A DNA stretch of 64,000 nt, from assembly GCF_000497125.1 (NCBI RefSeq), contig NC_090598.1:1178001-1242000 (forward strand). Direction: 5' to 3'. Source of the DNA: Spironucleus salmonicida (taxonomy: Eukaryota). The position numbers were made by a program, and so were the translations under genes. Positions 1-64,000 of the stretch are shown here, piece by piece (the first letter of the stretch is position 1; every line of letters begins with the position of its first letter). Under the pieces are notes generated by a model, which did no database searches, was not told where the DNA came from, and saw only the letters and a program-made list of their open reading frames with translations.

Positions 1-116
1 TTAATCTTTGCTGCGAAGGAATCACTACCCTAGAAGCATATTTCTGGAGATCGCTCATAAACTTTGACATCCGACAGATCAGGCTGGTGCTGCAACGAAA
101 ACTTGGTCATCTTCAT
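1..116 (-). CDS. Hypothetical protein, 5' part only (runs off window start)
   Basis: ATG at 116 on the minus strand; MKMTKFSLQHQPDLSDVKVYERSPEICFQGSDSFAAKI is open to the window edge under table 6; divergent from the gene at 224. Confidence 0.55.
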
Positions 117-223
117 TTTAAAAAATAAACGATATATTATACAAATTAGAGCCAATTTACTTATTTTTCAACTTTGTAAGTTATTGAAATTACATCTTTG
201 CCCCCGAAATCTGCCCACTCCCA

Positions 224-1039
224 ATGTCTTACGATCTGAAGGACCACGCATTCTGCACCCAGAACGACAAGACACAGCACGTCGTCGTACGACGGATCGA
301 GCCTGGGAGCGCATTCTACGTGCAGAACTTCGGTTCAGGGCGACTCTTTCCAGCGCGGCTCGCGGAGCTGCGGCCCTTCGACCTCGAGGTCGCGAAGACG
401 CTGAAAAACAAGAAGACACTCGCGTTTGTAGAGTAGGTGCTGGAGGGCAAGGTGCTCCGGACAGCGCAGAAGCAGTTCCTGTTCGATGGCGAGGTGCTGC
501 GCGAGCAGCCGAAGCGGCGCGGGACGCTGCACAACGCGCTGGAGCTACGGTTCCGGCTGCCGCACTTCCTCTTCGCAGCGCAGCTTCCGCAGGTCCGCGT
601 CGCCACGGAGACGCTCCAGGTGCAGCAGGAGTCGCTGTCCACGTACTTGAACGTCTGTAACAACCACTCCTGTATAGTGCTCCCAACGAGCGCAGCTGCA
701 CAGCTGCTGGAGATGAAGGCGCAGCTGCCGCTGGCGCCCGCCGCGCCCCCGAAATCTGGCGACTTGCTGGGCGCTTTGGCGCGGGTCCGGCGCGGTGCTG
801 TGGCTGCGCCACTGGCCGAGTTCCAGCGCGACTTCCTGGCCGAGTTCGCGCCCGTGTTCTCGGAGGGCGAAATCGGCACCGCGGAGGCCGTTTTTGCGCT
901 TTTCGGGTCAGGCGATGTGCGCCAAATCGTCAACTTTTGCAACTCGCTCGCACACGAGCGCTACGGCCTCCGGGAGCGCTGCATGCTCGTCTGCATCGTT
1001 GATTTCCTGGGCCAGCGCTAGTACCAGTACTTCAAGTGA
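224..1039 (+). CDS. Putative chromatin protein, PWWP/chromo-barrel-like N-terminus and possible MRG-like C-terminus (271 aa)
   Basis: Track ORFs 224-436 and 437-1021 join when TAG=Gln and end in AAG TGA; strong GC3 bias; FYVQNFGSG..LAELRPF resembles Royal-family barrels and the C-terminal DFL...YF resembles the end of MRG (by eye only). Confidence 0.6.
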
Positions 1040-1148
1040 GCAGCGTATTTTTTGTTTTCAGTGTATAATAATGCAAAAATTTAATAACGGATTTGTATAT
1101 ATTATGTAATTTTAATGATAGATTTTCGGTAAGTTACCGTTTCTTTAT

Positions 1149-4100
1149 ATGGAGGCCTAACTTGCTTAGGTGCAGGAATTTCTTAAGTGCATATAACTAA
1201 GTTCACTGTTCAATGAAAATATGTTTGACGCAATTAAATATTTCTCCAACATTGACTCCTCTATAAATACGTAATTTGATAATTCTGAAATAGAGTTTTA
1301 GGTTTTAGATTTTTTCACTAAGGAAATGGAAGAATCTGCTTTGCAAGGTAGTTAGGCATGCAGACCTTTTAAAAATTTCCACTCATTTTAAGATAAATAC
1401 ACTAACAACAATGAATTTTTCAACAGTGATCTTTTCCACCCAATGCCTTCTGGGGATTTACCTTTTACAGATCAAGTTGTTTAGTTTCAGTAAGCATTTT
1501 AAAATAACGAAAATATTAGAGTTTAAATTACAATATATTTAAGGCAACTTAATTCTCATGCATAGATGAGTTCTGAAAATGCATTTAATTCGATTTTTGA
1601 AGATTATTCTGAATGTTTATAATATTTTAGGGCACAATCATCTAGCACTCTAAATGTATCGTAAGCTCAAAGTAAACAAGATATTTGTAAATTAGATTAA
1701 CAACATAGCACTTCCTGGGGACCGAAAAAATTAATAATGTTTGGTTTATTATTTTGTCTAAGACCTATGATTCTTACTATTTTATATGCTGTCAAGGTGT
1801 CTGACCCAATTAATTTACATTTATTTTAATCATACAAGATAGATTAATCCTCAGCTTCAAAATAAAAGCAAGTAAATGAATCGCCATTAATATGTGATCC
1901 AATTACCAATGTTATTAATGAGTTTGGTGGATATTATTTCTTTTATGAATTAATTGATGGCATATATAATTTTCTCATGCTAGATGAATGCTACAAACCA
2001 GATATTTCCTATTCAATTTATCAATATATATTAGAGTTTATAATGATTATTCCTCCTATTTTAGATTAATATTCTTAGGTGTTTTCCTGGAAGTAAGATA
2101 ATCAAATATATAAAGAAATTAATGATAAAATCAATAAAATTTTAGAGAAAACAAAATCTTTAACATAATTCGCCACTTCAGGCTACTTAGAACAATATAA
2201 TGACGAAAATGATCTTTTATATAATTTTCCATCAAATACTATTATATCATTATAAGAGTTATATTCAAAGGTTTCGTGCGCTAAAAATGGGAATTATGAA
2301 GAACTTAACCTATTTTTTGAATAAATTCTGATGAATTAAATAAAATAGTAGTAAAAATCAATACCTAATTCCATTTCTTATATTTTAGGTTTAAGAATGT
2401 GTTTAGATGAAGAATATCCGAATTAGTTGGATTAATATTTAGAATAATCAATTTTGAAAGTATTTGGTTAAACGAATCCAAGAATCTCTTTTTACTTATC
2501 AGAGTAGTTTTTAAGTAGTTTTTAACCATTTTCTCTGCGATATGTAAATACAGTTTTTAAATTTGCAGAATTTGTTTATTCCAAAGATATTTATGAATTA
2601 ACAAATAATCAAAAAGCAATAGCAGCTTCTAGATAGGGTATAGCCTTAGCCCTTAAAAATTATTAGCAAGATTTGTAGGAAACTACAGTATAAAAGCATT
2701 TGATTGATGATATTAAGAGTATTTCCTCAGATTTGAAAAAGTCCTAGTTAGATATATCAATTCAAACATTTAGTCATTTACTCAAATTTTATATTTAATT
2801 GATTGAATAAAAAATTATACTCTCATAATAAGAATTACAATATTATGACGATGAGAACCTTAGTTCCTTAACAATAGGTGATCAGCTTGAATCGATAATT
2901 GGTACAGAAGAATTTAATTTGTAGTTGGTATCATTATTTTCAAAGTTTGAATTACTACATACTGAAAAAGACTTTCAAAAATAATAGAAATATAAAATAA
3001 TGTAGGTTAATATTTTATAAAAATAACTAAAAGATATTACAATATTAGTGAATACATCAATACCTGAAATATAATAATTTTGGTAATTAGATATCAGTAA
3101 TATTGAATGCCCATAACTTAATATTACTAATGAATTAGATAAATTTTATTTAGGTTAATCATCTGAATATGATTCGTTTGGTCATATTTATATTAATATT
3201 TTATAAGAATCCAAGACATGTGTTAGTTAGGCTATTATAGTAGATGAATATGTTATTATCAATAAGGCAGTATTAGATGTTACTATCACAAACAAACAAT
3301 TCACGTTGAATAATTTTGCATTTTTATAAGAATTAGAATAATAAGACAAGTATAATGTCGTTATTAAAATCTATCCTATTTATAAAGTAAAAGTGGATTA
3401 GTATCTACTACCAATTGCCTTCAAATAAAATTAAAATTATACTTATAATGTAATTTAACCTAATGTGAATTAATTAAGAGAACTAAGTTTTACGTATTAA
3501 GAAACAGGATAATGTTCTCTTAACAATTAATCATGTAATGCATGTCAATTTAAAGGTATTTAGCATTTTAACTTTATTTCAGGAAGATTTAACTAATATT
3601 TACATAATTGGGAAGAATTTTATAGTCAATTTTTCATTCATTAAACATAGAAGGATATTATTATTTAAAGTCTGGATATGTTATAATTTAATTTTGTAGA
3701 TGATGATATTATTGTTTCAGATTTCACGTCATTGTTATACTTATTCAAATATAATTATTAAGGTGATCTATAAGTTGCTTTTACTTAAATTGCAATTGTG
3801 CTACTTAGAAAAAATTTGATACGTAATACTAAGGCATCCGCCACATATGTTAATAATATTATAAAAGGTTATGACGGTGATAAATTATTTGAGTTTCTAA
3901 CGAAAATAATATCTCACTATTATGAAAATGATAAAGAAAATGTTTTAATCTAAAAGCTAATGTCACTAATTGGGAATGTGTCACCATTTAATATTAATTC
4001 AAAAGTGTTAGTTTTTGATAAATTTTCATTCTAAAAATTTGTTAGAAACCAATATACTGTTATTTACCGTATAATAGATTAACATGGAGTTGGTATTAAT

Positions 4101-4901
4101 TTAATTCCTGGCGTACGTAATATTTTTGTAAAAAATTCAGTTATTTAAAATTAATAAGTTGTGTCTATTAAATTTAAATCAGAATTAAAGCTATCATAAG
4201 TTTGTTAAATTTTGTATTTAAATTACAATAGAATTATAGATTTAGTATCAAATTAATCTGATATTGTGTTTACGAAGGAGTGTGTTAATGTTAAAGTTAA
4301 TGATATTTTGGTATCATCCATGTCTTTGTCTCCTTTTGTGAAAGCAGAGTTTAAAAACAATCTATTGGTGGTTTATATTGAATAAAATCAGATAGAAGTA
4401 TTCATAAATTATATAATGTAATAGAAGCTCATATAATAGTCTATATTCTAAACAGTGAATCGAATGTTCCCTAATAATCTGAAAAAGAATTGCTTAAATA
4501 ACAGATTTGTTATCGTCTCCAATCATATTTTATAATTCTTATAATCTTCAGAATCAATTTTTGTTCAAAAATCTGAAGATTATAAGCTAGATATTGCTGA
4601 CTAGATTTTACGTCTCAAAGGTGATAAGGAATTTAGCCCCATCCACAACACGTATATTAAACCCTCATCACAAGAGAAAGTAGAAAAGTAATTAAAGAGT
4701 TAGCTTGAGTTAATTTAGGAAATCCTGAAATACTATTCCATAAAGTTACCTGAATATTAAATTATTAAAAAATTGATAGCGCTTTTAGAAACAGGTGAAT
4801 TTGACAATCTTTTAGATTATTATCCTCAACTTGCTGTAAGTAAAGTTATTTGGGATAAAATGACTCATACTGATGATGATTTCATTATTGAGATTGAATG
4901 A
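1149..4901 (+). CDS. Large hypothetical protein (~1250 aa)
   Basis: MEAQLAQVQEFLKC... to ...TDDDFIIEIE-TGA in the same frame under table 6; no family recognised. Confidence 0.7.
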
Positions 4902-4908
4902 TAATTTT

Positions 4909-5361
4909 TCACTCATTTTGGAAACGCTTCCGTAGCTCAGCAGCTCTTATTTCAGCTAAATAATTAGAGCTTTAAAATTCAAATTCCGTGAGCTGTACAT
5001 TTCCAGCTTGCCCTTTAAGAATAAAATCTGTGCAATTTATTTCATCTGGATTTTCCCTTAACTGTTAGTCATTCAATAGCCTTTATATCTATTTAAGAGT
5101 AAATTAGAGGTGGTTTTCTTTGGAAAGCGCATATTATTCTGCTTTAAGATTTTTACCTAACTTTTATTGTAAATCATCAATATAAGCTGCTCCCATTTTA
5201 GAGCGTTTAATAATACGCGTTTATCTTGATAAGGCTTCAGGAATCTCTTTCGTTTCGAATGCTTTAGCATCATTAAAATTTGCTTTAAATTTATGCTCAT
5301 ATACATTGTGAATTTTGAAATTCTTATCTCGGGCGGTCGTCTTTTTAACCTTTTATCCCAT
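4909..5361 (-). CDS. NOP16: Nop16-like ribosome biogenesis protein (150 aa)
   Basis: Basic N-terminus MGQKVKK; SKMGAAYIDDLQQKLGKN...ENHLQFTLKQIQRLL matches the Nop16 C-terminal pattern (S..E..YI..LI.K.G.D...N..Q.T..QI); ends GAG TGA. Confidence 0.55.
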
Positions 5362-5477
5362 TTTATTTAGCCTAGCCATTATAGAAATGAAAAAAGGAAC
5401 GCTAGAACAAGTAATATAACAATATAACAATTAATAATTTTCATTTCACTTTTTTTTCATTTCACCGCTCCTCGTGC

Positions 5478-5984
5478 ATGCCTCAGATCAGCCGTCTTTA
5501 AAATTAGAGGAAAACCTACTCCACCCCTAAGAGAAGATTTGAAAAGTCTCGTATCATGTCTGAACTTGAGCTTGCTGGTAAGTATGGTCTTCGTAACAAG
5601 CGTGAAATATACCGTGCACGTCTTGCTCTCGCTAAGATGAGATCTGCAGCTCGTAATCTCCTTACTCTCGATGCTCACGATCAGAAGCGTGTTATTGAAG
5701 GTGATGCCCTCCTTCGCCGTTTACATGCCCTTGGTGTTCTTGACGCTGAAAAGAATGAACTCGATCACATCCTCTCTCTTACCGTTGAGAATGTTCTTGA
5801 GCGTAGACTTTAAACCATTTTAGCCAACAACTCTACCACCAAGTCTGTCCACCAAGCTCGTGTTTGGATCCGTCATGGACATATCCAGATTGGTAACCAG
5901 ATCGTTAATATCCCCAGCTATCTCGTCAGAACCTCATCTGAATAACACATCCGTATTTCCGAGAAATCCGCTTATGCTAAGTGA
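5478..5984 (+). CDS. RPS9: 40S ribosomal protein S9 (uS4)
   Basis: [43 protein letters not shown] (Q from TAA), [15 protein letters not shown]; ends AAG TGA. Confidence 0.97.
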
Positions 5985-6116
5985 TAATTTAAACTTTTAC
6001 TTAGCTTTATAATAGTACACATTAGTGTAACTTTCAATTAATTATTTTTAAAATAATAAATACTATTAATAATGATATAATATATTAATAACCCTCTCCA
6101 TTTTTCATTCCTCAAA

Positions 6117-6806
6117 ATGAGCCAAAGATTTCGTTCATACTATGCTGATTTTATGACACTCTTACCTGAAGATCGAAATAAATCTTCAAAACAATATGAT
6201 ACTGAAATATAAGAAATATTCTCAAAGTAGCGTGCCGAAAATCATTTATCAAGACCTGAAAAATCTCAAGCATTTTACGATGCATAATAGGCAAAGCAAA
6301 ATGCTAAAAACGAAGAGAGAAGAAATTTAGTAATGAAGTCTAAGATGGAAAGCAAAGCAAAGAGATAAAATTAATAAGAGGAGAATGTAACTATGGATTT
6401 TGGTGTTGTTGATACTGATACTTTACGTCAAGAAAAAATTAACAAGATTTTCAACGATCAATCAAAATCTAAACTATCGAAGACAAAGGATGAACTGAAT
6501 AAGGCAAAGGACATACAGTCTATGAAAACAAAGGCTGAAGACGGTGATTTATCCGCCTTGAAGAAGTTAAAAGAATTTGAGACAGAAGCTGCGTTGTAAA
6601 GAATATAAGGCCAGAAAGTGCACGATGATGTTTCTAGACTATAGAAATCTATTAAAAACCAAGAATAGATGAAAAAGAAAAGGACAAAGGAGTATGATCA
6701 CAAGCAACAAATCAAGGAGGTTCAAACCTTAGTTGCAGCTGGCACGAAATACCAGGACGCTAAAAAGTCTATCTTTTCAGACAAGAAGCAGCACCCCAAA
6801 AAGTGA
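6117..6806 (+). CDS. SURF6: SURF6/Rrp14 family nucleolar protein (229 aa)
   Basis: ALQRIQGQKVHDDVSRLQKSIKNQEQMKKKRTKEY matches the SURF6 motif AL.R..G.KV.DD..LLKK..KRKE..KKK..K.W. Confidence 0.75.
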
Positions 6807-6839
6807 AGTCGCCTTGTGAAATATTCTCTTTTGCTGGTT

Positions 6840-7442
6840 TCATAGTTCCTACATACCTCCTTCATATTCTTAGCCCCTCAAAACGCTCCTACCCCATTCA
6901 GCACTCTCGCTCTCTGGACCGTCGAATTTATAACTTTTACCTTTCCTTATAATATAATATAATCCAATTTGAAATTCAATTTCTACTCCTTTTAGCTCCT
7001 TTTCATTTCCAGTAACGAGCACGCCTTGCACACCCAATTATCGCAGCAGAACGAGCGCCTTGAGCGTTAGCGGGGCCTACACGATTAGAACCGCATCGGA
7101 TTCTGAGAATATGATAGCGTCCTTCAAGAATTCTGCACCTTTGAAAGAGTCTAAATTCTCCAAAACAAAACTTTCTATTTTTGAAAAATCTACTAATTTT
7201 TGTTGGGTTTCTGGGCCAAAAAGGGCAAACTAGTTAGGTGTTTCGCAGTGGATGGATGCACAGCTCACAGAGTGGAACGAGAGCGTTGCCTGGAACTTTT
7301 TGTCAAGCATAAAAATGCGCTTTTTGAGTTGCTTTGTGGGTGTTCCAATAGTGTAGAATATTCCAAATTCGGCCTAGGAGCCTATTAGTGCACGGTAGGC
7401 GCCAGCGGAAAGATGTGTTTGGAGCGTAATAAAAATGAACAT
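6840..7442 (-). CDS. Secretory-pathway protein, possible thioredoxin-like (PDI b-type) fold (200 aa)
   Basis: Short hydrophobic leader MFIFITLQ; FHSVSCASIHC..P.QF; C-terminus ...GMQEL-TGA. Confidence 0.6.
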
Positions 7443-7495
7443 TTTTATTTTTAATAAGATATATAATATAATAATCGTAACATATTGTTTTAAAA

Positions 7496-8173
7496 ATGAT
7501 TCTTCTCGTCGCCCGTTTAAGGACCGCGACAACGTTTACACAGGATAGTTTGGTTAAAGAATTTGCATCTTTTGGTGTGTTATATACTGGTAAAGATCAT
7601 TTTGAAGTGGTGTAAATCTTGAATTAAATTTAAAAAACTGTTCCAAAAAAGCATTTCCCAATTCTGCATGCTAAATGTTAAGAAAATACCAAAATATGTG
7701 ATTAAATCGATAGTTTGCCGAGTTTTGTAGTAAATAATATAAGTCCCAAAGGTTCACCTTCGATCAGGTATAAAGGGGATTTTTCTTATTAGGACTTAGA
7801 GATATTCATTAGAAATCACATAACCGCTCCTTTAGGATAATTTACTGACTATAATGGCTTTAATAAGTAAATTTCTGAAAATAAAACCGAAATTTGGTCC
7901 TTTTTCAGGCTTTCTAAGGATGCATATGAGACCTTTATAGTGTACGATATTTGTATAGAATTTATGTAGATAGTTACACCATGCTTGATTTAAGATTATA
8001 ATGAAAATATTAAGAAGTAAATCAATAATGTATAGTTTACAGATTTCTTAGAAGAAAACGAATTTACGATTGTAATATATAGCAATGGTGTATTTACTAA
8101 ATACGTTGGCGAAGTTTCAGTTCTTGCATTACGGAGATGGTTTAGATTTGTAATAGAAAGAGAGTAACTATGA
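7496..8173 (+). CDS. PDI/thioredoxin-fold-like protein without CxxC (225 aa)
   Basis: Leader MILLVA; ILHAKCQENTKICDQIDSLPSFVV...RYKGDFSYQDLEIFI resembles the PDI pattern VDC..N..LC....yPT...Y.G.R....L..F; ends REQL-TGA. Confidence 0.65.
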
Positions 8174-8183
8174 ATGATTCAAC

Positions 8184-8795
8184 TCACTTAACAATAGTAA
8201 ATGGTGATTCCATATGAGTTTATCCAAGTCGATATACTGTTTCTTTACAACCACATACCTACTCGTAACCTCCACAACAGGACCATATAACTTCATCTCC
8301 AATTTCTGTTAAACGTCCTGGGTGCTCTCTGGTAACTTAACAAGTATTCCTTAATTAAACTGTTTTAGTTAGATAAGATCCTTAACTCATAACAACTGGC
8401 AAAAATTATTCATATTGTTCTTCCTTTTTAACTTTATATTCTGCCCCAGTTGCAGTAGGCCCATAGTATACTTTTGGCTACTTTTTATGTTGTTATATTT
8501 TAATATATTCATTTTCTGCCTATTAAGCTAGTTTTTTCTTATCTCTGTAAGCTGTGGTATCCATAAAATCAGCTAATGAACTTTAAGTCACCTTTGGTAT
8601 GAAATCTTTTCGCTATGGAGATGGTGCTCTATAATCAAAATCTTTAAATTCTGGAAGTGGAGAGCCTCTTTACATCATTGCAGTTCTTTTTGTAGAGTTC
8701 AAAACTTTAACACCAGATTCTTTATATCTAAGCGCTGTTGAGGTGGAGATCATAAACTAAGGTCGTGATTTAGTTTATCTTTGTATTTCATTCAT
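8184..8795 (-). CDS. Hypothetical protein with C-terminal BTK-type zinc-finger motif (203 aa)
   Basis: EHPGRLTEIGDEVIWSCCGGYEQVCGC fits H-P-G...W-x-C-C...G-C; ends AAG TGA. Confidence 0.65.
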
Positions 8796-8901
8796 TTTGG
8801 CGGATTAAAATTAATTCTATATTATACACTATTAAAATTTATAAAAAATATTAGAACTAATTAATTAATAATATAATTAGGTTAATCTTTCACCTCTAAA
8901 T

Positions 8902-9990
8902 ATGACAGTGTCAAAATAAGTATATTACTTTTTTGGGACGTGTGGTATCGTCATTACCTAATCTGTAATACTTTCACTAATTTTTAAGAAGAAGATTAAT
9001 AAATAACTACATAGTCCTACATAATCATCGTATTTATTTTATTTTATGTTTACGATTTTTTTAACACTAATGTTAGGTATATTATCTTTATTGACTATGT
9101 AAATTGATTATAAATGTGGGTCATTATGTGCTAAGGTTATTCGTATGGGTTTATCATTTAATAGAAAAAAAGTTATTCTAAATCTTAACATCGAACATAC
9201 ATTTTATCAGAATAAGTTTTATGTTTACTTAGAATTTTGTACTAGTATTATCTCAATTTATTATCTCATTAAAATTTTTACTTAAAAACAAATAAATAAA
9301 TAAAATAAAGAATAATATTTTAGCTAGTATTTTAATATCAATGATAAAACAGAAAACTTACTAAAAGCTATAGCAAATACAGAAATACCATTCATATCAG
9401 TATCTAATACTGAATATGTTTTTGGTCTTGATCATCTTTGCCCATGGACAGGTAGAAATATATCTCATGAGAATATGCTACAATTTATATATTTTTTAAT
9501 TCTGGCTACTATTGGCACGGTTAGTAGACTTATTCGTTCGGTTATAATAATTATTTAAGAATACAAGTTTTTAAGACTAAATTTTCCAGACTTAAATAAA
9601 TTTCTTTTAATACCAGCATTGTATGCATCATTAGATGGAAATTAGATTTTTATATACTTTATTGGTATTTTATCAATAGTATTTCTTATTGTTGCTGGAG
9701 GATAATGTATTTATTAGGTCTTCTTTAATTCTCGACATGTTATTAATTCAAGTCTACGATAAAAAATATTTGATGTTTAAAAACGAATAAAAAATAACAC
9801 ACTTGTTGTAGTTTGTTAAAATGATACTTATATACTTATGCCATACCCAATAATGAAAACTTAAGAAGAGTTATAGCTTTGGAAAGATAGTTTAGGGTAG
9901 ATTATCTCTACAGATGATATTAAATCGGCAATTGTTAAATGCACAATAGGATAAAAAATTAAATACTTAAAATCATTTTATTCTAAGTGA
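8902..9990 (+). CDS. DHHC-family palmitoyltransferase-like membrane protein (DHLC variant, 362 aa)
   Basis: Several hydrophobic helices; VFGLDHLCPWTGRNISHENMLQFIFFL at ~9418-9500 matches DHHCPW.gncIg..N...F..FL; ends AAG TGA. Confidence 0.8.
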
Positions 9991-10039
9991 TAATAATATT
10001 ATTATACAATATATTTATATTATTAATATTGCAATATTT

Positions 10040-10441
10040 ATGTCAAATTTAACCTCAACCTAGCTCATTACTAGTCTTCATGGCAGTTTATCAGAAAGAG
10101 TGTTAAATTAATCTTAATAAAATAATAAGTAGGCTATAAATCTTATAGAGTCATTAACTATCAATATCAATACTATTCCAAAAAGAAGACGAATTGATAA
10201 GTCCTAATTATAATCCTTATAATCATCCCTTCGTGTCAAGGATACTTAATAAGAACAAGATATATATGATGAAATATTATCATTAGAGGCGGAGCAATAA
10301 AAATTAGCATCATTTTAAGATTCTTTACTTATATAAGAAACTTAAAAGCAAGATATGCACTAAGATAATATTTAATAAGGATTTGAATTTTCCTGTATTT
10401 TACTCTAGGAGCTTTTCTCAGCTAATGTTATTATTGAGTGA
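10040..10441 (+). CDS. Hypothetical protein (133 aa)
   Basis: Open under table 6 from MSNLTST; ends GAG TGA. Confidence 0.6.
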
Positions 10442-10451
10442 AATATTTGTC

Positions 10452-10859
10452 TCACTTTAACTAATTTGCCCAATTAGTCAGCTGAATAATAAAGAGTTCA
10501 GTAAATATTGGATTGGTCTGTGTATATCCAGGCTAAGCTACCACATAAGTTGTGTAGATTTATTAATAAAATTGTCTGATATTTGAATAAAATGGAGTTT
10601 ACACGGTTGACGTTAAGAGAATAAAAATAAATCCCGTTTATGATTCAAATATATGCGCAGAATACGAATCAGTGGAATAAAAATTAAATTGTGGTTCTGG
10701 AGATTTATCAAAAGCTAAAACAATGTTTTTTGTCGCATAAATTGCGCCAAAAAGGTTTTAAGATAGGTCACCAGCTGTAAATTTATGGTTAAATACAAGT
10801 TTCCCATTCTTTCTGTAAATAACAAATTAAAGCAATTAAAATGTACTTTTGTTATTCAT
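10452..10859 (-). CDS. BET5: TRAPP complex subunit Bet5/TRAPPC1 (sybindin/longin family, 135 aa)
   Basis: FVIYRKNGKLVF, LFGAIYATKNIV, YSTDSYSAHIFESQTGFIFILLT, IYTTYVVAQP, PIFTELF. Confidence 0.8.
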
Positions 10860-10904
10860 TTTATATGTTATTATTTTATACATTAATTTATGATATACAG
10901 TTAA

Positions 10905-12743
10905 ATGAAATATAGTAAACTAATTTCTAATATTTGGGATGTTGTAATAGGTTCAGTCTAATAGTTTAAATTAACGGATTCTACACAATATATTTAAGGA
11001 AATTTAATTGATGTTAGCTTGGTCTGTAATTTTAAGCATGTATCAATTAATATTAAATTAAATGAGAGTAATAGGCAAATATTCCATTCAATAGGCTATG
11101 GATTTTAAGGCTATGATGATGATTAGTAAAGAATATATGTTCGAAACTACCGCTCTTTCATATTTGATTAATTTTAATTATTGATTACTTAAATAAATTA
11201 AGAAAAATAGTCGGGAATTAAATCATAAAATTTAATATTAGGTTAGTTACTATATTTCATTAATTAAGAATATGATATGCTTCATGAATATAATCTTAAT
11301 AAAAACTAAGAAATATAACCTTTAAATAAGTAGTAGTAATTATTTAATGTTTGGAGGCTACGATCTAACAAAAAGGTTATTGAAAATGATTCATCTATTA
11401 ACAAAATATAAAATATAGACTAAGATTTTACTTTGTAGAATAAACTCGATTTGATTTAATAATTTTAAAGTATTTTATAATAGTCGATATTTGAACAACA
11501 GAGTACAAATTCCTAACTTGAAGAAGCATATTAAAAATTTAATAACCTTTTACAATCTAAAAATCATCATAAATCATCATAAAATTTTGTTAACTAATTT
11601 TCTAATAAAGTATTTTTACTAAGAACTGATAAATTCGAATAATGGAAAGCTAGAAAAATTGTTGAGGATATTGACTTTATTGTTAATATATTTGTTATTT
11701 AAAAGTCATAAATTTAATATATGTCTTAGTAATTAGAACAATACCATTAAATAAATAATTCTTTCGTATAAAAATTATATAACTATTGGTTTGAACCTTC
11801 GTATAATGGACATGTATACTTATATTTATAGTTAGAATATATTTAAACACCATCTGTGTAAAATTTAGAAAATTAAAATCATTTATAAAATTGTAATGAA
11901 GATGATTTATGGGAAATTACTTCATAAATTTTTATTGGGTTATTAGAAGTATAGAAACATAATTTAGTCCATAATAACATTGATACGCGCTCTATTCACT
12001 TTAATAGTTAATTATAAGTTAAAATTTGTGATTTAATACCAAATGTTACTTCGACATCATAATATGATATTATTCTTTTATCTCAATTCTTAGAAAATTT
12101 ATGGAAGTATAAATAAAATTAACACATTACTGACCTACTATTCAACCTAGAAGTAACTAAACATTTAGGTCTTGTTATGAATATGAATCCTTTATAACAA
12201 AAATTATAACAATAAGGATAATTCTATACGTTAATTTAAAAGCTATCATCCAAAACTAATTAGTAGAAAATATATTCCACACTTATTGAAGTATTAAAGA
12301 AAAAACCATTAATAACATGTATACAATTAAAATATCATGAAATATAGTAAAAAATATTAATGATTATAACAAATAATTTAGAGTTTTAAGTTCAATAATA
12401 TTAACCAATCTTAGAGATTAATTCACAAAATTCGAATTTTTCTTCATAACAACCTCCAACTATTATTTACAATAACATATAATATTATAATATATTGGAG
12501 TATCCAGTTTTTTACTATTTTTAATAAAATTTAGACATACCTATTACTTTTTTCTCTCATAATTATAAATTTTACTGCTTCATTGATATTAATTTATATT
12601 AAAAAATACAATAAGTCAAAAAATTATCTAAGTTGATTTTCGTTGACTTTTAAATAAATACTTACTCTATTTATTTGTCTGATTCACTTATATTAGAAAT
12701 AATGATCATAAATAACTATGTATAAATAAAAATAATAGTATGA
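10905..12743 (+). CDS. Pseudokinase-domain protein (612 aa)
   Basis: KLYNYWFE..YLYLQLEY...LWEITSQIFIGLLEVQKHNLVHNNIDTRSIHFNSQLQVKICD corresponds to kinase subdomains IV-VII with HRD->HNN and DFG->DLI. Confidence 0.65.
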
Positions 12744-12775
12744 TAATTATACAATATTAGTTTTGAATTTTACAA

Positions 12776-15664
12776 TCATTTTGATATTTCAGCTATTTCA
12801 CGGAACCGCTAGTATATTAAGTTATCATAGACAGATATATTACCAACAACATGCAACTATAATCTTCCTCTAGAAAATGCAACCAAAGTTCTATTAAGAT
12901 CTTACGCAAATTTACTTGGAAAAGAATTAGCTAACGATAGTATGATTATATCATTTTCTAAACCTTAGAATTCATCGACTGTGAATGATTTAATTTAAAG
13001 ATGTGAATTAAGAAGTTATATTTGTTTCTTATACAAACTAAGTACTGATATTTATGAAGGTTTATAACTTTATAATAATTTATCATATATTTCCTTAATC
13101 TTTAATACTTCTTCAATATTTGTCTCATTATCATATTTTCCTTTAACTTGATAGCCGAAAACTGAATTTTACAAATTAGGAATTCCATCTTCAAGAGATT
13201 ATTATAGCTTTAATGGTAATTTAACAGCATAAATATCGCGATAAAGGTCACATATTTACGAAGTTGTTCGCATCTAACAGTTTAATAAAATTGAAGGTGC
13301 CTCGTGTTAAACTTATTTATGAAATAAACTTTCTTATAATCCACAATTTGTTGATAATTTTTCATCCTTAATAACTGGTGGGAGTTATAATACATCTCCA
13401 ATTTATATAATTTTAGCTGGAACTAGAGGTACTAATGAAGCAATATTGTATTCAGCTACTCTAGCAGCTTCTTCAATAATCAAAATGGATTATTTTCCCA
13501 AATAAGGAGATTATTATTAAATTCCTGTAATTGTTCCAACAATAATATCAGCTTTTTATAATAAAGCTTATTAAAGAGTATGATGTGACTTAAAGTGACA
13601 TATAATATTGGAAAATAAATGATAATTCTTTTCCATGACAGTTTTTAAGTCTTATAATTTTGGATTTCTTAACTACTAAATAAGATTGCTTCTATAAAGA
13701 TCTTAGTAAAACAACTATATATAACCCTCCATTGTGAATTAATTAATTATTTGACTTTAGCTTTAACTACCTAATCTATATATAAAAGGTTTAATCAGCG
13801 GAAAATTCTCCTTAAGCAATGCTTCTGCCATTTAATCAGTAGCATTATTAGAGTGTGCAGTTAGAATAATCTAGTGATGAGGAGTTTAGGCGTGCAAAAA
13901 TCCAATATGTTCAGTGTGATATGAAATTCTAGGAAATTACTGCTTCATAAAAACAAATTTTTAGTTTATTTTCCAGTCTTTTGGGACATACCAATGTGAG
14001 TTAAATTATAATAAAAACGCTCTGATAATTTATGCAGCAGTAAAAGTTTTACCAGTACCTGGTGCACCAATAATATATAGTAAATCAGAACATAAAATAT
14101 GTATAAGACAGGCCATTTGAGCTGGCTTCATTGGCTATATCATCTTGTTGAGTTATTCATTGAAAATAAAATTAAAATTATTAGCAAATATCCTATATTT
14201 TTCTAGATCTAAAGATGGCGAAAACTAAAATATAGAATTGTATAATACTTTCTATACCTTCTCTAAATTAGTGGCGTCTTTAAGAGTAAAGGATAGAAAT
14301 ATGAGGGTTTTATTTGCTGTACGAAATGTATCATTTCGCTATAATTATAAGACACACAATGAAGGTAAATGTGTCTAAGATTTAACTAGATCAGTTACTG
14401 AATTTTGGTAAATTTCTGCGATAAGAATTTCTTTTAACAGCTATAAAGTTTGAATATGGTTATAGATACTACCGTGCACTTAAAAAATTAGGTAACTTCC
14501 ATCATTTAATGGTGAGGATATTGTAAAACCTTAATTGGTATACACACATTATACTATTCTAAAAAATATAAATATTTAATCTTTCAGTTAATAGAAGGCT
14601 AAATATTAATCTTATTATTATAGAATACTCGTTGAAAAACAGTTTTTAGTCAAGTTTATTTTATGACTCTACTAAATTTTTAAAATATCTATACAGATTG
14701 ATGTGATAAGGTCAATTTAGGAATGCTATACTTATGAGAATATATATGTTTTATATGAATAATGATAAAGAAGGGAATGAGGAATAAAAACTAAATTATT
14801 AAAGTGACGATTAATTAGATTAACATCATCAAACTGAGTAAAAAATTTTTCATCAATTTGATAGGTTGATATTGATGTGGTAAGCTTCCTGTTAAAAATA
14901 AGTAATGATAAGTACATTATTGTTTCCTTCAAAAATAATTATAATTCTGTAGAGCATTTTACGAGACATTTATTGAAGAAACTGAATATATTTTTATCTT
15001 TATAATTCTTATAAAGATAATTTTCAACATCAACTAGGAATTTATTTGCCAATTCTATTGGTGAATTAGATAAAAACACTATAAATAAATTAGCTTATTC
15101 AACTACATCATTAGTATCCTTTAGATTACGAATACCATCTACAAAATCTAAAGTCATGGTTTAAATTACTTTACTATCAATTAGGTCAAATGCAAAAATT
15201 GAATAGTAAGAAGAATATAAAAATATTATCTGTTGAAATTTAGAAAAAAGAATTCTTCTAAAAGAAGTCGAAGGTATGCAAATAATAACTTTCAAAATGA
15301 TTTCTATTAGAAGAATTCGCTTATTATCTTTGAAGATATTAATTATTAAGAATTCATCAACTAGTAGCTATTTTTATTCTAATTATTGTAAATAATAACT
15401 TAATAATAAAAGAATCGAAACATAGATTTCAGTGTATTATTTTTTAATGTAATATTCATACAGTATTATTTAAATATGATTAATATTAAGTAAATTTGAA
15501 AGTTGCTTCAAAGTAGTAGTGGTATACTTTTAGCAATATAAGTCAGTAGCAATAAAATCTTCTAAAGTATCTATATTTTTTAATTTTTATACTACTTTTA
15601 ACTATCTGGATTAAGAATCTTTGAGTACTACAAGATATATTGCTATATAATCATTGAAGTCCAT
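12776..15664 (-). CDS. Upf1-like SF1 RNA helicase, most similar to Aquarius/AQR (962 aa)
   Basis: GAPGTGKT (~14045-14068), ILTAHSNNATD, ILIIEEAA, IGDVLQLPPVIK, QESLF, TVDEFQGLENDIIILSL, RTLVAFSRGR. Confidence 0.8.
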
Positions 15665-15709
15665 TTCAAGATATATAATAAATAAATATAAGTATATAAT
15701 AAGTTATTA

Positions 15710-16165
15710 TCAGTAACCAGTTCCTTTAAGAGCTTCAACAATTTTGAATGCAGCTTCATTTGCAACACCCTTAGGCTATTCAGGGCCGTAACATACTGCG
15801 ATTGTAGATTAGTTAGGTGTTTTGTAAACAAATGCGCCAGCAGGGATCCAAGGAGTGTCCTTATCCGATTTTCCAGCTAAGATAATGATCTATTAACCTT
15901 CATCATCTTTTTCGTCCATATTAATGAAGCGCATGCGCTAATCATTAAAATTAACACCATTAGTTTTCAAATATTCAGTCCCCTATTCAGTGAATAAAGA
16001 AGGAACAATACCATCAGGCTAAATATTCATGACATTACATACCATCTATGATTCATAAGGATAGATAAAACGGCCAGATACCAATTGGTTTTAGTTATTA
16101 TAGATAACAACAGCCATTATTTATGTCTACAAAGAGTTAAGATAACCGTCAACCCACGCGTCCAT
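15710..16165 (-). CDS. Profilin-like protein (151 aa)
   Basis: N-terminal MDAWVDGYL, LKTNGVNFNDQRMRFI, GAFVYKTPNQSTIAVCYG, C-terminal helix KIVEALKGTGY (cf. profilin SWQaYVD..L, nGl..gG.kY..i, G.....KT.q.iii..Y, l.dYL...GY). Confidence 0.7.
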
Positions 16166-16234
16166 TTAAATGAAAAGGGAATCAAATCTGAAATTTATAT
16201 TTCCTATAAATTTATATATTTATAATTGTAAATA

Positions 16235-16633
16235 ATGCCAGTAAAAATCCTTATTTGGTCTGAGTACGAAAACAATCTTCTTTTATAGTCTTAATCTGGA
16301 AACGTTAATAACTGGAGCTATGCATCAAGTATCCTTAAAAGAAATAACTTTAATAGATCTCCTCACGATTGTGAATAACATTGGAAGCGAGTATTAAACC
16401 CAGATATTTAGAAAGGACGCTTCAAAGAAGAGGAAGATAATAAACTACGGGACCTAATATTAATTTATGGTTATAAAGATATCCCTCTTCTAAGTGAGAA
16501 AATGCAAACCAGAAGCTATCTGTAGATACGAAACCGTATCAAATCCCTTAAATTAGATCAGTAGATTGTCCATAGAGGTAGTACATTGACGGTGGAGTAG
16601 GAATAAATATTGATAGCATACTTCAGTGGGTGA
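16235..16633 (+). CDS. R2R3 Myb DNA-binding protein (132 aa)
   Basis: WSEYENNLL..NWS..RSPHDCEQHWKRVLNPDIQKGRFKEEEDNKL...TRSYLQIRNR. Confidence 0.9.
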
Positions 16634-16940
16634 GTTAGATTTTTGCCATTAGTTTAAAAAAATTATCTTTAATTTTATTATTTAGTCTTATGATATGAAT
16701 AATTTCAGAAAATATCGTAGTAGGCCCATGTATATATTCTAATATTATCATTTTAACTTTACTAATCAAATGTGTATCTATCAAATAACTACTTAACTCC
16801 AGAAATTAAACTCAAAGCTCTCAAAATAATATATAATTTATATACATATAAATTGAATACTTATAGAACATAATATTCGCAACTTTTAATATATAATATT
16901 GATATCTTCACTTTACTAAATTATCTCAATAATAACAAAT

Positions 16941-17414
16941 ATGGACCTGCAAAACCAGTTTGCTGATCTCCTTCAGCACAAACCACCGCCATGCGACCTA
17001 AATCAGTTCTATGGGATAGATTATAACCTTTAAATAGCAATTTCGCTAGCAGATCATATAAATATTCCGTTTGGCGTTTACAAGTAAAAACTACGCTCAG
17101 CGAAGCTATACTGGACAAAGGAGCAGGATAGCGCACTTTAAATTGCACTGCAGGATCATCCAGAAAATTGGAAATTTGCAGCGCAGGAAGTTAGCAAACT
17201 TGGCGAAAAAAATTCTCAGTAATGTCAGCAAAGATGGCGCCGAGTCCTAATGCCAAAATTAGTCAAAGGCCGATGGAGTACGGAAGAAGATTCTGAGCTT
17301 CTAACACTCTTAAATATTCACGGCACAAATTACCTCAAAATTGACAGTCTGATGCCCACCAGATCTTACGTCCAAATCCGAAATCGAATTTAAAAATTAA
17401 AAGGAAAGAAATGA
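16941..17414 (+). CDS. R2R3 Myb DNA-binding protein (157 aa)
   Basis: WTKEQDSAL..ENWK..KNSQQCQQRWRRVLMPKLVKGRWSTEEDSELL...TRSYVQIRNR. Confidence 0.92.
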
Positions 17415-17460
17415 AATTACAATTATTATATGAATTAATTCACATCATCAAATTTTAAAT

Positions 17461-18435
17461 ATGAAACCGAATAGCTACGTCGGCCACCAGATGAAGAAGT
17501 ACTACAACTCTCTAGCCAAGAAAACAGACACCTACTACTACGCAAAAGCTTTTACAACAGCTTAAAACGACCCACCGACTTTGGTGCAGTTGCAGGCGTA
17601 GGAAGAACAGTTTCTGCTCCAGTCGATCCAAGACGCACACGGGTTCACATCAGGCGAAGCACGTAACGCACACATGAACATCGAGCAGTTCCTGGAGAAA
17701 ACGTCGCCGTCGCTGGTTAAGCAGAGGCCTCTGGACATGCTCAAAAACATGAAATCGATGGCTAAAACACAGACCGAAATCGTCTGCGACGCTCAAAAAG
17801 AAGCGGAAAATGAACAGCAGAAGGAACTCGAATTGCAGCAGTTGGAACACATCGCGGAGGTCAAAAAGACATCCGTAGCCTTCGGTGCGCAGCTTTCCGA
17901 AAAGGAGCGGAAAGGTCTAGTATAACAAACGCAGTTTCTGAACGTGTAGGACGAGCGACTACAACACCAGAGCCTCTCTGAGTACATTGATGGGCAGTAC
18001 ATTGTGGCTTCCTTCATCGATTTGAAGGCCTCGTCGCTCTATTTGCATTATTAAGAGGTAATGTTCACTGTCGATTTCGTCAACAAATTCATCATTTCGT
18101 AGGAGTTCTACGAGTTCGTGCAGGTGAACACCACTAAGTGCGAGTACAAGCATGCCATCGACGTGTTGGTCAAAAATTGGAGCCAGAATTTAATGAAAAA
18201 TTTGGTAACGCTGATCGAGGTAAAAGTGCAGGAAATGAGGCTTCCGGTAATCCAGAAACGGCCCCGTTCGTACCTGCAGATGCTTATCGGGTCCAATTCC
18301 GCGTTCGTTCAGTTCGCGGTATCGTACATTGTCGCCAAGCTGTCCTAGTACACTATTATGCCAGACCCGTATTCACGTTTCCCGATCTTGCAACCTCCTG
18401 GGAAGCACGAAAATCTCTTAGTGAGCATATTTTGA
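17461..18435 (+). CDS. Hypothetical protein (324 aa)
   Basis: Joins track ORFs 17674-17925 and 18118-18348 under table 6; GC3-biased codons; ends TTT TGA. Confidence 0.75.
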
Positions 18436-18438
18436 TTT

Positions 18439-18753
18439 TCACTCGGCTGCGTAGCATACTCCTGAGATCACCTCAGCAACCCAGAGAGCGTCGCCGTATC
18501 TATCGTACAAATCTTCTACCGAGCCATAGCAGGTTATTTCGTCTCCCGTTTGAGAGTAAAAAATTGTGTCATTTTCCTTCAATTTTAGTAAATTTGACGT
18601 AGCTTTACGGAATACCGCCATAGTTGTATCACGAGGTATAGTCAAGTAAACATACTGGTGTGTAGGATCTACACGTAGTGTAACGCGGAACTTTATCAGG
18701 TCTAGTTCTGATGCGTAACGATCCAGGTTCTCCTTGCTGGTGGGAATTTGCAT
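18439..18753 (-). CDS. Ubiquitin-fold protein, UFM1-like (104 aa)
   Basis: IKFRVTLRVDPTHQYVYLTIPRDT...G.EI....VEDLYDRYGDAL..ISG-VC aligns by eye with UFM1 [24 protein letters not shown]...GIGI...GNVFLKHGSEL..RVG-SC; ends GAG TGA. Confidence 0.6.
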   Translation of the reverse strand: MQIPTSKENLDRYASELDLIKFRVTLRVDPTHQYVYLTIPRDTTMAVFRKATSNLLKLKENDTIFYSQTGDEITCYGSVEDLYDRYGDALWVAEVISGVCYAAE

Positions 18754-18836
18754 TAAATGATAAATGCATATGTATATATTAATATAAGATAATATTTAAA
18801 TATTTAAAGACAAACGATTCACGTACTTAGTAAAAA

Positions 18837-19202
18837 TCATTAAAATATTGTGTTAACTACTTGTGGGTTGTACATTTTCGATACATCAATGATATACTTT
18901 TCAAATAATAGATCGTGTTAAGCTAAAAATAAAAACGATACCTCCAGGTCATCAACTGATAAAATAGCTATGTTATGTGACAAACAATGGTATATTAGCT
19001 ATTCTTATGTATTTGAGAATATATTTTAATTTTTAACAATGAGTAATCCCTTATTGCTAGTAAAAACTTAAGATACATCTGCTGTTGTTTATTAATGTTA
19101 CATAAGTTCTTAAAGCTCTAAGGGAATATGTACTGCAATATTTATTTCTGGAAGATTAAGAAGAAAAGAATAAAGGGCTGTTTTCTATATTTTTGTTTTC
19201 AT
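18837..19202 (-). CDS. Hypothetical protein (121 aa), weak L7Ae-fold resemblance
   Basis: Open under table 6; KGLLIVKN...EQLIYHCLSHNIAILSVDD. Confidence 0.5.
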
Positions 19203-19504
19203 TTTTTAATGTATGTATAGTTTTTATATATTATATAGTCTTTTATTTTGTTCATTCGTAATTATTTTAGTTGAACACAATAAACTTTGCCGAAAAAACT
19301 AAGGGCCCCCAAAGTGCAAAACTATAATTAAATAAATCTATAAATTTTCATATAATTATATTTCAATTTATAAGTTTTAGTATCTAAATACATGAGATTT
19401 CCTTATGTTTAATAAATAATTACATAATCTCTTTATTAAGCAAATATACAAATAATATACTATTTATTATGAGATTTATAAAATTTCCCTTCCAACAAAA
19501 TTTA

Positions 19505-22500
19505 ATGCTTTCAACATCGTTTGTTTTTAAGCGGATATCTTATGCAGAGACATAAGAGTAAATAACTAAAGTCGCATGGAATAGAACCGATGGATGGCTT
19601 GCTTTTGGTGGAGATATGGGATTACTTAGAATTATTATGCTAGAATTTTAGGATTAACATGACTTCAATCTATAGGGTGTAGCAGCCAGACCTTCTAGAG
19701 TATCTATTGATAGGAGATTAACTATACACGAAGGATCAGCAATAACGACAATTACTTGGAATGAAACTAAGGAACAAGTTACTACAGGCGATAATCGTGG
19801 ATCTGTAGTAGTATGTGGTTATTAATCTTCAAAATGGTCATCAGAATTTGTGAATGAATCAGTGTAATCTCCAGTTGTAACTGCAGTTTGGGCTTCCGAT
19901 TCATCTAAAGTATTAATTTTTTATCAATCCGGATAAATTCTTTTAGGTGCATCAACTGGTCATAAAATTTTATCTATGTAAGTTCGCTAACAGGAATAAG
20001 CGAAATTTGCTTTTGTTACAGATTCCAGAGTAGATATTTTTATGACTGGTTGGGAAACTAAAATCATAGCTTACAATTTTGATAGTACCGAAAAATATAG
20101 AATTTAATTAGGTGCTGGAGATAAATTTGTGGCAGCTAGTTTGCTAGAGTTTAAAGAAAATAAAGAAGATCCTAAAATTGTAGCAATTACTATGCAAGGT
20201 GAATTAATCATTTACAATGCTGTTTCAGGAGTTAGATTAATTTCTGCTCAGATCTCAATAATTCCTACTGATGTCTAGGTTTCTCCGAACGCACAGTATA
20301 TAGCAGTATCTGGTCAAGCATTAGAGCCTCATGGCGATTTATAAGGTTCGTCAGGCCCAGTTTAGTCTAATGCTGACTAATTAGCGGTAGTCAAACTATA
20401 TAGAACAAAAGATCTCGAGCATATCGCAACAATCAGAATTTAAGCCAAAATAGCAACCTGTATTTCCTGGGACGCCAGTTCTCTACGACTTGCCATAGGC
20501 ACTGATGGAGCCTTATATCTTGCATGCTTGCGACTAAGCTATCGTCATTTTATGCTATAAGACGGAACTGTAGTTTATTCTTCTGGTTCTTCTATAATCA
20601 AAACCTCAAACTAGATCGTTTCCGCCTAAAACACGTTTTAAAAGGACGAATGCATCACATTTTGGAAAAATCCTTCCACAAATTTTCATCAACGATACCC
20701 TCAATAATTCATCGACTAATGCGCCTGCGGGCCCTATTTAGCGATGCTCTGCGGCAGATCCGTTCTAAAATAGGACGGTAGCTACCGCCAGTTATCAAAC
20801 ATGACTTTGCACTCATCGGTAGGTGCTCCGACGCTGTCTTTAGACCTCAATTACACGCCATTTTTCATGGCAGGGTGCGAGAACTATCTCGTCACGGCCT
20901 CTCCCTCTCGAATTTCTATCTACGACATTCGCTTTTTGACCGGCGAAATCAAGTCCGAAAACGCTCAAATTGAGACCAAATTGGACCAAGGCCAAAACTA
21001 CACCGGAATCATCGAATGGCATGCGGATTCGAGCCCATTTGCGGCCGACAGAGAGCTCCACGTGGCAAAATTGAGCGTCAGCGCCGGAGTTACAGCTGTA
21101 TCAATCTCCAATAATGCGCTATTTGTAGCCAGGTAAAATGCGACGATTTAGCGGTTTAATTTGCCGAGTCTTCAAAGTAACGTAAATATTCACACTGGGA
21201 CCGTTTTGCGTGTAATTCGGTGCAATTGCAACGGAACGGCTGTCGCTGGCGTCAACGACGACGGTTTTCTGTCTGTCTAGTATACGAGCGATTTTATTAC
21301 GGGCGAAATCAAAGAAAACCGAGAGGTTAAGGACGCCAAAAAGAGCATTAAGATGATCGAGCGAGTTGAAGAGGAGGAAAAAGGAGACGATTTGAGCAAA
21401 ATGCTCGGATTCGATGGCGCAGCTCCAAAATCGACATACAAAGAATCATCCAAAAATGACAAGCCAGTCGATTTCAAACTACCCCAATGGGACACTCAGC
21501 TGACTGATATTTGGGGTATTTGCTGGAATAACGAAGATGCGAATATGCTTGCAATCAGCTCTAAACACAAGATATTTGTGCTCTAGGTTAATAAGAAGGT
21601 TAGGGAAGAGCCGATTACGAGTTCTGCTCATATTTTGGCGTTTTAGGGCTTGATAATTCATGGGGTGTATTTGGACGAGGCTGTTATGTACGGAGCTCCT
21701 ATGAAAGGCAGTTACAAGTAATTTGAGACGTAGTAGCTTAGAGATTTAAAAGAGCAACTGTACGGGAAAGTTGAAGAATAAGACGAGATTTAGCCAGTAA
21801 CGAACTTAATTAAGCTTTTTGGTCATGATTTGACTGATTATAATGTGAATAAGTAAACGCCTAATGTCACAGCAGGATTTGCATTTTTACAGCAATAAGT
21901 TTTTACACACCCTCATCTATATAAAATTGTAGCGGAGGCAGCTTTGCGAGATTTACAACTTGACATTGCGTCTTAATGCTTCGTTAGAGCATCAGATTAT
22001 ATTTCATATCATTTTACTGAGTATATTCGTAGAATTGGGTCGGATGAACTTAGAAAAGCTGAGGTTGCAGTATTTTTATCAGATTTCAAATTGGCTGAGC
22101 ATATTTTAACGAAATAACTAGGAAGAGTTGATTTATCGCTTAAAAATGATGAAGAGTTAGGTATGTGGATGAAGGTTCTGCAATAGCATAAAGACGCACA
22201 ATACAATGTATCGCATGCTGCTTTAATAACGGATGAACTCGCTAACTAAGCTCACCGTTAGGTTGGCCAGTATTATATGAGGATCAGACGTTATGCTGAT
22301 GCTGTTTCATTCTTATCTAAATCAGATGATATCTCACTCTTAGCGGAAGCTTTATATCGTGCAGAATAATTTGATGAATTAAGAACCCTTGCAACTTCAC
22401 TTCAACCTGACACTAATACTGAGGCTATTTTAGCAGTTTCAAAGATTTTGTCAAGAATTGGCGATGTCGAAGGCGCAAGTGTAGCTCTTTTGAGACTTAA

Positions 22501-23599
22501 TAGACCAGAGGAGGCTATTAAAACTTGTATTACGTTAAAACGGTTTGACAAAGCGATTTTAATTGCGTAAGAATTTGAAATGCTCGAAACAGTTGACAAA
22601 CACTTATCTGAATATCTCAGATAGCTTCTTTCTGCTGGAGACGATAAAGCCGCTCTCGACCTATTACGAAAAACAAACTAGGGTGAAATTGCTGCTTGTA
22701 TCATAATTTCGGCTGCAATGGAAAATCTTAAGTAAGCTATTGATGCCAGAACTTTCCCACTCAATCCGTCAGTTTTCAACAGAGTACGACGCTTAATAGT
22801 GCTTGCTGGTAAAGAAGCAACCACAGTATAGCGCTCAAACATCAACAGAGACCTGAGAAATAACCAAAACAACGATAATGCTCTTTTGACTCAAAATCAA
22901 ACGAATCAAACGATGAACTAGCTCTTACACGACGATGTGGTCAAAGACACCACACAGCAGCAATCAACCTCGTCTACACTTCTAGACGATCCATTGTTCG
23001 CAAAATTCGGAAATCACTCAAAATCTACTAACTAGATCTGGCGCTTAGTCAAACAGACCAGGTACATTGTTTTGGCCTCCTATATGCTCTACGTGAACAA
23101 GCCCCAATAAGCGCTTTTCCCTGCTATCGAGGCCGCCGGGTTCTACTACAAATTGCTCCAAAACTCAGCAAATCTTGACGAAGAATTCTGCTACTTTGCA
23201 AAAATTGCCCTTCCAATTGCTGTCTTCGCGGCGCTCCAAATCGAAGATTTCGACCTCGCCAGCCAACTCATGGAGGTCCTTGAGGCCGATGATGAAATTC
23301 CGTCGATCGAACGGGACCAGCTTGAGCAGTTAGCTGTAGATGTCTTTAGCAAGTTTCCGCCGAATATGTAATAGAATATACCAAAAGAAGCCATTTTGTA
23401 GTGTGAAAAATGCAAAAATCCGATGCAGAGATATTCTACCGTTTGTGTGTGCGGCTACCAGGCGAACCTGTGCAGCAGGACCGGAATGGTCATCAAGCAG
23501 GGGCACAAGATCCAGAAATGCGGGATGTGCAGCACGATGAGCACGATCGGTAAGAGTACTTTGCAAGTGTGCCCGATGTGCCACGAGCAGTTCGAGTGA
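19505..23599 (+). CDS. IFT121: Intraflagellar transport protein 121 / WDR35 (~1364 aa)
   Basis: FVFKRIS..ITKVAWNRTDGWLAFGGDMGLLRII, ITWNETKEQVTTGDNRG, HPHLYKIVAEAALRDLQLDIASQCFVRASDY, TPR-like solenoid, C-terminal CxxC zinc ribbons ending CPMCH; ends GAG TGA. Confidence 0.9.
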
Positions 23600-23866
23600 G
23601 TGCGGAGCAGATTTTTGAGTTTTTGAGTAAAAATTAAAAATGGAGTGAGAAATCGAATTTGAAATTTAATTAATTTAGGAAATCGATAGATGTCTAAATT
23701 GCAATTAGATGGATAATTTGAAGATTCGAAATTGGATAGATCATATAACTAGATATTGCGGTTCACTCAGCGGTGACCAATTTTGTGATTTTTGCGCTAT
23801 CAATCCGATTTACACGATGTTATCAGTATTTCTCCCAAAAAGCTTCCTAAACAAATAATTTAAACC

Positions 23867-26800
23867 TCACTTCACGCGCCCTCTCACCTCCACGACCTAG
23901 ACATCCTCAACGACCTAGTCGTCGATTTGCGTGATAGTCTTCAGCTTTATCACCGATTCCGAGATGCATTTATGCCTAACCACCACACAGACGCTCTAAA
24001 AGGGCTAAATCAGAATTTCTGAGTTCTGAATGTCGATATCCTCCTTCTGGAACTGTAAGAACACTTTCACAGCTTCCTGCTGCAAATTCTTCAGAATGAC
24101 GTGATTTTCCTGGCATCTGCTGTTTATGCTCTACGGCATTATTTTCAGAACGCCAATCAGTGCACCGCTGACTTTTCCTAGACCTATTTTCGGTAAAATT
24201 CGTGCCCCGGTAGCCATCTTTTTGGCAGCCAATAGATAGCTGTTTCGGGAGCCTCTTTGGCTGACCAGCGTTGCTTATCCAAACGTATACTACGACTCCT
24301 CGTCCTCACTATCCTCGTCCGTTCCTAGTGATGTTCTGGGTGAAATTGCGCTTAATTGCATATGTTTATTTGGCGCCTTGTTTTTGTGCTTTTTATCGTT
24401 TTTCATGGGCTTATCAATCATGTAATCGAATTCTGGTTGTTATTCAATTTAATTTTAAATTTCCATTTCTTCAATAATTTTTTCTCTTTCTTATTATTGA
24501 ATTTTCTCCATTTCGAGCTTTTTCTACTGCAAGATTCTCTCATTTTCACGTTTTAATTACTCTTTTTTAGCTTAAATAATATCACTGATTTCACTTATTA
24601 AATGCTCAGAAATCTTCTATTTATTCTGAATGTTATTGTTATTTTTGAGTAAATTTGTACGTGTATTAGTTATCTCACGCCATTTTTATTTAGTTTTTTC
24701 TAGATTTTTCCAATATTCTGGGTCTGAGTTTGAAGCAAAATGATAAATTTAAAGGAAATATTCCGGATTTTGAATATTTGAAAACATATAAGTTGGGTCG
24801 AAATATGGTAAAAATTAACTGTACAGAGTAACCTATTAACTAGCTTAATTTTAATTATTTAGTGTCAGTTTTGATAATATAACACGTACTTCATTTAGCT
24901 ACTCTAGAAGTGAAGACTTAATACCAGGCTAAAATCCTAGGCCACAAATTTTTGAAAAATCAAAATTTGTAGATATTCTAGAGAAATAGCTATGAACTAA
25001 GAGACTAAAATTTGTTACATTCGCAAATTCTAACATATTCGCAAAATAAGTTAGCTAATTTATTTCTTTATTATCTACAACTATCCAAGGAACATCATTA
25101 TCTATCGTGCAAAATGCCTAATCAGAGAAGTCAAAAGATTATGTCCCTTTAAAATATTTTTAATCTGGTGATTGTGGTATTATAATGTAACGTTTATGCA
25201 TAATTTACTGGGCTGGGGATGGAATTTATGAATTAGGAATCGCCGATTATATAAACTACTCTAAAATATCTGACTCATAAGAATAATCTAACGCACGTTT
25301 TCCTAAAAGAACATGCTCAGTAGATCCTGACATAAACAAAATAAACTTTTTAAAACTATTTTATATTGTATCAATTTCAATTTATTCCAATTCATTTAAG
25401 ATTTGAGTCAACGGTCTTAGTTACGGAGTTTTTTCCAAAACAGGTTCAGGTGATTTAGGTTCATCTTTTTTGGACGGCTTTGTTGGCTTTTTAGATTTCT
25501 TATCATCTGGAGTAGGAGAGCGTGCAGCCTGCTCTTATTATAATATTTTTTCCTTTGCCTAGTTTATCGCCTCCAATTCTCGCTTCTTAATTAAGTTAAC
25601 TAGTTCACCTGTTATATCAGTTTATATAGTTTCGGTTAATAGTGGTGGAAATACAGGGTGACAATTATCTTGGGCAAAAATAATATCTTATTAATAATTT
25701 TGTTAATCTATAATAGCAGGATCTTTAGATCTCTGTTTAATAGCCGACGATGATATTGGTCTTGATTTTGGAGTATTAGAACGTGATGTTCCTGATTTAA
25801 GGTTAAATGTACTCTCATATGATGAACCTAATCTGAGATGGAATGTATTACCTACCCAGTCTATTGATGAAACTGATGGATATAATGGTGAGTCTTATGG
25901 AGCATCTGATGTTCCTAAAACAAAACGATAGATACCCGTAAGATGTGATTAGTAAGTATTTGATATTGGTAAAAACATTTCATGATGAATTCTGTTAAAA
26001 TTCAACTAAGCTTTTTGAAGTACTTTGAATAAAGAGGTAGAATTATGAACTAAATCTGTATATTCAGTTTAGCATAATTTTACTATATCGAATAATAAAT
26101 TAATTGGTTCTAAATTTTCATATTTATTGTTAAGCTCTGGATTTTTCATTATTGGTGCCTATTTTTCAAAAGAAATTCTAGTCGTTAAATCTACATTATT
26201 TAAAAATTTTGTTCTTCGCTTTAATATACTATGCCAAAAATGAAATCCTTATCCACCATAAAGAATTAATGGTGATTGGAAGATTTTAGATTCTTCTTTT
26301 GCATCATCTTGCACTCCTAACACGGATACATCACCAGAAGCTTTTGGTTTCTTAGATGCTTTGGTATCTACTGGTATGCCAGCAGTTTGTATCTCATTTA
26401 ACGTTTTATAGAAATTTCCTCCACATGTTGATACAGATAACAGTATAAAGAACGAAGCATCTTACTTTAAAGCATATGTTACTCCATCAATTTGAATAAA
26501 TACGTCGCCAGCAAAACTAACGGAAATTACAGTTTTACTTATATTAAACATAAATACTATACGTTCTAAAACAGGCAGTTCTATGATTGTGCATTTAGTA
26601 TCTAATTTCAAAAATGAATCTTTAATAGAATCTTCTTTAAATATAACTTAGCTAATAGATAATAAGTAAGGGATTTAAAATGTTTATATTACCTTCATTT
26701 CACCATCTTAGTCTAGTAGACTTCTCCTTATTGATTACAAAAACCCAAACTATTCAAATATCATTCCTGTGATCTAATCTAAATAGCTAGTTCTAGATTG

Positions 26801-29776
26801 AGATTTGCTAAATACTAATTTAGGGTGTAAAACAGCATTTTCAATCAACTCCTCTTCAAAAACATCACTAATTGCAAATAACTGTTAACCATCCTGTAAA
26901 CAAATAAATTAGCCGTCATTTTTAAAAATACATTTAATATATTTTGGTTGGTTATTAACCATTTTGCAGATAATAGGAATGTTTGAATTAAAGCTATCAA
27001 ATACTTTAAACAATTCCATATCATCTAACAAACTAAATTTTTAGCTAATACCATTTTTTTCAAACACCATTGATTCGTTAAAACATCTAAGGTTACTTTC
27101 ATCTTATAGTTCTCCGTGTAATTTACCTACTGTTGGAACTTCACTAGTAAATGTAACGCTTTCATTTTCTATTAAAACTTATCTTTATAATTATGCAGCT
27201 GAAAATGTAAACTTATCTGTAAACTACTATGGCCCAGAATAATTAACAATTGACTATTACAAAGAATTCCATTTTCTTACTAATTATATTTTATTATTAA
27301 TTGGAAAACTATTAATAATAGATCTATCACCCACTGGAATTGAAAAATTTTAATAATTTCTATACGGGCAAAAAAGTTTTTAATTAGCAATCTTTTCAAT
27401 AGTTAGTTATCTAGCATTTTATATTTTAAGCTGTCCTTACTGTAACTGTAAAATAAAATCAAAAGTTACATGCTTTTAAGTTTACTTAGTTAAAAAATTC
27501 GTATTAGATGATTTTTTTATGAAGAATAAAGGAGAATATTGTAATTCTATTGATTCTAAGCATTTTTCAATAGCATAAAATGCTTTTTCATCACCGATAT
27601 TTAAGGCTAAAAATAAGGCCTATACTACCAATGGATATGCTTAGTCAAATAATTCTATTTAAATTTTTGGAGTAATCTATTCTCCAGCTTTGGGTTTTTT
27701 ATCTTTTGATGGAGGTGGTTACATATCTATTTGTGAAATATTTTTGAATGATATCGACGAAATTAATCCAAACAACTAATAAATAGAACTATCCTCTTAT
27801 TTAAACTATTCATTAATATTTTAGAAAACCTAGATCTTTTATACTTCTTAGACAACTTCATTTTCATTAGTATCTCTTTCTACAGACGGTGCATCTTCGC
27901 AATCGATTGACAATTTTTCAACATTTTATGGTAACCCTTATTAAAGTAATGATAAAGACTAGCTATACCAACTATGTAATAGTAATTAAAGAAATACAAA
28001 AATTTAACCTTTATATGAACACAAAAATGGGCATCCAAATATTTTCCTTTAACCAGCATTTTTCTTATCTTTCTCATTCATTGGCTATAGAGCAACTATA
28101 AAATCTTGTTTAATTTCGTTGGTAATCAATTAATGTGAAAATCCTAATTCTTAAATAGTTTCTGATTTTTTCTTGGGATCTATCTGAACATCTTTTGATA
28201 CCAACAAAGAAACATCTTAAATAAGCTAAAAGAATTCATCAATATTGGGAGCTCCATTCACAAATTTTTCTCTGTTATATTCTATGTTTAAATCCTTAGC
28301 TATTTTTTCAACTTAATTTGAAATATAAAATTACATTTCCATATTATTTACATTGGTTTTAACTATACCTAAATCCTCATTTTATGGGAGTATAGGGTCT
28401 TAAACAAAGCATAAATTATTTCCCATAGCATCAAAATGTTGATGTAGACTACAAGGTATATCTTCAGATATTGATAATTAAGCATGAACAGGTAGTTCAT
28501 TATACTCTGAATTTTTTCTAGCTCCTAACTTTATTACAGAAATATCAGAGCTTATTTCATCCGAAATAGGATCTGTAAGATTAACATAATAATCACCAGA
28601 ATCTATATTTTATAAGTGCATTAATAAAGTTTTTCTAATTACACTTTCTGCTTCGATAAGACCTAGTTTCTCACCCCCACAATCCTTCATAAACATTCCT
28701 ATAAGTTCTGCAAAATCTGCTCTTCTAAGCATTACAGTGCGGGGCGTCTATCTATTAGGGTCTTTATTTGGAGTTTTTTAACTATCTAACTAATTAACTA
28801 ATTTATAATATTTAAGATATGCATCGAATGCCATTTTTGTATAATATCTAGCCTGAGTAGTAGTTAGTTTACAATAAATAGTGTGTTCAAATGTATCAAA
28901 AATTGAAAAATCTGTTATAGGCCTTGATAAAAATTAATGTGCTCTAATATTTGGTAGTGAATAATCTAATTATATTGTTTCTGAAATAGATAATTCTGAT
29001 GCAGGAAGGATAATACCCTATAGCGTTTCATCTGGTTATGATTAATGTTTTTCGGTAACAGTTTATACTGCATCAATAGCACATCCTAAAATAACAGAAA
29101 GAGAATTTTACTCAATGAATGGAATACTATCTATTAAAGCAGAATAACAGGAATTCATTTGGTTAAGTTGCATATCTACATCATACATTTTTTAAGTATA
29201 CTAATCATTAATAGTAACATAAAAATCCGGATAAACTTATGAAAAAAGAGATTTCCCTGATAAATTAATTACTGAGGAATCTTTTATATTTTTAAGATAT
29301 AACTAGCGTAACATAAAATCTTATACTAACTATTATGTTATTGTAATTAAAAGTGGACACACTAATTCTTACTCATTAATTTAATAAGAAATCGGCACTA
29401 CTTCAGTCTTTTTAGCAGGCTATTTTGCATTCGTAATAATAGGCTCCACATAGTCATGATATACGAATAATTAAAAATCATTTTTTAAAATCATCTCCGA
29501 TTTTTATGAAATATGATTAACCTTGACTTTATAGTGAGTTTAATCAGAATAATTGTATAAAATGACAACAATAGGATTTTCTGGTAAAGAAAGATTAATA
29601 GAGCCACATTACTAAAATGATGCAAGATATTGTGTGATATTGTCAAATTAAACATCATGAGGTTTTGATATTTGATTATAATCTATAAATAAAACATCAT
29701 TAAAGTAAGGTGTCTTCAAATCTTTAAGACAAAGATCGCTAAGTTCTGACTCAATGCTAAGAAAAAGATAGCGCAT
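23867..29776 (-). CDS. Very large axonemal-type protein, possibly SPAG17/PF6-like (~1969 aa)
   Basis: Same frame at 29776, 27724, 25510 and the stop; repeated Pro/Lys motifs (PPPSKDKKPKAG, DTKASKKPKASG, KKSKKPTKPSKKDEPK); C-terminal ASH/PapD-like segment (PQSIN...VILKN...IQPFQSVCVVV); ends AAG TGA. Confidence 0.55.
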
Positions 29777-29831
29777 TTTAGAATTTATGTTTATCAAAAT
29801 AATATATAATATACTTTAGTTATCAATTTTT

Positions 29832-30392
29832 TCACTTATTCCACGCAGCAATCACATAGCCTAAATAGACAACAGCTATTACTTATATGATATACTTTTA
29901 GTACTTATTCAGAAATTTATTCTTTAAAATATGGATCTATCCAATTTTAGCATTCACTTCTTTTTCCAATATCTCATTTTCTTTTAAGAGTGCTATTTCT
30001 TCATTGTAAAGTTCTGTCTATCCTAAATCTGCCTCATTCAAAGACTTAAGAGGACTTTTTGAACCATATCGTTAGACTATTTACTCTAAACTAGCGGCTC
30101 CCGATCTTTACATTGAAATATCATCCTCGATTTACTCATTCTATTGTATTTAGAATTTATGACTTAATTCATTTAAAGCATTTTAAAATAAAATTTAATG
30201 TTATGAGACAGGTAAAAAGGGATGTATTTTTGTCATTGCCTAAATAATATTTTCTGTTGATTCTGAGGGATATTCTAACAATTGTTTAAGCTAATTTTAG
30301 TAATTTAAGAAAGGGTCTACAAACATAGCAAAATTTTCGTTTTACACAAAGAATTTGGGAGGGATTTCATTGAGTTACAAGAGAAATTCCAT
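29832..30392 (-). CDS. Hypothetical tail-anchored coiled-coil protein (186 aa)
   Basis: Coiled-coil then C-terminal hydrophobic YIIQVIAVVYLGYVIAAW; ends AAG TGA. Confidence 0.65.
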
Positions 30393-30553
30393 ATATTTTA
30401 ATATAATTTTAATTTATACATATAATAATAAAACTATGTAAAAATTAGAAGTACCTAAAATCTCATTTAAATTAATTCTACTTATGTAATATATAGTTAA
30501 CAAAATGAATCCATTTCATCTCAATCTTAAGTTTGTGTTTATCAAAACTACAA

Positions 30554-30964
30554 TCAATCATACCAAGCAGCAACTTCATCCTCGTACTTGTCATGTAGGT
30601 CTAGCATATCACGAATTTCGTCAACTTCACTTTTTGGTTTCGTCTTCCTCTCAAATTTCGGTTCAAAATATTCTTTTACAACTTCCTCATCCCTTACTAT
30701 GACCTTCGGTTTCTTAATTTGCTTGGCATACTCCTCTGCCCTAAACTTCTTTTCAGCTGCTTTCTGTTGGTCTATCTCTCTTTATGATGGCCTCGCCTGT
30801 GCTTTTGGTGCATTTTAGAGTGTCTTTTTTGCCTATTCCTTTACAGCCGCTGCATATTCTGTAGCTCTCTATTATTTCTCTGCAGCTTATTTAGTAGATT
30901 CTCGGTTGAGATCCGGTCCCAATCCACCTCGTCCAAATGGTATAATTGAGGGTTTCGGAGGCAT
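30554..30964 (-). CDS. JHY-like (DUF4591) ciliary protein (136 aa)
   Basis: GGLGPD...RATEYAAAVKEQ...RAEEYAKQIKKPK...LDLHDKYEDEVA matches the JHY C-terminal pattern GGLGPD..EYAK.VKE..ALEYAK.IPKPK..RHE.EK..VA. Confidence 0.65.
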
Positions 30965-31637
30965 TTTAGGGTCAAAGTGATATTATTTATATATACTTAA
31001 TAATGTTCATTATTCGATGAATATCATAAAACTGTTTGTTGAATATTACTTAGGTTATGAGTAGTAATTAGCAGTAAAATCTGATAACTATATGATATTT
31101 AATTTAATAGGATCTGTAGTAATTTATTTTGTTAAAAAATAAATTATATATATCAAGCTATGCTAAACAATATTGTATTTCGTATCAGATATATTGTTAT
31201 AGGTTGTTTAATAATTGTAAATAAGATAATAGTAACTGTGATTCCTATTACATATAATTTTCATACGTTTAACTTTATCATTGTGGTTGATATTTGCATA
31301 TAACTTATAAAATTTATATCTTTAAAAAACGTTAAATAATAATAAACACATGCATCAAATATTCTTTTAGGGTTGTCTTTTTTAATAGTAAAAAAATAAA
31401 CCAATTATCTAGGAGTAACTATTCCTAGTCTACTGTAATAATAAATAAGATTATATGAAGATATAAATTTTTGAATTTATAATATTGATTAATTGTAAAT
31501 ACATCAAATTAATTTATTAAAGAAAAATTTATACCAATAGCTAAAATTATATATCTCTAATTATAGATTACTCTTATTAATTAATAAATATTATTATAAA
31601 TAAGTTCGTGAAATAATTAATAATTATTATCATTGAT

Positions 31638-32564
31638 TCAGCATTCATCGATATCTTAACTATCAGCAAATCCTGACGATTTTTATGATTCATCAGACTC
31701 AAATGTTTCCTCGGTTTCTTACTCTCTTAGTTCTTCTATAGACTCACTAATGTAGACTCTTTTCGTAATCTAATTGAAATATAATTCTTTTAAATTATAA
31801 TTGATGTCTTGCTATTAAATAGATGCTACTTATATACTAAACCCTTAAACTTATGTTAATCGCTCATAAACTATCTCTTAAACGCTTAAAATTCCTGCTA
31901 TGTATGAGGAAATAACATTTTTATTCTCAAATTTATATGTTTCACACATAGTACCAAATAAACTTAATTCATATGGGAAAAATTAAATAATACTAGCTAA
32001 AAGCTTATTAGCAACATCAATATAATTTTATTAGATATTTTCGATATCATCACTATTTAAATCTAGTTATATACTTAATGGTAAAAATATATCTGGTTCA
32101 TTAGTTACATATTTTGGAACAATTTCTACAAATATCAGTTAATTTTCTTCTAATCTCATGATTTATACGAGTTTTTTATTTTTACCAGTCTAAAAATTCT
32201 CAATATCGATTTCTAAAAATATTTGATAGTTTTCAAGGGCCTCTTAGTAATTTAACTTTGCTTATTTATATAAATCTATTTGTTAAAAACCAATATCAAG
32301 CTAAATAAGATATGGAATTATTTAATATTTACGTATATACTTCTTTATAATAGCTTTTTTAATTATATCTTATGCTTTTTAATATTAGTTTGACTATGAA
32401 TGTGGTGAAACAACCATATTGATATCTTCATTTAACAATATTGCTTTAAATGGACAATCAGAACATAAACATCTATATAAATTTACTTATTTGTTATATG
32501 GTTCAATAAAATGAGGTTAAGTAAGCGAAATAGTTAATTTAATATATGAATTTGTGGGTTGCAT
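31638..32564 (-). CDS. Hypothetical protein (308 aa) with N-terminal C-x4-C...H motif
   Basis: Open under table 6; LYRCLCSDCPFKAILL...VSPHS; acidic C-terminus. Confidence 0.6.
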
Positions 32565-32605
32565 TTTAGAACCGGAATTAAAGAATTATAACTAGAAAGA
32601 ATACG

Positions 32606-32974
32606 TCACTAAGTCATTAGAGCATTAAATACATCGTCAACCTCAATGCCTAATTTTTCCATAGTTTCATTGATGAGTGGTATTATCTTATCCTTCAGCA
32701 ATTATTGAGGAACTACTAATCCTGAGCATACAACAAAATCTTATCCTTTGACAGTAACAATATCACCAAATTCATCATCTTCGCCTAAATCTAAGTCATT
32801 TCCATCATCGTTCCCGTCTGAATCATCATTAACTAATGCTTCAGGAGGTTCTGTACGTGATTAGTGGGTTCCATCTAAAATAGCTTAAGCCCATGCTGAT
32901 AAAATGTCTTTGTCTATAAGTTTAGCAGCAGGTTATGTTTTAATAATTTCTTTCATCATCTCGTTTACAGACAT
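32606..32974 (-). CDS. Small acidic hypothetical protein (122 aa)
   Basis: Open under table 6; central Asp-rich tract; ends TAG TGA. Confidence 0.65.
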
Positions 32975-33034
32975 TATAAATTTGGAGTGGATTTATATTT
33001 GAATAAACCTAATATATTAAAGTGATTAAATTTA

Positions 33035-33583
33035 TCATTTGACAGTTCTATGCTCCATGACATCCCAATTAAAAACGCGAGAAATCGAAACCTCTGAAGT
33101 AGTAATCTATTCCTTAAGGAATTCAAGATTTCTCTCTAGATCATTAATTTGGTCTTTACACTCTTTAGTATTATCTTCTAAAACCTTAAGTGCCTCATCA
33201 ATAGTATATTCAACCATTGTTCTTGAACCCAAAAACAAGGCAACTTTGCTTCTATCCATAATTTTTGCTTTAGCATATACACCAGCAGACAGTTCATAAT
33301 GGAAAAATGACCCTTCAGGAAGATCACCCATAGATTATAACTACTTCAACGCCGCCTATGTCATTAATAACTCTGGAAGGGAGCTACAAAGAGCATTACG
33401 TTACTACTAAAAGTTTTAAAACATAAAGTTATATCTTTAAAGAGTATTGTCGAGACCAGTTATAACTAAACCAGTATCTCCATTAGTTTCTGCAACAACT
33501 TTAGCTATATCTTGTATATAATTCGCTCGAGGGATTTTGCGAGTATTGAATTCTTCAGGTACTACTAAATCATAAGAGTCCAT
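33035..33583 (-). CDS. PFDN3: Prefoldin subunit 3 (VBP1)
   Basis: RKIPRANYIQD, YELSAGVYAKAKI..KVALFLGSRTMVEYTIDEA, LEFLKEQITTSEVSISRVFNWDV. Confidence 0.93.
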
Positions 33584-34571
33584 TAAATTTCGGAAAGAAA
33601 AAGTTTTGTGAAATTTAAGTAAAAATGATATATAATTTATATTGTAAACAATATATTAAATAATATTATATTATATGATAATTAGTAAAAATTTATATTT
33701 CTGAAATATAAAATTTAATACAAATACCATTTCATTATCTCATGATTGTATCTCTTTTTCATCGCTTATAGTAAATTTTATCTTACATATACTTAAATGA
33801 AAAACAATCGATATAAACTCGTTATTATTATTATTTATTGTTCCGTTTTAATAAACTTTATTAAATTAATATCAATAATTTGTTTAAGATAAAATAATAG
33901 GTTTTATAAAACTATTAATAATGTAAAATAAATTTATTTATCAAGCTTATATGTTAATGTAATTTTAAAGTATTAACAAAAATTCAATGGTAATATATAA
34001 ATACATTGGTCTCTTTAAATCATTAATTTTAAGATATATAAACTTAAATAGCAATACCTTACTTTAAATCTTTTCTAGCTTTATTATACTCAAAATCAAA
34101 ATCAAAAATATCAGGTTTTAATACTAGAATATGCAGGTAATAAAAACTAGCTGCATATTATTTTCCCCTTATTCATATACATAATTATTGATACAATACT
34201 GATAACATTCACTATTATTATTTGCTATTTATGTTTTAATGTTTAGCACATCTCAATTTACCATTAGTATAGTTAAATGTGATAGGAAATTTAATTTATC
34301 CTTTAAAAACTACACTCTTAATTGTTAATGTATATAACGAGATATAGGTATTATATACTTTATTTTAAAAGTATACAAATGATTTAATTAATTAATGCTA
34401 TATTTATTTATATATTAAGAATCACAATTAAACGTGCATTCTGTAATATTATTTATATTACTAAAATAATCCTCTAAATTAAATAATTTTCACAAAATTA
34501 AGAATAATGTAGTACTTACTCATGCATAATTGTTAAATCTAATTAAAAATCGTTTACAAAATATCTAAAAA

Positions 34572-37500
34572 ATGACCAACTAGGTTTGCTTAGATGGAAA
34601 TACTGCAGTTGCTATGGCGTGTCATAAGTTTATCAACTTTTCATGTACGTTCCCAATTACTCCTAGTTCCACTATGGCAGAATTGGTTGAGTAGTATGCT
34701 GCTTAGGGTAAGAAAAATTTACTCGGTGAGGACATTGTTGTGAAACAAGCATAATCAGAACTAGGTGCTATAGGAACCTGTCACGGTGCGCTTGTTACTG
34801 GTGCATTAACTGCTACATTTTCTAGTTCATAAGGCTTGCTTTTGATGATTTCTAACCTATACAAAATTGGTGGCGAAAAGGCTCCATTTGTCGTTCATAT
34901 TGCTAATCGTAGTGTAGGATAAACAACAACAAGTCTGGCCACTGATCATACAGATATTTATGCCATTGAAGGTACTAATTTATCTGTTGTTTAAAGTGCA
35001 AACGTCTAAGAAGCATATGATATGGCAGTTTGTGCTCACGCAGCTAGCATCAGTGCCAGAAGAGCTGTTGCTCATAGTTTTGAGGGTTACAGAGTTTCTC
35101 ACTAACTAGAAAGTCTTGAAATAATGACGGATGACCAATTAAGCCAATTCATAGACTATTAATCATTAATGGATTGGAAGAATAAATCTGTAGCTAGTAC
35201 TGATAGACCTTATGCATAAAATGTTGGTCTTGGAGGTGAAGTAGCTATGTAATTGCTTGAAAGCTAGAAACATGATATTAATAAGGTTTGTTAAAAGTTT
35301 GAAAAGTACTTTACCCTTCTTAAATAACTTACTGGTAGAAGTTACCATTGTTATGAATATTATGGTGATGCCAACCCTGAGACAGTATATGTTCTCATGG
35401 GTAGCTCTACTGGTACTGCCATAAATGCTGTTACAGAATTGAACAAAAGTGGTGTAAAATGTGGTGTTGTTAAAATCCGTGTTTTTAGACCTTTTGATGT
35501 AAAAATGTTTTCTGATGCTATTCCTAAGAGCACAAAAGTCATTGTTGCACTTGACAGAGCAGGTGAGCTTGTTCAAACTGGTGGAACCATCTATAGAGAA
35601 GTATGCGCGGCTATGATACAGATGAATAGAATCAAAAGTATTGAAGTGGTAACTGGTGGAAGGTACGGTTATTTGGGAAAAGAGTTAATGCCAAAAGATA
35701 TTTTGTCTCTTTCTGAGATATTTGGATCGAAAAATTATGGTACAATGCCTAAATAGTTCACTGTAGGTATAAAAGATAACCTAACAAATTTATCTATAAC
35801 AGACTCTCCCAATTCTGCTAACTTTGAATTAAAAATGCTATCAGATCTTGTGTCCTAAACATTGTTATATGGTATTGGCTCTGATGGTACTATCGGTGCA
35901 GCAAGAAATGCAGTTTAAATTTTAAAGAATACAGCTGATAATGTTTAAGTTCAATGTTAATTTTAATTTGATGGTAAAAAGTCAGGTGGATTAACTATGT
36001 CACATATAAGACTTTATAAAGGTGACGACAAAGAAATTTAAAAGTCTCTTCATAATGCTTAATATGATATTTAAGCTGCTTAATATATTGGTTGTCACTG
36101 TGAAACATATCTTAATAGATATAAAACAATGATGTAATAATTAAAACCTAACGGTGTTGTTGTTCTAAATGTGGATAATAAAGGTGATTTACTTGAATAT
36201 GCTAATAAACTTCCTGCATAACTTAAACATGATATTGCTGAGAAAAATGGCAAACTGTATATGGTAAATGCTAATAAAGTTTCTATAGACTGTGGAATAC
36301 CAGGAAGAACTAATAATATACTTTTGCTATTTTATTTCAAATTTGGTATGACTCAGCTTATTAAATTTGAGGATGCTGTCGAGGCTATGAAAGATGCAGC
36401 TAGAAAAACTTATGTTAAAGCTGGATAAAAAGTTATCGATAATAATATCAACGCAATAGATGCTACAGTCAAACTTATAGATTAATGTTATGTCAACTAT
36501 GATGTAAAAGAATGGCTTAACTCTAATATTAGTATATCTGGTAATGAAAAAATCAATGATTATTGCCCAGATTACGATAAGTTCATGACAACTGTGTTAG
36601 ATCCTTCTTTTAGAAGAGAGTTTGATCACATTACTACTAAAACTATGCACGAATATAATGGCGGCTTCTTCCCACCAGGTTATGGTGCTTATGAAAAATA
36701 GACATCTGCTGTAAAGGTTCCTAAATGGAATTCATAAAATTGCATATAATGTTCTATATGCGCAAGTGCCTGCTCTCATTCATCTATTAGACCATTTATT
36801 TTAACAGAGAATGATAGTCCCCCAGAAGGATTTTAATCTATTGAACTGAAAGGAAAGCATGAGTATGGTAATGGTGCAAGATATAGTATCTAGGTATCTG
36901 CTGCTGATTGTAGAGGATGTAACGTCTGCGTTAAAGCATGTCCTAAGTAATGTTTAGAAATGTCTGACGTGTAGGAAGAGTTGAAGAAATAGTAATAATT
37001 TGAATGGGCTAGATCAAATCTTTACAAAAATACCGAAAATGTCGATGGTAAGAAGGCTCCATTAAAAGATCTAATGACTAAGAATCACTATATTGAATAT
37101 GCTGGGTCCTGCCCTGGTTGCCCAGAATCTACTATGTTAAAAATATTAACCTAAATATCTGGTGAAGCTATGTAAGTATCTGTTGGCGTCGGTTGCTCGC
37201 TTGTTTGGGGGCAATATAGTATGATGAGACCAAATACAATTGATAGACATGGCAGAGGTATTTCGTCAATTTCCAGCCTCTTTGAAGATGGTTCTGTCTT
37301 CCATTGGGGATCTGTTATTGGTAGAAATAATGTCAGATCTCAAATCAAGCAATTCTTGGTTGACAACATCGAGAATATCACGTGGGATAAAAACGTATAG
37401 GAAATTACCAGAGGAGTGCTCGAGCATTTTGATGACCCATCACAGTCCTACAAGCACGCTACTGAGCTTCGTAAAGCTCTCAAAATCGATAATTTCCACA

Positions 37501-38312
37501 TTGGTGACAAGAACGACATGATTTTCCCAGGTTCGCTAACTGATGAGCAGATCAAACTTTCGCCCAAGGAAGAGGCCGAACTCAGCCAGCTGCTGCAGAA
37601 AAAGGTAAAGTTGACGGAAAGCACATTTTTGACCTACGTGAAGCTCAATAATCTGCTCCTTTCGGCCCACAATAACTGGTTTTACGCCGGCGATGGCGCG
37701 GTGTTCGACATCGACTTCAACGGCGTGGACCACATTCTGGCCAAGGGCGATAACGTGAATCTGCTCGTTTTCTGCAACCAGGTCTTCGCGAACACGGGCG
37801 GCCAGCTATCGAAGAATTCGTTCCTGGGACAGGTGACCAAAAACGCGTACAACGGCGTCAGCGCGCCCGAGAAGCAGCTCGGGCTCATGATGATTTCCGC
37901 GTACGGGAAGCACATCTACGTGGCACAGGTCTCGTTCGGCTTCAACAGGCAGCAGACGATCAGCGCGCTCAGGGAGGCCGAGGCGTTCAACGGGCCCAGC
38001 ATTGTGCTATGCTACAGCCCCTGCATCAGCCACCTGATCGATGGCGGCCTGCAGAACGTGGAGGTGCAGCAGAAACTGGCGGTGGAGAGCGGCGTCTGGC
38101 CGCTTTTCAGGTGGAACGGTGGAGCGGAAAAGGGCCAGAGGCTCAAAATTGACGGAAAGAAGAAGATCGGAGTGGATGAATTTATCTGCAACGAGCAGAG
38201 GTTCATGAGCCTGAAGAGCAGGAACAACGCTAGGTTCGAGATGCTCAAGGGGCAGCTCGAATCGAACGTCGCAGAAGTTCAAGAGAGAATGGAGGCGTTG
38301 AAGGTGATGTGA
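34572..38312 (+). CDS. PFOR: Pyruvate:ferredoxin oxidoreductase (1246 aa)
   Basis: LDGNTAVA, FPITPSSTMAE, GIGSDGTIGA, two ferredoxin motifs CIQCSICASAC and CRGCNVCVKACP, GSCPGC, TPP-binding GDGAVFDID, YSPCISH. Confidence 0.97.
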
Positions 38313-38534
38313 TGGGCTAATTTTCAATTTCGGGCGAATCGCAATGTTTAGTATAATTAGAGTTTTTTGGAATTAGATAAAATAAGATATAATAATGAAT
38401 AATAGAGATATTTGGTGTACTTGATCGTAAGTTTATTAAGATTTATAGGTATTTGTATAATAAATATGATAATATTTAGGTTAAAGGACAATTATAAGTT
38501 GAAATGAAATAATAGAATTATGACAAATTGACAT

Positions 38535-39021
38535 AATTCACTTTGCCATGAGCTGGAAGGCGGTGCGAGCCGGGACAGTATTCGCGTACAGCTCGCCACC
38601 GCGCGCGGTGAAGGAGAAGCTGAGGTCCATGGGCGTGCGGCCCCCCTGGATCGGCAGGGAAATGGATATGGGGATGGAGACGCTCACGCGCTACCGCCGG
38701 TCCCGGTACTCAACACAGTCCTCGTTTCGGATGGTGCTGACATGGCGGGAGCCGAGGTCGATCCGGAGGCACTACTCGCCGTTGCTGACCAGGAGGTCGT
38801 CACGCCCCTAGACGAAGGTGGCGCTGCAGCTGAAGCGGCCGTTCAGCGTGAGAGTACACACTTGGGGAATCATTACGGAAGGGGGCTGGAATATCGGGTT
38901 GTAACGGGGTATTGAGGCGGTATGTGCTCTACTTTCCACACTACAGGATCTCTACTCGGGGTGGGATTGTTGATTAAGGGCATCGGGTATACTTTCGGTC
39001 GTAGAAACGCAAGTTAGAATA
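38535..39021 (-). repeat. 487-bp module, inverted near-identical copy of 46328-46814
   Basis: Reverse complement matches 46328-46814; only one substitution noticed (tacagc vs tacaac). Confidence 0.95.
38538..38873 (-). CDS. Orphan beta-rich protein (111 aa), copy 1
   Basis: MIPQVCTLTLNGRFSCSATFVQGRDDLL...TAFQLMAK; strong G/C third positions; AAG TGA terminator; the copy difference is synonymous (CTG/TTG) in this frame. Confidence 0.8.
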
Positions 39022-39262
39022 CAGGTTAAATACTCAGTAAGCTTTAATAATATATAGATGGATATAATTTTAAATTAAGATTTTCTTACAGATGTGAAAG
39101 CTTCACTTATTGCTAATAGTAATATACCATTATTCTTTTATATATTGATATTTAATTATTAAATTATAAATGAATTGTTATCTAAACAAAGACTTAAAAC
39201 TTAAGCTCATACTAATCGTAATTATTATATATGTAATAATACATATTTTATTAAAATTCCAA

Positions 39263-41167
39263 ATGTCATCCAGTTCTACAAAACTTGCTTTTCAATACGC
39301 ACTTTCATAATTACCGATTTAACTGCCATCTACTCTTTAAATACCAAAGATTCCATCATAATTATCAGCAAAATAGTCATTAGTTCATCTTTTAAATTGT
39401 TTACCTTTAGATATTTAAAGTTAAGTGTGCAGTTCTTTAGCATAATGTAAAAAATGCGGATTCCACGGCCCATATTCAGTAGTTTCTGAGCACAGAGTAT
39501 GCTTATGTGGAAATAATTTAGAAATCATTATTCCACCAATGATTGAAGGAACTGTCTATCAGAACAGCAACAGCGTATACACTAAGAATCTTACCAGCCT
39601 TGTCACGTTTAAGGAATAAAAATATTATTGTATAAGATTATTTAAAGACAAAGTTTTATTAAATGATGGAGATTAAGAAAATTTGTTAAGAGAATCTGAT
39701 TTTGAATTATATATTGAAAAATAGTAAGGACCAATCTTTGATTAAATCGGAAGAGTTGTGTTGGCAATTTATGTAAATCATGTTGGTAATAGTGAAAGAA
39801 CAATAGAATTTAGCAAAATACAACCAAAGCCACGTATTTACATGAATAACAATGAATCTGCAATTAATTCAAGCATAAATTATACAATCCCCTAAAAAGA
39901 AGTCCTATAAAAAACAATTTATGACGTATAACGAAAGTTTCCTAAGGATTTTTAAATTAATCCATTATCTAAAAAACTGTGCTGTTTTAATTATGATAGT
40001 GCGCCATCTCATCACTATAAGTATTGTGAATTTTGTGGATGTGGATGTTCACTTACTAGTCACTTTTCATTACTATCTATTATGTGCTTTATACCTATTT
40101 TGCTAATAATAATAACTAATGTTGTCTTACTTCTAGTCTTAATATTTTTACGTTTACCAGACCCTGAAGTATTTATCACAGATAATCTTATAGTGAGAAA
40201 TAATGCTGCAATAGCCATGAATCTTAATAATGCAACATATTCGACTTTCATAGCAACTTAGAAGAGCCTAGATTAAATTTATGAAATTTATACATAAAAT
40301 ATTATAACAGAATTATTATAAACTGATCTACTCTAAAATTAAAGTCCTTTGGTCATAAAAGGTGTATCTAGCGATTTAGTAACCGTTAACTAACTAACAG
40401 TAGATAATGTTACAGTTACAAATTAGACATAATTTGACGGAAACTCAGTTTCTACTTAATCTATTACTTTCTAGCCTAATACAAATGTTATTTTTGGGCA
40501 AACACCTAATTTTAATGGGCTTATTAGCCTTGTAGATGCAAAAATTGTAGACCTTACTGCTTCATCCTTAAATTTTACTTAGTTTACATAATCTGGAATA
40601 TTTTCATCACCTTTAAAAGTAAATTCATTAACCACAAAAATCGGTAAAATAACTGAATTGACAACTAAATCTCTTACTTCCTAATAGTTAACAGTAGATA
40701 CTTTAAAAGTTACTGGAAATTCTATTTTGAGCTAAATTAAGACAACAAACCTTACAGTTTAGTAATCCCTTTCAGTATCTAACTCAATTGTAAATCTTCC
40801 TTAGCTCCTTAAATTTAATTCAACTGGTAGAATTTCTGGAGATTTAAATATAGAAGGAATTTTATAAACCGGTTAAAATACTATTTAAAACTTGTAAATA
40901 ATTGATTTTAAAGGCACAACATCAACAATTTAATCATTGAACACTTAAATTATCAATGCTGCTGAGAGTAGACTTGATATATAAAATTTAATATCTTAAA
41001 GTGCGCTAATTACAGGTTAAGCTGGAGGGTTAAGCATTAATGGAAATAAAATTATCGAATCTAATATAAATGGTTTATCTTTAGGTGCCAATAGTATTAA
41101 TTGCACTACATTTACAGTAGCAAAAAATCTAGATGTTGGCGTAGTTAATACCACAAGAATAAATTGA
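39263..41167 (+). CDS. Type II membrane protein: cytoplasmic zinc ribbon, one TM helix, extracellular beta-solenoid-like region (634 aa)
   Basis: CKKCGFHG-x10-CLCG at 39446-39511; Cys-rich juxtamembrane segment and TM at ~40065-40150; T/S/N-rich alternating hydrophobic repeats (LTVDNVTVTN, LTVDTLKVTGN, ISGDLNIEG); paralog of 60318-62084. Confidence 0.8.
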
Positions 41168-41561
41168 ATGAAGCACAATGTAATGGATTAGGAATAATTT
41201 ATTTAAAATAAATATAACTAATATTGAGAATTATCGGCATTAATAGTAAATTTATTATGATATGAGTTTTTTATTATTAATAATTAGGTAGATTCACTTG
41301 CTTAATCGAAAGGGCTAATCACTATTAATCAGTAAAATTTTAACCTATATAGAACTTAATATTAACCTTTAATTACAAATATAATGTATTAATTTATGTA
41401 TAGTTCCTGGTTAAATAATTTTTATTATTTCATGCAATCACTAGAAATGAAATTACAATTTATTAAATATAATAATGCTATAATATTTAATACTTGTAAC
41501 CATAATATCCAGTAAGTCGTCCTATAATAAGAATATAGAACCATTAAATATGTAAATGAAA

Positions 41562-42413
41562 TCATTCATTCGAAAGTTTTTAAAGCTTCACCTTTCTCAT
41601 TTATACTAATTTCACAGTTACAAAATAAGATAAAATTAATATTTAAACACTAATAATAATTCCTAGCATCCATAATGCTATAGTTTTTCTCGAATTATTT
41701 ATATGAGTTGATCTTTGATCTTTTTTGCATCCAATTTTATCTGGTGTAAAACCCGTAATGCATTAACACTTGTTATTATTTACTATCATATTTCTACTAC
41801 AATACTCACATGTATTATCTTCTTTTAAAAAATTATTCTATAATAGTCCATCACGGGAGCATTTATTTACACATTTACTATGATTACTTATAGCTACATC
41901 GAAATTTGAGCACAGTGTACACTTATTAAATCCTGTAATTGCCTGAACCATATTTTTTTAACATGTTGCACACTTCAAGGGTACCTTTTACAATATTTCA
42001 GAACCTATAGTGCATACACATTCATTATTTACTGTTACATAATTTCCAATTGGAAATAATGGACAAAGCATACATTTATGCGTTGAAACATCGTAATATT
42101 GTGCTGGAATAGTTCCACATATATTAACACATTTTCCTTGCTTGTTGTGTTGTTCATATGATTTACAAGCTATTTGACTAAGAATTTTATGAATATCTGA
42201 TAATCTAAAATATTAAACAACTAATTTTTTTATTTGTTCAAGAATTTATTATTCCTCTAAACAAATATTAAGTTATATATAAAATATAAATGAGCAAACT
42301 TTACCTAATTCTTTAAGTATATTATAGATAATAATATTAATATATTTATTCACTTTTATGTATATTCTAATAGTGATAGAAATTTGCAAAAATGACTTCG
42401 TATTAGTCTTCAT
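41562..42413 (-). CDS. Cysteine-rich membrane protein (CRMP/VSP-like); start uncertain
   Basis: CxxC and CxC motifs (CMLC, CVC, CATC, CTLC, CEYC, CQC), C-terminal TM IALWMLGIIISVQILILSYFVTV, basic tail MRKVK; the only in-frame upstream ATG (42413) gives an atypical N-terminus. Confidence 0.7.
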
Positions 42414-42574
42414 AATTTATATTTTATAATTACTATATAGTATAACTATGTAGTAATAGTTATTTAATCACTATTACTGACAAAGTTTAACATCAATTAA
42501 TTCGAGATGTTGAGAAAACAAATATAATCTATTATATTCTTAATTATTATAAATTAATTTTTTCATTTCTTTTA

Positions 42575-44089
42575 ATGAATGGAATTATTAAATAGCTATA
42601 ACTTCTTAATGAAGCGATTTATAGTAATATGCCATTACCTTCAACAACATAATTAACGTAGCTTGTCTTGGATTAACTTATTAAAAATAATATATTATTA
42701 TTAGAGGTGTTTTAATCGGCACCTTTATTATTGCTAGGTTTATCTGGAAAAAATTCAATTTAGTTATAAATTTTTAAAAATGGCTACAAAAACAGACAGT
42801 GGTTAAGTATATTTGATCCTAGTTCAATACAAACTCTTTTATTTAAAGGTATAAATCATTGTACATTTAAAATATAAACTGAAAGTGATAAAATCGAGAA
42901 AAAATTTTTAGTTTAGTAGTTGTTTGCGATATTTGGTATGGAAGTTGATAGTTATGAAATTTTTGTCAATTATATTTTAGAAAGTTTAGTTTATTTAATC
43001 TAAGGAACATTTTAGTGCAATTTTTCCTAGATTACGAATATTCTGAAAGTAGGCGAAGTAGTTAATTACTCATCTTCTTTCAATAAACTATTAGATACAA
43101 TATTTTCTATATTATCTCCAGTTGCATAACAAAAATTAGCAGTTACTTTTCTCGAAATCACTCCTAATTTTTCTTAGTTTGACAATATCGTATAGACTCT
43201 ATAGGTAGTTACAAAGTTTACGTAGTTAAATGCATTTTAAAATTATCAATAACGTATTCCAGAGCTTTTATAGACTCTTAGCGCAAATATTAATACAGTA
43301 GATACTCCACGAATTTTAGAACATATTTATTCTCCATAAATTATTTCTTTATCTAAAAAACTTATTAGGTAAGGATCATTTGATTTCGAATAAATTTGCT
43401 AGAAACTTATTATCTAGTTGAAGGAGGTTATTAACTATGCAATCTATAGTTAAAATTCTTTATACTCTTTAAAAATGCCATTAAAAATATAAGAAATAAA
43501 TTATCATATTATAAGAAGCTAGCTACAATTTTTAATAAATTCTAGCTAAATTATGTTTGGAAACTACGTTCCACCATTTTATATGGCAACAAATATGATT
43601 GTTAACATGATAAATTAGAATTAATTTTTAAAATTGAAATTTAATGATATAATTTCTTCGTATAAAAATTAAATGCCAAATTAGTTTTTTTATGGAAATA
43701 TAACATTAGAATAAGTAATTAGTATCGGAGGAATTAAAACGACAGATTAAAAACTTGACTCATTTGAGATGTTATAAAAAGCATAGATTTAACCTTAAGT
43801 TTAAGTTCAATAGCTATTTAAATCTTCTATTGCTAATATATCAAATGTAAATATTACAAAAGTTGAGCCATAATAAAAAATAACAGAAGATAGTACTGTT
43901 ATACTCGGATTGACATCATTTGCTGACGATTCATTACTTAGTGAAATTATTGCATAAAAATAACAAATACCCAACACAAAAAATTTAGAGGTTACTGATG
44001 AATCAGGTAAACTTGAAATTTCAAAATATTATAATGAAAGCATAATTGGAGAGGAAAGTAAGATTGATCTTGATCTAAAATTCTTATGA
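42575..44089 (+). CDS. Hypothetical protein (504 aa)
   Basis: Start and stop in frame under table 6; helical N-terminal half, low-complexity C-terminus. Confidence 0.7.
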
Positions 44090-44104
44090 ATAATTTAATT
44101 AATA

Positions 44105-44518
44105 TCACTATTTAGTTTAATGCTTTTATATTTACTTCAAACAGTATGATACATATTTTTTAATTTCATCAATATTCAGCCCTTACTTTTTAGCATGATT
44201 ATCCCACACTTCTTAAAATATTTAAAAGTCATTTAAGTCTGGTTTACTTTATTTTGCTGTTTTAATTATATCTAACATAGTATCTTTGTCTATTTACTAA
44301 ATATCTTCTTAGAATATTCTTTCGTGTGCTTTAAACTTCTGGTGCATTATTTTTTACTAAATTTTAAGCTCTTTTTATCCAAAAGCTATAAATTGTGATT
44401 TAATTTTAGCGGATAAAAGTTTATACTCATTATAAACTTCAACATCGGTTGAAGGAATTTTGTCTGTGCATTTCATATGCATTAACACGTATTCTTTTAA
44501 AACACTTGCTACCGACAT
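44105..44518 (-). CDS. Hypothetical protein (137 aa)
   Basis: Open under table 6; ends TAG TGA. Confidence 0.65.
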
Positions 44519-44619
44519 TTTCCACTTTATTCTAATATTAATTTTTAATATGTATAATACTATGAATATTTATATTTATATTTTATATATAATATTTATA
44601 TTATGATCTCATTATAAAA

Positions 44620-46041
44620 ATGAATTCAAATAGTCGCCTTTTCGCAAATGAAACTACAGAAAACGAGATTTAATGGAGAACAATTCTTGAATAATAAAAT
44701 ATTAGAACAAATTTTCATCTTTTAAGACCACTCAATCCCCTCTCATCATCATATTCATAAACTTGTGATATTTGTTCAAATCCAGCAATTTTAGCATGTA
44801 TTTCTTGCCATTCTAAATGGTGTTCACATGAGCATTTTCTTCTAGATGATGAACCAGTGCATTCTCATATATGTTCCAAGCTTACGGAGCTATGGTTTAT
44901 TGCTTATGAAAATAAGCATGGGAATGAAATTGAAGCACTTCTTACAAACAGTTCAGAAATGAAAATTGAAAGAGGATTGCTTATGGAGATTCGAAGAATT
45001 TGTTTGGAGCGGTGTAGTGGATATGTGGCTGATAGAAACTGGATTATGGCTGTAGCCCCTAGTTTAAGGGTAGTTGGTCTAAGTGAAAAAATATTTGGAA
45101 AGAGATCGTTAGAGTTCATTTCTGCAGGGCTTTTAATGGCAAAATGTCATTTAGGGCTCAAAAAATATGAATATGTAAACAGGCATTTGTAAGTGTTAAA
45201 TGTTTAGATTATGGATATTATTAATGATGAATTATAACGAGTTTCTGGATAAATTGATAAGAGATTAGTATTCAAAGAAGAACCAAAAAATTTAGGTGAA
45301 AACCGTATTAAATTTCCGTTCGTCCAAATTCCGATTAAGGTAATTGAAAAGATGAACAATGAAATTGTAGCGGTATAGGGTAGACTTTATCATCTTTTTG
45401 GGGCATTTTTCTAAAGCCTTGGAGAGAGTGAAGAAAGTATTGATTTTTTTGGAGCCTCCATATATTTTTTGTCGCTTGCATATGGACCTACAGCTCTTAA
45501 AACTACTCTGGGATATCTGGAATTGGGTAAAAGTATGCTTATTGGTTAGAAACCATTCCATTCTCCACATAATCCTAAAATTAGATATAGCGAATAAAAT
45601 GCTATTGTAAAAAAAGTCCTTAATATCGTTTAGTTTAGTGTTGATGTTTGGGATACTATGATACGGCGTGCTATTAATACTAATACTCAACTATTGTATG
45701 ATTTTTGTGAAATAGGTGAGCCTAGGCTACTTCTTTAAGATGCAAAAGCAATATCATCACTCTATGTAGGTACAGCAAGTAGCTATTATTGTTCGGCTTC
45801 AGTTACCTTAGCTTTTTTATTTTTATCATTTGATAAGGATTATGAATCTGTAGTAGAAGCCAAAATAGCATAAAAAGCGCTATAAGGATATTTTATATGG
45901 AATGATGAAATAAATTCTTAAGAGTATTAACGAATGAAATTTCTATAGAAAGATGTCTCGGACATACTTTCCATATTAGAAACACCTGATGTTATGAAGC
46001 GTATTGCAATTGTTGAGACAAATGCTAGATCAAGAGTGTGA
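44620..46041 (+). CDS. ZMYND12: ZMYND12-like MYND zinc finger/TPR axonemal protein (473 aa)
   Basis: CDICSNPAILACISCHSKWCSHEH...HSHIC; AVAPSLRVVGLSEKIFGKRSLEFISAGLLMAKCHLGL; SIYFLSLAYGP...TLGYLELG. Confidence 0.8.
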
Positions 46042-46365
46042 ATTTGTATTTAATAGTAGATTTTGTTATTTATTACGCTATATTTCAATAAAGCGGTTTT
46101 AGTTCAATTAATTTTATATGGCCAACACATTATCACTAGCAACTGAATAAATTTTAAACACATCATAAAACTATCTCATTAACACGTGAATAAAATAAGG
46201 TAAACTTATATGTTAATACGAATAACGAAGTATCTTATTCTCAATAAGTTATCACTGTTACATCAGTCTACAATGATTCCACTCCACTTATATTATCAAT
46301 CATTTTAATATAAATAATAAGCAATTCTATTCTAACTTGCGTTTCTACGACCGAAAGTATACCCG

Positions 46366-46479
46366 ATGCCCTTAATCAACAATCCCACCCCGAGTAGAGA
46401 TCCTGTAGTGTGGAAAGTAGAGCACATACCGCCTCAATACCCCGTTACAACCCGATATTCCAGCCCCCTTCCGTAATGA
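46366..46479 (+). other. Candidate uORF (37 aa) whose TGA overlaps the downstream ATG (ATGA); identical at 38870-38983 on the minus strand
   Basis: MPLINNPTPSRDPVVWKVEHIPPQYPVTTRYSSPLPQ-TGA; junction ccg taA TGA tt. Confidence 0.35.
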
Positions 46480-46811
46480 TTCCCCAAGTGTGTACTCTCA
46501 CGCTGAACGGCCGCTTCAGCTGCAGCGCCACCTTCGTCTAGGGGCGTGACGACCTCCTGGTCAGCAACGGCGAGTAGTGCCTCCGGATCGACCTCGGCTC
46601 CCGCCATGTCAGCACCATCCGAAACGAGGACTGTGTTGAGTACCGGGACCGGCGGTAGCGCGTGAGCGTCTCCATCCCCATATCCATTTCCCTGCCGATC
46701 CAGGGGGGCCGCACGCCCATGGACCTCAGCTTCTCCTTCACCGCGCGCGGTGGCGAGTTGTACGCGAATACTGTCCCGGCTCGCACCGCCTTCCAGCTCA
46801 TGGCAAAGTGA
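46476..46811 (+). CDS. Orphan beta-rich protein (111 aa), copy 2
   Basis: Same protein as 38538-38873; ends AAG TGA. Confidence 0.8.
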
Positions 46812-46909
46812 ATTTTTTAATCATACTGTCATGAATATCTTTACTATGAAGAAAATTATTTACACATTATTATATATTTTATTACATATTCACTCCCATC
46901 CTCTACTAA

Positions 46910-47551
46910 ATGTCAACCCAGACTTTTTGCACAGGAAACTCTGTTGTAGCAATCCGCTACAACAACGGCACACTTATAGCCTCGGATAAAGCACTATCTT
47001 ACGGAAAGATGTCACTTTCTACGAATTTTTCGCGTATTTTCACTACCGCAACGACAGCAATTGCATTTTCAGGGGATGAGGCACATTTCAGGTCAACAGT
47101 CGACATAATCCAGCAAATAGAGAGGGATAACCGCCGCCTGGACAGGGCCGCCTTGACACCCGAACAGATCCACAGGGTGGTCCAGGAGCAGCACTACGCG
47201 GCTAGGAACGAACAGAAACCAGTCCTGAACTCGCTGATTGTTACGGGCAAGAATTTCCTGCAGACCATCGACGTTTTTGGAACCGTTTTCAGCCTGAACG
47301 TTGCATCAACCTCTCTCGGCAAGTACTATGCGTTACCGTTTTTGAGGGAGTAGTACAGAGAGAATTTGACAAAGGCGGAGGCAATCGATATTGCGAAAAG
47401 GGCGCTTTCAATAATGTACCAGAACGACTGCCTCGCATGCCAGAATATCGAGATCTGTACGATCGGGGATTAAGTGGAAAGGTTCCAGGAGAAGGTGGAC
47501 TGTAACTGGGACATCGGCAAGTACAGAGACCTGAGTGTCGTGATGAAGTGA
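46910..47551 (+). CDS. PSMB4: 20S proteasome beta subunit, beta-7/PSMB4 type (213 aa)
   Basis: TQTFCTGNSVVAIRYNNGTLIASDKALSYG, FSGDEAHF, YAARNEQKPVLNSLIVTG, YYALPFLRE, MYQNDC, NWDI; ends AAG TGA. Confidence 0.88.
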
Positions 47552-47566
47552 AAATACGCTAATTAC

Positions 47567-48208
47567 TCATTACACCTGCTGCGAGGAGCCTGATGAGCTT
47601 ACCCGGTCCAGGTCCGCAATCCAGTCCAGCGCTGGTACATCATTTTTCCCGCACTCCGGGGAGCTTGCCCGCATGGCTATCACACGGTCAGAATCAGGAC
47701 TCCCTTCTCGTGCCACCGCCGCCTGCTGGGCCTCGATCGCGCAGATGCTGAGCCAGTCCTGGCGGGTAAACTCGACGAATTTGGTGCTGATCTCCCGGGG
47801 CTGCGGCAGGGCCGAGAAGTCGATTCGGACGGACATATGGCCCTCAATCGCTTCACAGGTGAAGTTGATTGTGTCAGCCTCGCGGAACACGATAGGGATC
47901 AGTTTGAGTAGTCTGGGTTGCTGGAACTTCCTGCGCTTTTCCTGCGCCGGCGTGTCCTCGCGCAGTTCGAGAGGAAAATCCTACTAACGTAATCCGTTAC
48001 GCTGGTAGGAGTTCTTGACTTCGACGTTGAGCATTTGCACAAATTCCTGCTGGGAGGGAGAAATTTCGATGTCCGACTCGATCGTGGATAGGCACTGCTT
48101 GCTCACGGGATGGTTATTGGAAGAGTAATTCTTAACCTGCTGCGAAACTGACCTTTTGAATTGACCGAGCACTTATGGGGGCTTTCTGAGGAATATTTTT
48201 TAATTCAT
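47567..48208 (-). CDS. Hypothetical protein (213 aa)
   Basis: Joins track ORFs 47984-48172 and 47570-47890 under table 6; GC3-biased. Confidence 0.7.
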
Positions 48209-48333
48209 TTCTATAGATAGATTTCAACTTAAAGATATATTAATAGCAAAGGTAAAATTATCGCGTCTGGGCAAGTAAAGTAATAAGTAGTTATTATAAG
48301 ATTAATAATCAGATATTATTACCGCAATAAAAA

Positions 48334-48753
48334 ATGTCAGGATAGTGCTCGGTTGTAGGCAGTTGTATTATCAATCCGTTGCTAGATAATAAAAATGTTA
48401 TCTACAAGCCATCCAGCAAAGAAGTTGGTGCTTTTTCTTATGAATAAGGCGCCTAGATCAGATAAGAATGTAATGCATTGAAAACACACAAAATGCCAAA
48501 AAAGTAGCAAGGTTTATTTGATCCGATTTAAGAATAAAAGAAAGAGAATTTATGGCTCACTAATTAAAAATGTTCACACAATATTTTGAATAAGGGTTTA
48601 AATAACTATGCAGAATTTTCTTCTACCCAAAAGACCTAATTACAGGATGCACTTCAACAAATTCCTTAAGATTTTAAGGTTAAAGTTAATGAAAATAGAG
48701 ATAAAGAGCGCGCTAGAGTCGAATATAAGTATGCGCATTATAATGACAATTGA
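48334..48753 (+). CDS. Hypothetical protein (139 aa)
   Basis: Open under table 6 from AAAAATG; MSGQCSVVGSC...YAHYNDN-TGA. Confidence 0.6.
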
Positions 48754-48832
48754 AGTTAGTTTTATGTATTTTTTAAAAGAAAATATGTTATATTTATTAT
48801 ATATTAACTATCATGAAATTTAAAATCCCAAA

Positions 48833-51800
48833 ATGCTAGTTCCACCACAAGAATTAATAAACTATATTAATCAGTTATATCCAGATTTAAATGAAATATT
48901 TCTTCTTCATACATCAATTTGCTTTAAATTAACCTCCCATAAGTAATATACACCATATTATATGACAGCAACTAAATATCATGTTTTATTTTATTCCTAT
49001 CACTAGAAAGATTAGTAAAAGAAAATTAAGACATTTAATTTACTGGACTCACAATTAAAATCAACTACAGTTTAGTCATAAGTTGAGATTTTTAGTTTAA
49101 CTTAAAGTTACTAATTCAAATTTTTATCTGAATTAGAAATTGATACTTGGAGCCAAATTATTAATCTTAAGTTACCTCTATCATTATAAATATAAAATTT
49201 TGGTGATTTTTCAGATCTTTAAGGATTAGATTTCTCATTAAAAAGAAATGAAATATCAATTAATTAAGGTGACTAATTAAGTATAAAGTTAGATTCATTT
49301 TATAACATATTAAGCTCCTAATAATATTTACGTGATACTGATATTAATATTAGGGACTGGTAAAAATAATTGAATTAGTATTTATATGATTTATCATAAG
49401 TAGACCATTTAACAAAATTTGAAGATTCATTTATAATTTTTTAGAAGTTAATTATTAATAATTATACTCATATACCATAAGAAACTGATGAATTATTAAG
49501 AAAGTAGAAGTTATCAGAATAATTTGAAAGCATACTTAATATTTAATTATAATAAATCAATATTTAGTCAAAAAATTCTGTTTTAGTACAAATTTTTAAG
49601 TTGATTGGAGATTTTTAATAGGTTTGCAAATAACAAGTAAAATAAATCATTGATGAATTCACATTGCCTTCAGCTGAATAATAGATTTACGATTGTAAAT
49701 AGGAGCAAATGAATTATAATGAATATGTTAAAAACTTAACAAATGAATAAAAAATTCAATTGGAATAATTTATGTCAGTTTTAGGAGTTACACATGGATT
49801 TAATGCTTATTTAGGTGTAACACCAGAATATTAATAATTAAGATAATAATGTATTATAAATTAATTTACTTAAGTGTAGGATAAGTACTTCCCAGATAAT
49901 TTAATTGAAACTTTCATAAAATAAACTGGTAATATTTGTTATCCTAATTAAAAAGCACCTATCATATAATTTGTAAAAAGTAATATTGAATTTTAGTTAA
50001 ATGTATCAAATCAACATGGCGAACTTAATATTTAAAGAGATAATTTTTAAATATGCTATGATGATTTAGAAGCTATGTAGTAATGTAACTAATAGTATTA
50101 AATATAGAAATAGTTTTTGTAAGATAATTAAAATTTTAATTAATAATTATAATGTGTTATCAATTATTCTGGCTTTTAAGTTTATTGTAGCTCTTAAATC
50201 GATGATAAAAATGTATGTTTGTTGCATGGATTGAATGAAAACTAAGAATTTACTATTAATTATGAAAAGGAGGAAATTATTAATTAAGTATAAAAATATT
50301 TTAATTTAGGCCCAAAAACAAATACAAATAAACTTTTTTGTTAATAGAAATCATTATTTTATTAATAAAAATTTGACACATTTACGGATTCTAAACACTT
50401 TTTGTTATATCTTGCAAGCCATTTAAAAGATGAAGGGCTGAATACTTTTTCTAAACTCATAATTGAAAATAAGCTGGATTTATAGGAATAGTTATAGTAA
50501 ATTTAATAGAAACATATACGGTCAGATCTTCAGAATGTTATCCCCTGGTGCAATAAACTAAGCATAAATATGAAACTATTATAATATGATGAATCGTATA
50601 TTTTGAAGAATCCATAAGAATTACTATTAATGGATTTACCGAGTTTATTTGTAGACAAGATGATGTCCAATTAAACTGTTATGACTTAAGATTAAATTGA
50701 TGCAATGAAACAATATGCTATCAAATTTAAATTACCTGTTAAGTATACTTAAATGATTGATTAATAATACAATCCTGACTTTTTGCAAGATTTCAGGTTT
50801 TCAGATGAAGATGTTACAAAATTGGAAAATTAGATTATTAATCATTTAGAAAGTATCAAATATGATATTGAGAATTTGGATAAGAGTTTATTTTCGGAAT
50901 ATTTAATATATAAATAATAATAGTATGAAAAGTAAGAATCTTTTAAGATATGCATATTTTGGAGCGACATGTATAGGACTTAATATTTACCTTAACTAAT
51001 CTTACTAATTGATCAGATTATAATATAATCAGAGCATTTAGCTATAGAGATAATAGATATATTTAAATATTTCTAAGTACCTTAACATCTGTGGTTATTT
51101 ACAGCTAACTTGAGTCAATTTGTAGAAATTTATGATATAATTCATCTATACATAATTAGTTAGTGTATATCAGATTTATTAAATACCAATTTAAGATAGT
51201 TATAGAGAAAAATTTAATAATTTGGTGTTTTTGACAACTTAAAAGGGTATTCTGAAGAGTAACTATTTTTCACAGTTAATAGTAAGCAGTAGAGATTAGA
51301 TATCATTCAAAATAAAGTTAAAAATTATATAGTTGATTTTCTAAATTAGTTATTTAGTGTTTAAAATTATTCAAAATAGCTTTGGATATAAATATAAGAA
51401 ATATTTACCTTTGATTACGTACAACATTCATATTCTGAATAATATACTTAACAAGTTTTTGATTCTGAATTTGGTTTAGAATTTCATCAATAAACATTTT
51501 AACTATAAATATTATCCCCAGATACCGTTTTTGATTAAGATATGCAAACAGGCAAGAAAATATTAAATAATTAAAGACGTTTACTTATGTTACACTTCAT
51601 TTAATAACTTACTGGAATCAAGTTAAAAGATACATCTTCATATGAATTTTCAACACAACCTTTTGAGATAACCGACATTATTGATATTGAGCTAATTTCA
51701 AAATGCTATAACCCCTTAGAGCAAATATTCACGAAAACCTCAAAATTGACTCAGACATGCGAGTTATTACAACAATAATTGAACCACACTTTCTCTTTGC

Positions 51801-53392
51801 AGTTCATCCAACCCCTTAATGATTCTGAAACTCTCCCAATAACTAACCCCAGGAAATATTTTATAACTACAACTAGTCAAACCTATAGCTAACCTTCTAT
51901 GTACATGAAAAATTTAGCATTTTAGATTTTACTCGACCAAAATCTCTCCAATCATACGAAAATGATTATTGAGGCCTCTTAAGCGTTCTCATACTGGATA
52001 TCCTATAAATTTGCGACCCTTGAGCCCTCCAATTCAGGATTAAAGAACTTCGTGAATTACGTCCAAATAGCGAAACTTTTAGCCTCAGCAGCCTACAAAA
52101 CTACACACATTGCTTCACCGTTAGCTTCAAAAATTCTTACGGATATATATCAGTTATTATATCAAGTAAATAAATTTACTTCAAAATTGACTCAAAATTA
52201 ACTATTAATCTGCAAATAATATGACTATGACATCCCTTTTTGTCTACCAAACAACGCAAATCTGGCTCTCCAGATGGCGCTCAAATCCGTTCCGAATTAT
52301 TACAGTTCGGCGTCAAATTTCGTCATTAAAACGCGGATTTTGCACCTCAAAAACTCGCAAAAAGTAGCGAATTCTGCCGAAAATCAGCTCAAGATTCTTA
52401 AAAAGTTGACCCAAAAAACCCCGTTCTATGCTGAAATTTTAACGCATTCTAACGATTTGAACGAGCTGGAAATCGCATTTAACGGACTCTGGAGCGTCCT
52501 GAACCGGCGCAAAATCGCAATTTCGAAGCTTGAAAACAAGCTCAAATCGGTAGCTGCCAGCAGCAGTTAGCCACGCCGAACTGGTCCTAAAAAACTGTTA
52601 TTGGTCGATATTTAGGGTGAAATTTCGGACAAAATCGACCTTTTGGCCACCCGCAAAATGCTGCTAAATGTGTCGGACGCGGCTTTTTCCAAGGAACTGC
52701 TAATCGCGTTTTTAGAGCGAAAAATCGATTTCTATGCCAATTATACCAGTCTAAACGAGCTGCTCTTGAGCCAAATCTACGAGAATTAGGCTCGTCTGCT
52801 GATGCAAAGCGACGTCAAAAACGTACTTTTCGAGGCCAAAAGTGCGATTTTGAAGGCGGTGAAAATCCGCGCAAACCTGCTCTCCCGAGCTGACTATTAC
52901 ACGCTGCAGGGCGTGTTCGTCCTGGGAAAAATCGACGCCCTGTTGGGCGATTTTCGCGCCTCTTTGAGCTCTTTGGAGTTTGTTTGGACCAATTTGAGGG
53001 CTGTGATGGAAAAATACGATTTAGGTCTCGGAAAAGCGCATTTGATCGACGAAAAAGAGGTCCAAATGTGCATTCTGAAAGCGATTTTCAGCTCTTTTGA
53101 GTCAGAATTTCAGTAGCGAATTCGAAGCATCCGGGCAGCCTCCACCAACGATTAGAATAACCGCTAGGAGCTAACGCTGCTGTTCAGCTAGGCTGACGTC
53201 GTGAATTCGATTTCTGGGTACATTTTTTAAGCATTTCAGGACGGCCAGTTTGACAAAATCAGCTTTGTCCTGAGGTTCATGTAGGGGTCTGATTTGGGGA
53301 CAGAATGTGATGATATAATCGAGGGCAGTTTAGGTGATAACGGGGAAGAGGTTTAGGGCGGTTTGCAGATCGAGGAAGGTGACTGGATTTGA
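48833..53392 (+). CDS. Large protein with N-terminal PH-like domain, possible Clu-like middle and TPR-like C-terminus (1519 aa)
   Basis: HVLFYSY...KTFNL...YQFKFLSELEIDTWSQIIN (PH-like); CVINYSGFQVYCSS and LASHLKDEGLNTF recall Clu-domain motifs; track ORFs 52274 and 52802 are in this frame. Confidence 0.65.
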
Positions 53393-53571
53393 TTAGATCG
53401 TATATAATTTGTTATTGTAATTTAGAATATTGGAGAGGGGGGATAGGTTACTTTATAGAATAAATAATAATAAATTCTAGTAATGGAATTAATACAACCA
53501 ATTTTGTAAATATTTCCCTTGTCGATAGATATTTATGCATTTTCATATTATTTACATTTCCACTTCCATTG

Positions 53572-54222
53572 ATGCTGCCTAACAAAGAATATTACATTTT
53601 TGATTTTGATGGAACCTTGTTCAATTCGCTAGCAGTATTTGGCTAAATAGACAACATGATAATGAAGAAATATAATATCTCATTTAATAGGCATTAGTAC
53701 GAAGATAGAATTGGTGGTTTATCTATCAAAAAGTTTACTGAGTTTTTAACGAAGGAATTTAAGCTAGATGTTTAACCATAGTAAATTTATAAGGATAGAT
53801 TGGATGCTTTTACAGCATAGATAAAATAAATTTAATTTATAGATGGTGCAATTTAATTCTTAAAATTACTCAAAAGCTAAGGCAAAAAAGTAGGAATAGC
53901 ATCAGCCACTGACCCTGACTATTTTAAAATAATAACTTCCACATATCCAGAATTAATAGAATTAACCAACAACACAATTGTGACATGTTATGAAGTTGGT
54001 AAATCGAAACCAGATCCAAGTGTTTATTTAGAATGCTTAAATAGGCTAGGTGGAAATATAAATGATGGAATTGTATTTGAAGATTCTTATCCTGGCATTT
54101 AAGGAGCTAAAGCTAGTGGGATGTTTGTTTGTGGTATAATTAGTGATAAAAGGTCTTTTGAAAAAAAGACTGAATTATGTGATGCTTATGCTGAAAACTT
54201 TTTACAATTTTTAGTTTAGTGA
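53572..54222 (+). CDS. HAD-superfamily hydrolase, beta-phosphoglucomutase-like (216 aa)
   Basis: IFDFDGTLFNS, GIASAT, KSKPDPSVY, VFEDSYPGIQGAKASGM. Confidence 0.92.
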
Positions 54223-54292
54223 GATAATCTATGAATTTATATGTTTTTATTCATTACTATACTTTTGAAAAAACATAAATTAAATTATAAAT

Positions 54293-54751
54293 TCATTTTA
54301 TAGCATAAATTTTATCATACTGCAAAAAAACACTCCAATATGGAGATATTTCCCCAGACCATGATTTTTCTAGTTATTTTTCCAAACTTTATAATATCTC
54401 GTTAAGTTAAAGCATACTTATCTCAATTATTTCCTTTTAACATTTTTGGTTAGCTCTAATTTCTCGAAACACTTTGTAATCATAAACTAAAAAATGGCTA
54501 GTCTTAATATGCCTCCACGGATATTATTCATCTTTTTCTGCCGAATACATAAGTTTGTGTAAAAATTTAGTAGGTTTATCTAAAGTTCTTAGTAAGGAGT
54601 ATATATTTTCATGATACAATTCAGGTAATTACAAAATTTCTAAATCTTCCCGCTTCTATTTAGTTTTCCACTTTATACTCTTAACTTTGATATGATTTGC
54701 AAATTATAGTAGAATTGGGATCAATATTAGAAGAAGTAGATAAAATATCAT
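54293..54751 (-). CDS. Hypothetical protein with N-terminal signal/anchor (152 aa)
   Basis: MIFYLLLLILIPILL...; open to AAA TGA. Confidence 0.6.
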
Positions 54752-54812
54752 TAAATTAGAGAGGATAATATCTATATAATATTTTGTTATTTTATTTTCA
54801 AATTTTTAGATA

Positions 54813-56558
54813 ATGGACTGGAAACCATCAGACGAAGAAATCGTGGAATATGCATAATATCTTAGTGTAGATTTGGATAAAAATCCTTAGTATAAATCTT
54901 TAATGGTTGAAGGACTAACTGCACCTCTACCAGAAGGATGGAAAATAGAAGAAAAGGGAGATGATGTTTTATACATATCTCCAAAGGGATAAAAACAATA
55001 AGATCATCCTTATGATGATATTATTAGATAAAAAATTTAAAGTTAAGTTTAGTAATAATAATCAACTAAAATAAGTAAAATATAAGAAGTTAAAATACTT
55101 AATAAATCGGAGCCACAATTGAAAGCAACATTGTCAGAAATTTAGCCTCTGGCTATATTTAAAAATATATTGCCTACTTAAGATGATATTAACAAAGCTG
55201 CAATATATTTCAAAATTTTAAATATCACCCCATCCCATAAGGTTTTATTAGTGGAATTTTTAACAAATAAATTGGAAGATTGGAATATATTTAAGTATAA
55301 GGATACTATATTTTTTCAAAAGAATAATATATCGTAGTGGTAACATCCACTTGAAGATTAATATCGCAAAAAATTTTTGGCATTGAATCTTTTAGAAACA
55401 ATGAAGGGAACACCGCCAGCAACAACTTTGCAACACACTCCATTGTTACGATAACTGACATAAGATAATTTAGAAACTATTCAAGAATAAGATGAGGTAA
55501 TTTCAGTAATTAAAATGAACTTAGATGATGAATTGAATAAACAATAAACATAAATATAGTAATAGGTATTAAGTGTCAGTGACTTAAATTTAAGCTAAGT
55601 TGAAGCCAAAAAACTTGAAAAATCATAAATTTATCAGTAATTGTGTTAAGAGATGATAAATATTAAAAGATAGCATGCAGAAAATATATAACATGAAATT
55701 TAAGTTCATCGATAAGAAATGGAGAAATTAAAATCAGAGCATTCTATTACTATTGATAGACTTAATAAAGAGAATAAAAATGAAATTGAAGTTAGTTTAA
55801 TTAAGTAAACATAGATTCTTAAGGAATTGCGTGAAAATTTGGAAATCGAAAGTTTGAATCTTAAAAATTTATTTACTATTGATTTGGAAGATATAAACAA
55901 GAAGCACATAATAGAAAAGTAATAATTAAATAATGTGTAAAACGAAACGTAGTGCTTATAATTTTAAATAAAGGAAGAGTAAATAAAAACTTAGAACTTA
56001 TAACAATAACTATTAGAAATTTAAAGCTAAGCTTCCATTATTACTTAATAGTTGATTAAGTTTTAGGAACTATCATAATTATAGATTCCATCACATTTAA
56101 AATCATTATTTGATACGTTGGATAAATAAGTATTAAGAGAGAAGTAAGTATTAAGTGTAGAAAAAGCATAAATTGATGCGTTAATAGCAGAATTTAGATT
56201 AAAAAATGCAAATAAAGCGGTTATTTCGCGCAAAATTATATTATTTAGAGATTAATAGTTTGAAATTCTTCAAAAATATAGCTTGATTGAAATTTTAAAG
56301 AATAGTGTCAAAAGATCATCTTAATAACATAATAAGGATTCTTTTAGCGACTTTCTTCATGAAAATGATACATAAGAATAAAAAGCAATCGATACTATTG
56401 TGGAAATTATTTTACATGATAAATATATAAAGATTAACTAATAAGTAAACGATTAATTAGAACATGTTAATGCCATAGTTAATACACCAACTAGAACACC
56501 TATATATAATGTTACAAATGAAGATTGGTTATGTTAATTTAAAAAAGGGTTATAGTGA
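54813..56558 (+). CDS. CEP164: CEP164-like WW/coiled-coil centriolar protein (581 aa)
   Basis: PSDEEIVEYAQYLSVDLDKNP...EGLTAPLPEGWK...DHPYDD matches the CEP164 N-terminal module; second degenerate copy (DW...SQWQHPLED) follows, then coiled coil. Confidence 0.8.
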
Positions 56559-56666
56559 TTTTAAGTAAAATTAAATTTTGTACTAGTACTACGTATTTTA
56601 ATGATTTAAAGTTTATATTAATTAATATTATATTAAATATTGAGTAAAATATAAATTCTATAAATT

Positions 56667-58280
56667 ATGCTTCTTAATCGTCCCTCAAGAACATTATCTG
56701 CAATTAGTAATAAAGCTGCATTGTAAATAAGCAAAAACTAATTATAACCAGTAACATCAAAAACTACAAAAAGATCTTCATCAACATAGAAAAAATAATT
56801 AAATACTCAATTCGCTTAAAAAGATTTGAATACAGATGAATTATTGAAAAATCTAATCACATTAGATTCATAAATATCTGAAGTAAAATAAATTGGACAA
56901 GTTAAAAAAGATATTACTAAATTTACAAATATTGGTATTTAAGATATTTTACCTATATAAATTAATAATGAAGATAACAATTAAACGTCATAAAAATAAT
57001 AAAATGACGATTAAGAACTTAATGAACATATGTCTGTTGAAGAAAAATTAAAGATGTATCGTAATAACCCACTTTTATTTTAAAAAGTTTTGTTAGAATC
57101 TAAAAAAGTTAAATAACAAGAAATAAATAGATAAAGAGAAGAGTAAAATAAATTTAGATAAAAACATAGATAATAAATTGCGGGAGATATACCAATACCA
57201 CCTATGATTTCTAATTTTCTATCTCATAATAAGAAAGAATTATAATCTGGAAAATTCTAGTATGATAAACTTATGCATAATAGACAGATAAGAGGATAAT
57301 TATTGGAAGCATAAATAGATGATACGTTATCTAGAAAACGAAGATTAGTGGAAGTTGAAGAAACATTAAAGTATCCAATATTATTTCAATAAAAACGGGA
57401 AGTTTTACTACCACGTATTTATGCCCTATAAAAATAAAAGCTAGGAATATATCTTTTTTTAGTATCACGTATATCAGCGATTAATAAATAAACATGTAAC
57501 TATTAAAAGTTAAAATTTGAGAATATTAAAATCACAAATGGATCTAATCTTATTATAAAGTATTACAGAGAGTATGCAAGATTATAAAGAGAGAATAAAG
57601 TTTTTAATGCTAAATTAATCATAACCTAACATCTAAGATATTTTAGAATTAAAAATTAAAAGAATATACGTCAAAAAGCATTAGGTAGTATAAAGTATCT
57701 ATTATTTTAAAATTATAATGATAATGTATTTTTAGCTTCTATTAACTTGTTTTATCAGGTGTAATATGATCTTACTGAATCTCTATCTGAACTTAATATT
57801 AAAAATATGGCTAGAATGCAGATACTAAGAATGTATTTAAAACATAAAATAGATGAAATATCTCTTCATATTTGGATATAAAATAGAGAAAAGTTTCTTT
57901 AGGTTACACTAAAGCGATTATAGAATGATCGAAAAAAATTGAAGGAATTAAAATAATTTATGATTTAGAATCCTGCAGGAAAGATAGTCTAGCCTGAGAC
58001 TTCAGATGACTTTGACCTGCTAAAAAAGCTATAATTTTCGGACATTGAAATTACTAGTGCCGCAGAGGCAATTCTGTACGCGATTCTGAGTACACAGCAA
58101 GACGAGCTGCAGGACCGGTACGTCCAAAATAACAGTCCGGCGCAGTTGAATATCACGGTCGTCAACCTTCTTCCGGACCAGGATACGGTGGAACGATGCT
58201 ATCATGCAGTCAAGGCTAACCAGGATGTGTTCGAGTGGGCCCGATGTAGTGCGGTAGGACTGATGGTTCCCGACGAGTGA
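56667..58280 (+). CDS. Hypothetical coiled-coil protein (537 aa), paralog of 58658-60268
   Basis: Start and stop in frame; shares EEKLKMYRNNPLLFQKVLLES and INLLP/INLIP-type C-terminal segments with the paralog; ends GAG TGA. Confidence 0.75.
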
Positions 58281-58304
58281 TGGCACAAGGTTCACTTGAT
58301 TCGC

Positions 58305-58655
58305 ATGCGAGGGTTACGAATGCCAAGCCTCACACGGCGGCGGGTGGTGTGGAAGTGTTACCTGATCTGGCTCTTCACGGGTGTTTTCGGCGGTCACTAT
58401 TTCTATTGCTTATAATACGAGGCAGGGTTCATCTACCTGTTGACCTTGGGCATATTCCTTTTCGGCTGGCTCGGTGATCTCTTCATTATCCCACTGCTTG
58501 TCTTTTAGGCCAATATGATTGTAGACTAGCGAAATCAGCGTGTGGTACGGGAGGGCATTGGCGCTAATATCAAGGACAACCCTGGGCTGCGAATTCAGAC
58601 CGTACGATAGGTGCGGCCCACTCCCGACGACGGGGATACTGAGTTCGCACGATGA
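58305..58655 (+). CDS. TM2-domain membrane protein (alternative start 58320)
   Basis: CYLIWLFTGVFGGHYFY...GFIYLLTLGIFLFGWLGDLFIIP is a canonical TM2 motif. Confidence 0.88.
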
Positions 58656-58657
58656 GG

Positions 58658-60268
58658 TCATTTATACTCTTCTTCAGGCTAGAGTAGTACGACTTCTTGG
58701 CCATCGAGCCAGTCCTGAAGGTTTTACTTGCGCCGCACGACCCATAGCATCTGCTCCAGGTAAGCGTCGGTCGGAATGAGGTTTATGGTGTTCACATTGA
58801 TGGCGCCTGGTTGCGAATTAAGCAAATAATTCTACTAAAGATCCTCCTGCATGGCCTTGGACACCCGGAGAACATACTACCAGGACATTTCGAGTTAGGT
58901 CTCTACCGGTAACTCTAGCTCAGCGATGCGCGCCTAGTCCTACTCCATAGTTGGTAATACTGGCTTATCAGGCGGATACAGAGCGATAAACTGTTTGAAT
59001 TCCTTGATCTTGCGAGAATCAGCCTAGAGCACGCGCATTTGCCGGGCGATAAAATGGTCTTTTTCTGTCTTCCAAATTTGAAATGCAGAGTTCTTCTAAT
59101 ACCCAAGAAGGTAGCTCATCAGCACATGGACCCTGGCGTTATTTTTTGTGTTTAAGTCATGAACACTCTGTACTATAAGCTCCTTGCTACTGGTGAAGCG
59201 AACTACTGCACCTAGGAAGCATTGTTGGTTGTAGTTCTCAAGAAGGAGCGCCTTTGCCGTCCTTAGTGAGCTAATTCGGTTGTTTTTGTTGCGCCTGTTG
59301 ACGTAAATCCTAAGGTTTCGTGTGATAAGGAATGCTGCTCTGAGTTCAGCCTGCTCTCGGTTGAATTGATGTCGATTGGAGAGACCTCTGAGGATAATCC
59401 CTTTGGCCCAGAGAATTAGGTTGTTGCTACGCTTAATCTTGTCGTATACCGCTCCCACCTGCCGCAAAACAGCAATGCGGCTGGAAAAGAAAAGGTAGAC
59501 TCCTAGAGTATTGCGCTAATTTATAAATATCATCGGTAGTATCGTTGAGATCTTGGGTTGCGAAACATTGTTCTAGGCATCGAACTCTTCTCGCTCAAGC
59601 AGATTTCGCTTCCGGGACAAGACATTATCAATCTATGCATCGGTTAACATCCCCTAATACTATCGTTTTGCCTATAGGCGTGATTTTCGCATAGCATCCG
59701 AGATGTTCTGAGCAAGATTATGTGTCACAAAATTATCAATGAATTTAATCTATGGCAGTCCTCTACAAATCAAGTTACGATGCTGTTTGCGTTACACCAA
59801 GTGATTATTGTACGTATTAATGGCCTCCTACCGTTGGATCTGCTACGACTCAAGTACGAATTTTCGCAAAAGGTCAGGATGTTAACGCAGGATCTTGATT
59901 TTCTCCTACATGGGGATATTGGCGTCCATAATGTTATCATTAGTTGCATTTTCGCTTTGATTTTCCTACGCAGCCTCAGCCTTATTCAGAGATACTGGGA
60001 GAATGTCGTTCAACGAAAACTGCTACTATCTCGCTTCCTTCGGTACAACATTTGACTGCTGTTTTACAGTCTGAATCTGGGACTCGAGTGAGTCCATGGT
60101 AGTCTGCAGCTACTACGTGTCCACAAGCTGCTTTTAAGTGTGGGCGGCATTTTTACGATTATACTTCACTGACCGTGTATTGCTAGAACGATTCTAAGCC
60201 ATGGTTGCTGCAGCTAATTGGTTATACAGTGTGATCGTAGGTGATGGCTTTTGAACCGAGTCTATCAT
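58658..60268 (-). CDS. Hypothetical coiled-coil protein (536 aa), paralog of 56667-58280
   Basis: QEKIKILRQHPDLLRKFVLES; C-terminal INVNTINLIPTDAYLEQML; includes track ORF 59096-59467. Confidence 0.75.
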
Positions 60269-60317
60269 TTTGCGGAAGGGTGTCTAGGCCAATATATTTA
60301 ATGCTGTCTTTAATCAC

Positions 60318-62084
60318 TCATCGCTAAACTATTCTCGGTGCCACTACTGTCGTACTATTCGTACTTCCTACCACCACAGTGTCACCAGAGACTGCTATGA
60401 TACCCAGCTATAGAGCTTGATCAGTAATCGCTGGTTATCCTGCCAGGATAAGGTCAGTGCACCTGAGGGACTTTACTTCTAGATTAGCAATATTTGCAGA
60501 CTTGTAAATAGTTATACCACCACCCAGATCGTCTGTGGTTAATGAACCAATCGTACTGTGGGTAAAGACTCCTGTGGAAGAATTAAGACTGGTTAAACTA
60601 GTCGCGCCTGACACAACCAGATCTCCAGTGAGTGTATTAGCCCCAATAAATGAAAGAGATGTACCTAATTGCAACGCTCGGGTGGTAAAAATTCCCTATG
60701 TTTGAACCACCTAGGAAAATACTAGATTTGGTACAGTAATCCCATCACTGAGTGTGAGGGAACTAGTTTGCAGTGCAGGAGCAGACAGTATAGTTGTTAC
60801 TAGGTTTTCACTATGAAGCGCGTACGTAGTAATATCTATACACTCTAGCGAATCAATCTAATCTTGTATTGCACAGGACCCGGTAAATGTAAAGCTTTTC
60901 ACCGTAAGTGCACCAATATTGGCTGTTTAGAATGCAGTAAGGTGAGAAAATTTCGCGTTAGTAAGCGTTAAGGATGTCGAAGATCCGGTTGTGAATTAGG
61001 CAGATGATATTTCCGTAGCGGCTAAACGCCCATTATTTACTACAATAAATGATGTACGAGCTGTTTGTAGGGTCTTAGTTGCTAGGGCAAAATTAGACGA
61101 TGAGAACTCTGTATCTACAGTGGCTGTATTAGACTGTGCGATATCTGTCTGGATGGACTCTGTTATGATTGATAGCTAAGGTTATTGTTGCGAGTGAAAC
61201 TAAATAGCTGATTGAACTCCGTTCATGTGAACTAGTAAAGAAGTATCTACAATAAGGTCGTCCACAACAAGAGTACTCTGATCTCCAATCATAAAAAATA
61301 GGAGACACATATGTATCAGAAGACCTAACGATATAATAAAAAATAAGGCAAACACGACAAGGCTGGGAACGTTACAGTCCATGGATATTAAGGAATCATT
61401 ACCGAATACCTAGATGAGGTGATGTTTTTCGTCACAATCATCATCTGAATGCAACACTGCCGAGTTATTTAAAACGCAGGTATCCTATCTCTGTACTAAC
61501 TGGTCGTTTGTAACTTCCATTGCAGGAGCTACGCTCTCTGGAAGGAACTCATATGCTGCCAGTATGCTATGAGATGGGTACAAAATCTGTCGCTGATAAT
61601 AGATGATATATTGCACACCGCCATACTAATTAATGAAGAAACTGTCAGTAAGAATCCGAATAAGTTACGACAAAGTCTAGGATTCCAGTACTCTGGTAGC
61701 AGAACCATCCTACAGTGTAAACACTGAACCCGTATCATCAGCAGTTATACAAGTTCCACCTCCAAGAACAATCGCACCAACTTCGTAGCCTTTCGACACT
61801 TGAACCTAAGACGTACGGATAATACGGAGCTATGGAAGCTTACCACGCAGCTTTCCTCCACACTAACATTAAGTACGCGTAGATATAACCGCTACATGTC
61901 CTCTGAAGCCGCATTCAGAACATGCGGCGTTAGATGAAGCGATCTACTCAGCAATGTCCTCTGGAAGCTGGTTCAAGGAATCAGCTAGAATACGATGGAC
62001 AGATGCACTAGGAGTTGGCTGGAATATAAACGGACGTGCAAGTAACGATAACGTATTGGCAAGAGCACGCTAAGGTCCATTCAT
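60318..62084 (-). CDS. Type II membrane protein: zinc ribbon, TM helix, beta-solenoid-like ectodomain (588 aa); paralog of 39263-41167
   Basis: LNQLPEDIAEQIASSNAACSECGFRG-x10-CQCG; TM LVVFALFFIISLGLLIHMCLLFF; LVVDDLIV; repeats IGALTVKSFTFTG, LTGDLVVSGAT, IANLEVKSL. Confidence 0.8.
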
Positions 62085-62131
62085 TTAATTTTTGTCCGAC
62101 TATGATCTATTTGTAAAATGATAATTATTAA

Positions 62132-64000
62132 TCACCCCATTAAATCTTAAAATCCTGGAATTTAACTAATTCCTTTACAATTTCTAATTGCTTCTTAGCA
62201 TTACTCAAAAACTATATTTTATAGATCTTTGTCGATTTCAATCTTTCCGAAAATTATTAATATACAAAATAAACATCCAACACCAACCGTTTAAAAGCCT
62301 AGTAATTCATTATCGATAGACTTCATATAGACATTGACTTACTATACAAATGAACAAATACATGCTCCTAACTCACCTGAAATATTATTTTTAATTAAAT
62401 TAAGTTTATCTAATTTTTTAGATAGACATAATAAGCATAAAATACTAGGATTATTGAAAGGTCTAAAGTCTACTATGTTAAAGACTTTTGTTAGATTTTA
62501 CAGGCTATAAATAATATTTTTAATTATTTCTTTCCCTTTTACATCTTTTTTAGACTCAGATAAATCTTGCACATATATGTAAAATAACTACTCTACTGCG
62601 ATAATTATATCTAGTAAGCCAGCAATAACTTTCATGTTAACTGAAAATAGCATGTTTTATTTAATGTCACTTATAAGATTGATAACAGCAGGTTTAAGCT
62701 AATCTGGAAAATGGTCAAAAGAACAAAAAATACCTATTATTAAGAGTCCACGAAGCTTCAAATGTATTGGATTTTAAGAATTTTACTTGAAGATATTCAA
62801 TGATTATTATATAATTTGTTAATCAAAAGAAATAAATTAATGAATTGAAGGTAGTTAACCTGTTAATTACTTAATAAGATCAAATAGTTCCGTGTCATGT
62901 TCGTTTTATTCTGAAAAATCAATTAAAAATAATATTGAAAATTCTCCATAATTTTTTATTTTTAATCTTCGTATTTTTGACATTTAAGTAAAAGAAGACA
63001 TAGCTGATGATGATTCCTAATTGAACTAATTAGAGTGATTTTATGGAGGTATTGAAGTAAAAATAGTATTGTTTAAAGGCAAATATGGTGGATTTTATGA
63101 AGACTAAAGTTAAATTAGCGGAGTTTATTTAATCTTAGTCTACAAATCTTAAATTTAAGGATCATTAAGAGAAATCGGCAATGAAATATTAGATGAATTT
63201 AGAGGATGATCCTGTGATAAATCCTAAAATTCTTAAAAGTCTGTTTAAGCTAAATTTTACTGAACTGTAGATTGTAAAGAATCTTTAAGTATTTTGGTTT
63301 TTAAAATGGACTGGCTGACTTCTGGTGGTTAAACAATTGGAATTTGAATATTTTATTATTTCAGTGGACTAAAATTTAGAGATTTATTAATATTTTGTTA
63401 TTATTATTCTTTCAAGACTTCTAAAATTTAATCTTTTAGTCCTATTTTCACTTACTTTATTTATAATGGTGAAAGAAGTAATTTTGTATCTTATTTAATA
63501 GTTTTTTCAAATAAATTATCTACTAAAGAATCTACATTTTATAGTTCATCAAATAATGAATCTTTTTATGAACGCAGTTAAAATTTATCAAGACTTTAAT
63601 TTTTAGTATTTGGTTAAGGAGTAGGGGTAGATAATTAATCTGTATCCTCATTAAAAAGAGATGAATGCAGTAATTTTTACGATTGTTGCTATTGTTATTT
63701 ACTTGAAGTATATTTAAGTTACCCATCCTATGTTTTCATTATATTTTTTTATCTAGGAGGCTAAATTACTTCAATATTTGGTATATAAGAATCTTCTATG
63801 AATTATTAAATTTTTTATGTTTCCCCAAGTTAAGATTTTCGTATTTGCTCATTTTTAATATAAGTTAGTTCTTTAATTAATTTTTTATTTAATTATAGGT
63901 TTGCAATCTTACTTCTTTGAAGCTAAAAATCCTAAGATTATTTTAATTATAAAATTTCGTTTTACAAGTCTTATCTTTTTAATTATTCTTCTTTCAACTT
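62132..64000 (-). CDS. Gln-rich hypothetical protein, 3' part (start beyond window)
   Basis: Minus-strand frame ending ...IPGFQDLMG-TGA; upstream part is dense in TAA/TAG/CAA (Gln) codons. Confidence 0.6.

Follow-up and report, generated by a model that had tools for sequence, protein, structure and literature searches.

What kind of protein places a putative zinc ribbon ahead of a single transmembrane (TM) segment and a long Thr/Ser/Asn/Gln-rich part behind it, in an organism, Spironucleus salmonicida, whose surface proteins, as described in excerpts of two studies (PMC3916229, PMC11437800), are Cys-rich, C-terminally anchored and organized in variant families? This question is raised by gene A, which lies in the stretch of 64,000 nucleotides analysed here (the window, G000:C3:1178001-1242000) within a genome of 14.5 Mb and 42 contigs. 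If the reading that we prefer is true, a low-copy, non-variant rod joined to a cytosolic metal module would represent a separate class among surface or organelle proteins and, in this salmon pathogen, a candidate for an invariant antigen or receptor; the weight of this proposal is limited by a family found in one species and a function that is predicted. What is new here is a conserved second Cys/His site adjoining the membrane and a five-residue h-x-h-x-x repeat in both paralogs, and not the proposed fold itself, since triple beta-helices are already known in eukaryotes (sarcoglycans, TLP-12).

The window was read under NCBI table 6, and in this code the frame of gene A is open on translation, with 45 TAA/TAG codons read as Gln, in agreement with the 634-aa ORF at 39263-41167 reported by the first-pass annotation. 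That annotation also held the ORF to be hidden from the standard-code track; however, the exact protein is present in NCBI, UniRef, EukProt and MetaClust (a single-member cluster) and is thus annotated rather than hidden. Gene A is a real, annotated and uncharacterised gene. Patches of it are covered by contigs from 4/4 probable RNA runs (one study, the RNA status being a guess), while 41261-42500 is uncovered by any contig of those four runs, and the 5' end of the gene together with its upstream extension has no read cover in them; none of the listed sequence sets containing gene A is on record as RNA. Because this cover is patchy and omits the 5' end, the expression level and start of gene A are unreadable from those contigs. 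Along the plus strand, the gene and its parts are arranged as follows.

39170..39262, plus strand: upstream in-frame extension of 31 aa with a signal-like hydrophobic run, a possible start (no read cover; absent in B)
39263..41167, plus strand: gene A, single-pass membrane protein (634 aa under code 6; exact protein in public collections)
39362..39445, plus strand: helix-LP-helix segment, residues 34-61, running up to the first Cys pair (helices in low-confidence models; conserved)
39446..39511, plus strand: C-x2-C-x14-C-x-C-G motif, probable zinc ribbon (C62, C65, C80, C82; Cys invariant in A and B)
39560..39892, plus strand: middle beta-rich region, residues ~100-210 (no detectable conservation with B, shuffle z -0.2)
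39983..40087, plus strand: second site C241-x8-H250-x4-C255-x19-C275, possible CHCC metal site adjoining the membrane (same spacing in B)
40070..40150, plus strand: single TM segment, residues ~270-296, with Asn285 mid-segment (only hydropathy peak, 276-294)
40151..40342, plus strand: membrane-proximal segment, residues 297-360 (two short motifs kept in B)
40343..41164, plus strand: pentad-repeat region, residues 361-634, probable beta-helix rod (repeat statistics and models)

A divergent paralog with matching motif spacing and layout had been claimed, and it was recovered here as gene B on the minus strand, with 23% identity to A over 630 columns (BLASTP, E 8e-13). Against 500 composition-keeping shuffles, the A/B alignment reached z 20.8 in the N-terminal 100 aa, 5.6 in the TM segment with its flanks and 6.5 in the part behind the membrane (the C-part), and the middle region showed no similarity above chance (z -0.2). 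By these scores, homology between A and B extends over the N-terminal motif, the membrane region and the C-part. A third copy, B', which the first-pass annotation did not include, differs from B by 2 residues and lies in an inverted copy that is 99.7% identical; one near-identical copy of B carries the source name 'hypothetical protein SS50377_23086, Spironucleus salmonicida'. In older database entries (P0005-P0008), the B model stops or shifts frame in the TM region or later, and with these broken models the layout of B would have stayed hidden.

60318..62084, minus strand: gene B, 588-aa paralog with the layout of A (BLASTP and shuffles)
61857-61922, minus strand: zinc-ribbon motif of B (alignment to A)
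61374-61478, minus strand: CHCC site of B (alignment to A)
61290-61370, minus strand: TM segment of B (hydropathy)
60321-61289, minus strand: C-part of B, 323 aa
58095..62132, no strand: left arm of a 4-kb inverted duplication (arms 99.6-99.8% identical)
G000:C3 ~1243744-1247789, just beyond the window end: right arm of the duplication, carrying B' (P0004)

The family appears to be small and confined. Five protein queries against its own genome returned A, B and B' and no further paralog. Among 5.8 billion proteins, gene A matched itself alone (7591 candidates), B gave 2 matches among 8000 scored with none outside Spironucleus salmonicida, and a motif profile, a kind of search that the first-pass annotation had proposed for diplomonad and other metamonad proteomes, matched 4 of 124 candidates, all of them forms of A or B. 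Gene A likewise found only itself among 1.84 billion representatives; B was not listed there either, so that relatives as distant as B would escape this search. In metagenome, viral and genome contigs, which are not eukaryote genome sets, 171, 52 and 116 pattern matches yielded 0 confirmed relatives, and phage records, again not a eukaryote genome set, held no confirmed relative of A or B. A published orthology table sets no Giardia gene against two old B models. Pfam, NCBIfam and PHROGs gave sub-threshold matches only, with no beta-helix family match, and no PDB sequence matched below E 0.3. In the literature searched, which left most subscription papers outside its scope, four B-family gene ids were not found, nor was a triple beta-helix in a transmembrane protein of a eukaryotic protist, nor a beta-helix fold combined with two cytosolic Cys/His sites; a search for diplomonad beta-helices returned no relevant paper (its single match was unrelated by title and abstract start), and one for a bacterial precedent of a zinc ribbon with a TM segment found no relevant literature.

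The family had also been described as unrecognised and distinct from the CRMP and VSP proteins, and both points hold: no characterised family was matched above threshold, and cysteine content and TM position set A and B apart. CRMP-1, CRMP-2 and VSP do share with A and B a single TM segment, CXXC/CXC motifs N-terminal to it and no clear signal peptide; however, they comprise hundreds of genes, compared with three in the family of A, B and B'. Excerpts of the defining studies give more than 10% cysteine (PMC11437800) and at least 3 (PMC3916229) or more than 5 (PMC11437800) CXXC/CXC motifs. Cysteine makes up 2.4% of A and 2.0% of B; A has 5 such motifs (2 CXXC and 3 CXC, overlapping) and B has 2, so that A reaches the looser count only, and 338 (A) and 323 (B) residues follow the TM segment, as against fewer than 100 in CRMP/VSP. 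Membership in these families was rejected on the ~2% Cys and the mid-chain TM segment.

In the N-terminal part (N-part), conservation centres on two Cys/His sites. Residues 34-86 of A, in which a helix-LP-helix segment precedes C-x2-C-G-F-x-G-x10-C-x-C-G, align ungapped with B at 23 of 53 identical positions. The C-x2-C-x14-C-x-C-G motif noted previously is present as C62-x2-C65-x14-C80-x-C82-G; its four Cys, which form two Cys knuckles, are invariant in A and B, and the spacing is kept (C62/65/80/82 in A, C55/58/73/75 in B). From this pattern we infer zinc binding, and the motif is probably a zinc ribbon; zinc-knuckle families gave sub-threshold matches only. At the second site, C241, H250, C255 and C275 of A fall on C203, H212, C217 and C237 of B in an ungapped alignment, whose diagonal score was equalled by 1/5000 shuffles and whose four Cys/His identities were equalled by 99/5000; the remaining Cys of A's pre-membrane cluster are not kept in B. 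This second conserved site was absent from the first-pass annotation. It is possibly a CHCC-type metal site, and three Cys and one His at fixed spacing would fit a metal site better than disulfides. Two further ideas about the N-part were dropped. Two propeller blades per middle region, closing a six-bladed ring in a trimer, were considered, but the B counterpart was modelled as one four-strand meander only, a common arrangement with a best Z of 4.0; and an F-box (PF12937, a three-helix motif) gave no match, the helix-LP-helix half resembling it by eye only. In addition, acidic residues are absent from the first 49 positions of A and the first 34 of B, and several other ORFs in the window have similarly acid-free starts.

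The C-part is 338 aa in A and 323 aa in B, and with 43% T/S/N/Q in A it corresponds to the ~340-aa T/S/N/Q-rich stretch noted before. T+S reaches 23% in A and 28% in B, compared with at most 17% in 58 control windows drawn from 14 further ORFs; charged residues account for 12%, aromatic residues for 4-5% and Pro for ~2%, one third of residues are hydrophobic, and Cys is scarce (1 in A, 3 scattered in B). The alternating hydrophobics that had been claimed were not observed: hydrophobicity autocorrelation is negative at lag 2, with z -2.8 and -3.1 at lag 4 and 1.7 and 3.4 at lag 5 (A and B), and a five-residue h-x-h-x-x pattern is found instead. Period-2.5 Fourier power is 2.45 in the C-part of A and 2.32 in that of B, each reached by 0/1000 shuffles, versus 0.85 and 0.62 in the respective N-parts and 1.56 in the best of the 58 control windows; the signal sets in near residue 360 in A and 340 in B. 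The summed identities at lags 5+10+15 in A come to 104 (79 expected; 0/1000 shuffles keeping the hydrophobic/polar pattern), this comb is the best of eight (0/400), and nothing stands out at lag 20. No identity excess at these lags is seen in B (261/1000 shuffles reach it), and runs of at least four pentads are marginal in A (52/2000 shuffles) and not significant in B (292/2000). The lag pattern of A fits a three-sided coil with five-residue sides, whose cross-section would be the same for one chain or three. Pentapeptide repeat proteins, which form a quadrilateral beta-helix, have the five-residue period in common with A and B; their consensus is A-(D/N)-L-x-x and their coil takes 20 residues. 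A classical protein of this type was rejected, because there is no Pfam match, the large residue precedes the small one, and lag-20 identity is absent.

Structure prediction leans in the same direction. The AF2 model of A, built on a 2-row alignment, has a mean pLDDT of 33 with no residue above 70; its best blocks (pLDDT 50-55) lie around residues 500-590 and its short strands run from 363 to 600. AF2 gave pLDDT 32 for the N-part of B, and the ESM Atlas model of A has pLDDT 0.42. Foldseek with the pLDDT 33 model found no PDB match below E 0.9. VIA-align of the same model against 48,161 chains gave 66 chains at Z 8 or more, on a scale where Z below ~13 is common for repeats, and 50/50 rows among the matches listed align to the C-part (residues 300-634). 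They include UpaB (Z 11.9, rmsd 4.2, 270 aligned), Vag8 (11.5), EtpA (11.1) and Awp3b (Z 9.1, rmsd 3.4, 184 aligned), with tailspikes and lyases; to judge by title, most of those listed belong to autotransporters, adhesins, tailspikes or lyases, and we take them to be beta-helices. LpxD/GlmU-type rows, presumably left-handed helices, align at ~12 A rmsd, versus 3.4-5 A for the remaining rows. Structural neighbours of the Atlas model lie at TM 0.78 (a hypothetical bacterial protein of 546 aa) and TM 0.53 (a haemagglutinin-repeat protein), and Atlas feature neighbours, which are leads only, score 0.81-0.85, two of them (0.82) with Bactofilin on 28% and 16% of members. A Foldseek comparison with viral models, whose listed matches included many fibre and collagen-repeat proteins, was set aside at TM of at most 0.21 and rmsd of 16-58 A.

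Thus, two predictors lean weakly toward a beta-solenoid, and the pentad repeat together with these two low-confidence monomer models suggests that the C-part of A and B is probably a beta-helix. The first-pass annotation had proposed a triple beta-helix and had named a model devoid of a beta-solenoid as evidence against it. Both low-confidence monomer models fold the C-part as a solenoid, and the beta-helix half of the proposal is probable; the triple half does not follow, as the solenoid is single-chain, an outcome that is forced because monomer predictors cannot yield an intertwined trimer. The rod would measure ~15-30 nm if triple and 8-10 nm if single, scaled on excerpted values for gp34 (18 nm for 370 residues; PMC5537660) and TLP-12 (9.6 A per 12 residues; bioRxiv 10.1101/2025.09.30.679562).

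The membrane helix and the start site both bear on the topology. The earlier description of a Cys cluster before one TM helix is supported by a single hydrophobic peak in a span of residues ~270-296 behind that cluster, and the low-confidence A model has a helix at 277-295. One segment of ~27 residues is present in each of A and B, and segments of this length are typical of plasma-membrane proteins; the TM Asn285 of A is not kept in B, and flanking charges are weak. Glycosylation sequons in the C-part of A occur at chance level (9 observed vs 8.6 expected) and were dropped as a topology clue. As a rule, an internal anchor that follows a long folded N-part leaves the N-terminus inside, and we consider an inside N-part likely. 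The earlier statement that there is no signal peptide does not hold for certain, since the in-frame ATG at 39170 would give A a signal-like leader, basic then hydrophobic, whose 15-residue hydropathy of 3.42 is the top of 1667 ATG-started open blocks (window and L005). This ATG has its own AT-rich stretch and an A-rich context. However, B and B' have no leader, the B start aligns with ATG 39263, curated annotations picked starts using RNA-seq and A-rich motifs, public collections contain the 634-aa form of A, and a hydropathy of at least 3.0 is reached by 2 other blocks among 283 low-GC blocks. CRMPs of Spironucleus salmonicida have no recognisable signal peptide, and one is yet surface-localised (section 15 of PMC3916229 and excerpts of PMC11437800). 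With signal-less CRMPs and a possible A leader, the step from a missing signal peptide to a type II orientation carries little weight in this species.

Known proteins offer partial counterparts. The beta/gamma/delta-sarcoglycans resemble A in a single TM segment directly before repeating short beta-strands and in a TM Asn, and the analogy drawn by the first-pass annotation gave an accurate account of them: in excerpts of PMC12871233 and PMC13478489, a triple beta-helix is folded jointly by three chains on top of a TM bundle that has an Asn at its centre. They (PF04790) differ in that A and B have an N-part of 240-270 residues with two Cys/His sites, no C-terminal disulfide cluster, and the TM Asn in A only; PF04790 had no match in A or B, and searching the genome for it up to E 10 yielded no candidate. 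Phage triple-beta-helix fibres have an aliphatic core and small polar turns in common with the C-part, features that are not fold-specific, and the composition of the T4 gp34 triple-beta-helix segments (T+S 24, charged 10, aromatic 4; segments as delimited in an excerpt of PMC5537660) matches that of the A/B C-part, with Gly half as common in A and B. Two gp34 segments have a period-2.5 power of 3.41 and 1.45, and a period-5 signal is missing from gp34 900-1289 taken in full (1.07); neither A nor B resembles gp34, gp35, gp36 or gp37 in sequence (z no higher than 1.9), no ICA/S74 chaperone domain was found in a genome search, and A and B, unlike phage fibres, are membrane-anchored with a long N-part. 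Protists do build glycosylated triple beta-helices, as reported for the alveolate glycofibril TLP-12 in part of bioRxiv 10.1101/2025.09.30.679562, with repeats of 12 residues rather than the five of A and B. UpaB, EtpA, tapirin and Candida glabrata Awp3b, the best monomer-model matches (Z 9-12), are T/S/N-rich and charge-poor like A; the matches come from a pLDDT 33 model and have 4-14% identity. Proteins of their type are secreted or C-terminally anchored and have no mid-chain helix under a zinc module. By analogy, A and B may act like a sarcoglycan or like a beta-helix adhesin.

Our data tentatively suggest a model, possible but short of even chances, whereby A, B and B' form a type II stalk like that of the sarcoglycans, with three chains intertwined above a zinc module in the cytosol, and serve as a surface anchor or receptor. 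The internal helix would act as a signal anchor, leaving the first 240-270 residues in the cytosol and passing the last 320-340 to the outside. On the cytosolic side, the C4 ribbon and the CHCC site next to the membrane would bind zinc and form a docking module. Three chains would be brought together and set in register by their membrane helices and would then zip up away from the membrane into a triangular beta-helix, with one side per five-residue repeat, Leu/Ile/Val pointing inward and Thr/Ser/Asn/Gln facing out. The product would be a stiff rod of roughly 15-30 nm, whose Thr/Ser/Asn/Gln faces may carry glycans or bind a host or environmental surface, and which the zinc module would link to the cell cortex or a signalling partner. 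With three genes only, a fixed anchor or receptor would be expected rather than a variant antigen. In favour of the intertwined stalk, the pentad repeat is found in both C-parts and neither N-part; lags 5/10/15 without lag 20 in A are expected for a three-sided coil with five-residue sides; the sarcoglycans provide a eukaryotic precedent of TM helix, co-folded beta-helix and TM Asn; the C-part matches the gp34 triple-beta-helix segments in composition, and one of those segments in its period-2.5 signal; the VIA-align rows and the haemagglutinin-repeat neighbour point to a beta-helix; the C-part looks like that of a secreted beta-helix protein; and a site of three Cys and one His would be at home in the cytosol. 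Against it stand the poor, single-chain monomer models, the missing lag identity in B, the pentad runs that are marginal in A and not significant in B, the lack of a period-5 signal in gp34 900-1289, the lower Gly, the absent gp34-gp37 similarity and S74 domain, the TM Asn not kept in B, the weak flanking charges, the chance-level sequons, the possible A leader and the signal-less CRMPs. A triple-beta-helix receptor of sarcoglycan or phage-fibre type, arisen independently in a diplomonad and perhaps built as mixed A/B trimers, is an unlikely form of this idea; it would need no folding chaperone, as the membrane helices would set the register, and it would couple contact at the surface to two cytosolic zinc-thiolate sites, which might also sense oxygen during the passage of the parasite from gut to blood. 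If trimeric, the stalk would be a second eukaryotic route to the sarcoglycan design.

The same topology and place could serve a tethered adhesin or glycan binder in which each chain folds its own right-handed parallel beta-helix of ~15-20 residues per turn and 8-10 nm, like autotransporter passengers, tailspikes and Candida Awp proteins, with loose trimer packing possible. The AF2 matches from UpaB and Vag8 to EtpA and Awp3b, the poorer fit of LpxD/GlmU-type rows and the two Atlas structural neighbours point to it, and the lag-15 identity peak of A agrees with a 15-residue turn; but the single-chain outcome was imposed by the predictors at low confidence and at Z values common for repeats, lag-2 alternation is absent, and Pfam, NCBIfam and PHROGs offer no beta-helix family, and we regard this arrangement as somewhat unlikely. 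A reversed, type I orientation, with the Cys-rich N-part outside or lumenal and the rod in the cytosol as a membrane-anchored bactofilin-like scaffold, would draw on the 31-residue leader of A with its top-ranking hydropathy, AT-rich stretch and A-rich ATG context, on the Bactofilin leads, and on CRMPs with N-terminal CXXC/CXC ectodomains and no recognisable signal peptide (PMC3916229, section 15). It is unlikely, given that B and B' have no such leader, that the B start and the 634-aa form agree on 39263, that two other low-GC blocks also reach a hydropathy of 3.0, that the C-part is poor in charge and Cys like secreted beta-helices, and that no basic cluster stands behind the TM segment as it does in CRMP-1.

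An internal type II protein is also unlikely: it would be a spacer in the lumen of the ER, nuclear envelope or an organelle, or a stress sensor whose cytosolic zinc module may be freed or switched by oxidation or intramembrane cleavage, after the logic of zinc anti-sigma factors such as RsiW and of MYRF. In its favour are the number of genes, only three, unlike surface-antigen families, and the acid-free first residues of A and B, which several other window ORFs have as well; RsiW itself is a precedent for a cytoplasmic CHCC zinc site with a TM segment and an outer sensor (excerpt of PMC5358783), but the CHCC spacing of A is unlike the ZAS motif, and the ~27-residue TM segment points to the plasma membrane. 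Among old B/B' models in supplementary file 3 of PMC6397501, SS50377_12916 is up both under oxygen (log2 3.6, padj 5e-6) and when antioxidants are left out (1.8, padj 0.03), but SS50377_12914 is unchanged (log2 0.08); the two are frameshifted near-identical copies, which makes read assignment doubtful, and these data on old models point weakly to oxygen regulation of B/B'. Finally, the C-part could be a low-complexity, mucin-like or otherwise folded Thr/Ser-rich stalk whose repeat is a relic of internal duplication, as low confidence in every model, the failure of Foldseek to reach a PDB match below E 0.9 and the T+S of 23-28% would allow; this is very unlikely for a region that is one third hydrophobic with Pro at ~2%, and whose pentad phase is kept in paralogs only 23% identical.

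B, the 588-aa paralog of A (itself the gene for a 634-aa single-pass membrane protein), lies in a 4-kb inverted repeat whose arms flank a unique 3.6-kb stretch containing a long minus-strand ORF, and which may be a recent duplication or a feature of the assembly. Next to B lies a pair of paralogs of an unknown family. The repeat and the pair are placed as follows:

G000:C3 1236095-1247789 (stretches L004 and L005), 4-kb inverted repeat, arms 99.6-99.8% identical
Window 56601-58280, plus strand, unknown-family member 1
Window 58658-60268, minus strand, unknown-family member 2

The two members are convergent (29% identity, E 5e-70), and member 2 is also duplicated within the inverted duplication. 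GC content is higher in this duplicated-arm copy than in the other paralog, the same pattern as in B versus A (42% versus 28%).

Elsewhere in the window, five genes were recognised by eye, the oxidoreductase from its translation, and two further ORFs lie beside A:

12776-15664, minus, superfamily-1 helicase-like ORF
19469-23599, plus, WD40/TPR protein, IFT121/WDR35-like
34395-38312, plus, pyruvate:ferredoxin oxidoreductase-like gene
38538-38873, minus, short GC-rich ORF of 111 aa, running divergently to A
41562-42413, minus, CRMP-like Cys-rich ORF, C-terminal TM and short basic tail
44620-46041, plus, zf-MYND/TPR-like ORF
54813-56558, plus, putative WW-domain coiled-coil ORF

The oxidoreductase-like gene probably starts about 59 codons inside the listed ORF. 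The WD40/TPR protein ends C-terminally in C-x2-C-x10-C-x-C-G, sharing the second knuckle, C-x-C-G, with both A and B.

The 111-aa ORF had no Pfam match and was covered by contigs from all four runs guessed to be RNA. Contigs from two of these extend to 39000-39038, 130-165 bases 5' of its ATG, crossing a short ORF in another frame whose stop overlaps that ATG; a long 5' leader, a uORF or a longer gene could account for this cover. The Cys-rich ORF is convergent with A (39263-41167, plus).
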